A DNA stretch of 64,000 nucleotides, from contig CAWCFT010000004.1 of assembly GCA_963794945.1 (NCBI GenBank), positions 1-64,000 of the forward strand, given 5' to 3'. The translations under genes were made by a program, and so were the position numbers. Source of the stretch: Endomicrobiales bacterium. Lineage in GTDB: Bacteria; Elusimicrobiota; Endomicrobiia; Endomicrobiales; CAWCFT01. Positions 1 through 64,000 of this stretch are shown piece after piece (positions within the stretch are counted from its first letter, which is position 1; every line of letters starts with the position of its first letter). The notes beneath the pieces were generated by a model, which did not search any database, was not told the DNA's origin, and saw nothing but the letters and a program-made list of their open reading frames with translations.

Positions 1-3000
1 TCCCGGCAATCTCTATCCCCCCAACGCCAGTTATTACTGTATCTTTTATTTCACCGCTTGTATTCATTTCATACACTACTCCGCTACCGCTCGCACTTGT
101 TAACTTGCTATTCACTATATTTACTCGGCCTAACCCACCAACGCTCACACTATTTCCCGCACTCATTACTTCTATTTCTTCCGCGTCACACTTCCCCTCG
201 TCTTTCACACTTAACCCATTACTGACCCTGCTTATTTTAGTACCTCTTACCTTTATCTCGCTTAACCCCACTACGCTTATACCTACGGCTTTTTCCCCTT
301 CTCCTTCTATGCTCCCTCCGCTTATCTTTACTATTGACTGACCCCCTCCTACCAGCCCCGTCCCTTTTACCTTTATTCCTACTCCCTCCAGCTCCCATTC
401 GCTCCCACCTTCCATCGTTATTCCGTTCCCTTCGCTCTCTACCTTACTCCCTCTTACCTCTATATTCGTCTCATCTGTTCCCTTTATCCCGTCTTTTACT
501 CCACTTATCTCTATTCCTCTACCCTTTAATCTGCTACCTCCCACTACCTCTATCCCTCTCTCCGCTCCTGTCCCTTCTATCTTTACACCTTCTACCTCTA
601 CCTCGCTCTGTTCTCCTATCCTTATCCCGTACTCTCTACACTTGATCTTACCACCTTTCACCCTCAATACACTGCTCCCGCTCGCCTCTATCCCTCCTGC
701 ACCTTCTATCTCTACTCCTTCCATCTCCCCGCTCGTGTTCATCTCGTACGCTACCACGCTTCCGCTCACACTCGTTAACTTGCTGTTACCTATACTCACC
801 CGGCTTAATCCGCTTACCCATACGCTCCGACCGCTGCTCTCTACTCCTATCCCTTCTATATCCGCTTTACCTTCTTCCTTCGCTATTATCCCGCTGACTA
901 CTCCAATTATATTTACCCCTTTTATATTTATTTCGCTTAATCCTTCTATGCTTATCCCTCCTGCCTCTTCCCCTTCTCCTTCTATGCTCCCTCCGCTTAT
1001 TTTCCCTATTGACTGCCCGGTCATCACAACCCCGCTCTTGCCGGACCTTATCTCTATTCCGCTTATCTTTGCTTCACTACACCCGCTTATCACTACTCCA
1101 TTCTCTACGCTTTCTATCTTTACATCTTCCACTCCCACCCTTGACTCATCCCTCAGCCTTATCCCATCCTCTACTCCACTTATCTTGCTCATCCTTATTT
1201 TTATTTCACTTGCCTCGTTCGCTTCTATTCCGCTCTCAGCTCCAATCCCTTCTATATCTATCCCTTCTATCCCTAAAGTGCTGTGGTCCCCAGAACTTTA
1301 TCCCGTACTCTCTACACTTGATCTTACCACCTTTCACCCTCAATACACTGCTCCCGCTCGCCTCTATCCCTCCTGCACCTTCTATCTCTACTCCTTCCAT
1401 CTCCCCGCTCGTGTTCATCTCGTACGCTACCACGCTTCCGCTCACACTCGTTAACTTGCTGTTACCTATACTCACCCGGCTTAATCCGCTTACCCATACG
1501 CTCCGACCGCTGCTCTCTACTCCTATCCCTTCTATATCCGCTTTACCTTCTTCCTTCGCTATTATCCCGCTGACTACTCCAATTATATTTACCCCTTTTA
1601 TATTTATTTCGCTTAATCCTTCTATGCTTATCCCTCCTGCCTCTTCCCCTTCTCCTTCTATGCTCCCTCCGCTTATCTTTACTATTGACTGACCCCCTCC
1701 TACCAGCCCCGTCCCTTTTACCTTTATTCCTACTCCCTCCAGCTCCCATTCGCTCCCACCTTCCATCGTTATTCCGTTCCCTTCGCTCTCTACCTTACTC
1801 CCTCTTACCTCTATATTCGTCTCATCTGTTCCCTTTATCCCGTCTTTTACTCCACTTATCTCTATTCCTCTACCCTTTAATCTGCTACCTCCCACTACCT
1901 CTATCCCTCTCTCCGCTCCTGTCCCTTCTATCTTTACACCTTCTACCTCTACCTCGCTCTGTTCTCCTATCCTTATCCCGTACTCTCTACACTTGATCTT
2001 ACCACCTTTCACCCTCAATACACTGCTCCCGCTCGCCTCTATCCCTCCTGCACCTTCTATCTCTACTCCTTCCATCTCCCCGCTCGTGTTCATCTCGTAC
2101 GCTACCACGCTTCCGCTCACACTCGTTAACTTGCTGTTACCTATACTCACCCGGCTTAATCCGCTTACCCATACGCTCCGACCGCTGCTCTCTACTCCTA
2201 TCCCTTCTATATCCGCTTTACCTTCTTCCTTCGCTATTATCCCGCTGACTACTCCAATTATATTTACCCCTTTTATATTTATTTCGCTTAATCCTTCTAT
2301 GCTTATCCCTCCTGCCTCTTCCCCTTCTCCTTCTATGCTCCCTCCGCTTATTTTCCCTATTGACTGCCCGGTCATCACAACCCCGCTCTTGCCGGACCTT
2401 ATCTCTATTCCGCTTATCTTTGCTTCACTACACCCGCTTATCACTACTCCATTCTCTACGCTTTCTATCTTTACATCTTCCACTCCCACCCTTGACTCAT
2501 CCCTCAGCCTTATCCCATCCTCTACTCCACTTATCTTGCTCATCCTTATTTTTATTTCACTTGCCTCGTTCGCTTCTATTCCGCTCTCAGCTCCAATCCC
2601 TTCTATATCTATCCCTTCTATCCCTAAAGTGCTGTGGTCCCCAGACTTTATCCCGTACTCTCTACACTTGATCTTACCACCTTTCACCCTCAATACACTG
2701 CTCCCGCTCGCCTCTATCCCTCCTGCACCTTCTATCTCTACTCCTTCCATCTCCCCGCTCGTGTTCATCTCGTACGCTACCACGCTTCCGCTCACACTCG
2801 TTAACTTGCTGTTACCTATACTCACCCGGCTTAATCCGCTTACCCATACGCTCCGACCGCTGCTCTCTACTCCTATCCCTTCTATATCCGCTTTACCTTC
2901 TTCCTTCGCTATTATCCCGCTGACTACTCCAATTATATTTACCCCTTTTATATTTATTTCGCTTAATCCTTCTATGCTTATCCCTCCTGCCTCTTCCCCT

Positions 3001-6000
3001 TCTCCTTCTATGCTCCCTCCGCTTATCTTTACTATTGACTGACCCCCTCCTACCAGCCCCGTCCCTTTTACCTTTATTCCTACTCCCTCCAGCTCCCATT
3101 CGCTCCCACCTTCCATCGTTATTCCGTTCCCTTCGCTCTCTACCTTACTCCCTCTTACCTCTATATTCGTCTCATCTGTTCCCTTTATCCCGTCTTTTAC
3201 TCCACTTATCTCTATTCCTCTACCCTTTAATCTGCTACCTCCCACTACCTCTATCCCTCTCTCCGCTCCTGTCCCTTCTATCTTTACACCTTCTACCTCT
3301 ACCTCGCTCTGTTCTCCTATCCTTATCCCGTACTCTCTACACTTGATCTTACCACCTTTCACCCTCAATACACTGCTCCCGCTCGCCTCTATCCCTCCTG
3401 CACCTTCTATCTCTACTCCTTCCATCTCCCCGCTCGTGTTCATCTCGTACGCTACCACGCTTCCGCTCACACTCGTTAACTTGCTGTTACCTATACTCAC
3501 CCGGCTTAATCCGCTTACCCATACGCTCCGACCGCTGCTCTCTACTCCTATCCCTTCTATATCCGCTTTACCTTCTTCCTTCGCTATTATCCCGCTGACT
3601 ACTCCAATTATATTTACCCCTTTTATATTTATTTCGCTTAATCCTTCTATGCTTATCCCTCCTGCCTCTTCCCCTTCTCCTTCTATGCTCCCTCCGCTTA
3701 TTTTCCCTATTGACTGCCCGGTCATCACAACCCCGCTCTTGCCGGACCTTATCTCTATTCCGCTTATCTTTGCTTCACTACACCCGCTTATCACTACTCC
3801 ATTCTCTACGCTTTCTATCTTTACATCTTCCACTCCCACCCTTGACTCATCCCTCAGCCTTATCCCATCCTCTACTCCACTTATCTTGCTCATCCTTATT
3901 TTTATTTCACTTGCCTCGTTCGCTTCTATTCCGCTCTCAGCTCCAATCCCTTCTATATCTATCCCTTCTATCCCTAAAGTGCTGTGGTCCCCAGACTTTA
4001 TCCCGTACTCTCTACACTTGATCTTACCACCTTTCACCCTCAATACACTGCTCCCGCTCGCCTCTATCCCTCCTGCACCTTCTATCTCTACTCCTTCCAT
4101 CTCCCCGCTCGTGTTCATCTCGTACGCTACCACGCTTCCGCTCACACTCGTTAACTTGCTGTTACCTATACTCACCCGGCTTAATCCGCTTACCCATACG
4201 CTCCGACCGCTGCTCTCTACTCCTATCCCTTCTATATCCGCTTTACCTTCTTCCTTCGCTATTATCCCGCTGACTACTCCAATTATATTTACCCCTTTTA
4301 TATTTATTTCGCTTAATCCTTCTATGCTTATCCCTCCTGCCTCTTCCCCTTCTCCTTCTATGCTCCCTCCGCTTATCTTTACTATTGACTGACCCCCTCC
4401 TACCAGCCCCGTCCCTTTTACCTTTATTCCTACTCCCTCCAGCTCCCATTCGCTCCCACCTTCCATCGTTATTCCGTTCCCTTCGCTCTCTACCTTACTC
4501 CCTCTTACCTCTATATTCGTCTCATCTGTTCCCTTTATCCCGTCTTTTACTCCACTTATCTCTATTCCTCTACCCTTTAATCTGCTACCTCCCACTACCT
4601 CTATCCCTCTCTCCGCTCCTGTCCCTTCTATCTTTACACCTTCTACCTCTACCTCGCTCTGTTCTCCTATCCTTATCCCGTACTCTCTACACTTGATCTT
4701 ACCACCTTTCACCCTCAATACACTGCTCCCGCTCGCCTCTATCCCTCCTGCACCTTCTATCTCTACTCCTTCCATCTCCCCCTTACTTTCTTCTTTCAAA
4801 ATTATTCCGCTATTAACTCCGCAGATCTTAGTATCAATTATATTTATTTCGCTTAAGCCTTCCACATCTATTCCGCCGGCCTTTACTCCTACACCCTCAA
4901 TATTGCCGCCAGTTATTGTTACCGTAGCTTGGCCGGATACAACTAATCCCATTACTTTAGAACTTATGTCTACTCGGTTTAACACTCCTGCACTTCCGCC
5001 TTCAAATGCTATCCCTTTACCATCACTAACTACTTTTAAATCTGTAAAATCTATCTTCGATTCCTCTTTACAGTTAACACCTTCTTTTACGTCTCCTATC
5101 TCACCTTTGCTGCATTTAAGATCGCCCGCTCCGCTCACTTCTATACCGCTCTCGGCTCCATCGCCAACAAGTTTTATTATTTCTATCACTGCTTCACTCT
5201 GGTCACATACCCTTATTCCGTACTTTTTGATCTTTGCCTTCAAGTCAGCTATTTTTAAATTGCTGCTCCCGTAAGATGATATTCCAACGTCAACGCAGTC
5301 TATTCCAATCTTATCAATTACTATTCTCGATTCATCCTTGGCTCTGATGCCTTCCGATACCCAGCTTATCGCACTTCCTTCTACTTTAACTTCGCTTGCT
5401 TCATTTGCCTCGATTCCGCACTCCGCTCCTGCTCCCTCTATTTCCGTTTCCAATATATCAATGCTACCATGGTTGCCAATCCTTACGCCATATCGACGGC
5501 ATTGTATGCGAGTTCCTTTAACCTTCACCACGCTTTCGCCATTAACATTTATCCCGCCAGCACCTGTTATCTGTCCGCCTGCAATTTCTCCATTCGAACC
5601 CATCTCGTAAATTACCGCGCTCGATTCTTGGCTGTTTAGTACGCTGTCGTGCACAACAACGCGGCTCATCCCGTTGGAAATTACGCAATTATTGGTACAA
5701 TTTATATCTGCTTTATCTATACGAGCTTTCCCCTCTTCGGTCGCGCTTATACCGTCCTTTACTCCTGTTATCTTCATCCCATCTATCTGTATATCGCTTG
5801 ACCCCTCAAGGCTTATTCCGCTCGCTTCTTCCCCTTCTCCTTCTATGCTCCCTCCGCTTATTTTCCCTATTGACTGCCCGGTCATCACAACCCCGCTCTT
5901 GCCGGACCTTATCTCTATTCCGCTTATCTTTGCTTCACTACACCCGCTTATCACTACTCCATTCTCTACGCTTTCTATCTTTACATCTTCCACTCCCACC

Positions 6001-7877
6001 CTTGACTCATCCCTCAGCCTTATCCCATCCTCTACTCCACTTATCTTGCTCATCCTTATTTTTATTTCACTTGCCTCGTTCGCTTCTATTCCGCTCTCAG
6101 CTCCAATCCCTTCTATATCTATCCCTTCTATCCCTAAAGTGCTGTGGTCCCCAGACTTTATCCCGTACTCTCTACACTTGATCTTACCACCTTTCACCTT
6201 CAATACACTGCCGCCATTCGCTTCTATTCCACAGTCACCATCCAACAACCCACCCTCAATATAGCCAATTGCATTCGTTCCAATCAGAACCGCAGAACCT
6301 GACTCGCTCATTACGCGTGTGTTTGCGCATCTTAAATTGCCTGAGCCTGACACCTGGATGCCCGGACCTTTGCTTATTATTTCATTACCTGTTTCTTCGA
6401 CTTCAGAGTTATCGTTGATCCCCTGCCCGCAGCAAGCCGACTTCATTCTAGTATTCAATATTTTAAGCCTGCTGTTCTCAAAAGAGACCACGCACAAGGC
6501 CTCGTCTTTATTGCCGCAATATAGTTTACTATCGGCGACATAGAGCTGGGCCTCGCCGGAAGCTTTTACCGCATTTTTATCACATCTGATATTATTATTT
6601 TCAGCCTTCAACACTGACATATCGATAGCGAATATGCCGGCTTCGCCAAACAGCGTGCTGCCGCGTACGGTCACATTTGAGTTCTTGTCTATAAAAACCG
6701 ATGCATTTTTTACTGAGACGAATTCTGATTCGGTTATAGATACGTTGCTAACATCAGTGCACATGATGGATGAATTAAAACTGCTAATTTTCGTGCGGTT
6801 AACGTTTACTTTTGACTCATTCGACACGATTATACCGGTGTCGGCGCCTGTTATCTCGTTATCTGTTACTTCGGATTCTGCCAGTTCTGAACACCTGATA
6901 GCCGTTATACTTGCACTTTTAAAAATATTCCTGCTTACGGTCGCTTTAACGTTATTTTTAAACATGATAGCTGTAGCGCAGTTGCCAAAGCTGTTATTGT
7001 CGATAAATGTTTCTATCAAGCTGTGAGTTTCTATCATTTTTTCGCAGTTTTTAAATGTGTTGCCCGTAACTTCAAGTTTGTGGTTATCCTGATGGCTTAA
7101 TATAGCAACACCTGTACTTTTTGCTATCTTGTTTCCATTAATCCTTAGAAGGCGGACATCCGAGCTGTATATCCCGATCCTATTATCTTTCATTTGGTTG
7201 TTATCGAACACGCATTTTTTGCACGTCGTCAGGTTAATGCCGATATCGTTACCAAATATTTTGTTGCCTGTGATATCCACTTCTATCGATGCGTAGCTTG
7301 AAAGGCAACAGATGCCTTTTTCCTTGCTATTACTGATAATATTGCGGTTTATGACATACTTTCTCTCCCCCGCGCAGAGTATGGCAATATTGTTTTCGTT
7401 TAATTCATTGCATTCGATCTTCATTGAGCCACGCGCATTTATTCCATAATGATTTTTACTGATCTCGCAATGAGACACTTCTGAAGTTGAACCATCCGTT
7501 CCCCATATCCCGAAAGTAGAATTTATTACCGCGGAGTGGCTTATGACAGAATTACTTTTTGAAGATATCAAAATCCCGCCATATATACCTTTTCCATCAA
7601 AACTAATGCGTGTTTTTGGATTTCCTTTAGCTACCAGTCTGCCTTCGACGAATAAATAATGTTTTTCGGCGAGCTGAGCTATAGTAAAACCGCCCGCCTC
7701 CGCTTCCCGGAACAGCGTTTCTTTGCAGGAACGGCTGTATTCTACAGCCTTATCGCATACGACCCTCGTGCCGGGTCTTATGGTGACAGTTACGCCCTTT
7801 TTGATCACGACGTCACCGCGGACAAAGACCTCTCCGCGCCACACTTCGTTCTTTTTTATTATTCCTGATTTTATCAT
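1..7877 (-). CDS. Giant right-handed parallel beta-helix repeat protein (>2600 aa, runs off the window edge; one probable sequencing frameshift at ~1294)
   Basis: ORF 1236..7994 is made of ~22-23 aa G/I/S/N/E-rich coils. Likely start is ATG 7877 (MIKSGII), just after the upstream stop at 7886. The break at 1291-1296 is CAGAAC where the other repeat copies read CAGAC; removing one A keeps the frame open to base 1. Confidence 0.8.
291..4781. repeat. Near-perfect intragenic tandem repeat, period 1350 bp (two 675-bp halves sharing a ~380-bp common block), ~3.3 periods
   Basis: Identical antisense ORFs recur at 334/1685/3035/4385 and 642/1993/3343; sequence lines are identical at 1350-bp offsets. 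A further copy of one block lies at ~5828-6198. Confidence 0.95.
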
Positions 7878-7885
7878 GGCCCTTG

Positions 7886-9175
7886 TTACGCGAGTTTTTC
7901 CAGAAACTCGGCTCCGCTGTAGCCCCATTTGGAAAGAAGCAGTTTCTTGTCGGCTTTTGCTTCTCTGGCGCCGTCCAGCTTCATCTTGGAACAAAAGACG
8001 AACGACTCATTAACTTCTATGACAGCATGTCCAGCCTGGAACGCCTTCAAACAGTAATCGAAAAGCGCATAATTAAGCGTTCTGAATCTTGTATCCAGAG
8101 CTCCTATTGCGCGGATCAACTCGTTCCTTATCAGAAAACACTCGCTGGAAAAATATTTTTTTGATTCCCAGTTACCAATATTGACCCTGTAGTGTTTAGA
8201 GATAAAATTATCGATTTGTTTAAGGTCTACATTGACGCCCGTTGTCAAGTTGGATGCCGGGCATGCTATGCCAAAATGCGGATTGACACTACAACAGAAA
8301 AGAAGGTCTTTTAAAGTTCTTTTATTTATCATGATGTCGTCGCTGAAAAAGAAAGTATATTCGCTGTCGCTGACTTTTACTGCCTTATTAAAACACTCGG
8401 CGAACGTAACGCCTTCGACTTTCCTCAACTTGACATTAGGGTATTGCGACAGTACAAGAGCATTCTCCTTTTCAAATACACCCAATGCTCCATTCTTGCC
8501 AAGACTGACAAATACTGCTTCGATCGACACCGGCTTTCCGTCAACAGCCTTGGTTATATCGGAAAATATATTTTCTTTTATGGGTTCCAGGCCATCATCC
8601 TTAAATATCTTAAAACTCGCGCGGGTGACCATTTTCCCAAGTTCGGCAGCAACTTTTTCATTGTCAACAATTATAACGTCAGCGTGCGAAAGAATAGGCA
8701 TCTCGGCTATTTTACGGTTCTCGGCGTTTTTTAGTGCAACCGTCCTGCGAACACCTTCAGGGAGTCTATCCGCGTATTCGAGCGCCGACGCGAACTGGGA
8801 ATGCGCCGAATCTATCATTACCACGGCTTCAGGCAAATATGCTTCCACATAAGGTAGATAGTATTTGGCAAAATAGTAACCGTTAAAATACACAGAGCCG
8901 TATCCTCCATCCTGAAGGATTTCCTTCAACTGAGCTTCCAGGTCATATATCCCGGCTTTTCTTTTTTCCCTTATCTGAAATACATCTATTTTGTCGCTTT
9001 TAAACTCTTTCTTCGCTGCTTCGTCATTCTCGGTCAACTGAACGTACAATAAATGCACTCGGTTCGTTCTGGCGAAATATTTAAGCATATGCAAGAGCCT
9101 AGCGTCCTTTTTGTTCTCGAACGAGGCTGGCAGTTTGGATACTATTACAAGCACGTTTTCGCCATTTTTTTCCAT
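7886..9175 (-). CDS. Glycosyltransferase-related protein (degenerate GT4-like N-terminus plus GT2-like C-terminal half)
   Basis: C-terminal motifs FAECFNKAV..SEYTFFFSDD, CFLIRNELIRAIGALDTRF and DYCLKAFQAGH resemble the GT2 family. Catalytic competence is uncertain. Confidence 0.65.
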   Translation of the reverse strand: MEKNGENVLVIVSKLPASFENKKDARLLHMLKYFARTNRVHLLYVQLTENDEAAKKEFKSDKIDVFQIREKRKAGIYDLEAQLKEILQDGGYGSVYFNGYYFAKYYLPYVEAYLPEAVVMIDSAHSQFASALEYADRLPEGVRRTVALKNAENRKIAEMPILSHADVIIVDNEKVAAELGKMVTRASFKIFKDDGLEPIKENIFSDITKAVDGKPVSIEAVFVSLGKNGALGVFEKENALVLSQYPNVKLRKVEGVTFAECFNKAVKVSDSEYTFFFSDDIMINKRTLKDLLFCCSVNPHFGIACPASNLTTGVNVDLKQIDNFISKHYRVNIGNWESKKYFSSECFLIRNELIRAIGALDTRFRTLNYALFDYCLKAFQAGHAVIEVNESFVFCSKMKLDGAREAKADKKLLLSKWGYSGAEFLEKLA

Positions 9176-9338
9176 AAGTGTCCTTCCTTGTTGATATAAG
9201 TGATATTTTCAGGGTTAAAACCTAAAATTATATATGTTTTCTGGACTGTTAAGGGCAATTAAGTTGTATTGTGTGAGGGAAAGGTTGGACGTTATGTGTA
9301 TCTTAGTGGCGACCCCTTCTGCTGAAACCGGAGGCTCC

Positions 9339-9692
9339 TTAATCCTGCCGCCCTCTCTGGGACGAATGCGACCGCATTTCCATCAAAGATGGATCTGCCA
9401 CTGGCATGACCTCAGTCAAATTAATCGGGGGATTCCACGTCGCGGGATTAAATCTGCTCAATAGTGAAACTGTCTCAGCAAACCTAGGGTAAAGTAACGG
9501 TTCGCCTCCGGTAATGAATATCTGGGAAGGGCTGTACCTTTCAGTTATACACTGCCGGGCGGACTCAATCTTGCTTGCTTGCTCTTTCACTGCTTGCAGT
9601 ATTTTAATGTTGTCCCATCCTGCTTCTGTAAAAAAGCGGTAACCACACCTATAATTGCATTTGCAGCTTAGGTCCCTGACCCATCTCTTCAT
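9339..9692 (-). pseudogene. Truncated radical SAM gene remnant
   Basis: CNYRCGYR (third Cys of CxxxCxxC is Arg) and IFITGGEPLL motif; homology appears to end after ~80 aa. Confidence 0.6.
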
Positions 9693-9704
9693 ACGATACC
9701 CTAG

Positions 9705-10865
9705 CTAGACGAATCCATCATAGAACCGGTCAAGCTCTCCGGCTATGCTTTTCCAATCGTAATGTTTTTCTACGAGTTCACGGGCATTATTTGAAAGGAC
9801 CTTCCGTTTAGCGGCGTTGTTAAGCAGCTCAACCGTGTTATCAATGAATTCCTGGTCGTTCTTTGATATCAGTATATCTACACCGTCCCTGCATGCAATT
9901 CCGCTGCCTGCCTCAACCGTCGAAACTACGGGGATACCAGACGACATCGCCTCTAGGATCTTTCCCTTTATTCCACCGCCAAGCCTGACTGGTGCAACGA
10001 AAACGCAAGCCTTTTCCATGTACTCCCTTATATCATCTACTTGTCCGGTAACTATTACGTTTTCGGAAGCATATTTTGACATATCCGGAACCACGCCTGA
10101 ACCCACGGCATAGAATTTAGCATCCGGTATTTTCTCCAAAATATTCGGAAACAATTTCTCGACAAAATATTTAAAAGCATCATAGTTCGGATAATGCCTG
10201 TAATGTCCTACAAACACAAGGTTTACACCGGCAGTCTTATTTCCCAGCGGTTTATAATAATCCGTGTCTACCCCCGTAGGTATCAGGACCGACTTCGTGG
10301 CGGGAGAAAATTCCTTAAGTATCCTTTTGTCTCTTTCCGTGAGGACTATTACGGAATTGAACCTTTCAAGCACCTTCTTTTCGTATTTAACAAGCCTGTG
10401 CCACTCTATGTACCGAAAGTTCTCCTGAAGGTCTCTGTCATGGAATGATTGGTCGAAATTTATATTGCTGATATCGTGTTCGGTATACACCATGGGGATG
10501 TTCTCAATATGATAGGCGTATCTTGTCATGTTAAGAAAATCTATCTGGACTACATCCGGCTTTACTTCAGCCAATACTTTTTCAAGCATTAGTATCATAT
10601 CGGGCGTGTAACAGAAACTGATCGATCTAGGGATGTCTATGCCGGTAATTCTCTTATTTTCTTCACGCTCTACAGTATAGACCTTGCGGCAGATTTTTCT
10701 CATTTCGGCTATTTGGCTGGAGAAATCACCCTGTTCAACGAAGGAAAGCAGGTAAAGGTCATTTTTCAAAGCAAGCTGCTTTATTAGGTTAAGCATCCTG
10801 TTCCGACCTCCGTCAAAAGGCGGATAAGGGAAATACGGCGATATAATTAGAATTCTTTTTCGCAT
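9705..10865 (-). CDS. Glycosyltransferase family 4 (GT-B)
   Basis: PYFPYPPFDGG N-terminus, IPTGVDTDYY, GIKGKILEAMSSGIPVVST and YDWKSIA motifs. Confidence 0.9.
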   Translation of the reverse strand: MRKRILIISPYFPYPPFDGGRNRMLNLIKQLALKNDLYLLSFVEQGDFSSQIAEMRKICRKVYTVEREENKRITGIDIPRSISFCYTPDMILMLEKVLAEVKPDVVQIDFLNMTRYAYHIENIPMVYTEHDISNINFDQSFHDRDLQENFRYIEWHRLVKYEKKVLERFNSVIVLTERDKRILKEFSPATKSVLIPTGVDTDYYKPLGNKTAGVNLVFVGHYRHYPNYDAFKYFVEKLFPNILEKIPDAKFYAVGSGVVPDMSKYASENVIVTGQVDDIREYMEKACVFVAPVRLGGGIKGKILEAMSSGIPVVSTVEAGSGIACRDGVDILISKNDQEFIDNTVELLNNAAKRKVLSNNARELVEKHYDWKSIAGELDRFYDGFV

Positions 10866-10871
10866 TATTGG

Positions 10872-11924
10872 TTAGAGGAAATTTATGTGTTCTCCGCCGT
10901 GGAGGATGTTCCACAGGACGGAATTAAAACCGTCGCAACGGCACAGGAGAGGACAGTCGTCGAGGTTAATCCCGGAATATGCTGCCTTTCGCTTCGATGA
11001 TTTCCATATCTCTTCCAGAGTGCTCTTCCCAAGGTCTCCAAGGCAATACTTTTCTATACCTCGCACGTGACAGCAGAGGTACATCTTTTTGTTCGCCGAA
11101 ACAACAGTCGCAAAATTGTGCCCGTAACATTTGCCGTATACCCGCTTAACATCGCCATTATTCATGTTACCGTATTTGTGCACGGAACATAGTACCCTAA
11201 ACCCCGGGGAAGACATTTTCGAGCATTTCTCGATTATATTGATAACGGATTTGTCCGGTTTATTATTGAGTTCTTTCTTTTTGAACGATTTCAGCAGCGG
11301 CCTGAACTGCGCATAGTCAACACCTATCCTTCTACTTAGTTTCACAAAGGCCGGCATATCATAAATTACTTCCGGGTAGGTGATAAAACCCGTTCCGATA
11401 GTCACAGTCGATTTTTTTTCTTTCTTTTTGCTTACAAGCATCGAAATGTTATTTACAACATTATCGAAAGTGCCGCCGTTTAGGCCGTGAGTTATACCGT
11501 AGACCTTCTTTGTACCCGCATCAAGGCTGACCCTGATCCACACGCAGCTGTCTACCAGTACAGCAGCAGTTTTTTCATCAAGGAGAATGCCATTAGTTAT
11601 AAAACCAACGTCCAGTCCAACTGACTTAGAATATCTAACAGCCTCGATCGTAGCCGGGTTACACAAAGGCTCGCCGCCGCCTGTAAAAGTTATGCCTTTG
11701 CCTCCAAAATCCTTTATCTGCTCTATGATATTCTTTGCTTCATCAAGCCTGAGCAGCGACCTGTCGTCCGCCTGGTTATAAAAACCGAAACAGAAAGGGC
11801 ATTTAGAATTGCAAATGTTCGTCATGTCCAGCTCGTAAGTTATTGGACGCGAGAACCCATCTGACTGCCACTCGCTGACCCTGTCTAAGTGCTTCAATAT
11901 TTTGACCGAACTGAACTGATTCAT
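10872..11924 (-). CDS. Radical SAM protein with SPASM/twitch-type Cys-rich C-terminus
   Basis: CNSKCPFC, TFTGGGEPL, ITNG motifs; C-terminal C..YLCC..LGDL..LEEIW..CPLLCRC. Confidence 0.9.
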   Translation of the reverse strand: MNQFSSVKILKHLDRVSEWQSDGFSRPITYELDMTNICNSKCPFCFGFYNQADDRSLLRLDEAKNIIEQIKDFGGKGITFTGGGEPLCNPATIEAVRYSKSVGLDVGFITNGILLDEKTAAVLVDSCVWIRVSLDAGTKKVYGITHGLNGGTFDNVVNNISMLVSKKKEKKSTVTIGTGFITYPEVIYDMPAFVKLSRRIGVDYAQFRPLLKSFKKKELNNKPDKSVINIIEKCSKMSSPGFRVLCSVHKYGNMNNGDVKRVYGKCYGHNFATVVSANKKMYLCCHVRGIEKYCLGDLGKSTLEEIWKSSKRKAAYSGINLDDCPLLCRCDGFNSVLWNILHGGEHINFL

Positions 11925-12008
11925 TTCGTTACCGCCGTTATCACAAGCTGCCCTGGTTTGAGCGACCTGATCGTTTTGAGGGCTTTTCGAGCTTATTGTG
12001 TTTCATAT

Positions 12009-13279
12009 TTACAATCCGTTCGGCAGCCTTTCGAGTACTTCCAGAGCCTTCTTGCACCACTTGTCTATGAAAATCTGTATATTCTGTGCCCTGAGAACAT
12101 CATAGTTAAGGTTATTTTTTTTATACCCCTGCCCGCCTATGTGATAGACGAAAACGTCGCTTGCTACCATTATTTTATATCCCGCCTGCTTGACCCGCAG
12201 ACAGAAGTCGTAGTCTTCATAACCACCTGGTCCGAACCGCTCATCAAGAGTTCCGATGCTGTCAATCACTTCTCTCTTTATAAGCATGCAGAAGCCGATG
12301 ATGCGGTGCGTGTCGAACCAGTAACCCGCATTCTTTAGTAACTGCATGCAGGCGAATCTATTTATATCCTCGAGGTCAAGCTTCAGTTCAATATCCAGTA
12401 CCTGTTCTCCGACCGCGTGGTTTGTGCAGGGGCCTACAACACCTACAGCCGGGCCGCTTTCTGCGCAGGCCTTGAGCCTTTCCAGCCATCCTTCGGTGAG
12501 CACCACATCGTTATTGAGCAACAGGATATATTCACCTTCAGCGACAGATATCCCCTGGTTATTCGCTTTTGAGAAACCAAGGTTAGTGGAATTAAAAATA
12601 GTTCTTACATGTTTCCTTGTTTCCCTCAATTTCTCAAGGTATTCTCTTGTATCGTCGGTTGAACCATTATCCACGAATATAAGCTCGTAATCGCTGTTCT
12701 GTATTTTTTTCCAGTGATTCCACGGTCAGCTTCGTATCCGAAAGCTGGTTGAATGTCAGTATTATTATGCTTGTCTTCTTCTCTTTGAGCTCCTGGAGTT
12801 TTATTCCACCTTCAATAGCTTCTTTTTCGGTGAACACTGGTATTGGGCTGATTTTTTCGAGCAGCAGATTTTTATCACCGGATGTCCCGACAACTACAAG
12901 GTCAGCCTGGCACAGAGCATCCAGCTGCAGGGATTTACCGTTCTCATACCAGTTGACTAGTTCAGAGTTTGAGTTGCTCTGCTGGCCAAGCTTGATAAAA
13001 TTGAGTTCGGGCAAATATATTATAAGTTTACTTTTCATGGCAAGAGATTTAACCATTTGAATCTCCGGGAACTCCGTGTCCAGAAAATTCAGGAAAGCTA
13101 TGACAACATTCTCATAGCTCGTTTCTGACAACAGTCGTTTGAGATCCAGTGTATTGCAGTCTGGTCTGGCAAAATATCTCTCTGGGTTGTGGGCAAATGG
13201 CTTCCAGAGCCGTGAGGTGGGTACTCTGCTCTAGCACGATTTTATATTTTGACGAAATGATTAACAGATTTTGTTTCAT
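12009..13279 (-). CDS. Glycosyltransferase family 2 with N-terminal extension (two apparent frameshifts)
   Basis: ORFs 12667..13131 (TSIIILTFN) and 12009..12674 (DNGSTD, LLNND, GYEDYDFC) join as KNTDSDYELIFVDN if one A is removed at 12696-12701. A probable start MKQNLLIISSK at 13279 needs a second shift near 13170-13220. Confidence 0.8.
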
Positions 13280-13794
13280 TTTAAGTTTGAAGATGCTACG
13301 GTATGAATCTGGAGAGAATATCTATTTCAAGCGGACGTTCACATGATACTATGCTAATCAACATAATTAAACGATCCTATATGTTTTTTTATCTACAATC
13401 TAGTTTTAGCATTATCCTACAATATAAAAGAGTAATTAATTGTTTATTATCTTGGCATTTTATCAAAAATATACTGCAATTGCAAACCAGAAAAGCACCT
13501 TGTTCTTCTATACTTACTCTTATAAAATATGCTAGTAAATGCTCAACCGTTTAAAAACATAATGTTATGGCACTCAATTCATTCTTCAATAAATCGATCT
13601 TATACCAATGGCTTATGATCGTGTGAAGCTTTATTATATTAACTCTTTCAGCTACTATTTTGGCCTTATCGATTAGTGAACCGCAGATTCCTTTTAATAA
13701 AACAAAGTATCTTCAGTATCTTTCATTTCCTAACCGTTATTTAGATTCATTCCCAACAGCAAGCCCGAAGAATAATCAACCTTAGCTATCCAAT

Positions 13795-13823
13795 AAAAAG
13801 AGAACCGACTGGAAGCGGTTCTC
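13795..13823 (-). terminator. Intrinsic terminator downstream of the FliF-FliG-like gene
   Basis: Minus strand GAGAACCG-cttccagt-CGGTTCTC followed by TTTTT. Confidence 0.7.
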
Positions 13824-13868
13824 GTAAAACACTGTATTGGGAGGCTACGTTCTAAGATTAACCTATAC

Positions 13869-15304
13869 TCAGTTCGCGCTTTGTTTTTTTGTGCGGTCGA
13901 TGATTATTATTCCCGCTTTTTCCAGTTCGCGGGCCAGATTAGCTATGTTGCGGTGTTCTTCTGCTATGCGTTTGTCCGAAACTTCACCCAGCAGCTCCAT
14001 CTGTTCCTTGAGCATCGCCTTGGCATCTTCAGTCATTATACCCATGACCTTGTCTTTTATTTCAGCTGAAGCTGTCTTAAGGGCAAGAGCGATTGAATAT
14101 CCGCGTCTCTGTGATTCCCTTATCAGTCTCTGCAGCGCTGGCTTATCCAGTATAATTATATCTTCGAAGAAGAACAGCTCTTTACGCACGCGGGCCGCTG
14201 TGACCTGATTGACCTGTTCAAGAGCCGATATGATATTCAGATGCGTTTCGTGGTCCGAGTGCTCAATAAGGTTCAGAAAATACTCCTCGCCTCCGGCTAG
14301 ATACGCTATCTTCTGACTGAAACTCCCTTCAACTTTCTTTACCTGGTCCGGGTCCAGCAGTTTTACCTCAGCCAAATTAGTGACCACCTGCTGCTGCATC
14401 TGAGCTGTCAGCGATGAAAGCACACTAGAAGCTAATTCGGGCTGGACAGATAATTGATTATTATCGCTATGTTCTCAGGCGTGTCCTTTTTGGCCAGATA
14501 CACTAGGTTCTTTAAATTTTCTTTATTAACGAAACTAAAATGATTTACCTTGTCTTTATCGGCACCGTCTTTTGACTGGGCCCCTGCCATATTGACTACC
14601 CCGCCAAGTTGAAGCTGGCCGGCCATAACCGGGTTAGCTCCCCCGCCGCCACCGCCTCCTCCGATCTCTGAATTTCTCATACGTGCGTCGGATGTCACCT
14701 TCATCTCAACGGTCCTCAATATACTCTTAAAGAATAACCTCATAGGCCCAAAAAGGAATATACCCAGCACCAGAATGACTATGATCCAGTAAGCCTGCTT
14801 TATCCAATTGTTCTGAATATATTCTTGAAGGGTGAAATTTGATTTTGCGAATGCAATCTTTTGCACGTTCACTACATCGCCCCTGATCGAATCAAGGCCT
14901 ATCAGTTCCTGGACTTCCTTCTTTATCCTCGTGGCTATTGCTTCGTTTATTTTTTGGTCGATCGTTACAAGGACAGTTATTTTTTTTATAGTAATACCTT
15001 TTGCGGATGAGCCCGCAGCAAAGGGCACACTGTTATAAGTTACTCCCGGCAGATACTCTTCTTCCGTCATTGCCTGCCCCGGGTACAGCAATTTCCCGCC
15101 TTCTGATTTTGCTGCTTCCTCTCCAAGATCCACATTAACAAGTACTACCATCTCATTCGATCCGATGATCTTTTCCACCAATCGCTCAACGTTCCCTTGA
15201 ATTGATTTTTCCAAGTTAAGTTTTTCTTCCATCAGGGAAGCAGCGTGACCAAGAGAAAAAAACACAATAAGGCAGGCCAGTGACATTTTCAATAATTTCA
15301 TCAT
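13869..15304 (-). CDS. FliF(C-terminal ring domain)-FliG(middle and C-terminal) fusion-like protein, split by one apparent frameshift at ~14445
   Basis: GGAG-ATG at 15304 and a signal-like N-terminus; IKKITVLVTID..LIGLDSIRGDVVNVQKIAF (FliF-like); TM helix; DTPENIAIIINYL..PELASSVL (FliG-M-like); FFFEDIIILD..IALALKTA..MLKEQMELLG (FliG-C-like). Confidence 0.75.
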
Positions 15305-15309
15305 TACTC

Positions 15310-16933
15310 CTATTGTTTCTGTTGTTCTATTTCCTGTATCATCTTCTTGAGAGAATCGTCTGGTGATATCTTTAGGGCCTTTCTCCATGTCTGGACCGCT
15401 TTCTCCTTGTCGCCCAGAGCGTAGAAAGCTGAACCAAGTCGTTTGTAAGCCAATATATTGTTGGGCTCGAGTATGAGCACTTCTTCGCATATGCCTATAA
15501 CCTTCGAATAATCTTTCTGGCGGAACGCTATCAGGCACTCGTAAAGTTTCTGGTCAACGATAGACATGCCGGAGACTGGTTTGGCGTACTCGGTCTTAAA
15601 GCCGGTCTTTTCTTCTATGCGCGTCAGCAGCCTGCTAATAGTGAAATTGTCGGGCTCCGTGGATAGGGCATAGGCGATGGTCTTAACCGCTGCTTCGCCG
15701 TTACCTTCCATGAAGTACGCTATTCCGCGCCTCGTGAGCACTGATGCCTTATCCATGCTTATATTCTGAGGCACTATCGGAATTATAAGTTTCAGGCGTT
15801 CCAGGTATATAGGCACGCTGGGATCGGTCGGATCGATCTTCTGCGCAAGCGTAAAGTCATCCATCGACTGCGTATAAAGTCCCTTGTTGTATGCTCCTAC
15901 TCCGGCCTGATATGTATCGCGGAACTTCACCTGCATCTCTTCTTTCTTTGCTTCATCAGCAGGCGTAAGTGTGGCTGCAGTTGTGGGCACCAACAACTCT
16001 TCGAAGACTTTCGGCTGCTTGGCGAGCATTATCTCATTGAGGGACTTGCCGAATTTATAATTTAGCGATATCCTCTGCGACGGCCCAAGAAAATCCGAGC
16101 CCATGGCATAATCAAGGCTTAGAGTCTTATAAGTGAATCCCAAGCCTACAGTTACCTCATCCTGATTTTTCCCAAGCCTGAGACTGATCATACGGTTTAT
16201 ACGGCCTTCAAATCCAACAGCAAACGAATCTGTCGCGCTTCCTTCGCCAAACGTGCGGTCATAATCAAACGCCATCAGGAGTTTTTCATTAAGTATCCAG
16301 TAGCCTGTTCCAAACTTAACCACAACTGGCAATTGGTCATCGGTATCGCCCATTATATTGGATATAATGTTCTGGACATTTAATCCCAGGCTGAGAGCTT
16401 TTGTTGGCGTATAATACAGTGCGCTGTCAAAAGAAAAACCTGTTCTGGGAAAAAGTATCCAAACTCATACTGATATACTTTCCTGTAACACCCCAAAAAA
16501 CTTTATTACTATAAATATTTGTCCCGTAAGAAGCCCCTAAAGCCATCTGCTGATTGGCAAATGTTCCCAACGAAACATTGTTATCGTCCCTCTTGTCAGC
16601 ACCACCTGAATATAGCCTTATTACGCTTATACCAAATGTTCCTTTATCAAGGATAGGATGAACATACGCTAGGAAATCATAAATGGTATCTTCCCATAAT
16701 CCAGCGTGGAAAGCACCTATTTCATTGTTTTGTAGTGCACCCAGAGCTGCCGGGTTCCAGTACGTTGCGTAGACGTCATCCGCAACACCCGTATAAGCGT
16801 TTGCCATGCCCAGCGATCTTGCGCCAGCACCCCAGGACATAAATTCCCCAGGTTCACCCGCTGCAAAAACATTGCTTAGGGCAAGGAAACTTGACAGTAA
16901 TGACAAAATGGCAAAATATCTTAAATTCTTCAT
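15310..16933 (-). CDS. PorV/PorQ-like outer-membrane beta-barrel with C-terminal TPR domain (frameshift at ~16445)
   Basis: GARSLGMANAYTGVADDVYATYWNPAAL motif; removing one A restores FSQTGFSFDSALYYTP; barrel ends QRISLNYKFG; TPR helices (AYKRLGSAFYALGD..W.KAL). Confidence 0.8.
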
Positions 16934-16950
16934 AGTTTTACGTATGCCTG

Positions 16951-19900
16951 TTAATGTATTACCCCTATTTTCCATCTCTGCTTCACAGTTTGATTACTGC
17001 CCTGCACTTCAACATATAAAATATACATGCCGGCACCAACTTTACGACCACCACTATCTGTTCCATCCCATGTAGACGTGTTATCTCCGGCTGTGCCTGC
17101 AATCTGCCATTCCTTTACAAGCTTTCCGAAAAGGTCAAATATTTTAAGAAGAACCGTAGCATCCTGATTCAAAACAAATGTTATAGTCGCGCTCTTCTTA
17201 CGCGAATCGAACGGGTTAGGATACGAAGCAAGCTCGTTGACTAAACCGGACGGCAGAGACAGGTAAGCGGCAGCCGAGGCATCTGAGAAACTACCCAAAG
17301 AGCCCGCATAGTTCATTGCGCTGACCCTGTAATAAAAGAATGTACTTTCATCAGTGGCTGTATTTTTTACAACACTGTATTCAGCTACTGTAGTTGTTGA
17401 AACTGTGTGCCAGACTGGTGAAGTGTCGGATCTTTCCTGAAGCTCGTAATACCAAATTCCTGAAACAGGGTCGTTAGCCGGCTGCCAGGAAACCCAGTAG
17501 GAAGAAATGGCGGGCGCCTTATTAGTGTTAACACTGGATTTTGCAAGAAGCGCACTAACACTGCTTGCCTTGGGAGATGTATCGGTCAACCCCGAAGGAG
17601 TGGAAGGCGGTAGAAGGTCGATCAATACGGGCGCGCTGGTTACACGTTCAAAGCCGTCTTTGCTAATAGCCATTACCCATAGGTAATAAAGAGTATTGTG
17701 CTTCAGGTTAAGACCCTGCATCAGCACAGTAGCAGTTGATGTTGCTGACCAGCTAGTCAAATCCGGAACGCTTGTAGTGCTGAATACACTAAAGCTTGCG
17801 ACCGCATATTGTGCCTGTTTTATGCCATTTAGCGCCTGAGCTTGCCATGCAAATCCAATGTTTGAAGCTTGGTTAGAACAATAAACCGTTTGTCCTCCAT
17901 ACTGTATCCCCCCGGGATAACCTACATTCAACGCCAGTTGAGGCACAGAAGGAGTTTTCGCATCCAAGAGATTAACTGTCCCAGTTTGGAAATACCCTCC
18001 TGATATACCGCCCTGAAAGTTGAGCCCGTATTCAGGCGGTGAAGTTGTAAAAGCACTGTTGCTCAAACCCATACCGACGGTTTGTTGAGGAGCGCCATTG
18101 GTGTTGAAATCATAGGCGACAAATACCGTGCTGCTTGAATCATAAACCGACAGCGGTGTTGTAAGTGTTATTGTGGACACCCCAAGGCTGTTGAACGTCC
18201 CACTACCTATAAGAGTGTCGGTAGATGCAAAAACATCGCTGTTGTTTGTGTTTGCATAAAGTTTTATCGCGCCGATGTTTGAGGCGTTTCCTGTGCCTGT
18301 CAGGTTCAGCGTGATATTGGTTACAAAAGCAGTACAATATACCCATAACTTCATTTTTGCCATAACTATGCCCGTATCATTAACACGAGCTTCCCTTGGA
18401 GAAAGATCCGCGAGTGTTACGTTTACCCAGTCGCGATGGTATTGAATAGTCGCAGTCGAAGTGTAAATAGGGAAATTTGCAGGAGAAACAACATTAATAC
18501 CTGCAAGCGAAATGTCCGTGGAATTAATTTTTAACTGAATTGCGTCGCCAGGTGTCGCCCTTTTGTACACAGATGCCGCAATGAAGTATGTGGCAAAACC
18601 TGGAAGAGGAGTACTAATAATCTCAGGAGTAGTAAGTATTATATCTCCTTTGCCCGATGAAAGAACACCAGATCCCAGCAAGGTGTCGACTGCAGGGTTA
18701 AAATTTAATGTTCCGTCTGTGCCCCTGTAAAACTGAACACTTGTAACATCCGCATCCGTGGCTGTTCCTATTTCAGTAACATGAATTTTGGTCACATTGA
18801 CTTGCGCCCCCGCCTGCTGCACGGAAAGCTGTAAAGTCTGAAGCCACGCGACTTGGCTCTGGTCAACAAACTGATTCTGAGTAGACGCGGGCGTTACTGT
18901 AAGAGTATTTAGCGCCTGTTGTATCCTCATCTGGTTTGAGATAAAAGATGAGGTTGAACACTGCACACCATTTACACCGGCGCCATCAAGGATGAAAGAA
19001 AATGTGCTCATATTAAATGACAGCCAGAACCTGGCATCCGCTGTTGGAGTATAATATGCCGCAGTTGGAGAAACATTTGCTGTAAGCAAGTAATAGTTCG
19101 TAGTTGTATTACTTATTCCTATTTGTGAATTTGACTCCGGAGATGGAAGATTTAAGTACGCATACCCGGCTACTGTCGTACCGAAAGCAGCTGTAGCTAT
19201 AAGCGTATTGTAGGCATAACTTGAATCCTGGCTTCTAAAAAGGTTTACACTTTGTATATCAGTATCTCTATTATTTATACCGTTGCGCGCAATTATAAGT
19301 TGCTGCCACGGAGTTCTACCGCGGTCAGTAATCATGGTAAAGCTTGATATAGGCACGTTCTGTTGACCCTGCGTGACTTGCGTGAGAGATAAGTTGCCCA
19401 CACTAATTTCTACTGTGCAGGAGCTCGGGATTATTGTAAACGGAGGCATGACAAAAGGCAGGTTATTCTGAGCAAATTGTATACCGTTAACTCCGTTGGA
19501 TCCGCCTAAAAACCTGTTCGTGTTGCTAGTATTGGCAAAATCAAGCTCCATTCCTAATGTGTTACCCAGGCTGGCTGTCTGGCTGATTTGAGGCATGATC
19601 AAGAGATAAGTTGTAGTCCCGTTAAACGTCAATGGGCTTGATGGAAAGTTAATTGTCGCAAAATCGTTGCCGTTTCCGTCGGTTAACAAAGGCGCTCCGC
19701 CAACAAGTGTATCGCCCGAGTCAAGTACACCGTTTCCGTTATTGTCGCGGTAAACATTAATTGAAGTGATGTCCGTATCGGCACACGTGGAAGCCGCAAA
19801 CTTTTTCACTATAATCTGGTTAACGCTCGAAGCCCCCGAGTTTGTCGTAAGTACCCCCAAGTATATTCCGGGATTTGTTTTACCCTGAACCAGCCCAGCT

Positions 19901-22900
19901 GCCGGAGCCTGAACTACAGGATTAGTGATTACAAGGGCGTTCCATACGAAGGGTGTTGACGCCCCGCTCATCGCCTGCATTGTCCATGTGGCGCCGTCAT
20001 TAGTCTGCAGAATACTGCCGTTCGCTCCAACCGCTGTCACAGCATTTATATTAGAACCCACAAAACTTATTCCGTAATAATTCGGGGCCGCAGCAGTTGA
20101 TACCGCAAGGCTCCATGTTTGTCCGCCGTTTGAAGTGTTTAATATTGTGTTACAAGCTCCGGCTGCATAACCAAAAGTCGGAGAAAAAAAGTTAACTGAA
20201 TATAAATTCGAAGTTACAGGGGTAGTTTGCGGAGCCCATGTTGCTCCGCCGTTTGAGGTCTTATATATTATGCCGTTGTCCGCAGCTATGTAACCTGTAA
20301 GTAAATCACTGCAAAAATATATCTTATTAAGGTTACCGCTGCCAAGACTCGCGCTCTGCCATGTCTGGCCGGAATTAATGGTCTCCAAAAGCGTCCCGCT
20401 GTCCCCGATAGCAAAACCGGTTGACACATTAAGAAAATACACAGAACGAAGCCTCAGCGCAGTTCCGCTTACCTGTGCGCTCCATGAATGTCCGCCGTTA
20501 ACCGATTGCACGATATTTCCGCTGTCGCCGACAGCCCATCCTGTTGATGCGTTAACAAAATAAACACCGTTAAGGTTTGAAGCAAGGCCGGTAGAGTAAG
20601 TGCTCCAGTTGACCCCCGAATTGGTGCTTGCAATAACACGCCCCGCGGTGCCTGACGCCCAGATATTTATTCCGTCAGGAGAGCTTAGGCCGGACAGTCC
20701 GTTTGTCGCGCCTGATGAATAAACTTCCACAAACCATTGCGCAGAGTTGTTCCGTGATTTTATCATTCCACCGTTCCCTACCAGTACGTTGTTTAAAACG
20801 TCTTTGTAGTCCTGATTAATAACTTCCTGCACTGAATATATCGTGGAACAGGCTATTGAATTGTTGCCTTTATTTCCTATTGTAAACGTGGTTTCCCCTC
20901 CATCAGAGGCTGTAAAAGAATGAGTTGAAGGTGTTATAGTTATGCCTGCAACAGTGCATGTTACAACGATGTCGCCCTCATAATTAGCTGAAACGTTCGA
21001 AGGGTTAACGCCATCGTTTGCCCTGATAGTTATAGTCTGGTCAACGCCTATATTGCCTGCTCCTGGAGTGTCTATCATAAATCGCACTGCTTGGCCAGGT
21101 GTGACCGTTTCTACCTGTGTTCCAGGAGCCCATCCTTGTGAAGGAGATTCTGAAACTGTTATTGTTGGAGCTCCCGAGTTAGTGTCTTCGTACTGAAAAG
21201 TGGCCTGACTTGAACCCTGAGGAATGGTAATTGACGTCAACCCCCATGCACCGCCCTGGCCAAAGCTTCTTCCACTTGAAGTCGAATTGAGGTTTAGGGT
21301 TGTATTTGAAGTTACCTTAAGCGGGTTGTTGTTCGCATCTTCTGTCTGAATGGTTATACCGGGAGTTTGATATCCGACATAAGTGGTTCTGGGAAGCCGT
21401 TATGAATACTATTTTGGTTATAGCTGACGCGTTTGCCGCTGTGCTTGTTGAAGTAACTATATTTGTCGAAATTTGAGAAATTTCATTATTACTATTTACA
21501 GATTTAATTGCAAAACCCCAGAATGATCCTGGAGTAAGCCCTGTCAACGTAAAGCTTTGTTTTTGCCCTGCAACCGCGTTTGTTGATATTGTAAAACTCA
21601 TATCAGCGTTGCTGAACTGTGTGTCATTGGATATATAGTAACCGTTCTTTGCATTGATAATATATTCGCCGCCTGTTAGGTTTGCAACCTGTGTACCGTA
21701 AGCGCTGGGCGCTGTCCATGTAAGCACTATGCAGCCCGCAGTATCTGTTGAGGGCACCGCAGTAAGGTTTGTAATAGCAGAAGGGCATCCCTGGAAACTA
21801 TAGGGGCCAAGCTTTGTTATGCCGGAAGGCAAATTCTGCTGGTTATATGTTTCGGAATAGAAATACCATGATGCAGAGTTAAGCAGAGGCCAAAAGTATG
21901 TTTCTGGTTTTTTGATCACTGGGCTATCGGAGTTATCATTAACAACTGTAGTAGTTGGTGCCCATACCTCATCAGCAGAAGTTATTGAATAAGCCGGGTT
22001 TGTAGTGAATGCAACCCTGTAATACGCTATTGTTGTTGTGCTTTCGTTAGAAGTGAAGGTAAACATTGGCTGAAATATGTTTGTCCCGGTAGGGATCGGA
22101 TTATAGACATAACCACTGACTGGCAATAATTGAAATACCTCGGAATTATTACAAGGCGGATCGGCGTACGTGTACATAGTCGCGGAACCAGAAAAGTTTG
22201 TACCAACAACATTATATGCGCCGACCCAACTGCAGTATCCAGCATTAGGTTGTAGGTTGTTCTCAACATACCATGTAACACCCGCATTAAGAGAAACTAT
22301 TCCTCCAGTGCTTGTATAGAATGTGAAACCATCTTCTTCAGGCCCGCCTTGCTGGGCTTCATCCGTCCATGTCCACTCAATTGAACTCGTAGAAAGCGGT
22401 GTCCCTGCAAAATTTGTTGGAGAGGGCGGCGGGCTCTGGTATTCAATTGAAACATCAACAAGATATGGAGTAGTGGTCCCGTCACCCGAAAGCGTTGCCT
22501 GATACTGAATATATCTGCCTTCTGACAAAGAGGAAGGAAACTCATTGTTTGTAAGCGAACCTGACCAGCTTGGGCTAGTGTCATCTTTCAAGAAGATGTT
22601 ATCGGATGTGCGCATGCTTATCGCGATACTAGTGCCGCCGCCGGTTATAGCAGTCCATGACGCGAACAGAACTTCAGCTTGTTGTCCACCAGTATCAAAA
22701 ACAGCGGACTGATATATTCCCTGTGGATAGATAGCGTAATATATTTCATCGGCGCCCACCGAAATATTAGGAGGAGATGAGACATATTTCTGCACTACTA
22801 TATCATCAATCCATGCTTTGCTTAAACCAGCCCAACCGGCTGCATCTCTGCTATATTGCCACATGAGCGTGTGTTGTCCTTGAGGAATAACATAGACTCT

Positions 22901-23809
22901 TTGCTGCCAGTATTGTTCAAAATTACTTCCAACAGGTATCCCATCATAGGCTCCGGAAGGCTGAAGACACGATGTGGGGTCGGGTTCTACCCCGTCAATA
23001 AAAAAATGTATCATATCATAATTAGGTTCAGAAGAAGCTGCCCAGTAGAAGGTCACCGTTGCCGTCATTTCAAGATTAATATTGGTTTGCAAGAAACTGT
23101 TCGAATTGTTTCCCGGGTCAAAGTTCAAAACAGTGGACGCTATGGCGTAATTGCCGTCATATTTTGAAGAAGTAACAATTACGAAAGGCCCACCGCCCGG
23201 CCCGCCACCGCCAGTTGTCCAAATAGAGCCATTAATTTGACCCGATTCCCAGTCTTCATAAATATCATATGTTTTTTTCTGAGATGAAAAACTTGTTGCC
23301 GTGCTCAAGTTATTATAATACATATAAATAGATGCTGAACTGACCGGTATGCTTGACACTTTTACGACAAACTGCGTTGCCGGGCCAGAGGCTGAAGCTA
23401 TGTAGTAATTTAACATTGTTTGCCCGTCGCTGGCGGTAAACCTTATGTCAGCCATATCCGGGCGCATTTTGCCGGCGGAAATCAACGACTGCGTGTCTAA
23501 ATTGAATGTTATCTGGTAATTTGTCAGAACTTGAGATGAAGGGCTATTGTCTATGTTTATTTGCCTGCGGTTAAGCCAGTTTGTATTAAACCAGTTAAAA
23601 AACTGGTTTAATTGTACGGTGTTATTTGCAGTAGCCGTTGTTGTACCCAATACAAAATCACCTTTATCGAAATTCGCCTGACTGTTATCCGTCCAATAAG
23701 CGGCGGCATAAGCACGGTCCACCTGGCTTAAACAAACCGTTATCAAGAAGATTGTAAAAAATGCTTTCAACATGCTTTTACATAATAATGTGTCACAGCT
23801 TTTTTTCAT
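16951..23809 (-). CDS. Very large secreted surface protein (~2280 aa): DUF2341-like, FN3, YCF48/BNR-like propeller, FlgD-Ig/T9SS type A-like C-terminal domain (frameshift at ~21388)
   Basis: Signal peptide; GKMRPDMADIRFTASDG (DUF2341-like); repeated TxNGGxTW Asp-boxes; C-terminal SYPNPF..KIFDLFGKLVK..WDGTDSGG..GMYI. Removing one A at 21386-21391 joins the two ORFs. Confidence 0.8.
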
Positions 23810-23814
23810 TTAAT

Positions 23815-24180
23815 TTAACCCATTGCCAGATCGGAGATCTTTTTAAGCAGCTCCTTAACATCAAACGGTTTGGGGAGATAGTCGTCGATTCCGGCGTCGA
23901 AGATCTTGCTCCTGTTGTCGGCGGAATCATACCCGGTTATCGCGATCATGGGTATGTTTCGCGAAGTATTCATCGAACGTATTTTTTTGCATATTTCAAA
24001 ACCATTCATCTCAGGCATCATTAGGTCCATTATCACGACATCCGGCATAATATCTTCTATCACCGCCAGGGCCTTTTCTCCGGCCGAGAACAAGTGCGCC
24101 TCGTAACCGTAGGTCTTAAGCAAGTCGCCTAGCACAGCCAACACATCAGGGTCATCCTCTATTATCAGTATCTTTTTCAT
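23815..24180 (-). CDS. Single-domain response regulator (receiver)
   Basis: ILIIEDD, DLMMPEMNG, TG and DDYLPKPF motifs. Confidence 0.93.
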   Translation of the reverse strand: MKKILIIEDDPDVLAVLGDLLKTYGYEAHLFSAGEKALAVIEDIMPDVVIMDLMMPEMNGFEICKKIRSMNTSRNIPMIAITGYDSADNRSKIFDAGIDDYLPKPFDVKELLKKISDLAMG

Positions 24181-24212
24181 AGAAGCACTGCCGCAATCCG
24201 TTTCAAGTTAGT

Positions 24213-25628
24213 TCATTTCAACGGCAGCCTGATAGTAAAAACGGCGCCTTTATTTTCGCCTTCGCTGTACGCGATTATTTCACCCTCGTGTTTCTGCATA
24301 ATTCCGTAGCTGATAGTAAGGCCGAGGCCTGTTCCCTGTCCGACATCCTTAGTAGTAAAAAACGGGTCGAACACATGCCCCACATGCTCTTTTTTAATAC
24401 CTTTTCCGGTATCGGAAACGACTACTTCCAGAAAACCAGCCGCGAGCCTCGCGGATATAGTAAGCAGGCCATTCTGGCCCATGGCCTGAATGGCGTTGTT
24501 AACGATATTTAGAAAAACCTGCTGTATGTGGCCGGCTGATACTCTGATCATCGGAAGGTTAGGAGGGATGTCTTTGACAACTTTTATGTTATGCAGGTCT
24601 ATTTCGCTTTTAGTGAAATCAAGCGTCTCATCTATGAGTTTATCTATGCTTTTTAATGAAAAATTGTAGTTTTTGTCCCTTGCAAAATCAAGCAGAGCAC
24701 GCACTATCTGGCGGCACCTCTGCGCGGCGGACTCTATCCTTTCTACATTGTACCGGCACGGGTCGCCTTTTGGAAGCTTGTCCAGCAGGAGCTGGGCCTG
24801 GCCCAAAACACCCGTAAGAGGGTTGTTTATCTCGTGAGCGACTCCTCCCGCGAGCTGGCCTATGGATGACATCCTGTCCATCTGCATGATTTGTAGCTGC
24901 ATGGTTCTGATGTTCTCCACCATTTGGTTAAACCCCGTTGCGAGCTTGCCTATCTCGTCCTGCGTGTCAATCTTTAACCTGTAATCCATGTCGCCTTCGC
25001 CGATCTTATGCACACCATCCTGCAGTGCGCCAAGCGGGGCTGAGATCGAGCGGTAAATAAAATAGCTCATTAGCGATCCTATTATTATAGTAAGCACGCC
25101 GACGGCAACCGAAAATATTATCCCAAAAGTATTTATATTATTTATCTTATGTTCAAGCTGATCAATAGCCTTTGTGTGATAGTCAATGAAGCCTTCCAAC
25201 TGTTTCGTCAACTCCATTTTTTTCGCGTTAAAATCAGTTGAGAACATACCGAACAACTGATCGCGCGAATCGTTAAGCATGCCGTTTTCTACGAGAGTGT
25301 TGAGTTTTTTATAACTGATGTACCACGCGTCCAGGTCAGCCCAGGTAGACCCCATAGCGTTAACACGCTTGGTTATCAGTTCTGACTGCTCTTTCGACTT
25401 GTCCTTTTCGTTCTGGTCGCCCAATATCATGTAGTAATTCAGGTCGCGCCACTGGGCATCGTACGTCTGATATATCTCGCGCCAAAAGAAAAGCCTCGAA
25501 TAATGAGTCACCCTGCTGCTGGAAAGCTTCCAGTTCTGAAGCCCGAATATAACAAGCGCAGTTCCCATCAAAACTACAAGCGAGACAAGTACCGCGAATG
25601 CTGTCAAAAGCTTCGTTTTTATCGTCAT
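24213..25628 (-). CDS. Membrane sensor histidine kinase (2 TM, HAMP, HisKA, HATPase_c)
   Basis: DEIGKLATGFNQM, GVAHEINNPL, QQVFLNIVNNAIQA, DTGKGI, FDPFFTTK, GTGLGL. Confidence 0.95.
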   Translation of the reverse strand: MTIKTKLLTAFAVLVSLVVLMGTALVIFGLQNWKLSSSRVTHYSRLFFWREIYQTYDAQWRDLNYYMILGDQNEKDKSKEQSELITKRVNAMGSTWADLDAWYISYKKLNTLVENGMLNDSRDQLFGMFSTDFNAKKMELTKQLEGFIDYHTKAIDQLEHKINNINTFGIIFSVAVGVLTIIIGSLMSYFIYRSISAPLGALQDGVHKIGEGDMDYRLKIDTQDEIGKLATGFNQMVENIRTMQLQIMQMDRMSSIGQLAGGVAHEINNPLTGVLGQAQLLLDKLPKGDPCRYNVERIESAAQRCRQIVRALLDFARDKNYNFSLKSIDKLIDETLDFTKSEIDLHNIKVVKDIPPNLPMIRVSAGHIQQVFLNIVNNAIQAMGQNGLLTISARLAAGFLEVVVSDTGKGIKKEHVGHVFDPFFTTKDVGQGTGLGLTISYGIMQKHEGEIIAYSEGENKGAVFTIRLPLK

Positions 25629-25719
25629 AATTTTTAATATATTAAAGATTCAAGATTAAAGATTTGAGATTAAAAGGCGTCAATCTTTAATTTTCTAAAT
25701 CTTTTAATTTTTAATTGTC

Positions 25720-26100
25720 TTATCTCGCAACAACTATAGTCCCGCTGGTCGTTGTGGTGCCGTCCCGCCACTGGTATATATAAACGCCGGGAAACACCAA
25801 ATTGCCCCCGTCATCTTTCCCGTCCCGAACAAGCCTCCAGCCGGTTGCTATCGCCATAGGGTTTAAGACCTGTATCGACCGCACTACCCTGCCGGTAAGG
25901 TCAAATATCTTTAATTCTGGTTTTGGTTCGCTGAAATCGTCAAAATCAAAAAACGCGTTCTCGTTTGACGCAGTGACTCCGGGCGTGATCAAGCGAGGGT
26001 AAACCTTGATGCCGGAATACACAATTGTGTTACAATATAGAAATACCACCGACGCGGCCAGCAAAATAGGAAAAAAATGAAATTTCACTATTTTATTCAT
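25720..26100 (-). CDS. Small secreted protein consisting only of a FlgD-Ig/gliding-motility CTD-like domain
   Basis: Signal-like N-terminus, then YPRLITP..KIFDLTGRVVR..DGKD..PGVYIYQ..GTIVVAR, matching the C-terminus of 27941..30991. Confidence 0.75.
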   Translation of the reverse strand: MNKIVKFHFFPILLAASVVFLYCNTIVYSGIKVYPRLITPGVTASNENAFFDFDDFSEPKPELKIFDLTGRVVRSIQVLNPMAIATGWRLVRDGKDDGGNLVFPGVYIYQWRDGTTTTSGTIVVAR

Positions 26101-26130
26101 TTTTGTTTCCTTTTTTAACTTTCATGAATT

Positions 26131-26159
26131 ATTATAACCTACTTTTCTACAATTTTCAA
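26131..26159 (-). promoter_or_regulatory. Sigma70-type promoter upstream of the small CTD gene and two-component pair
   Basis: Minus strand TTGAAA-17 nt-TATAAT, ~30 nt upstream of ATG 26100. Confidence 0.6.
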
Positions 26160-26288
26160 CAATTTCTTTATAAATATTATCATTTTTATGTTGTGGCATA
26201 CTCTACGCTGTAAGACTGTTTTTACCTACTAAGAATTGAAAATCCAGTCACTTTAATATATTCAATCATGAAACTTAAATTATACTTC

Positions 26289-27921
26289 TCATTCGCCTCC
26301 TATTTTATCCAGTTCATTCTGAGCTTCAGAAACATTTATACCCATTGTCTTATACTTATTTATCATGCGTTTAAGTATGTCCATCTTCTCTTCCCTCTTT
26401 ATCCCGTAGCTTGCCATGTTCCTGTAATAATCAAGTGAATCCTTGAAGTATTTTTCCTGCGCTTTCTGCTCGTCTACAAGAACGGTATGTTCCTGCTGTG
26501 CCTCGGTTACGTTGAGCTGAGCGCCGTATTTCTTTATTATTTCATCCACTTTTCGCAGCCTCTGCGGTATACTGGTTTCATTTGCCGTCTTTCTGTACTG
26601 GTTGAGCTCTCTCAGGTATTGTGCCGTAGTTACCGTGGCGACAGGCGCTTTCTGAACTGTCGCGGCCTTGACGGATGTAACCGGAACAACGACCTGAACG
26701 GTCGTCTTTGGAGCAAGAACGGTTTCGGGAACTGGCTTCTTGGTTATCGCTGCCACGACAGGCACTACCGGCGCCGGTTTGGAAAGCTGAATCTTGAGGG
26801 CTTTCCTTAGCCTCGCCAGTTCCGTATTCGCTTCCTGAAGTTTATTTTCCGTTTCCATGCGGGCTTGTTTTTCTTCGTTATATTGCTTCATCAACTTCTC
26901 TGTGTTTTCCGGTTTGTGTATAACGGGCCCAAAACGGAAGATCACCGATATTCTCTGGTCGCCGAGAGTGCCCTGTATTCCGGAGATGGGATAAACCATG
27001 GCGTAATCTATCTGGAAGTTATCTATCTTGTACCCTATCCCGCAGGAAATATCCACAAGCTCCCTGCTTCCGATGTCAAGCGCTCCTCTCAGCGCTATGT
27101 TATCGCTTACCTGTTTTTCGCCGCCCGTCGCCACCTGCCAGTCCGAAGAACCGTCGAACTGCTTGAACATAAAATCTATAAGCTGCAGAGAAGTCTTGCC
27201 GGTGTGCGTTATACCAAACTTATACGTTGTCCAAAGCGGCGCAAACACATCGCTCTGAAGAGCCAGGTTAGGCTGCGACAGGTTTTCAATCATCAACCCG
27301 AGCTTATAATTGTACGATATCTTGTACTGGACCCCGAGGTCGGCGTCAATATTGCCCTTTGTGTTGCCGTAGGTCGCGAACAGGCTGTCCTGTGCGCCTG
27401 TAGCGTTACCGTTGTTGTCAAGAGCGTTCATTGTATACTGGTCTTGGCCGTAGGCGATCTTAAGGTACTTAAGGTTTACTCCAAAACTGACATCCTTCCA
27501 TCCCTTGTTAAGGAAAGAACCGTCCCTGGCGTAAGTTAACATCATGGTATCTTCGCTGTAAAGTCCTGCCAGCGCGAAACGGAGCCAGCCTATTCCTAAG
27601 GCACCTGCATTCTTCCCGAGAGGCTGCGCCACGCCCAAGAAAGAATACCCAAGGTTGGAATTATCACTGAGCCCGGCGTAAAGCCTTGAATACTGCGCGG
27701 TAAATTCGGCCTGATTGAGCCACGCTATGCCGGCCGGGTTATGGTAGATGGAACTCGCGTCGTCGCAGGCAGAAACGTAGATCCCGCCCAGTCCGGCCAG
27801 CACGGCCGCTAACCGATGTCTCTTCAAAAGCCGCGTAAAGGTTAACCGCCCACGCGCCCGAGAAAATCAAGACCGCAGCGACAGCCCCGATCCTTCTTTT
27901 CACCGCTCTTGTTAGATTCAT
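26289..27921 (-). CDS. PorV/PorQ/PorP-like outer-membrane barrel with C-terminal coiled-coil/helical extension (frameshift at ~27800)
   Basis: Signal peptide plus AAFEETSVSGRA, then GLGGIYVSACDDASSIYHNPAGI; barrel ends QRISVIFRFG; P/V/A/T-rich linker and helical tail. Confidence 0.75.
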
Positions 27922-27940
27922 AAATTCCTCCGTGCTATAT

Positions 27941-30900
27941 TTATCTTGCTACGACTATTGTTCCGTTAACGACTTTACCTTCACCGGTAAGCTGATATAT
28001 ATAAACTCCGACGGGAACTGTCACGCCGTTTTGGTCTTTGCCGTCCCAGTAAGTATATCCACCTTGAATATCTGAAGTTGCATTCGTGTCGTCAAGCTTC
28101 CTTACCAAAGCGCCCCTTAGGTCGAATATCTTTATTGAAATACTGGATGCTTTCGGATTAGAATACCTAAACAGCGCGCGGTCATTCTGCCCGTCGTTAT
28201 TGGGAGTGATGATCCTGGGCATTACGCTGTAGAAGGTGAACGCCGTGGCCCTGGAAGCTATACGCAGCTGGTACGTGCCCGCGAACATTGCCTTGGCGTT
28301 AATAACCTTGTTGACCGTGTCAACAGTGCTCGCGATCGTCAGCCATTCAACGCCGTTATAATAGAACATAGACACATCGTTTTCAATATCTGCCTCCGGC
28401 ATTGCTCTTAATGCAGGCGCCTGCATGCCGCTGCCTATTCCTGTCATATAAGAGATCGACAACCCGCTCAGGTCAGAAGATGAGCTTGACGCATCATATG
28501 ACGTGAAATTACTCAGGCCGATTTTCACAAGATTAAAGGAAGACGTGGTTTCAACGACCTTATAAGGCTCCCATTCAATTGATTTTATTATCGGGCCCTT
28601 TTCATCGCTTATATCTCTTGTAAGCGTAATTATCATATTATCCTGCACTTTGCTCGCCTTTAATGTGAGGACTGAGCCTTCAGAACAAAGTATATGCACG
28701 TACTGGTCAAGGCTGAGAATATTTGAATCGCTGTAATTTCCCGAAGCGTCTATCGCGCGGACCTTGTAGTAGTATTGTGCGTTAGGCATCGGGATAGTAT
28801 CCGTATACTGCGTCGAAATGGAATTATTGACCGCTACCAGCTGCCAGTTCCCGAATATAGCGGTTGACCTGTAAATTTCATAGCTGTAAAGCTCCCTTAT
28901 TGAAGGCGCACTTGGATTTACAAACTTCGTACGGTCCGCGTTATAGTGCACAGGTGACCAGGAGATATTCGCTGTTGAGGCTGATATCCTGGCCAGGTTC
29001 AATCCAAGAGGGGCCATAGGCGGAATATTGTCGGTCCACGGAATGTAAGTGAAGCCGCATATCTCCGAAGAACGCGAATATACGCCGTATCCCGTGTAAG
29101 CGAACAGCATGACATAGTAAGTCGTTTCAGGAACAAGCTGGTTAGCCGTTAAAGAGTATGTTGTGTTCGGCGAGGCCGTCTTGTCAACCCACGCTGTCCC
29201 GTCTGTGGCGCTTGTCGGATACCTGTCTGTACGGTAAACAACTCTTGTGCCCAAAACGTTCGATTCCGGCGGTGTCGTCCATTGCAGGTACACGTTGCAG
29301 CCAACCGTGGGGTCAGTGCTTGCGCCAACAAGCATTGTAAGAACTTGGGGCGCCGAAGGCGTGACAAGAGCGCCGGAGATGAAGGCAAAGGTCACCACAG
29401 GAGATGTAGAAATGTTGCCCGCTGAGTCATAGCTGAACATAGAATAATAATATGTGGTAAATGCTGCGAGATTATTCTGCGTATACGCCTGCGGTTGAGA
29501 ATTAGTTCCTGCAACTGTGGCAAGATAAGCCTGAGAGGAACTAACCTGTGTATAGGTGCTGAAATATATGTTGACTCCAGCGTAATCAGAGTTCCTGTAA
29601 TACGGCACCGCGGGCGGGGTTGTCCATGCCAGGTTAATGTTATATTTGGTTATTGAGCCGGAGTTATCAACCATCGCAAGCGCCGTAACGTTGTTAACAG
29701 GATCCGGAGCAATGAGGTCCTGACTTACATAAACCTGAGTGCTCGTGCCTGCCGAGTAGTATGTTTCACCTGGGTTGAAAGCATAAACCGTATAATAATA
29801 GGTCGTGCGGGGTATAAGCTGAATATGCTGGTAGAGTGCCACCTGGCCTGAAGTTTCGGGTTGAAGGTCAATAAACTGCGCGCTAGCCGGCGTTGAAGGA
29901 GTTGCAGCGGTTGAGTAGCAGATCCTAACGCCTCCGAGATTATTCTCGCCTGTTGGGTTAGTCCATTTCAAGGACACATAAGAACCTGTGCTGATGTTGG
30001 CTGAAGCGTATGATACCGCGCTGAGCCCTGTTACCGGCTGGATCAGGCTGAACGGCTGCGCGGAAGCGTATTGAGGAAGTAATGACCAGTGGGTCGGCCA
30101 CTCATTCCTGATGAACGTCTCAAAATAATAAGTCGTTGGCAGAATAAGCCCTGTGATACTTACGGCCTGATAGTCGTTGGTCTGAATATTGGAAGTCGAT
30201 ATATATAATCTGGTTGAAGAATCCCAGTTATTTGCTGAATTCGGGTTATTAACTGATCCTGTCGGCTGAACGGTTGAATACTGTACGCAGTATTGTCCGG
30301 GGTAATATATCTTGTCCGGCACCATGTTATTGGACTGGTCAAAGAACAGCGGTGTTGTCCAGCTGAGCGTAACAGCGCCTATTTGGGCGGTCGTCCTGGC
30401 ATAAAGGCTTGTAATTTTCGTAGGGGTCCAGGGCTGAGTAGCAGCGTATGTTTGAGCCTGATTTGTAATGCTCTGTAATCCTTGGTCATAAGCGGCAGTG
30501 TTGAAGTACCTGTCGCGGGCTCTTACTCCAAAATAGTAGTAAGCCGCGGGTATAAGGCCTGAAATACTTACAGTTTCGGTGTTTCCCGGTGTTGCCTGGG
30601 CAAGCCATCCCAGCATCTGTGGCGTACCGGCCTGCAAGGCTGTCAACGTGTTCGGACTGTTCCACCATGCGTCAGCATTCGCAAAGCCGCTGGCTGGAGA
30701 TGTAGCGTATTTTATAACGTAAGAGTAAACAGGGCTTCCATCGGGCGCCATAGGAGCGCTCCAGGAAAGCACTACTCCTCCCGCTTTCTCAGGCACTGAG
30801 AAATCAGGAACAGCGTTGATGGACGTTATAGCGGTAGGATTGCCCGAATAAGGAGGGCAAACCTTTACACTTATAGCGACTGTGTTAGGCGAAGCCATAA

Positions 30901-30991
30901 GCTCACGGACAGGGATCCCCTGTCCCACGATCAATAGGCTTAGTCCTAATCTTACTATGGTTAATGGTTTAAGCCATTTCCATTTTTTCAT
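27941..30991 (-). CDS. Secreted multi-FN3 protein with gliding-motility-associated (T9SS type B-like) C-terminal domain
   Basis: Repeated LSW..P / L.P.TTYYY FN3 motifs; C-terminus PRIITPNNDGQND..WDGKDQNG..GVYIYQL..NGTIVVAR. Confidence 0.85.
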   Translation of the reverse strand: MKKWKWLKPLTIVRLGLSLLIVGQGIPVRELMASPNTVAISVKVCPPYSGNPTAITSINAVPDFSVPEKAGGVVLSWSAPMAPDGSPVYSYVIKYATSPASGFANADAWWNSPNTLTALQAGTPQMLGWLAQATPGNTETVSISGLIPAAYYYFGVRARDRYFNTAAYDQGLQSITNQAQTYAATQPWTPTKITSLYARTTAQIGAVTLSWTTPLFFDQSNNMVPDKIYYPGQYCVQYSTVQPTGSVNNPNSANNWDSSTRLYISTSNIQTNDYQAVSITGLILPTTYYFETFIRNEWPTHWSLLPQYASAQPFSLIQPVTGLSAVSYASANISTGSYVSLKWTNPTGENNLGGVRICYSTAATPSTPASAQFIDLQPETSGQVALYQHIQLIPRTTYYYTVYAFNPGETYYSAGTSTQVYVSQDLIAPDPVNNVTALAMVDNSGSITKYNINLAWTTPPAVPYYRNSDYAGVNIYFSTYTQVSSSQAYLATVAGTNSQPQAYTQNNLAAFTTYYYSMFSYDSAGNISTSPVVTFAFISGALVTPSAPQVLTMLVGASTDPTVGCNVYLQWTTPPESNVLGTRVVYRTDRYPTSATDGTAWVDKTASPNTTYSLTANQLVPETTYYVMLFAYTGYGVYSRSSEICGFTYIPWTDNIPPMAPLGLNLARISASTANISWSPVHYNADRTKFVNPSAPSIRELYSYEIYRSTAIFGNWQLVAVNNSISTQYTDTIPMPNAQYYYKVRAIDASGNYSDSNILSLDQYVHILCSEGSVLTLKASKVQDNMIITLTRDISDEKGPIIKSIEWEPYKVVETTSSFNLVKIGLSNFTSYDASSSSSDLSGLSISYMTGIGSGMQAPALRAMPEADIENDVSMFYYNGVEWLTIASTVDTVNKVINAKAMFAGTYQLRIASRATAFTFYSVMPRIITPNNDGQNDRALFRYSNPKASSISIKIFDLRGALVRKLDDTNATSDIQGGYTYWDGKDQNGVTVPVGVYIYQLTGEGKVVNGTIVVAR

Positions 30992-31009
30992 CTGTTTCTC
31001 TTTTACCGG

Positions 31010-31690
31010 TCAAACTTTAACGTGTGCTTCTTTGCCGTTACCTGTTACTGTGCTGTTCTGCGCTGTAACCACCAGTGTTAGGGTCCTGGGATTCGTGTTT
31101 GTTACCGCGAGAGGCGTAAGCATCTTTATCCAGAGCGTCCTGTCGGAGGAATAGTTGCCGCCTGCTCCGTTACTGGCGCCATTTAGAGCAACTGGCACTA
31201 TCCTGGATTCTACGTTTTGATAACCTTGAGCGTTATAAGCTCCCCAGCCGAAAGCGTTGCCGGGTGCATAATATTTGGCATTCGTACTGAACGTGTCCCT
31301 GATAATATTGAAACTGTCATTACCCGCGGTAGGAGCCGTGGTTTGGAACACGCCGTATATCGCAACCTGGTTAAGCCCGGGTGTATTGGCGAGTGTCCAT
31401 CCGCTGGTGTTCAATGAAGTTGAGTCTATGTTCAATTGCCAGCTGCATATCTGTCCCAGTGAATCGTTCCTTAACGTCACTCCGGCTGGCGCGTACGCCG
31501 TTGTACCTGCCGTTACATTGCCAAGGCCGAAATATGTAGTCGCACCTGTCAGCGATACGCTAATATTCGTGACACATGTAAATTCTATTAACGCGTTCGC
31601 AGAACCCTGTGCGTAGACAGGCTTTAAAAGGCTTGAGGCTGTAATTAACAACGCCGCAAACATAACCAAATTCAGCAATTTTCTAAACAT
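31010..31690 (-). CDS. Secreted pilin-like subunit (shared LxxxLxTPLA..TxTxxAQ domain)
   Basis: GGAGG-ATG at 31690; signal peptide MFRKLL..VYA; C-terminal LWIKMLTPLAVTNTNPRTLTLVVTAQ. The ORF also has two upstream in-frame ATGs. Confidence 0.7.
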   Translation of the reverse strand: MFRKLLNLVMFAALLITASSLLKPVYAQGSANALIEFTCVTNISVSLTGATTYFGLGNVTAGTTAYAPAGVTLRNDSLGQICSWQLNIDSTSLNTSGWTLANTPGLNQVAIYGVFQTTAPTAGNDSFNIIRDTFSTNAKYYAPGNAFGWGAYNAQGYQNVESRIVPVALNGASNGAGGNYSSDRTLWIKMLTPLAVTNTNPRTLTLVVTAQNSTVTGNGKEAHVKV

Positions 31691-31901
31691 GGCGCCGCCT
31701 CCTTTTAGAATTTTTGGGCTTTTGCCCGTTTCAGTTTTCACGCGAGGATCCTTCGTTTTTTCTTCCATGACACTCTCCTTTTGGCTGCGCTCGGTTTTCG
31801 AACCGGGCCACTCTGCTATTGGGAACCTTGGTTCCCATGCCGAATCACTGCTTTTCCTAGACTTCCCGTCTTTCTCAATCAACATAACACGCTCCTCCTT
31901 T

Positions 31902-32811
31902 TTAGTTTAAATATAATCTGATGAACTTTGCCGCTTCGATGGTTCCTGACTTGATAAGGATCTTTACCGCGTAGAACAGTTTCTCGGCCTCCTTAGCCTT
32001 TAGATTCGCTTTCATCTCTACGTTCATAATGCCGTCTTTTTTTAATGTGAATTTGCTTTTCGAAATCTCAATGTCCCTTATATCGCCTTTAACATACCCA
32101 CGCGGGATAGATATGCCGTTCGGCTGGGGGTCGACCGCTTCGATGGATATCTTTACGTTCTCCATTGAAGGGTTGATGAGCTTGAGCGGCACATCCTGTG
32201 TTATCACCGCTTTTGTGTCATTCGACGAAACGAGAACCATGAACTTCTCCGGCGTAATTATTACTCCCTGCGATTCGCGCGCCTTATTACGGTTAAGCTC
32301 TTTAAGCTCTGCCGCGGTCGGAGGCTTTGGCGCTATGCTGAAAAGTATCCTTCCTTTTAACGCCAGCGCGAAAGCCATACCCGCGGCCTTCATTTTGTTT
32401 GGGCGGAACTGAGGTTACAAGAACGTAAGCCTGATATTTCTCCCCAAGGTATTTCTCGTCATTTGGAACGCTTATAGTGACATCGGCAGTAGCTGTTTCA
32501 TCCGGCAAAAGCGACACATTTTTCTTTGAGACCGTTATCCAGGAAACGTCAGGTATTGGTTCATATCCCGCCCTGAGTTCCTCATTGCTTGGCGCAACTG
32601 ATTCATATTTCAGCTCAATAGGAGCGTCTCCCGAATAACTTACCCACATAGGGTAGTTGACGGCTTCGGTCAGGTTATAAACCCCTCCTATTTTGAGGTT
32701 GTCAATGTGCACCTCAGCGAAATTCGTTGAAAGCGTAGAGCCGAACGCTTCAACACCGGCCAAAACTGACATTAAAACCAACCCGCAAAACCATCTTCTG
32801 ATCTGGGACAT
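31902..32811 (-). CDS. Secreted two-Ig-domain chaperone-like protein, paralog of 35797..36741 (frameshift at ~32395)
   Basis: AAGGAG-ATG at 32811 (MSQIRRWF, signal peptide); IDNLKIGGVYNLT, GYEPIPDVSWI and PNDEKYLGEKYQ match the paralog; ORF 31902..32393 continues the homology (FSIAP, LKLINP). Confidence 0.7.
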
Positions 32812-32985
32812 TGTGCTCTCCTTTTTGCCCGCTATAATTTGAACATTTGAATAAGGCTTTAGGGGCCAACCGAAGTAATTCCTCCCCGCAGAGGTTTTGA
32901 CTTCCTTGTTGGCCCCAATAAAAGTTTGGCGGAGCAGGGTCTGTTTCTCCCCGCAGAGGCATGACTTCCGCTCCGCCGAAAATGG

Positions 32986-33145
32986 TTTGCCAAACCCGCT
33001 CTGTGCCATAGCGAAAAAACGAGGTTTTGAGCGAAACGAAGGAATCTGAGGCGCGGTGTAGTTTAAACAAACTACATAAGCCGAGGATTCCGATGTTGAA
33101 GCCAAAACATCGTTTTTGCAGTAGGAACAGGGCGGGATTGGCAAA
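32986..33145. repeat. ~160-bp long imperfect palindrome (MITE-like) inside the hairpin array
   Basis: TTTGCCAAACCCGCTCTGT...ACAGGGCGGGATTGGCAAA ends with nested arms (AAAAACGA/TCGTTTTT, GGAATC/GATTCC, TGTAGTTT/AAACTACA). Confidence 0.75.
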
Positions 33146-33819
33146 CGAAGGACAAAAGAGGACTGTTCTCCCCGCAGAGAATAGACACCGTCTTTTGTCC
33201 CGAAAATAGTAAGGAGCCGGCCGAAGTAATTCCTCCCCGCAGAGGTTTTGACTTCCTGGCCGGCTCCAAAAGTTGTGGGCAAAACTCCAAAGTATTTCCT
33301 CCCCGCAGAGGTTTTGACTTCCGTGTTGGCCCCGTTAAATACAGTTGAAAAGTTCAATAGTTCAATGTTCAAAGTTTTAACTACCCCACCCATGGAATCC
33401 TTAAATCCTTGAACTATTAAACTTTGAACCTTTGAACCAGATGTAAAGAAGTGGCGGAGCAGGGTCTGTTTCTCCCCGCAGAGGCATGACTTCCGCTCCG
33501 CCGAAAAAGTTGGGACAAAAGAGGACTGTTCTCCCCGCAGAGAATAGACACCGTCTTTTGTCCCGAAAATAGTAAGGGGCCAACCGAAGTAATTCCTCCC
33601 CGCAGAGGTTTCGACTTCCTTGTTGGCCCCAATAAAAGTTTGGCGGAGCAGGGTCTGTTTCTCCCCGCAGAGGCATGACTTCCGCTCCGCCGAAAAAGTT
33701 GGGACAAAAGAGGACTGTTCTCCCCGCAGAGAATAGACACCGTCTTTTGTCCCGAAAATAGTAAGGAGCCGGCCGAAGTAATTCCTCCCCGCAGAGGTTT
33801 TGACTTCCTTGCCGGCTCC

Positions 33820-33855
33820 AAAAGAAAAAGCCTCGATCTGAGAAGAGATCGAAGC
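33820..33855 (-). terminator. Intrinsic terminator between the duplicated pilin-like genes and the hairpin array
   Basis: Minus strand GCTTCGATCT-cttctc-AGATCGAGGC followed by TTTTTCTTTT. Confidence 0.65.
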
Positions 33856-34145
33856 TGTATAAATATGTGTAGAAGCCTTAAGGGATAGACCCTGGGCTTT
33901 GAAATATTCTATTGCGCGGGGACGTCTTAGTGTGTCAAGAGCTTCATAAGACGATCTCGCAACGGCGCGGGAGCCGGGAAAACCCGGCAAGCCATTACGG
34001 TCGTACACGGAAGTCTACCTCTGCGGGGAGATATTTTTCCTATTCTTTTTTACTGGTCCACCCACCCTCACCGTTTTCAGGAGGTTTCACTACTAAACGA
34101 TGAGGTAAGGTTGAACAGCAAAACTGCTTTGGTTTTCAATTTATG

Positions 34146-34814
34146 CTACTTTGCAAGCACCGTCAAACCAATTGTCTGCGAAACGTTCGTCGATACAGCA
34201 AGAGGCGTATTTAATACAAGGTAAAGATAATAGCTTGTGTTCGGCATACCTTTGCCTTCAGGTGCGTAAGCAGTGCCGCCTGTTCCTGGATGGTAAAACG
34301 TGGTTGTACCCCACCAGTTGGTCGGAGGAATGGTTGGAAACACGTTATTGTCGGCTCCACCGCCGCCTGCGGCATTGGTAATTGCAGTAGCTGCTGATGG
34401 CATTGTTGTGCAAAAAGCGCCGCCGAGCGCGTACTTGTCAGCCTGGCCGGTAAGCGTCCAGCTGGTGTACTGTTGCTCAGTGTTACCGGTTTGAGTTGAA
34501 ACATAAACAGCGAAGGTCTCGACAGCTGCAAAGCTGGTGTTACTGTTGTTAAGAACGAATATCGGCGTGCTAAATAGGATACTCGTACCGGTAAGCGCGT
34601 TCAGGGTACTGAAAGCGACCGTATACTGGGGGTTAGCAACGGCGTCAGTACTGATCGAGACCAATACCTGCCTGTTGCAGTTAAACACTACGTTGAACTG
34701 CCCGTAGTTCGCCGCCTGCGCAACACTGCAAACCCCGCCTATTGATACCAGTAGCGTACCTAATGCAATTTTATTCATAATTTTCCACCACTTGCAATTC
34801 TTCATATATACCAT
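34146..34814 (-). CDS. Secreted pilin-like subunit, copy 2 (start may be 34778)
   Basis: Signal peptide ending AQA; mature sequence almost identical to 34828..35475; ends YLVLNTPLAVSTNVSQTIGLTVLAK. Confidence 0.8.
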   Translation of the reverse strand: MVYMKNCKWWKIMNKIALGTLLVSIGGVCSVAQAANYGQFNVVFNCNRQVLVSISTDAVANPQYTVAFSTLNALTGTSILFSTPIFVLNNSNTSFAAVETFAVYVSTQTGNTEQQYTSWTLTGQADKYALGGAFCTTMPSAATAITNAAGGGGADNNVFPTIPPTNWWGTTTFYHPGTGGTAYAPEGKGMPNTSYYLYLVLNTPLAVSTNVSQTIGLTVLAK

Positions 34815-34827
34815 TTATCGCTAGATA

Positions 34828-35475
34828 TTACTGTGCAAGCACCGTTAAACCAATTGTCTGCGAAGCATTCGTCGATACGGCAAGCGGCGTATTTAAGACA
34901 AGGTACAGATAATAGCTTGTGTTTGGCATACCTTTGCCTTCAGGTGCGTAAGCAACTCCACCGGTGCCTGGATGGTAATACGTGGCGGTACCCCACCAGT
35001 TGGTCGGAGGAATGGTTGGAAACACGTTATTGTCGGCTCCACCGCCGCCTGCGGCATTGGTAATTGCAGTAGCTGCTGATGGCATTGTTGTGCAAAAAGC
35101 GCCGCCGAGCGCGTACTTGTCAGCCTGGCCGGTAAGCGTCCAGCTGGTGTACTGTTGCTCAGTGTTACCGGTTTGAGTTGAAACATAAACAGCGAAGGTC
35201 TCGACAGCTGCAAAGCTGGTATTACTGTTGTTAAGAACGAATATCGGCGTGCTAAATAGGATACTCGTACCGGTAAGCGCGTTCAGGGTACTGAAAGCGA
35301 CCGTATACTGGGGGTTAGCAACGGCGTCAGTACTGATCGAGACCGATACCTGCCTGTTGCAGTTAAACACTACGTTGAACTGCCCGTAGTTCGCCGCCTG
35401 CGCAGCGCTAAAAACGCCTGCGAGCATTACAACGAACAAAAACAAAGACAAAATGCCCATCACTTTTTTAAACAT
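34828..35475 (-). CDS. Secreted pilin-like subunit, copy 1 (candidate major subunit)
   Basis: AAGGAGG RBS; signal peptide ending AQA; alternating N-terminal strand GQFNVVFNC; ends YLVLNTPLAVSTNASQTIGLTVLAQ. Confidence 0.82.
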   Translation of the reverse strand: MFKKVMGILSLFLFVVMLAGVFSAAQAANYGQFNVVFNCNRQVSVSISTDAVANPQYTVAFSTLNALTGTSILFSTPIFVLNNSNTSFAAVETFAVYVSTQTGNTEQQYTSWTLTGQADKYALGGAFCTTMPSAATAITNAAGGGGADNNVFPTIPPTNWWGTATYYHPGTGGVAYAPEGKGMPNTSYYLYLVLNTPLAVSTNASQTIGLTVLAQ

Positions 35476-35584
35476 TTGAAACCTCCTTTTTGATTTATTT
35501 ATTTTCTGATTTTTAAGATTTTACAGCCGATCACCTCCAGAGTTTGATGTTTAATTAAGAAGCTTACTTCTCGTTTCCACTAAT

Positions 35585-35613
35585 ACTATAGCACCGCTTA
35601 ACGAATTTGTCAA
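35585..35613 (-). promoter_or_regulatory. Near-consensus sigma70 promoter for the pilin-like genes
   Basis: Minus strand TTGACA-17 nt-TATAGT with extended -10 TG, ~110 nt upstream of ATG 35475. Confidence 0.75.
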
Positions 35614-35796
35614 GTATTTTATTATTTTGGTTTATATTGCCTGAACACCCATCCGGATATACGTTTCTACCGCGTCTGTATGTTTTTTGAGCAACGGCAA
35701 CCCTCCCTGTTTGACCCACCTGCTTGACCGGCTGGCAAGGCCAAACACGTAATATGCCTTGCCTTTCATGCCTTCCAGCCGTGGTGGCAATTAGAA

Positions 35797-36741
35797 CTAC
35801 CTGGTTGAGACATATATTTTAGAGCGATAGCTGGTCTTTATCAGTTCATCCTCTACGTAAACTTCAACCACGAAAAAGTACTTTTTCCCGCGGTATTTTT
35901 CATCTTTGGGAAAACTTATTGAAAAAGGAAGCTTTTTTATCTCGAGCGGGTTTATCTTCAATTTCTCTTTTGGAAAAGATAAAAATGAAGGATTTGGAGT
36001 GTTTTCCCAGCCTGGCGGGGCTATTATTCCGGTTTCGGAAACCTGCAGGCTTTTTATTCTAACCTTAACCGGTTCATCACCTGTATTGACCAGCTTGAGG
36101 AACGTGCCTTTTTCTTTTTCAACATCCACATTTTTCCCTATCGGCACATCTTCCACAGGCAGGTCATTCGGAGTGAGTTCGATGTTGACCAGTTTGTATT
36201 TGGCTTTTTCAAATTTCTTTTTTTCTTCTTCTGTAAGCGCCCTGGGCGCGATTGTGAACTTGAGCGCGCCCAAGACTCCAACTCCGACAACAGCGGCCGC
36301 TGATCGGTCAAGGCTATCCATGGGAACAGTCTTCGCCAATATCTTCATTTGATATTTATGCCCCAGATATTTTTCGTCATTTGGTATCCTTATCACGATA
36401 TCCGCCGAACCGGTTTCACCCGCCATAAGAACAAAATTATCTTTTGAAATGCTCACCCATGTCATATCCGGCACGGGTTCGAAACCGGGCATGCATTCAC
36501 CGGTGGTTGTATTAAGAAGCGTTACTTGCACTCTGTTCTGCATAAAAGTGGAAGTAATTTTGTAGGGCATGCTTCCCATTTGCGTGAGGTTGTAAACCTG
36601 GCCGATCCTTAAATTATCTATCTCTAAATCGGCTGTTGGGCATGCTAGCCCCGCAAAAGCCCTGCATGGAATAAAAATGGCCGCAATGCATGCAAGCATT
36701 ACGGCAGTCATAAATACCCTGAATTTTGAACAAAATATCAT
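35797..36741 (-). CDS. Secreted two-Ig-domain chaperone-like protein (PapD/DUF916-like pattern)
   Basis: Signal peptide; two internally similar domains ending IPNDEKYLGHKY and FPKDEKYRGKKY; WVSISKDNFVLMAGE and LVNTGDEP motifs. Confidence 0.65.
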   Translation of the reverse strand: MIFCSKFRVFMTAVMLACIAAIFIPCRAFAGLACPTADLEIDNLRIGQVYNLTQMGSMPYKITSTFMQNRVQVTLLNTTTGECMPGFEPVPDMTWVSISKDNFVLMAGETGSADIVIRIPNDEKYLGHKYQMKILAKTVPMDSLDRSAAAVVGVGVLGALKFTIAPRALTEEEKKKFEKAKYKLVNIELTPNDLPVEDVPIGKNVDVEKEKGTFLKLVNTGDEPVKVRIKSLQVSETGIIAPPGWENTPNPSFLSFPKEKLKINPLEIKKLPFSISFPKDEKYRGKKYFFVVEVYVEDELIKTSYRSKIYVSTR

Positions 36742-36816
36742 TTTCTGCTCCTCCTTTGGAAATCAATAATATAATTTTTTAAATATAACGTCAAATAGTA
36801 AAATCTAATACTACCG

Positions 36817-38235
36817 CTACGGATTAGTTTGTTGGGCAGTTATAGTCACTGTAATGCTCTCTTGAGCGGTTGTGCCCGTGGCCAGCGGTGTTGAAAGGTT
36901 AAACCACAGGTTCCGCTGCGTGTCAGTTGAAATTGCAGGAAATGGGTCAACATTTGCGCCTGTTTTGGAGCCGTCAATGGTGAACATCGAGCCCGTGCAT
37001 AATATGCTTGAAAGGCTTAATTGATTGCCGTTTGTATTATAGCTCGCGAGGCTCGCGGGCCTTGGCCCGTTAAACGCCGCCTGTAGTTCAAAAGTATTCA
37101 TTGCCGGCGAAGCGGCTAACAGAAAATCAGTTGTGCTTGAGCCCTGTATATTGTAGGTTTCATAAACATTTCCTGAATTTGTTACTACGGCAGGATTATA
37201 GGTGTCAGTTGAAATGTTTGTCGCAAGTGTCCCGTAATAAAACCACGTAGTCGGCAAAGTAATGCTTAAATTCACCATGGTTGCCCACGTGTTAGTCGAA
37301 TTCGATATGCTTGACCAGCTTAACATCTCATTAGCGGTCCATAAAGCTATGTAATAGGTTACACCCTGCTGTAGAGAGGTAAGGTTGCATGACTGGTAAG
37401 AGCCGGGGGTCACACTCGCGGTAGATAAATATACAGTGTCAACAGAATACGTGCTGTAGGTCACGCCTGACCAGCTTGAGCGCTGTATCGCGTACTCGCT
37501 TCCCGCAAGCAGTGTTCCGCTGTAGCCGTTGTCCCCCGGGGCGGTCCACACAAGCTGGATGCTTCTTCCGTATTGCCCCTGGAAAGCATTAAGGTTTGTT
37601 ACAGGCCCGGGCGCCCAGAGGAACATGCATGTCGCGCCGTTAGAAAGGTCGGACCAGTTGCAGGCCTGGTCAAGCGTCCACATCATGAAATAATAAGTAG
37701 TCCCTTTAACAAGGCCGGTTATGGGCCAGCTGCAGGCTGAACCGGGGTTAACATTCCCTGTAGATATCACTATTTCGCATGTATTTGTATTCCTTTTGTT
37801 ATTCCAGTAACCGGGGTTTGTTGCGTTCGCAAGGACAGTGGTGGACGCTATAAAGATCTGCGTCCCCATAAGCAGCTGCCCTGTGCCCTGGTCGTCACCC
37901 GGGGCTATCCACGAAAGCGTCAGCGCTCCCACCTGTGCATTGGCATATAAATTAAGGGTTGTTATGTTATTCGGGGCTATCAGGTCCTGCCCAAGGTATC
38001 CCGCGTTAAGAGTATAAGCGCCGCCGGTAAGGGTGGTAATGCCACCCGGCTCGCCTATCGTTCCCATCAGGCTGGTGGCGCCGTTGGTATAGCCTGCAAC
38101 GGGCGCACCGCCGGCGTCAAGGTTGTCAACCGTTATCTCAAACGTGCCGCCGGTCATCACGGGCCGGCTGGCCTCTAAAGCCGAAGCTGAAAATAGGGCT
38201 ATGGATAATAAAAGGCAGAATCTTCTGATATCCAT
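36817..38235 (-). CDS. Secreted protein with two FN3 domains and a C-terminal pilin-like domain (candidate tip or adaptor)
   Basis: LSWIAPGDD and LVWTAPGDN FN3 repeats; C-terminal RNLWFNLSTPLATGTTAQESITVTITAQ. Confidence 0.78.
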   Translation of the reverse strand: MDIRRFCLLLSIALFSASALEASRPVMTGGTFEITVDNLDAGGAPVAGYTNGATSLMGTIGEPGGITTLTGGAYTLNAGYLGQDLIAPNNITTLNLYANAQVGALTLSWIAPGDDQGTGQLLMGTQIFIASTTVLANATNPGYWNNKRNTNTCEIVISTGNVNPGSACSWPITGLVKGTTYYFMMWTLDQACNWSDLSNGATCMFLWAPGPVTNLNAFQGQYGRSIQLVWTAPGDNGYSGTLLAGSEYAIQRSSWSGVTYSTYSVDTVYLSTASVTPGSYQSCNLTSLQQGVTYYIALWTANEMLSWSSISNSTNTWATMVNLSITLPTTWFYYGTLATNISTDTYNPAVVTNSGNVYETYNIQGSSTTDFLLAASPAMNTFELQAAFNGPRPASLASYNTNGNQLSLSSILCTGSMFTIDGSKTGANVDPFPAISTDTQRNLWFNLSTPLATGTTAQESITVTITAQQTNP

Positions 38236-38553
38236 TGTTTGTCCCGCTTATCTTAATAAATCCGAAATTCGAAGCACGAAATCCGAAAAAATTACAAACT
38301 GATAATAGCCTGGAGCTTGTAGCCTGCAGCTTGCAGCCTACCATTGCCTCTAATGCCTTTCGTTATGTGCCCTGTTTTATATCAAATATCAAAAATCAAA
38401 AGTCAAAAGTACATTTCAAAATCTAAATATTTTTAATCTTTAACCTATATTTTTGATCTTTGATATTTAATTTTTGATTTGCTTATGCCATGTTGAAAGT
38501 TAACGACTTTGGTTTCACTTACCACTTACCACTTATCCCTTATCGCTGCTGTT

Positions 38554-41500
38554 TCACGGATAACTAGTCGTAGCGGCCCTTAATTCCCTTAAATGAATGC
38601 CCCTTATAAGCGAGCCCGAGGTCATAGGCACGGGGTTCGTGAAAACAGGGGTTGACCCCGTGACATTATAATAAGGGGATGCCACCGCGTCCCGCAGTTG
38701 GTTGAGATGCACCCCCCTTATGAGGCTGCCAGCGCCCAGCGTTGACCAGCTTTGATCCCACGGATAAGTTCCGCTTCCGCGCAATGTCCTGACATTATTT
38801 ATGGCTTTTTGAAGGTCCAGAAAATGCGCCGCTCTTATTGGAGTTGACCCGTCCGTAATAGGGTCGGTCATGCCTACAGTCATTGTGCTCAGCATTACGG
38901 CGATGGTGTTGGACCAGGGCGGCGACTGCAGGCCCTGCGAATCCTTAATAAGCGCCCTCACATACCACGTCGTGCCCAGAGGAAGCCCCGCTCCTGTGGG
39001 GTATAATGTGTGCATTATCGAGTTAGTGCTGTAACACGGCAGTGTGACAAAACTACTGCTAAACGATGGGGTGGTAGACCAGTAATCTGTGGTAAGAGGC
39101 GTAAAACTGTTGTTGGCGGATATCTGAATTCTGGCCGCGCTTATCTGGTATGCGTCTGTATCGGTAAAAACTATCCATGGATGCGGATTATACGTAAATC
39201 CAAGGCCGGTGCCCGAAACCGGCGAAGTTATTGTAACGGCGGACGGCTCCAGCGCTTCATTAGCTCCTATATCCCAGGCAATACCTTGCGGCCTCGCATT
39301 GCCTAAAATATCGTAATTGAACGGTATCACCGGATCTGTCGCCAGGCTTGTTCCGTAGTCTCTGGCGCCGTTGTCCGTTGCGGTAATAAGATAATTGTTG
39401 GATCCCGAGTTTACGAATGTAAAAGTCTGGTTGGCCCGGTTTCCGCTCCCGCCGTAGCTGGTCGCTGTGCCGTCGGCTGACGCGCAGTAATTAACAGCGT
39501 AGCCGACACCCGTATTAAGAGAAAAATCCCTATAGCCGCTGACCCCCAGGCAGTTAGTTACTGTCGCTGTCTGTACGGATGCTGACCTGAAGCCGCGCCC
39601 GTTAGGGCATATACCTGTGCAATTGTAAGCGTATGTCGTTACGCCAGTGCCCCCGTTGGAATAAAAAGCGGCGACTGTATTAGAATAACTTGAGTTGTTA
39701 ATGCCTATGCAGTTCCACCACTCTATCGTAAAGGGGTTGGCGGTTATGCTCCAGCAATCAAACGTAAAGTAATTATCAGTATCACCAGTACCCAAATACC
39801 AGCCGAAGCAATCTGAGAACTTGACCAGACCGGTTGTTGACTGGCCAGTTACAAAATATGTGCGGCTGTTACTAGTCGGTTCATATATTGAAAGCCCGTC
39901 AACCCAAACGTAGTTGTCCTGGATTATAAGTTCCCCTTGTATCCTATACCCGTTGCCCCAAGTCCCGTTGTGCCTCTGCGACATCCCTACCTCCGCGCTT
40001 GATACAGGAGTGTATATCTTTACATAGTTGCTCGAACTGGTTGTCCAACCTGTCTCAGTTACGGACACGTTGTCCACCCCGTCCGCGTAACAAGGCACCA
40101 TCATTATATAATTCGACGACACCAGGTTCTGGCTTGCCAGAGGTACCTGTCCGCTGACCGCGCCGCTGATATTTGAATTCACGGTCGAGTTTCCTTCCCA
40201 GTTTCCAAGTGAATTGTAACAGCGGTAGACGCTGGCGCTTGTGCCGGCAGAAGCTGACTGCGGCGTTCCGCCGTTTGAACTCTGAACCGTGAAAGTCGTT
40301 GCATTTGCGCGCCCGCAAATAAAGGCAATATATGTACTGCCATAAACAATGGCGTCCCCGACGCCCACATTATTCGGCATATTCCCGCTGAACGTGGCGG
40401 TGGTCCCGGCTATAGTCACTGTGTAAGAATTAGTATTGAGATTGGTCGCGGTCGTCCCAACTGAACGGTACAGGCCGGTGATTGGAGGTTCCGCCGTCTC
40501 ATAAGCTCCTATATCCCAGGCAGGACCGATTGGCCTCGTATTGCCGCAAATATCGGTATTGAACGGTATAACCGGGTCAGCCGAGAGGTTTTCGCCATAG
40601 TCTCTGGCGCCGTTATCCGTTGACGCGATAAGATAATTATAATTGGGGTTTCCCGGGCTTACGAATGTAAAAGTCTGGCCGCTCCGATTTCCCGTCCCGC
40701 CGTAACTGGTCGCTGTGCCGTCGGCGGACGCGCAATAATTAACAGTATAGCCGGCACCCGTATTAAGAGAGAAATCCCCTACCGCTTTGCCCCAGGCAGT
40801 TAGTCAGTGTTGCTTGATGCACCGCTGCTGAGGCGAACGCGTACCCTGTGGGACATATCCCTGTGCAATTGTAAGCATACACAGTTACATTATTAGAGCT
40901 ACCTGTATAGTCGCCGTTGAAATAAAAAGCTGCAGGCGTTCCAGCTTCAGTTGAGTTATTAAGGCCTATGCAATTCCAGTATTCTATCGTAACGGTGCCG
41001 CTATAATTATAATTGTCAAACGTTCTAAGCCCGCCACTGCTCTGATTCCAGGCGAAGCAATTTGATATCTGGATCAGCCCCGGGCCCGGCACCGGGTTAC
41101 TGCTTGAAGTATCGCCGCAAAAAAATGTACGGTAATAATTCGGATAATTATATACTGAAATCCCGTCAATTTTGAAGTAGTTATCGTAGATAATAAAAGA
41201 CCCCTGTATCCTGTACCCATTGCCCCAAGTCCCGTTGTGCCTCTGTGATACCCCTACCTCCGCGCTGGATATAGGAGTGTATATTTTTATATAGTTGCTC
41301 AGCCCGGTTTTCCAACCCGACTCATTTAAAGTTCCATCTACCCCGTCCGCGTAACAGGGCACCATCATTATTACATTTGACGTCACCAGGTTAGAGCTCG
41401 GCAGAACAACGAAATTACTGCTGATACCCGCGCCGGTGATACCGGTATTTACAGTTGTGTTATTGCTCCAGTTCTGGAGCGAAGTGTAACAGCGGTAGAC

Positions 41501-43032
41501 ACTGGCGGCTGCCCGGAAGCCAACGGCGGTGGCCCGCCGGTTGAATTCTGAACCGTGAAATGCTGTGAATCTGTGCGCCCGCAAATAAAGGCGATGCTGG
41601 AGCCGTAAACAATGGCGTCTCCTACTCCCACGTTATTCGGCATGGCCCCGCTGAATGTGGCGTTGGTCCCGGATATGGTCAGCGTGTTCCCGGTATTGAG
41701 ATTGGCCGTATTACCGGGCCCCACTGAGCGGTACAGGGCTGTAACCGGGGCGAGCACTGGCGCCTCATACGCTCCTATATCCCAGGCAGGGCCCTGGGGC
41801 CTTGTATTGCCGCAAATATCGTAACTGAACGGTATCACCGGGTCCGCCGCAAGGCTTTCACCGTGGTCTCTGGCGCCCATGTCCGTCCCCGTAATAAGAT
41901 AATTGTTGGCTGCCGAGTTTACAAATGTAAAAGTCTGGTTGCTCAGGTTTCCGCTCCCCCCATAGCCGGTCGCTGTGCCATCGGCAAACGCGCAATAATT
42001 AACATTGTTGTTCGATAAATTATGGAAATCCCCATAGCCGCTCTGCCCCAGGCAGTTCTTCAGTGTTGCTGAGAGTATGGATGCCTGCTTGAACGCGTAA
42101 CCTGTGGGGCATATCCCCGTGCAATTGTAACAATACGCCGTTACATTAGCGCCGCCGTTGAAATAAAAAGCAGCGGCTCCGGAAGCACTACAGGTGCTGA
42201 TGCCTATATCGTTCCACCACTCTATCGTAAAGGCGCTGGCCGTTATATTCCAATCATCAAACGGATATTGTTGATCACCATTAAGAGTATTCGTATTCCA
42301 GGCGAAACAATCTGAAATCTGGACCAGCCCGGTGGCTGTCTGGCCGCCTACAAAAATTGTGCGGTCATCACCCGACTGATATACGGAAAGCCCGTCAACC
42401 CAAACATAGTTGTCGCCGATATCAAGGTGCCCTGTTATCTGATACCCGCTGCCCCATGTCCCGTTATGCCGCTGTGACGCCCCTACCTCCGCGCTTGCCA
42501 CAGGAGTGTATATCTTTATATAGTAGCTCGCCGAGGTTGTCCAACCCAAATCGGTTGCGTTTCCGTCCATCCCGTCCGCATAACAGGGCACCATAAATAT
42601 TGCACTTAACGACGTCAGGTTCTGGCTCGACAGAGGAACCTGGCCGCTGACCGCGCCGCTGATATTGCTATTCACGCCTGAGTTTCCAAGACAGTTATTG
42701 AGCGAATTATAACAGCGGTAGACATTGGCGCTTACCGCGGAAGCTGCCTGCGGCGTTCCGCCGTTTGAACTCTGAACTGTGAAAGTTGTTGAATTTGTGC
42801 ACCCGCAAATAAAGGCGATATACGTACTGCCGTAAACAATGGCGTCACCAACGCCCACGTTATTTGGCATAGCCACGCTGAATGTGGCGGTGGTGCCGGA
42901 TATTGTCACCGTGCACGCGGAATTGAGATTAGTCGCAGTGGTCCCCACTGAACGGTACAGGCTTACCGCGCAAAAGGCCGTGCCGGCAAAAAGAACCATA
43001 AACAGTGATACAAGAACTATCCTATTTCTCAT
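38554..43032 (-). CDS. Large secreted adhesin-like protein (~1490 aa) with three homologous ~400-aa modules (frameshifts at ~41515 and ~40780)
   Basis: Each module runs LYRSVG..MPNNVGVGDAIVYG..SQRHNGTWG..RPxGxAWDIGAxE; C-terminal triple IRxxHxxxLxxA motif; ORFs 41449..43032, 40763..41584 and 38554..40419 are collinear pieces. Confidence 0.8.
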
Positions 43033-43223
43033 TATTAAATACCTTTTAAATACGTTAGCTCAAAAGTTCTAATTAAAGCATTTTTGTTTAAAAGTTCAAC
43101 GGTTCAAAGGTTCAATTGAACCTTTAATCCTTTGATCCTTTGAACTCGGTTTTATGGTTATTGAACTTTTAAACCCTTGATCCTTTGAACTCGGTCTTAT
43201 GCCTGTTATTGAACCTTTAAACC

Positions 43224-43385
43224 CTAAACCCGGAACATTGTTTTATTTCTTATTACCGCGTCAACCGTTTTCTCGTCTTTGCAAAACCTTTTATAATTCA
43301 AATCTTTTGTATATTTCTCTATCTTTTTAATGGCTCCGAGAATATCTTCAATAAAGAGAATATAATCCCGTTTTTCCTTAAACAT
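43224..43385 (-). pseudogene. Truncated DUF86/HepT-like toxin (53 aa)
   Basis: Manual translation MFKEKRDYILFIEDILGAIKKIEKYT..DEKTVDAVIRN, then homology stops; no RxxxxH motif; overlaps the stop of the MNT gene. Confidence 0.75.
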
Positions 43386-43677
43386 AAAGCACCTCGCGCA
43401 ATATCCTTTCTTTGATCCTCTGTTTTAAGGCATCGCGCATAACCAGATCAACATCCTTTTTCAAGAGTTCTTTTAAATAATATTTCAACCGCATATAGTT
43501 AAAAATGCCTTTATGTCCGCTTTTAAAATCTATCAAAATATCAACATCACTGCCCTTTCTTTGCCTATTATTCACATATGAACCAAATATGCCCATATCT
43601 TCAACATGGTATTGTTCCATGATGTAGCTTTTGTGTGATCTTAGTTTTGTTTCGATTGTATTTAAACCTCTGTTCAC
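43378..43677 (-). CDS. Minimal nucleotidyltransferase (MntA-like antitoxin)
   Basis: GIFGSYV..SDVDILID..VDLV motif, 99 aa. Confidence 0.9.
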   Translation of the reverse strand: MNRGLNTIETKLRSHKSYIMEQYHVEDMGIFGSYVNNRQRKGSDVDILIDFKSGHKGIFNYMRLKYYLKELLKKDVDLVMRDALKQRIKERILREVLYV

Positions 43678-43856
43678 TAGTTTGCCTCCTTACCCATAGT
43701 CTTTAACCTTTCTTGCTCCTTATCTCTGCAGCTTTGAATTTTAATCATTTTTTAATTGAACCTTTAAACCCTTGATCCTTTGAACCGGTTTTTCTGCCCC
43801 TATCTTTGCCTTTTCTTACCCCTTCCCCTTACCACTTATCCCTTACCCCTGTTGTT

Positions 43857-45690
43857 TCATGGCGCATAAACCGAGTAATAGCCCGCCGTGGCGCCGCTGC
43901 CCGTAAAGCTGGCTTTTAACACCGCGTAATTAGTGCCGTCGCCTTTAATATCAAGGCAGTTGCTTCGAATTCCTGCGTTAGTGCCGCTGACCGTAATAGA
44001 ACCGTTGAAGACGTCAAACTGGCAATTCGGGCTGGTTATGCCTACGCCGACGTTGCCGTTCGTATTGCTTATAAAAAATGTCGCGCCGCCGGTTAGTACC
44101 TGAAATTTGCCGGTTGGGCTCGACAATCCTATGCCAATGCCGCCAACGTTAGTAAGCGTGTAGCTCGCAGCGTTGACGTTGGCAGTCCAGGGGGTTTGGC
44201 TACCGGCCGCCCGCATTGCCGCCGGTCAAGTTGCCGTTCACGTCGTTCATCACATATCCCGCTGTACTGAAGCTCTTTACCGCGATACCGGCATTCGTGC
44301 CGCTGACCGTAATAGACCCGTTTACAAGGTCGAATTTTGACGCAGGGTTTGTCGTCCCTACTCCCACGTTCCCGCCCGTTTTTACAACCATATCCGCGGT
44401 GTAGGTTGTCCCGTTCCATTCGGCTATTTCCAGGCGCGGGCCTGAGCCTGCTCCAACGCCAAAGACAAGATTTGTTTCGCCACCGCCGTTACTTTTATTC
44501 CAGCCTACGCTCAATCCCTGATTAAATGATGTATTCGGGTTTACCCCTGTATTTCCGCGGAAATACGACCAGGAGCTGGCTCCGGTGACCCCACTTACGT
44601 CAAACCCACCCAACGGGCCCGTAGTACCTATGCCTACATTTCCGGCTGTATTATCAATAAAAAATGTCGAGCCGCCGGTAAGCACCTGGAATTTTCCGGT
44701 CGGGCTCGAATTGCCGATGCCTACGTAGCCAGTGTTGAGTAATGCCATTGTCTGACTTGTGTTATTTGTAATGAAATATATACTACCCATAGCCTCCATA
44801 CCAAGATCCGGTAGCCCGCCGGGGCCGGGGAAAGAATCTGCCGAGCCGATATAACCTCCCAATGTGCCCCATCGAGAATAACTTATATAGTTGTTAATAC
44901 CCATATTTCCGTTCTGCCCTACTGTAAAATAATCTATCTCACTGGCTCCTGTTCCCGTGCTTACCTTAACAAGCAGATCTGTACCGTTCCAGCTTGAGCT
45001 TGAAACACTTAAAGTAGAAGAAGGAGCCGATGTGCCAACACCCAATTTTCCCCAAAAATAGTTGTTCCCCGTTCCGCTTGATATTACTACGCCGGTTGTA
45101 TCTATATTGCCGTTAACGCTCAATTTCTGATCCGGTACATTGGTTACTATGCCAAGCCTCTTGTTAGTGTTATCCCACACTAAATTGGACGTATCAAAAG
45201 TTGTAGCGTTGATATTGGACTGAAAAGGCACAGCGCCTGTGCCGCCCCCCACCAGGTTCATCGCGACTGCCGCGGAAGTTGTATACAGCGAATAGGCCGA
45301 AGCTTTTATCTGCTCCCTGGGCGTTAACGGGGTCCCGGCTGGTATCTGGACTTCCAGCCAGGGGGTGTGAGCGGACCAGTCTATCGTTGAAAGGTCCGGG
45401 CTTCCGCCGGTAAGTACATAGTTAAATAACCCGCTGGAAACAGCGACGCTTTGGCCGGTGCTGTCCCAGAACGCACTGCCGCCGCTGGACACATCATAAA
45501 GCTTGAACTCCATGCTCTGCATGCCGTTGACTGGAAGCCCGCTGTTTTTAAGACGCCCCTGGTAATTTATCATGCAAGGCACTGGAGCTATCGCGAAGGC
45601 ATCGGCACAACTAAGGAGAAACAGCGCCCCAGCCAGCAGGAACGATAGGCATAAACCGTACCGCTTTGACCCAATTTTTTCAGGATTCAT
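43857..45690 (-). CDS. Secreted fibre-like protein with GNVGIGTTxP repeats (frameshift at ~44207)
   Basis: Signal peptide; PCMINYQGRL N-terminal motif; repeated GNVG(I/V)G..P units; ORF 43857..44216 continues the repeats. Confidence 0.75.
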
Positions 45691-45806
45691 TGTAGTTCTC
45701 CCGTTAAACAAAGTTTATTTTTAAAATTATAGTTTCGAGTTTCAGGTCAAACATAGTTTCGTGTTTCGAAGTTCCATGTTCCGTGTTTAACGTCTTTTTC
45801 TAGAAA

Positions 45807-46505
45807 CTATTCTTTTACCGCTGTTTTTACTTCGGGACTCGAAGCTTGGATATCGGAACTAACTTTGGGTTCTTCCTTCAACCCAAGCAGCGATATGATC
45901 CTGGCCTTGACTGTTTTTAAATCCATGGGCTTGGCAAGAAAATCGTCCGCGCCGCAGGCTAATATTTTTTCCTTGTTATCTGGAGTGTCATAACCGGTAA
46001 TAGCGAGAATTTTAACCCGCTTGTGAAGCTCGGATTCCCTTATGTGCTTGCACACTTCGAAACCGTTTATACCCGGAAGCATGAGGTCGAGGATTATCAT
46101 ATCCGGAAGGTAATCGTTGAGTATGCTGCCCGCGGTAAAACCGTCGAGCACAACCTTAACGTCGACGTTAGGAAAATTATCTTTCACGATACCGGACACG
46201 AACTCCCCCACTTCCGGTTCATCGTCAATAACAAGTATCTTCTTTCTTCCCTGCGAAAAGCCTATATCTTTCTTTATCTGATCTATCGTCAGTCCCTGCT
46301 TATTGAGGAACTGTATCTTACGTATAGTGTCCAAAATCTCTTCTTCGTCATACAGCCGGTGCCCCCCGCGCGTTTCTCCGGAAGTGTTCAGTAGCCCCAT
46401 GTCGGTATAATAACGCACGGTGGAAGACAACACCCCCGCCTTGCGGGCGATATCAGAGATCCTCAATAGGTTCTTATTGGAATTCTTCGACATCTTATTC
46501 CTCAA
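45807..46505 (-). CDS. MerR-family HTH regulator fused to a receiver domain
   Basis: ISDIARKAGV..TVRYYTDMGLL..GGHRLY; ILVIDDE..DLMLPGING..FLAKP. Confidence 0.92.
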   Translation of the reverse strand: MRNKMSKNSNKNLLRISDIARKAGVLSSTVRYYTDMGLLNTSGETRGGHRLYDEEEILDTIRKIQFLNKQGLTIDQIKKDIGFSQGRKKILVIDDEPEVGEFVSGIVKDNFPNVDVKVVLDGFTAGSILNDYLPDMIILDLMLPGINGFEVCKHIRESELHKRVKILAITGYDTPDNKEKILACGADDFLAKPMDLKTVKARIISLLGLKEEPKVSSDIQASSPEVKTAVKE

Positions 46506-46811
46506 ACTCTCTGGAAAAGAAAAAAATTAAAAACAAAAAATAACAATCAGCCAAAACATGCTGAATATTATTAATTAAGCATCGTACTTCACATTTCTAA
46601 TAAACAATTAGCAGATTTGTCTTCAATTGTCAATGGTTAATTGATAAAAATATAAGGCCAAAAAAAATTTCAGATAGTTGTGGTTGGAATTCAGCATGGA
46701 GCCTAACAAAATGTAAAAAATATAGTTTTGGAGCATTTAATAATTTATGCTACGATTGAAATCAAAAATATATTGTTTTTATACTTAAAACATTGATAAT
46801 TTGATGACTTT

Positions 46812-57960: not shown

Positions 57961-58035
57961 GCCGTCTTTGCGAACCCGAAGGGTGAAGCAATCTCGTTTT
58001 TCGACTAAACAACAAGATTGCCGAGTCGCTTCGCT
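57961..58035. repeat. REP-like doublet, inverted partial copy of 56450-56537
   Basis: Reverse-complement match over ~75 bp. Confidence 0.72.
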
Positions 58036-58152
58036 GCATGCGTTAAGGATTTCATCCTTAATGGCCCAACATCGCACAAAGACACCTAAAAATGGGTTTT
58101 TCAACGATCTCAAATTAAGGTTAATAGCTCATTACTAAATTATTTTTGATTT

Positions 58153-58847
58153 TTAATTCTTGATATTTGATATTGCTGCTCCTGAAAGGAGCTCCGGGTC
58201 CTGCTTCTGCAAATATTTAACTACCAGAGCGGTGATCACCGCTTCTATCCAGCCGAATATTAGAAGATGTTCGCCGGACATTGCTGTCAGCGCGACCTTC
58301 AAGCCGTAGGGACAATAAAGCGCCTGGCCGGAAGGAGTGTGATGCAGGATAGGCTGGATACCGAACTCTATGCCTGCCATCAGCGCCGCCGCGTTAATTC
58401 CAATATACCGCGATTCCAGCGGCGACAACCCTTCTGCCTGAAGTTGCGGTAGAATTGTAACTTATCAAACGGTAAACATAATACCCGACGAACACCAGTA
58501 CGAACGCCATATTGAACGAATTCGCACCCAGCGCAGTGAATGCCGCCGTCGCCGAACAAAAGAGCCTGGACAACTAGAGCCACGGTGACCGCAATGCAAG
58601 CGGCCCACGGGCCAAGAAGTATAGCAACAAGCACTCCGCCAACTGCGTGCCCTGTTGTGCCGCCAGGTATGGGCACGTTAAACATCATGATAAGGAAGCT
58701 GAATGCGGCGCCTATCGCAAGCAGCGGCACCTGTTTGGCTTTCAATGTCTTCTTTGCCATCTTAGAAGCGAACGCCCACACAGCAGCCATTACCACATAA
58801 AAAAAACCACTCGTGGTGGGGCCCAGATATCCATCGGGAATATGCAT
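58153..58847 (-). CDS. cbiM: ECF Co/Ni transporter S component (frameshift at ~58539)
   Basis: MHIPDG N-terminus, GTTGHAVG, QALLFGDGG; removing one T restores ITALGANSFNMA and joins ORF 58153..58428. Confidence 0.9.
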
Positions 58848-59043
58848 TTGATCTGATCCTCTTAGATAGTGAAACTCCGCCAGCAGGAGATGGCGGCTTC
58901 TTTTACTACACCAACAACCTGCGTGTCGCCTTCGACGACCGCCAATCCATCCCCAAGCAGGAGCTTGGGGGTTTAACGTGGCGGACTAAAATATCTTTTC
59001 GCTATACCCGTGCGGAAAGACGGATTGGCTGGAAATGCTGAGC

Positions 59044-60310
59044 TCATTCCCCTTCCAGCGGTTCCAGTTTCGGAGGTTTATTGGCGGACGCGCGGGTGGC
59101 ATCCCATTCAGCGCGGGTCTTTGCCAGGTCAGCCGCAGGATATTTTTGAAGTACGTTAAAATAATCCTGCTGAAGAGGGTCCTTGAGCACGTCGGCCTCT
59201 TTTTTACACTGCACTACGAACACAAACTGAATGCACTGGTGGTCGAAATCCCGCCAGGTCTCCGCATCTTTAAGCAGCGTGAATGTGTGGCCTTCTAAAG
59301 CTTTTATCACCTTTGCTACATCAAAGCTCTTCGCTCGCTCCACGGCGCTTTTATACTCGTACAAATTTGTATAAGCGGTGCTTGCTCCCCAGCAAGGATA
59401 CTGATTATATCTTTTCACAAACTTTTCAACGAATTTTATGCCTCTTTCATAATTATACTTGTACGGCACTCTCCAGTTCCAGTCGCTGCCTCCGTAGACT
59501 CCCTCCATGACCTTCGGCCCAGCTCCGATGGCCAGGTTTAATTCAAGTACGGGGACGACGAACTGGCACTTCTCTTTTAAGCCCGCCTCGGTAGCCATGC
59601 GGATCATCTTTGACATATCGCCCCCGAACTGCACCATGACCAGCACGTCGGGATTGGCTTTTTTGGCCAACACGATAGCGCTCGCGAAGTTCTCATCAGA
59701 AGCGGGGAAAGGGGTTCTTACGCTCTGGTGCACATTCGTGTCCGTTGTGCCTGTGAACTTGCGCAGGGAATCTTCGCAGCTTATCCCCCACGAATAACCC
59801 GCTGTGATATAGAAATATTTTTTGCCGCTGAACTTTGTTTTCAGATATTCCCCAAGCGCTTTCGCGCCCATCCAGGCGTTGTAACAGGCCCGGAACGTAT
59901 GGCGGTGCGCGTTTTCATCAGTTATATCATTCGAGGCAGTTACAGTGCCCATAAAAAGCATGCCTTTTTCCTGGCATATCTGGCTTGACATGGCAGCGAC
60001 CGCGCTGGACGCTCCGCCAAAGATCATAGTAACGCCTTCGGCTATCATTATGTACACGTTTTGCCTTGTCGTATCCACTCTCGACATGGAATCGCGCTTG
60101 ACCAGAACTATTTTTTTACCAAGTACGCCGCCCGCGGCGTTTATCTCTTCCACGGCTATATCTGCGGCTCTTTCCTCGTCTAACCCCTGTTTCGCGTACG
60201 GTCCCGTTCTGCGGAAAATTTAATCCGATCTTTACCGCGTCTTCCGCGGCGGCAGCATTAACGGCTAACGCAAGCATGACAAACAGAGAATAAACTATCT
60301 TTCTCAACAT
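59044..60310 (-). CDS. LivJ-like (branched-chain amino acid type) ABC substrate-binding protein (frameshift at ~60208)
   Basis: Signal peptide; VKIGLNFPQTGPYA after removing one A; EEINAAGGVLGKKI; GGASSAVA. Confidence 0.88.
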
Positions 60311-60402
60311 AAATTAAAATCTCCTTAATGTTTTTACAATCGCATTGTTAATTGGAATTATAGCAAATTATTTCAGCAAAACCAGACGAAACAGCGCCTT
60401 GT

Positions 60403-60807
60403 TTATTTTATATTTTGAACTTCTCTCATCGACTGCTGTCTGAAAGCAGCAAGCAGGCGGTCTATTTTGTCCTGCGGCATGCCTTTTATGTAGTCGGAAA
60501 TTATAAGAAGGGCATCCACCACGCTGATGTTAATATTGTCTTTGTCCGCGTAGAACCTGTTTACCGACATCTCTATCTTTTCCACATCCTGCGACAAAAT
60601 TCCATCGTAAGCGTTGACCAGTTTGGTTTTTGGGTTCGCGCTGCCCAGCAGGACGACCGAATCCTCCACAGCTTTTATGTAAACGGCCTTGCTGGTATTA
60701 TCGAGGTCCTTCCAAGCCTGGCCGCGTATTACGTCATTAAGCGGGTTGGCTGAAATGAACGCCAGCGGCAGTAACAGAACAAAAAAGCAGAGTATTGATT
60801 TTTTCAT
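60403..60807 (-). CDS. Hypothetical secreted protein
   Basis: 134-aa ORF with signal-like N-terminus, GAGG RBS, co-oriented in the operon. Confidence 0.65.
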   Translation of the reverse strand: MKKSILCFFVLLLPLAFISANPLNDVIRGQAWKDLDNTSKAVYIKAVEDSVVLLGSANPKTKLVNAYDGILSQDVEKIEMSVNRFYADKDNINISVVDALLIISDYIKGMPQDKIDRLLAAFRQQSMREVQNIK

Positions 60808-60824
60808 CTGGCACCTCGGGATAG

Positions 60825-61373
60825 TTATGGTTTTTCTACAGGCTCAAATTTCTCGAAATATCTGTCCATGACCCTTGTTTTACCGAACGGCAGATGGCCG
60901 CGCAGAAGCGACAACTGATGCGAGGCCACCGCTTTAGGCTCTTTATCGACAACTCGTTTCCAGATAGCAGCCGCCAGGCCCGAGCGGTCCGCGCCGCCAA
61001 GACAGTGTATGAGGATGGGCCGCGGGGCGGTTTTGAATATTTGCAGTATTTCTTCGATATCCTTATCTGTCGGCTCGCTTAACGCTGACAGAGCAATATC
61101 GTAATGCGTTATGCAGCGGGCCGTGCTGACATCCAGCTCGTCTTTATACCACGCGGAATCCGGCTCTTTACCGCGCAGATTTAGTATGCTCTTTATTTTG
61201 TATTTGTCCGTGTAATATTTCAGTTGTTCTTTGTCGAGCTGAGCGGAGCGGTAAGCTTCTCCCGGGGTAACGGTATGAAAATTACCGGCATTGAAGTTGT
61301 ACTGCCAATAAATCCCAGCTGTTAGCGCGGTCAACAGGATAAATGCTGACGTGTATTTGACTATTTTGCTCAT
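60825..61373 (-). CDS. Tyrosine/dual-specificity phosphatase family protein
   Basis: YRSAQ, ILNLRG and HCLGGADRSG (CX5R) motifs; N-terminal TM segment. Confidence 0.88.
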   Translation of the reverse strand: MSKIVKYTSAFILLTALTAGIYWQYNFNAGNFHTVTPGEAYRSAQLDKEQLKYYTDKYKIKSILNLRGKEPDSAWYKDELDVSTARCITHYDIALSALSEPTDKDIEEILQIFKTAPRPILIHCLGGADRSGLAAAIWKRVVDKEPKAVASHQLSLLRGHLPFGKTRVMDRYFEKFEPVEKP

Positions 61374-61374
61374 A

Positions 61375-62238
61375 CTATTTTAGTTCATCAACCGCAGAGT
61401 CAGCGTATTCCGCTTTTGGGAACACAAATTTTTTGGTAAGCCACGTTAGTACAAGAAGCACTAGGAACACGGCCACTATTGTCGGGCCCGGTGACCAGTC
61501 AAAACGCAAAGAGGTTTCTATACCGGCCACGCAGCCGATAAGGCCGAAAATCCAGCCGAATACGATACGTTTCGCGGTCCCCTCAGTGGCCAATACGGCC
61601 GCTACCGCCGGGATTATCAGGAACGCGAAAACAAGCAAAACTCCCGCCACCTTGACAGATGATGTGACCACAAAGCCGAACGTGGCGTAAAAAATGAAAT
61701 CCCACCACCATATCTTCATGCCTTTGTTCCTGGCTTCTTCCGGATTTTCGGTCACCAGAAGCAGCGGCTTCCTTGCCAGCCAGTGGATAAAACCTACGGT
61801 AGAATACAGCACCGCAATGAAGATCACCTCTTTAGGCGATACGGTAAGAATAGACCCTGTGAGCATCTCCTTTATTTCTTCGGTTCCTGTCGCGGAATGC
61901 TCAAGTACAAGGAGCGACAAAGCAATAGCTCCGGCATATGTTATACCGATCAGAGCTTCCACAGGCACCTTTTCGCGCTTGCTCCTGAAAAATACGAACA
62001 GCAGCGCGCCCATAAGGGTAAAGCTCAGTGAGATAATATAGTTCTGCACCGGGAATTCAGTTCCCCATCCTATGAGAACACCCACGCTTGAGCCAAGGGC
62101 AGCCACCTGCGCGAGAGAGAGATCGACAAAAATTACACCGCGTCTGACCACGTGGTACCCTAAATATGTGTGGATACCAGTAAGAATAAGGCAAACCAGC
62201 AGCGCGACCATTACAAATTGGTACTGAAAAATCATCAT
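61375..62238 (-). CDS. Metal ABC transporter permease (ZnuB/MntB-like)
   Basis: LGYHVVRRGVIFVDLSLAQ and GVLLVFAFLIIPA; AGGAG RBS before ATG 62238. Confidence 0.88.
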   Translation of the reverse strand: MMIFQYQFVMVALLVCLILTGIHTYLGYHVVRRGVIFVDLSLAQVAALGSSVGVLIGWGTEFPVQNYIISLSFTLMGALLFVFFRSKREKVPVEALIGITYAGAIALSLLVLEHSATGTEEIKEMLTGSILTVSPKEVIFIAVLYSTVGFIHWLARKPLLLVTENPEEARNKGMKIWWWDFIFYATFGFVVTSSVKVAGVLLVFAFLIIPAVAAVLATEGTAKRIVFGWIFGLIGCVAGIETSLRFDWSPGPTIVAVFLVLLVLTWLTKKFVFPKAEYADSAVDELK

Positions 62239-62376
62239 AGTAAAACTCCTGTATAAAATATTAAAAATCAAATGTAAAATATCAAAATTATGGTGTTCGC
62301 CTGCGGCGAACTATCTAAATAAGCCGCTGCAAGGTGCACATTAATTTTGATCTTTGATTCTTGATATTTGATTGTA

Positions 62377-63252
62377 TCATTTTGTTATTTGATCAATTAT
62401 TTGGTCAAAATAATCCAGATACGAACCGGCCTTTACATCCGCGCAGGACGGAGATACTTTGAACACTTTTATCCCTGTCTCGCGCGCAAGGAACTGGGGC
62501 GCGTCATCAGGAAAATAGGGCTCCTGAAAAAGTATTGTAGCGTTGTTCTTCTTGATGATGTCTATCAACGCCGCAAGGTGTTTGCCAGTAGGCGGTATGC
62601 CCGGCAGTGGTTCCACATAACCGGCAATACTTAGGTTAAAGACATGCGCAAAATAGACCCACGATGAATGATAGCCTATTATTTTCTTCCCATCTAGCTT
62701 GGCCATTTTTGTTTTCCACCCGACCATACGGTTCTCGGTATCCTGTTTGAACGCCTCGAAATTCTTATCATAATAAGCGGCATTGGCAACGTCAACTTTC
62801 TTCAGGGCCTCAAGGATGTTTGAGGCAATGATTATCCCATTCTCGGGGTCAAGCCAGTAGTGCGGATTGCCTCCTGGATGAACGTCCCCCATGATGGCGC
62901 TGATCTGTCCGGGTTTTTCGAGAACTGACACGCCGTTGGAGCAATCTACAACCAGCAGTTTGTCGTTGTGGGAACCGTCGGCTATTTCGTCCGACCACTG
63001 GTCGAGGAAGAGCCCAACCTTTAAGTAGATGTTTGCCCGCGACACTTTTATCATGTATGACGGAAGCACCTCTACCACATGTGGGTTTGCGTTGCCTTTA
63101 GCAATCGAGAACACCTCCACCTTGTCGCCGCCTATGTACGACGCTATGGAACCTAGAACCGGCAGCGCCGCCGCGATCTTTATGGGTGCAGCATAAAGCG
63201 TTCCGAACACAGTCAACATTAATGCTGCTAATACAAATAAGCACTTTTTCAT
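62377..63252 (-). CDS. Metal ABC transporter substrate-binding protein (ZnuA/TroA-like)
   Basis: NPH, DVHPGGNPHYWLDP, YHSSWVYF, EPLPGIPPT. Confidence 0.92.
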   Translation of the reverse strand: MKKCLFVLAALMLTVFGTLYAAPIKIAAALPVLGSIASYIGGDKVEVFSIAKGNANPHVVEVLPSYMIKVSRANIYLKVGLFLDQWSDEIADGSHNDKLLVVDCSNGVSVLEKPGQISAIMGDVHPGGNPHYWLDPENGIIIASNILEALKKVDVANAAYYDKNFEAFKQDTENRMVGWKTKMAKLDGKKIIGYHSSWVYFAHVFNLSIAGYVEPLPGIPPTGKHLAALIDIIKKNNATILFQEPYFPDDAPQFLARETGIKVFKVSPSCADVKAGSYLDYFDQIIDQITK

Positions 63253-63315
63253 TTTATTACCTCTTATTTTTTGTTTTTATCTTACCACTTACACCTTATC
63301 GCTTACCACTGTATT

Positions 63316-64000
63316 TTAATATTGGTGCGCCTTATGCGGCCCCATGCTGAACAACACTTGCAGCATAACGGTGTGGTCTACCGGCGCGGCCTGCGGAACA
63401 TAATTCTCGTACGTAAGGCGGAACAATGTCGTTTCTTCCAGTAACGAGAAGTTCAGGAAAGCTTTAATCGCTTTGTTGATAAAGCCGGGGTTCTCGACAG
63501 GGTTGAACTGGTCGTAAATTAACCCTCCGTTCCACCTCTCCCAGAAAGCCATGTCGCCGAACGCATAAAAGCCGGACCTGCCTTCGTGGCTGGAAGCGCC
63601 GGTTGCCGTGTTGCTAACCAGATCGCTCTGGTTGTTATAATATTCGCCCTGCAGCGTAAGTTTTGTGGTAACCGCGAGCGGTATCTTTGTTTTGAAATCC
63701 GCGCCGTAAACGGTTGTTTTTGTTCCCCACTGCACGCTGTTCGTCCCCTGCGTTGCCGACATTCCTATCTCAAGGGGCGTGACGTCATTTATAAGGAAAG
63801 AGTTGCTCCAGCGGCCCAGCCACCCGCTTGCGGATTGCGTTTCGTCCGGATGGAACGCCGATCCGTCGTTATAATCGAACGATAGCACAGATGCCCAGCT
63901 TCCCGGTAGAGGCAGCAGGTACGATACCTGTGCGGCAGTTTCATTATAACCGTCATCGCCAGCGGGCATCGGCAGCATAGAAGTTAACACGCGCGGCGCC
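63316..64000 (-). CDS. Putative outer-membrane beta-barrel of the metal-uptake operon (5' end outside the window)
   Basis: Alternating beta-strand pattern (YGADF, LQGEYY, GFYAF, FRLTYE); ends FSMGPHKAHQY. Confidence 0.7.
   Translation of the reverse strand, partial: APRVLTSMLPMPAGDDGYNETAAQVSYLLPLPGSWASVLSFDYNDGSAFHPDETQSASGWLGRWSNSFLINDVTPLEIGMSATQGTNSVQWGTKTTVYGADFKTKIPLAVTTKLTLQGEYYNNQSDLVSNTATGASSHEGRSGFYAFGDMAFWERWNGGLIYDQFNPVENPGFINKAIKAFLNFSLLEETTLFRLTYENYVPQAAPVDHTVMLQVLFSMGPHKAHQY

Follow-up and report, generated by a model that had tools for sequence, protein, structure and literature searches.

A candidate chaperone-assisted donor-strand fibre encoded by an Endomicrobiales gene cluster

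Introduction

The gene cluster described here, from an Endomicrobiales bacterium (Elusimicrobiota), probably encodes a fibre that assembles through donor-strand exchange with help from a chaperone. Its most likely product is a thin surface fibre in which a beta-strand is lent between subunits with the aid of a chaperone-like helper. The cluster belongs to a large protein family that occurs outside the bacterial groups with known fibres of this kind. Four independent computational lines, namely the distribution of the strand, the fold, the assembly and a chaperone candidate, agree in supporting this reading. The initial annotation had proposed an uncharacterised donor-strand filament, and the filament itself is supported by these lines; however, the system is less unprecedented than was then thought, since a functionally parallel WxL pilus appears in a preprint of October 2026. 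The window mentioned below is the whole stretch of DNA analysed, 64 kb (64,000 nucleotides) in length.

Genes of the cluster

All genes of the cluster lie on the minus strand, and its features are as follows:

26289..27827, minus strand: PorV/PorQ-like outer-membrane barrel (PorV_fam E 1.3e-12, 48 bits, under the 90-bit cut-off)
27941..30991, minus strand: FN3-rich protein with T9SS-type C-terminal sorting domain (CTD), 1016 aa
31010..31690, minus strand: subunit A, second subunit type, 226 aa (alignments, BLASTP)
31902..32393, minus strand: C-terminal part of Ig2b, in another frame (alignment)
32305..32811, minus strand: N-terminal part of Ig2b (aligns with the intact orthologue at 14199-15041 of related locus L002)
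34146..34814, minus strand: subunit C, tandem duplicate of B, 91% identity
34828..35475, minus strand: subunit B, candidate major shaft subunit, 215 aa (model, Foldseek, three-copy prediction, promoter and RBS)
35585..35613, minus strand: near-consensus sigma-70-type promoter upstream of subunit B, TTGACA-17-TGnTATAGT
35797..36741, minus strand: Ig2a, two-Ig-domain secreted protein, 314 aa, intact
36817..38235, minus strand: candidate tip or cargo protein, 472 aa

Mature subunit B starts with ANYGQFNVVFNCNR, the predicted donor strand (residues 1-14), followed in the model by an incomplete Ig-like domain. The duplication that links it to subunit C, whose probable start is at 34778, is visible as a 300-nt repeat at 94% (D2). 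Subunit A has the mature start GSANALIEFTCVTN, and an A-type orthologue of 43% identity follows Ig2b in L002. No lipobox was found in the subunits. The near-consensus promoter and ribosome-binding site ascribed earlier to the duplicated gene are borne out, as TTGACA-17-TATAGT with its TG extension agrees with the consensus at 11 of 12 positions and ranks first among 17 sites, and the Shine-Dalgarno sequence AAGGAGGT (35488-35481) stands 5 nt before the ATG at 35475. Besides its signal peptide, the candidate tip protein has a small beta domain at the N-terminus, two FN3-like domains (weak FN3-type Pfam match, Pur_ac_phosph_N) and a pilin-like domain at about 36820-37320, which aligns with the small subunits, carries no free N-terminal donor strand and is a candidate acceptor-only domain. 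Its orthologue in locus L001 has the same architecture and lies directly upstream of the Ig gene there.

A large family with a C-terminal subunit domain

Alignments, BLASTP and HMM searches confirm the earlier observation that four secreted proteins share the C-terminal motif L(W/Y)xxLxTPLA...T(I/L)xxxxxA(Q/K), found in 31010-31690, 34146-34814, 34828-35475 and the last ~155 residues of 36817-38235. Pairwise BLASTP relates subunit A to B (E 5e-5) and the tip protein to A (E 7e-5), the tip protein and B scoring only E 0.09; the similarity exceeds chance. A search with an HMM of these four proteins locates the domain beside a two-Ig gene in three other loci (E 2e-26 to 4e-7), and a nine-sequence profile recovers 1288 representatives at E<=1e-3, of which 635 reach E<=1e-10. 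The domain defines a large family without a curated Pfam or NCBIfam entry, none of 73 members matching one at threshold.

In 147 of 150 members, 10 or fewer residues separate the end of the domain from the C-terminus, and the payloads to which it is fused vary widely, among them FN3, LTD, FG-GAP, GH113, GH130-like, DUF2341 and CBM4_9. Such a position, together with payloads that include glycoside hydrolases, would also suit a C-terminal surface-attachment or sorting module that anchors cargo proteins, as well as small proteins made of the domain alone, at the envelope or on the two-Ig protein and forms no polymers. T9SS-type CTD proteins and PorV-like barrels adjoin the cluster, and the T9SS CTD, too, has small domain-only proteins, for example at 25720-26100. 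This alternative is nevertheless unlikely, as it leaves unexplained why only stand-alone members have an extra amphipathic N-terminal strand, why the strand is predicted to enter a groove where controls score zero, why pilins dominate the fold matches, and why a domain-only gene is duplicated behind a strong promoter. Moreover, it is the reading long applied to WxL domains, for which the same argument is overturned according to the Elr pilus preprint.

Distribution of the N-terminal strand

The N-termini of the three small proteins have ~14 additional residues with no counterpart in the FN3 fusion. As described initially, all three have a strand ending in Cys (GQFNVVFNC or ALIEFTC) followed by V/I-S-V-S, and the FN3-bearing protein has no such extension; in the alignment, the end of its second FN3 domain occupies the position of the strand. 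The same division runs through the family. Upstream sequence is available for 142 members: in 65 of these a signal-type h-region immediately precedes the ~14-residue strand, and the other 77 are fused members without a strand after the signal peptide, most of them with an FN3 'NWSxISN' junction in its place. Stand-alone members have the strand, whereas fused ones do not. A hydrophobic i, i+2, i+4 pattern occurs in 52 of 53 stand-alone N-termini. The Cys that ends the strand is no hallmark of the family: it is found in 16 of the 53, and V or I is commoner there.

Predicted fold and assembly

The AF2 model of subunit B (pLDDT 73, pTM 0.70, with low-confidence loops) has as its top Foldseek matches in the PDB nearly exclusively donor-strand-exchange pilins, namely CfaB, TLP-1, FimA, TasA, ABP, CupE, Csu and Tafi. 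The matches are weak: the best, CfaB, has E 8e-3 (prob 0.98) and none reaches E<=1e-3, followed by TLP-1b at 1.1e-2, TasA at 4.6e-2 and ABP at 6.8e-2, with TM-scores of 0.24-0.44 (Csu TMq 0.44). Prediction of three copies of B from a 73-row alignment gave an ipSAE of 0.57 (runs 0.59, 0.41 and 0.57) against 0.00 for the best of three controls. In the calibration of the tool, the mark was reached by 20 of 30 proteins with structures solved as pairs and by 1 of 23 with single-chain structures, so that as many as 19 in 100 single chains may attain it; the present prediction departs from that calibration owing to its three copies and custom alignment. The runs agreed in at least 72% of contacts, with a partner pLDDT of at least 68. 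In the prediction, residues 1-14 of one copy lie along the next copy's C-terminal motif strands and contact its residues 16-20 and 165-188, and the contact pairs 183:6, 185:4 and 186:3 indicate that they pair antiparallel with the neighbour's last strand. The predictor may have learned donor-strand geometry from solved pili; both the subunit fold and the strand-into-groove interface are predictions of these models.

The monomer can be read differently, and two of its features count against exchange: the N-terminal strand is joined to strand A by no more than 2-3 residues, which sterically allows an intramolecular hairpin, and DSSP assigns no strand to residues 1-17 of the monomer model. On this other reading the small proteins would be secreted Ig-like proteins, self-contained and with a binding role, such as glycan- or surface-binding modules of the ASH/choice-of-anchor-D kind, with the Ig2 proteins as unrelated neighbours. 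The short linker, the pLDDT of 85-89 for residues 1-20 of the monomer model, and sub-threshold matches to choice_anch_D (5 of 73 members, best E 2e-4) and, weakly, to ASH-type Ig domains are in keeping with this idea. However, fused members keep the rest of the domain and would be incomplete without the strand, the adjacency of the Ig2 gene is kept across loci, and the three-copy prediction puts the strand in the neighbour; we regard self-contained proteins as quite improbable.

Chaperone candidate and conserved gene order

Ig2a is the candidate periplasmic chaperone for subunits B and C. With Foldseek, its AF2 model (pLDDT 85.7) matches tandem ASH Ig proteins at 8e-13, the WxLIP structures 9i1y and 9i25 at 3e-8, CsuC at 6e-8, and FimC, SfaE and CfaA at about 1e-7 (up to 2.3e-7), so its fold is predicted to be chaperone-like. 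Pfam returns FixG_C alone, at 24 bits and below the cut-off, and a C-terminal TM helix is found in 0 of 22 Ig2 members. Of the two interleaved paralogous two-Ig proteins annotated initially, both are present and Ig2a is intact, but a frameshift of one base near 32395-32405 breaks Ig2b in two.

The gene order is conserved and recurs in other MAGs. An Ig gene adjoins a subunit-domain gene in the window and in three of five related loci (L001, L002 and L004). L002 repeats the whole order of tip fusion, Ig, subunit, Ig, subunit, CTD protein and PorV-like barrel, and in L004 a CTD protein also follows the Ig gene. No stand-alone donor subunit was found in L001 (10.6 kb) or L005 (4 kb), which weighs against the fibre, as does the frameshift in Ig2b.

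The soluble, periplasmic-type character of the two-Ig protein and its structural match to chaperone-usher (CU) chaperones would equally fit a classical CU system with the usher elsewhere in the genome, as would weak sub-threshold matches of 2 of 73 family members to the enterobacterial fimbrial-subunit models SteA (E 1e-3) and PRK15306 (E 5e-3). Usher, sortase and prepilin peptidase families are absent from the 12 + 25 window ORFs scanned, in line with the initial annotation, as are PF00577, PF00345 and PF00419, a result covering the 64-kb window, while the contig spans at least 434,690 bp. In CU operons the usher gene normally sits beside that of the chaperone. The four related loci with flanks have no large barrel gene other than the PorV-like one. 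On the evidence of the window and these loci, a distant usher is very unlikely. Among 187 window ORFs there is no LPxTG sorting signal, the lone regex match having no hydrophobic tail.

The PorV-like barrel noted earlier is indeed adjacent, its PorV_fam match falling below the cut-off; its C-terminal half is coiled-coil, Pro-rich and helical, and it shares 37% identity with the syntenic L002 gene. The neighbouring CTD protein (fn3 E 8.9e-16; CHU_C at 32.2 bits, above the cut-off of 27 bits) aligns over its full length with its syntenic L002 counterpart at 39% identity. Before its first FN3 domain it has the mature N-terminus SPNTVAISVKVC-PPYSGNP, that of the L002 protein being SALVQLRVSS-PYTGNP. 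On inspection this segment might be taken for a donor strand, as which a 13-position HMM gave no discrimination, and purely as a hypothesis the protein could be a base or anchor subunit.

Proposed mechanism

In the donor-strand fibre, the small Sec-exported subunits (B/C and A) would each consist of an Ig-like domain short of one strand plus the 14-residue N-terminal extension, B/C probably forming the major shaft. The alternating hydrophobic residues of the B strand (F6, V8, F10, C12) would occupy a groove whose walls are the conserved R-x-L-W-[FL]-[RK]-[LFI]-x-[TM]-P ... T-I-T-V-T-I-T-A strands. The FN3 protein bears this domain at its very C-terminal end and has no extension, so it could act only as a strand acceptor, and would sit at the distal end of the fibre as payload. 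Each subunit type is preceded by a gene for one of the two soluble two-Ig proteins, which would cap the groove in the periplasm until exchange. The chaperone role, the polarity of the fibre and its export across the outer membrane are what we infer from these features.

Comparison with known systems

Among known systems, the WxL/Elr pilus of Enterococcus faecalis and further Bacillota comes closest; the preprint describes it as confined to Bacillota (bioRxiv 10.64898/2026.10.17.759780). The two share their gene logic, with small domain-only subunits, large proteins that have the domain at the extreme C-terminus and variable payloads, and a two-Ig protein. The WxL chaperone has Foldseek matches including CsuC and CfaA (10.64898/2026.10.17.759780), which parallel those of Ig2a, and the WxLIP structures are matched directly by the Ig2a model. 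A nearly invariant W-x-[LIV] and a further Trp likewise occur in the present family, and ESM Atlas gives weak leads (subunit-WxL 0.86, Ig2a-WxLIP_PGBD 0.87). In contrast, none of 73 members matches Pfam WxL at E<=0.05, PF06030 is found in 1 of 22 Ig2 members (E 0.0088, below threshold) and PF11797 in none, and the window holds no LPxTG protein or sortase. A C-terminal membrane helix, present in 96.7% of WxL chaperones according to the preprint (10.64898/2026.10.17.759780), occurs in 0 of 22 Ig2 proteins, and the host lineage here is Elusimicrobiota/Endomicrobiales as opposed to Bacillota.

Chaperone-usher pili (Fim, Pap, CFA/I, Csu, CupE) similarly have a soluble secreted two-Ig chaperone, subunits whose folds are matched here (CfaB, FimA, CsuA/B, CupE) and a tip protein with a C-terminal pilin domain and no N-terminal extension. 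Unlike them, the window has no usher, Pfam Fimbrial and PapD are unmatched, and no PDB chain is significantly related by sequence. TasA, archaeal bundling pili, Tafi and TLP-1, which are among the fold matches, are described as usher-independent donor-strand fibres of secreted subunits, chaperone-free or TapA-nucleated (PMC9674648, PMC9245690, PMC10151520, PMC11494351). They are not known to have a conserved two-Ig partner gene, whereas here one is kept and fused acceptor-only cargo proteins are common; the camelysin/TasA family had no match among the cluster and family proteins scanned.

The type V pili of Bacteroidota, FimA/Mfa1 (PMC7835359), are likewise strand-exchange fibres of a diderm without an usher. 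Their subunits are protease-processed lipoproteins, whereas the subunits here lack a lipobox and have an N-terminal donor strand. Type V pili also have a component, Mfa5, which has a link to the T9SS and depends on a T9SS-type C-terminal domain; this may be a precedent for the CTD protein described here.

Organization of the locus

The genes described here probably encode a chaperone-assisted donor-strand fibre, and the donor-strand filament proposed in the initial annotation is the best-supported interpretation of the locus. The observation behind it, namely the motif, the strand, the paralogues and the promoter, is confirmed as real. All genes of the region are carried by the minus strand.

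Features of the locus, from the first to the last in transcription order
36817-38235, minus strand: tip, a 472-aa secreted protein with FN3-type domains; transcribed first
35797-36741, minus strand: Ig2a, a 314-aa two-Ig protein; transcribed second
34828-35475, minus strand: subunit B, a small gene in tandem with C (91% identical)
34146-34814, minus strand: subunit C, in tandem with B; probable start at 34778
between C and Ig2b: local repeats, about 1.2 kb
32305-32811 and 31902-32393, minus strand: Ig2b, a second two-Ig gene, split by a frameshift
31010-31690, minus strand: subunit A, a third small gene
27941-30991, minus strand: CTD protein, 1016 aa, with FN3 domains and a C-terminal domain of the T9SS type
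26289-27827, minus strand: PorV/PorQ-like barrel; transcribed last

At 11 of 12 positions the promoter upstream of B agrees with the consensus, and it carries a TG extension; AAGGAGGT lies 5 nt upstream of the B start codon. Both bear out the near-consensus promoter and ribosome-binding site initially assigned to this gene. The B/C tandem duplication (34146-35475) is recent, with 300 nt at 94% and proteins 91% identical; the signal peptides of the two diverge more than their mature parts. Both of the interleaved two-Ig paralogues described earlier are present, with the correction that Ig2b is frameshifted. The single-base frameshift lies in an A-rich run at 32395-32405 (within 31902-32811, minus strand). 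Apart from this, both halves are intact and align with the uninterrupted orthologue (14199-15041) of L002, a related locus from a MAG labelled Ignavibacteria; the frameshift could mark a recent pseudogene or an assembly error.

The repeat array at 32860-33830, between C and Ig2b, consists of a 53-nt unit in five copies and a 189-nt tandem at 97%. Its 27-nt core occurs five times there and nowhere else in the window (expected 0). Since an Rfam scan of 25000-45000 found no family, the repeats are not a known RNA. Unrelated insertions occupy the matching intergenic position of L002.

A large family of C-terminal subunit domains

The C-terminal motif said to be common to four secreted proteins is found by alignment in A, B, C and the last ~155 residues of the tip, and BLASTP connects A with B (E 5e-5) and the tip with A (7e-5) and B (0.09). 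In A, B and C, a short alternating strand lies between the signal-peptide cleavage site and the V/I-S-V-S strand, and in the tip alignment the end of the second FN3 domain takes the donor-strand position. The proposed N-terminal strand of the three small proteins and its absence from the FN3 protein are thereby retained, and the Cys ending it is dropped as a family feature. A donor-strand Cys acting as a conserved lock was rejected as a general property, as only 29 of the 126 aligned rows carry one; just 9 of these 29, mainly A-type members, have a second Cys at a fixed column as well. In such A-type members (window 31010-31690, L002 15272-15802, P0013, P0019, P0020 and P0025), the Cys closing the N-terminal strand is followed ~43 residues on by a second one (I-C-S/R-W), and the pair could form an intra- or inter-subunit disulfide.

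A word-based homologue search with B returned its own paralogue only. Profile A3, an alignment of nine sequences from the window and related loci, was searched against 1.84 billion representatives and retrieved 1288 proteins at E<=1e-3, of which 635 reached 1e-10 or better and 13 reached 1e-30 or better. Among the best 150 of the 1288, the Pro is invariant (150/150), the Trp of W-x-[LIV] is present in 144 and R-x-L-W in 143, and in 147 no more than 10 residues follow the domain. Enough upstream sequence was available for 142 of these 150, and in 65 a signal-peptide-type hydrophobic region directly precedes the ~14-residue strand; these are stand-alone proteins of ~180 aa. Of 53 stand-alone N-termini, 52 have hydrophobic strand residues at i, i+2 and i+4. 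The remaining 77 are C-terminal fusions lacking a free N-terminal strand, the majority joined through an FN3 'NWSxISN' segment, and the payloads of 22 large fusions include FN3, lamin-tail, FG-GAP, GH113 mannanase, GH130-like, DUF2341 and CBM4_9 domains. The C-terminal placement and the fusions also fit a surface-attachment or sorting module that builds no polymers; set beside the 65 stand-alone proteins with their N-terminal strand, this alternative appears unlikely.

The subunit domain is a large family without a curated model. Pfam gave no family for A, B, C or the C-terminal domain of the tip, and none at threshold for 73 small members. NCBIfam matches to these 73 were all sub-threshold, with choice_anch_D in 5 and two enterobacterial fimbrial-subunit models in one member each (19 and 17 bits against cut-offs of 218 and 205). 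Against PDB sequences, profile A4 returned nothing significant (best E 0.05, a ciliary ASH-repeat protein) and profile A6 no matches. Additionally, none of 72,556 plasmids matched subunit A or Ig2a in tblastn.

Predicted donor-strand exchange between subunits

Mature B, modelled from a 73-row alignment, reached pLDDT 73 and pTM 0.70, with loops of low confidence. No PDB structure matched at E<=1e-3 in Foldseek, yet donor-strand pilins make up almost all of the leading matches, namely CfaB (8e-3, probability 0.98), TLP-1b, TLP-1a and FimA, followed by TasA (E 0.046), an archaeal bundling pilin (0.068), CupE, CsuA/B (TMq 0.44) and Tafi.

When three copies of mature B were modelled together, ipSAE was 0.57 (runs 0.59, 0.41 and 0.57) against 0.00 for the best of three controls; this three-copy job with a user alignment lies outside the ipSAE calibration, in which 20 of 30 proteins with paired structures reached the mark, as did 1 of 23 whose structures were single chains. 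Contacts agreed between the runs by at least 72%, and partner pLDDT was at least 68. The strand complementation proposed as a check is seen in these models: residues 1-14 of one B pack against the neighbouring copy at residues 16-20 and 165-188. The closest predicted pairs (183:6, 185:4, 186:3, 181:8, 165:8, 167:8, 169:12 and 173:12) place the donor strand antiparallel to the last strand. The prediction is thus of a ~14-residue N-terminal donor strand running antiparallel to the acceptor's C-terminal strand. In the model, F6, V8, F10 and C12 of B, the four positions conserved as hydrophobic across stand-alone members, would face the groove formed by the two conserved-motif strands. The small proteins could instead be self-contained secreted Ig-like binding proteins; given the predicted interface, this is quite unlikely.

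The two-Ig protein as candidate chaperone

Relatives of Ig2a are few, with three besides itself from the single query and 21 from a profile. Its model (pLDDT 85.7) has two beta-sandwich domains linked by a helix, and its best structural matches are tandem ASH-type Ig proteins (8e-13). Further matches are to WxLIP of E. faecium (9i1y and 9i25, free and bound to a long WxL protein; E 3e-8) and to the pilus chaperones CsuC (6e-8), FimC (~2e-7), SfaE and CfaA, all within 6e-8 to 2.3e-7. Together with the pilin-rich list for B, these matches to WxLIP and CsuC agree with the initial annotation, with the qualification that no B match reaches E<=1e-3.

A C-terminal transmembrane helix is absent from all 22 Ig2 family members: over the last 45 residues, the highest 18-residue Kyte-Doolittle mean is at most 1.19 in each. 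The chaperone-like protein of the window locus is soluble. PF06030 (DUF916) was found in one of the 22 below threshold (E 0.0088) and PF11797 (DUF3324) in none. Pfam detected no PapD-family domain (PF00345/PF02753), and the likeness to CsuC and FimC is at fold level only.

Conservation of the gene neighbourhood

Scanning GTDB species genomes yielded five related loci (L001-L005). A local HMM search placed the subunit domain next to the Ig gene in three of them: as an FN3 fusion directly upstream in L001, as a giant fusion upstream plus two stand-alone subunits in L002, and as a subunit directly upstream in L004. L003 is a 1.5-kb contig, too short to judge, and L005 offers 4 kb with only a three-domain Ig protein. 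Moreover, L002 repeats the full order of the window: tip fusion, Ig2a-type protein, B-type subunit, Ig2b-type protein, A-type subunit, CTD protein and PorV-like barrel. Its CTD protein is 39% identical to that of the window over the full length and its barrel 37%. In L004, a CTD-bearing protein lies downstream of the Ig gene. Synteny thus speaks for the proposed system.

After the Ig gene of L001, a 466-aa protein has an N-terminus resembling the subunit domain without donor strand (NWTLGPGPG...); its match to the subunit HMM is not significant (E 0.22) and propeller-like repeats follow. The gene after it encodes a single-domain protein of 162 aa related to the first Ig domain of Ig2; the two lie at 6167-8060. 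Upstream of the tip in the window, three paralogous genes (38554-43032) have a common repeated N-terminal segment (ISGTTATFSG..VGVGDAIVYGS), a choice-of-anchor-Q-like motif and a C-terminal ...TTSYP tail. Because a protein with a ...TTSYP tail (2894-3643) precedes the tip gene in L001 too, the conserved locus may extend upstream. The ORFs 40763-41584 and 41449-43032 overlap, which may be another frameshift.

Candidate base, anchoring and export

The CTD protein matches CHU_C at 32.2 bits, above the 27-bit cut-off, and TIGR04131 at 27.6 bits, below the 35-bit cut-off. Its signal peptide is followed by SPNTVAISVKVC, PPYSGNP and the first FN3 domain; the equivalent N-termini are SALVQLRVSS-PYTGNP in the L002 orthologue and GSFVFTVIMD in the L004 CTD protein. 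By inspection, this N-terminus may be a donor strand: like the LPxTG base subunit described for WxL pili, the CTD protein could then terminate the fibre and, through T9SS-type sorting, attach it to the outer membrane. A 13-position donor-strand HMM was non-discriminating, scoring the genuine subunit A at 1.4 bits and the CTD proteins at 0.6-0.7 bits (rank ~16-18 of 149).

The PorV-like barrel noted beside the subunits is indeed part of the locus (26289-27827). A second barrel and CTD pair lies at 16427-21240, with a UPF0164/PorV-like barrel fragment at 16427-16975 and a large CTD protein of 1429 aa bearing BNR repeats and FlgD_ig/Por_Secre_tail; such barrel-plus-CTD-cargo pairs therefore recur in the genome.

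The reported lack of an usher, sortase or prepilin peptidase in the window holds for the 37 ORFs scanned for these families. An LPxTG sorting signal was absent from 187 window ORFs, a lipobox from six locus proteins, and Peptidase_M73/TasA family members or a SipW-type signal peptidase from the subunits and neighbouring ORFs. A classical chaperone-usher (CU) system with its usher elsewhere in the genome would suit the CsuC-like fold of Ig2a; with no usher PF00577 accompanying the chaperone among the 37 scanned ORFs of the 64-kb window, and no PapD-family match, it is highly unlikely.

Proposed mechanism and implications

Building on the chaperone-assisted donor-strand fibre, a broader and decidedly tentative proposal joins several claims. 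Chaperone-guided donor-strand pili would include a third lineage, widespread in diderm and uncultivated phyla, in which usher and sortase are replaced, anchoring is by T9SS/PorV and tips bear enzymes. Subunits would be primed by a soluble periplasmic two-Ig chaperone, and the base would be an FN3 stalk protein with a donor strand at its start and a T9SS-type sorting domain at its end. Export and anchoring would proceed through the PorV-like barrel and T9SS-type sorting, and members of the family would carry hydrolases such as GH113 and GH130-like enzymes to the fibre tips.

If the chaperone-pilin reading of the locus is true, the assembly principle would be far more widespread than threshold-based family searches reveal, and more than 1000 clusters of 'hypothetical' proteins would gain a function. 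The module belongs to no curated family, its chaperone-like partner is soluble, and neither usher nor sortase is visible in the window, which raises the question of how the fibre crosses or attaches at the outer membrane; a T9SS-type anchor is one possibility.

Other features of the window

Genes for a FliG C-terminal domain and a FliF/YscJ C-terminal domain stand beside a TPR protein at 13869-16353, with no other flagellar genes visible nearby. At 1-7994, an extreme GC skew (~-0.67 across the first 6 kb) coincides with a right-handed beta-helix protein of 2252 aa with 17 Beta_helix stretches; long antisense ORFs recur there every 1350 bp, a sign that the gene contains long tandem repeats. AddB/AddA-like helicase-nuclease genes occupy 46812-54476, the UvrD-like gene being two overlapping ORFs (51334-53304 and 53103-54476), and are interrupted by one element:
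50037-51203, plus strand: IS-type transposase (DUF4372 and DDE_Tnp_1), between the AddB/AddA-like genes

Comparison with known systems

A full-text literature search found no paper linking donor-strand assembly to Elusimicrobia. CU donor-strand pili are known mainly from Proteobacteria. They share a soluble chaperone or chaperone-like protein with the window locus, whereas no usher was seen among the 37 scanned window ORFs, and their Fimbrial family PF00419 or related families have no Pfam match in the window subunits or the 73 members. TasA/camelysin fibres differ in that their family and SipW-type peptidase were not found here, the TasA/ABP fold matches being weak. Type V pilus subunits are lipoproteins, whereas the six checked locus proteins have no lipobox.

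The closest comparison is with the WxL/Elr pilus of Enterococcus. According to the available text of an October 2026 preprint, Enterococcus WxL clusters build a pilus by chaperone-guided donor-strand exchange: the DUF916/DUF3324 protein is the chaperone, anchored in the membrane; the tips are large WxL proteins, attached by their C-termini and variable in payload; and an LPxTG protein with a donor strand forms the base (10.64898/2026.10.17.759780). The same text confines the system to Bacillota at Pfam gathering thresholds; its supplements might list others (10.64898/2026.10.17.759780). As far as that text goes, the gene logic is the same as in the window, yet every sequence definition failed here. 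Pfam WxL (PF13731), which defines the pilins there, was found in 0 of 73 members at E<=0.05; the Ig2 family fails both PF06030 and PF11797, which the WxL chaperone combines, at threshold; and that chaperone is anchored by a C-terminal helix, whereas Ig2 of the window locus is soluble. ESM Atlas leads were weak (WxL 0.86 for the subunit, WxLIP_PGBD 0.87 for Ig2a). In the same account, the antiparallel N-terminal donor strand of ~14 residues (here predicted) and the C-terminal domain with diverse payloads are features of both, and the place of the LPxTG base with its sortase, neither of them found among the window ORFs scanned, is taken by a CTD-bearing protein at the equivalent gene position.

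Read as a chaperone-assisted donor-strand fibre, the locus would work like a WxL or CU pilus, yet it is not a demonstrable member of either family. If real, a parallel chaperone-pilin module in uncultivated bacteria, Elusimicrobiota-like ones among them, would alter the two-setting picture of CU and WxL systems as drawn from the available preprint text. The T9SS/PorV anchoring of the more tentative proposal would be the diderm counterpart of the LPxTG/sortase anchoring described there for WxL pili.

Follow-up and report, generated by a model that had tools for sequence, protein, structure and literature searches.

The window analysed here is a 64,000-nucleotide stretch of an Endomicrobiales genome (contig CAWCFT010000004.1, positions 1 to 64,000). 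Inside a pilus-like operon it carries a single C-rich segment in the 3' UTR of a pilin-like gene (the anchor) and, behind a terminator, an array of 11 hairpins (the units), each with a loop and 5' arm complementary to the anchor. Anchors and units change in step across ten families of the phylum. We consider it very likely that anchor and units pair as RNA on the sense strand of the operon, and the feature, which is real and conserved, is probably an RNA-RNA device.

The host operon and the array

All operon genes lie on the minus strand, in the 5' to 3' order promoter, two pilin-like genes, terminator, array, chaperone-like gene, minor pilin-like gene and fn3/CHU_C protein. The features are given below in window coordinates.

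35585..35613, minus strand: sigma-70-type promoter of the pilin-like genes, 11 of 12 consensus matches, extended TG
34828..35475, minus strand: pilin-like subunit gene 1, hydrophobic N-terminal helix followed by a beta-sandwich resembling FimA/CS20/Csu pilins
34146..34814, minus strand: pilin-like subunit gene 2, a near-identical duplicate of gene 1, with the anchor in its 3' UTR
34051..34120, minus strand: hairpin P1, conserved, opens the 3' UTR; many sense-strand G-U pairs
33997..34032, minus strand: anchor, ~35 nt, C-rich seed (loop CCCGCA, predicted unpaired) plus 3' flank
33820..33856, minus strand: canonical intrinsic terminator, between anchor and array
33765..33819, minus strand: Unit 1, type D, directly follows the terminator U-tract
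33701..33753, minus strand: Unit 2, type C
33642..33691, minus strand: Unit 3, type B
33576..33630, minus strand: Unit 4, type A
33512..33564, minus strand: Unit 5, type C
33453..33502, minus strand: Unit 6, type B
33340..33438, no strand assigned: AT-rich imperfect palindrome, a non-unit insert in the array, with partial copies elsewhere in the genome
33277..33332, minus strand: Unit 7, type E, the weakest hairpin, with the most favourable predicted anchor binding
33213..33267, minus strand: Unit 8, type D
33150..33200, minus strand: Unit 9, type C
32985..33146, no strand assigned: long palindrome of 162 nt, a non-unit insert in the array, with one diverged copy at C4:372141
32928..32977, minus strand: Unit 10, type B
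32862..32916, minus strand: Unit 11, type A, ends ~50 nt before the chaperone-like start codon; without U-tract
31902..32811, minus strand: chaperone-like gene, split in this assembly by a frameshift near 32390 and intact in relatives
31010..31885, minus strand: minor pilin-like gene, alignable with the pilin-like family
27941..30991, minus strand: large fn3 protein with a C-terminal domain of CHU_C/FlgD type, likely an adhesin or cargo

A pilus-like operon had been recognised from the sequence alone, and the modelled folds of subunit and chaperone bear this out: the operon is pilus-like by predicted fold, carrying a pilin-fold subunit, modelled at moderate confidence (pLDDT 63), together with a two-Ig-domain chaperone. 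In structure comparison the subunit model matched FimA (E 3e-4), and donor-strand pilins gave middling scores (Z 5.6-6.3). The model of an intact chaperone orthologue (pLDDT 85) has two PapD-like Ig domains and matches PapD-like ASH domains, FimC, CsuC, CfaA and WxLIP. No Pfam usher or WxL match was obtained among the 16 window proteins scanned, nor in 17 pilin-like proteins, and the nearest named Atlas cluster was WxL (0.86). At one other locus (G014) a comparable promoter-type site precedes the pilin-like gene.

The core CTCCCCGCAGAG occurs 11 times on the plus strand (at 32882, 32947, 33168, 33233, 33299, 33472, 33531, 33596, 33661, 33720 and 33785) and once on the minus strand (at 34019). 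Together with a solo copy in an unrelated operon (C4:399774), there are 13 exact copies against 0.22 expected in the 2.9 Mb genome, 12 of them at this one locus. All 11 units reported by the sequence-only reading, as well as the inverted copy, could be located, and each of the 11 folds as a hairpin of 50-56 nt (sense-strand z -2.2 to -5.8). The unit with its core at 33299, which had been said to pair more weakly, is indeed the weakest hairpin by folding. Every unit has a conserved loop and a variable stem base; no genes lie between the units, and the linkers are U-rich and mostly 9-13 nt long. The two inserted palindromes are unrelated to the units.

The outer stems had been described as unrelated in sequence yet always paired. 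The pairing holds, as 8 of 12 consensus pairs change on both sides in an alignment of 32 units across loci. The lack of relationship does not: the 11 units comprise 8 distinct sequences of about five types, multiplied by tandem duplication in blocks of 134-186 nt, and one arm of each tracks the inverted copy in its 3' flank. Assembly could have affected the exact number of units; the types themselves are distinct.

Complementarity and covariation across the phylum

On the sense strand, the anchor is situated in the pilin 3' UTR, between P1 (in which one U-G pair is present in 6 of 6 loci) and the terminator, which follows 190 nt further on. Complementarity extends over about 29 bp and is shared by all units: the anchor seed and 3' flank correspond to the unit loop and 5' arm. 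The inverted copy had been counted as a twelfth unit, but it lacks the outer stem of the units and is instead the pairing partner of the other 11. Pairing of the 3' flank beat shuffled sequences in five of six loci (no more than 1 in 200 shuffles equalled it), the exception being G014, while the other anchor flank showed no match to the units. For 82 distinct units, the median number of pairs in the duplex is 29. Most duplexes are interrupted after a seed helix of 13-17 bp, and the longest helix per duplex has a median of 14.5 bp and does not exceed 19 bp in 77 of the 82. Anchor binding is predicted to outcompete the hairpin in all 11 units, by -9 to -30 kcal/mol, and predictions leave the loop of the anchor open in the terminated UTR. 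Strong predicted anchor pairing was found at four sites in this genome (-42 to -46 kcal/mol, with the background reaching -39), namely the solo unit and three sites that are not unit-like hairpins, i.e. no clear set of further strong targets emerged there.

Three of the 401 genomes searched in the phylum carry the exact two-unit pattern. A two-unit scan of metagenomes gave 12 stretches; by inspection, three of these were true homologues (L153, L158 and L161, the last two being the same locus), L150 was a CRISPR array and the remaining non-homologous stretches were other repeats. Homologues of the chaperone occur in 99 of the 401 genomes, and further loci were found via this gene, by scanning for repeat sets of which one copy is inverted, and by two looser patterns. 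The order anchor, terminator, opposite-orientation units was scored at 20 loci, distributed over 18 genomes of ten families, which range from the same order to other classes, and two metagenome contigs. These loci hold 116 units, with 3-11 units per array and one anchor each. Another genome (G131) has the same layout with a variant seed, as judged by eye, and in three more (G214, G151 and G098) units were seen in a stretch that is cut or without anchor. A hairpin with a U-tract was picked between anchor and array in 15 of 15 loci, a script choosing the best candidate and two picks being weak; such a hairpin is evident in four of five later loci. Eight genomes (G133, G109, G083, G075, G064, G085, G214 and G098) have extra units before the next gene, which we take to be PorV-like. 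Most chaperone loci outside the ten families had no array in the stretch examined, with many stretches ending at a contig edge and flanks checked for part of the 99; the many loci of this kind indicate that the element is not obligatory.

Among 104 genomes, an anchor covariance model recovered the training loci and one weak match only. A loose two-seed pattern matched 89 of the 401 genomes, but its control also matched often, and it served for picking leads only. A loose single-site pattern across genome contigs hit at least 119 stretches, with only scattered single matches among the matches listed. One scan of viral sequences gave no matches and another gave five unrelated coding repeats, and small shares of three DNA runs yielded short contigs and no joints.

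The sequences of anchor and units differ between lineages. The seed pair is CCCGCA/UGCGGG in four families (f1, f7, f8 and f9), CCCGUA/UACGGG in five (f11-f14 and f16) and CCCGAA/UUCGGG in one (f19), so that the loop, first described as invariant, is invariant within this order and varies across the phylum. In G172 the anchor flank reads CCCC in place of CUUC, with a matching change in the units, the wobble intermediate of this change being seen in G133. The anchors of G109, G113 and G133 have lost their own small hairpin but retain complementarity, and in family f19 an inserted hairpin splits the anchor, with units pairing on both sides of the insert. When ten arrays, one per family, were compared in a matrix, the own anchor ranked first for six, second for three and third for one, and the mean pairing energy was -52 kcal/mol for cognate pairs versus -40. 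The covariation in relatives that the sequence-only reading had looked to is present, in anchor and units alike, and its proposal of selection on single-stranded structure plus sequence is supported. Inverted homology alone could yield part of the covariation, and strand was for that reason tested separately.

A role at the DNA level is very improbable in our judgment, whether as sites of inversion or ssDNA recombination, as REP-like elements or as neutral inverted repeats that gene conversion keeps similar. It would account for anchor and units being inverted repeats of 13-16 bp plus flank, and it is in keeping with the other palindromic inserts in the array, the solo copy and the five Y1 transposase matches in the genome. 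Against it, the orientation is the same in 21 of 21 loci and no recombinase was seen in the neighbouring ORFs, whose lists were read by eye. The Y1 matches (PF01797) lie on contigs C1, C2, C8, C11 and C15, while the motif is found only on C4. Strand-specific U-tracts and G-U bias (see below) would moreover be unexpected for DNA sites. An invertible switch of the shufflon or fim type was rejected on the single orientation and the absence of a linked recombinase from the ORFs seen. A REP/RAYT (BIME) family was likewise rejected, on the 13 exact copies, 12 at one locus, and the absence of a flanking Y1 transposase gene; hundreds of dispersed copies, which would have spoken for such a family, are not what this genome holds.

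Functional strand and proposed mode of action

Three features indicate the sense strand of the operon, on which the units read UGCGGG, as the functional strand: the U-rich tails of the units, the many G-U pairs in P1 and the bias towards G-U in the anchor-unit duplex. The antisense strand had been preferred at first, on the argument that wobbles within the hairpins occur only on the CCCGCA-containing strand. A strand-neutral count within hairpins gave 20 G-T and 27 A-C mismatches (4 and 3 in this genome alone), and with no wobble bias inside the hairpins that argument falls away. For the duplex, transitions between anchor flank and unit arm were counted in a strand-neutral manner in a fixed window, which replaced a permissive alignment that had strayed into spurious regions. 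In nine held-out loci, G-U was found on the sense strand at 41 of 98 positions versus 16 of 90 on the antisense strand (p 0.0004; 0/200 shuffles). Five further held-out loci, four of them non-independent kin from one family, gave 21 of 55 versus 4 of 51 (p 0.0002; 1/200 shuffles). The bias was not significant in the first six loci, this genome included (21/61 versus 15/55, p 0.43), or in a set with one locus per family (36/97 versus 23/83, p 0.2; 22/200 shuffles), and earlier, wider counts that included the non-pairing flank were flat (64:59; 24/39 units). The sense duplex was stronger than the antisense one in 14 of 15 loci and then in five of five further loci.

Within 8 nt after the hairpin, 4.4 U were found on the sense strand versus 2.0 on the antisense strand (67 distinct hairpins; 12 of 14 loci). 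Where a long insert lies between units, the U-tract keeps with the 3' side of the hairpin (5.2, n=24, versus 3.5, n=21; p 0.002). Using a tail score of the TransTermHP type, we obtained 3.2 for units, 5.2 for main terminators, 2.2 for background and 2.7 for last units (n=9); this scoring left out 19 of 86 units that had no stem under the rule, including all of those in G014 and G077. A score above 3.2 was reached by 31 of 62 units versus 11% of the background. The U peak of the unit tails is at +6 to +9, away from +1 to +5.

These strand data also bear on the idea of a CsrB-like sponge, in which anchor and units would be copies of one protein-binding hairpin and the array would be made from the opposite strand. 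Some units do have G-U-extended inner stems on the CCCGCA strand, and a TATAAT stands at 32834 on the plus strand. That site was not called as a promoter, however, and tails and G-U bias favour the other strand. Furthermore, the likeness of the units to the anchor is limited to the seed and one flank, several loci lose the anchor hairpin yet keep complementarity, CsrA was not found in this genome (86% complete) and the ORF lists of the neighbourhoods showed no RNA-binding protein that is conserved, all of which makes a sponge of this type very improbable. CsrB and RsmZ are multivalent sponge RNAs with many short constant-loop hairpins, GGA in the loops and CsrA/RsmA as partner. Here, by contrast, the partner is apparently RNA, the loop changes between lineages in step with the anchor, and GGA falls in the stem in sense-strand folds. 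Among the candidates put forward by the sequence-only reading, a processed or multivalent RNA is still in play, its ligand most likely being RNA and not protein; a protein-binding array and ssDNA recombination sites are disfavoured, and none of the candidates took in the complementarity of units and anchor or the covariation across families.

If anchor and units pair, there is in our analysis somewhat less than an even chance that the units act as leaky terminators or pause sites, each blocked when the anchor binds its emerging 5' arm. Pairing would start loop to loop at the exposed C-rich anchor loop and then run down the 5' arm of the unit, whose 3' arm would act as an imperfect cage. With the anchor bound, the weak terminator-like hairpins would be prevented, and transcription would run into the chaperone and adhesin genes. 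The anchor could be supplied in trans by the abundant terminated pilin mRNA. In cis, in read-through transcripts, it could hop from unit to unit, with each finished unit refolding and releasing it. The 3-11 serial gates would make expression of the assembly genes steeply dependent on the level of subunit mRNA. Because the geometry is STAR-like, i.e. strand invasion prevents a terminator, anchor-gated read-through of tandem weak terminators is the reading that we favour, albeit tentatively.

In 13 of 13 models the anchor shifts to the nascent unit and the older unit refolds, an outcome that largely follows from the model set-up. Between terminator and array, a promoter-like site is found in two loci (G008 and G133) and a weaker one in two others (G014 and G061), with none in 11 of the 15 loci. 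Such sites suggest that pairing can occur in trans, where it would have to be fast; Hfq was not found in this genome, which is 86% complete. In the 11 loci with a strong terminator and no promoter match, gates behind that terminator look redundant.

The extra units ahead of the PorV-like gene fit checkpoints along the operon, and they would equally fit docks. The latter belong to a multivalent mRNA scaffold or stabiliser, in which the rare read-through chaperone/adhesin mRNA, with its 3-11 docks, would hold several pilin mRNAs by their 3' UTRs. This might co-localise subunit translation and export with the chaperone, or shield the downstream mRNA from nucleases. The evidence for anchor-unit pairing applies equally here, the 3-11 copies suit a one-to-many ratio across a leaky terminator, and the duplex of ~29 bp, broken as it is, would suit stable binding rather than cutting by RNase III. 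The unit tails are also poor terminators, and weak tails together with the broken duplex keep this reading close behind read-through. There is a precedent in hly-prsA2, where a substrate 3' UTR is reported to stabilise a chaperone mRNA (PMC8722363; PMC7821165). Still, a scaffold leaves the U-tracts tied to the hairpin 3' side unexplained, this genome (86% complete) yielded no RNase J, which is the nuclease that hly-prsA2 pairing blocks, and the solo unit sits in an unrelated operon, and we regard it as somewhat unlikely.

Negative titration strikes us as distinctly unlikely. Read-through would here yield an array of caged antisense RNAs, which RNase E/G or Y might separate by cutting in the U-rich linkers. 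Bound to the pilin 3' UTR, these RNAs would remove or sequester it and set the ratio of subunit to tip; alternatively, they would act as a sponge for a C-rich small RNA derived from this UTR. RNase III, RNase Y, RNase E/G and Rho are all encoded, the linkers are U-rich and mostly 9-13 nt long, and a stable RNA of ~300 nt could have P1 and the terminator as its ends. The 3' UTR-derived RNAs OppZ and CarZ are reported to pair with their own operon (PMC7398697). The duplexes are, however, nearly always interrupted, the anchor has no clear further strong targets in this genome, and a pure sponge would need no extra units at a second gene junction.

Returning to anchor-gated read-through and its nearest competitor, the scaffold, we think it fairly probable that the element is a natural, phylum-wide device in which a 3' UTR serves as key to serial, self-caged hairpin locks. 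It would act by sequential antitermination, as a multi-input STAR whose key possibly ratchets along the nascent RNA, or by loading many subunit mRNAs on one assembly mRNA. Pilus stoichiometry would in either case be set by RNA-RNA counting, with no protein regulator.

Comparison with known systems

A single segment complementary to all units of an array brings to mind the tracrRNA anti-repeat, where one RNA segment is complementary to every CRISPR repeat. CRISPR with tracrRNA was nevertheless rejected: in place of foreign spacers, the array has as its variable parts linkers of 9-13 nt and self-pairing arms, the latter following the anchor flank, and the units recur by duplication. In this genome (86% complete), cas1 was not found, and no cas genes were seen by eye in the neighbourhood ORF lists. 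Integron attC sites, with conserved bases at the stem ends, a variable loop and one site per gene cassette, were also rejected, the units having a conserved loop, a variable base and no intervening genes. Rfam gave no matches in the window, a further comparison gave 16 weak ones, all far below the gathering threshold, and ARAGORN called no genes. Likenesses to ribozymes, riboswitches, ANTAR elements and G-quadruplexes were set aside: Rfam lends them no support, and P1 takes up the G-rich stretch in its own pairing. The initial statement that no CRISPR, attC or tRNA pattern applies is accordingly upheld, and it extends to Rfam families, for which a match had been named as contrary evidence, and to dispersed REP families.

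With WxL/DUF916 and chaperone-usher pili the likeness concerns the host operon only, i.e. a FimA-like subunit and a two-Ig-domain chaperone. The donor-strand pilus operons of the WxL/DUF916 type are described as confined to Bacillota, in an abstract that makes no mention of an RNA element of this kind (bioRxiv 10.64898/2026.10.17.759780). We found no description of such an architecture in the literature covered, which excludes most subscription journals and bioRxiv supplements; supplements of RNA-motif surveys may list the anchor or the unit.

Closer parallels exist among RNAs that pair with mRNA. OppZ and CarZ are RNase E products from the end of an operon that repress at one site, with Hfq among the keywords of the paper (PMC7398697). 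They share with the anchor the pairing of a 3' UTR sequence with a transcript of its own operon. Here, in contrast, the UTR lies mid-operon, many sites downstream of it would each pair over ~29 bp, and no Hfq was found. In Listeria, the hly 3' UTR pairs with the prsA2 5' UTR and couples expression by blocking RNase J1 (PMC8722363), which resembles the present case in that the 3' UTR of the mRNA for a secreted protein pairs with the leader of its chaperone mRNA. There, one site connects two unlinked genes; here, one operon holds many caged hairpins with a terminator in between, and RNase J was not found. Synthetic STARs and toehold switches rely on an antisense RNA that invades a terminator-like hairpin ahead of a gene through its 5' arm and loop, a process favoured by stem bulges (PMC9071393). 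The anchor is likewise complementary to hairpin 5' arm and loop. STARs are engineered, single-site and separately transcribed, whereas here the 3' UTR of a natural mRNA from the same operon faces 3-11 tandem targets with weak tails, and antitermination is proposed.

The anchor-array element belongs to none of the families tested, and in its proposed operation it resembles a STAR or hly-prsA2. Known bacterial mRNA-mRNA and 3' UTR-sRNA interactions involve one site; a one-to-many design based on strand displacement, conserved in ten families through compensatory changes, would add a new means of coupling gene dosage within an operon. If this holds true, it would be a natural counterpart of toehold and STAR devices, so far only engineered, with a bearing on the production of many pilus subunits for each chaperone and adhesin, and the lineages would provide ready-made orthogonal anchor-array pairs.

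Unit loops and insertions in the arrays

On the sense strand, i.e. the coding strand of the pilus-like operon, C-UNCG-G is read by 82 of the 86 units in all arrays, with N being G in 42, A in 27 and U in 13. This sequence is that of the stable tetraloop family, and its N coincides exactly with the variable base of the seed, the C-rich loop of the anchor in the pilin 3' UTR. Energy models favour registers other than C-UNCG-G for the unit hairpins.

The unit arrays are hotspots for small palindromic insertions; such elements were found in or between units at three loci, namely L002:1310-1385 (G006), L201:1400-1435 (G101) and L199:615-680 (G113). In two of these cases the seed is broken by the insertion. 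An ORF that we take to resemble a Y1 transposase (L234:130-950, in G079) has short inverted repeats on both sides, with more copies nearby; these repeats have no relation to the anchor motif. Another ORF, presumably similar to a group II intron reverse transcriptase (L162:13459-14769, in G006), is followed after about 1.4 kb by the pilin-like gene.

Duplicated and possibly broken protein-coding genes

The following genes of the window were considered:
31902-32811, minus strand, chaperone-like gene in two frames, with the break near 32390
34146-35475, minus strand, two pilin-like genes, near-identical copies in tandem
38554-40419, 40763-41584 and 41449-43032, minus strand, overlapping ORFs

A duplicated pilin-like pair is present also at locus L161, and the subunit sequence is strongly divergent, with 19-28% identity between genomes. 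Orthologues of the chaperone-like gene in G006, G008, G014 and L158 each consist of one ORF of about 304 aa, and the split in the window could reflect either a mistake in the assembly or a recent disruption of the gene. One and the same domain recurs, each time in another frame, across the three overlapping ORFs, a pattern that suggests one large secreted protein broken by frameshifts; a Pfam scan of two of them gave zero matches.

Units and seed-bearing hairpins outside arrays

A solo complete unit occurs in sense orientation at C4:399774 (L017) of the source genome, G000, between genes that we take to be dapB-like and hydrolase-like. A Shine-Dalgarno sequence begins 10 nt past its end, and its duplex with the anchor is predicted at -44 kcal/mol. 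At G008 C4:76252 (L242), downstream of a presumably PorV-like gene, a sense-oriented hairpin carries the exact seed without the anchor-matching arm. In another organism, two hairpins bearing the same 12-mer loop are situated between unrelated genes (L157:3990-4110), a locus from which the anchor is absent. Lastly, the anchor seed is found inside the repeats of CRISPR-like arrays at L150:4001-6200 and G355 C226:4735-5096, which is probably a coincidence.
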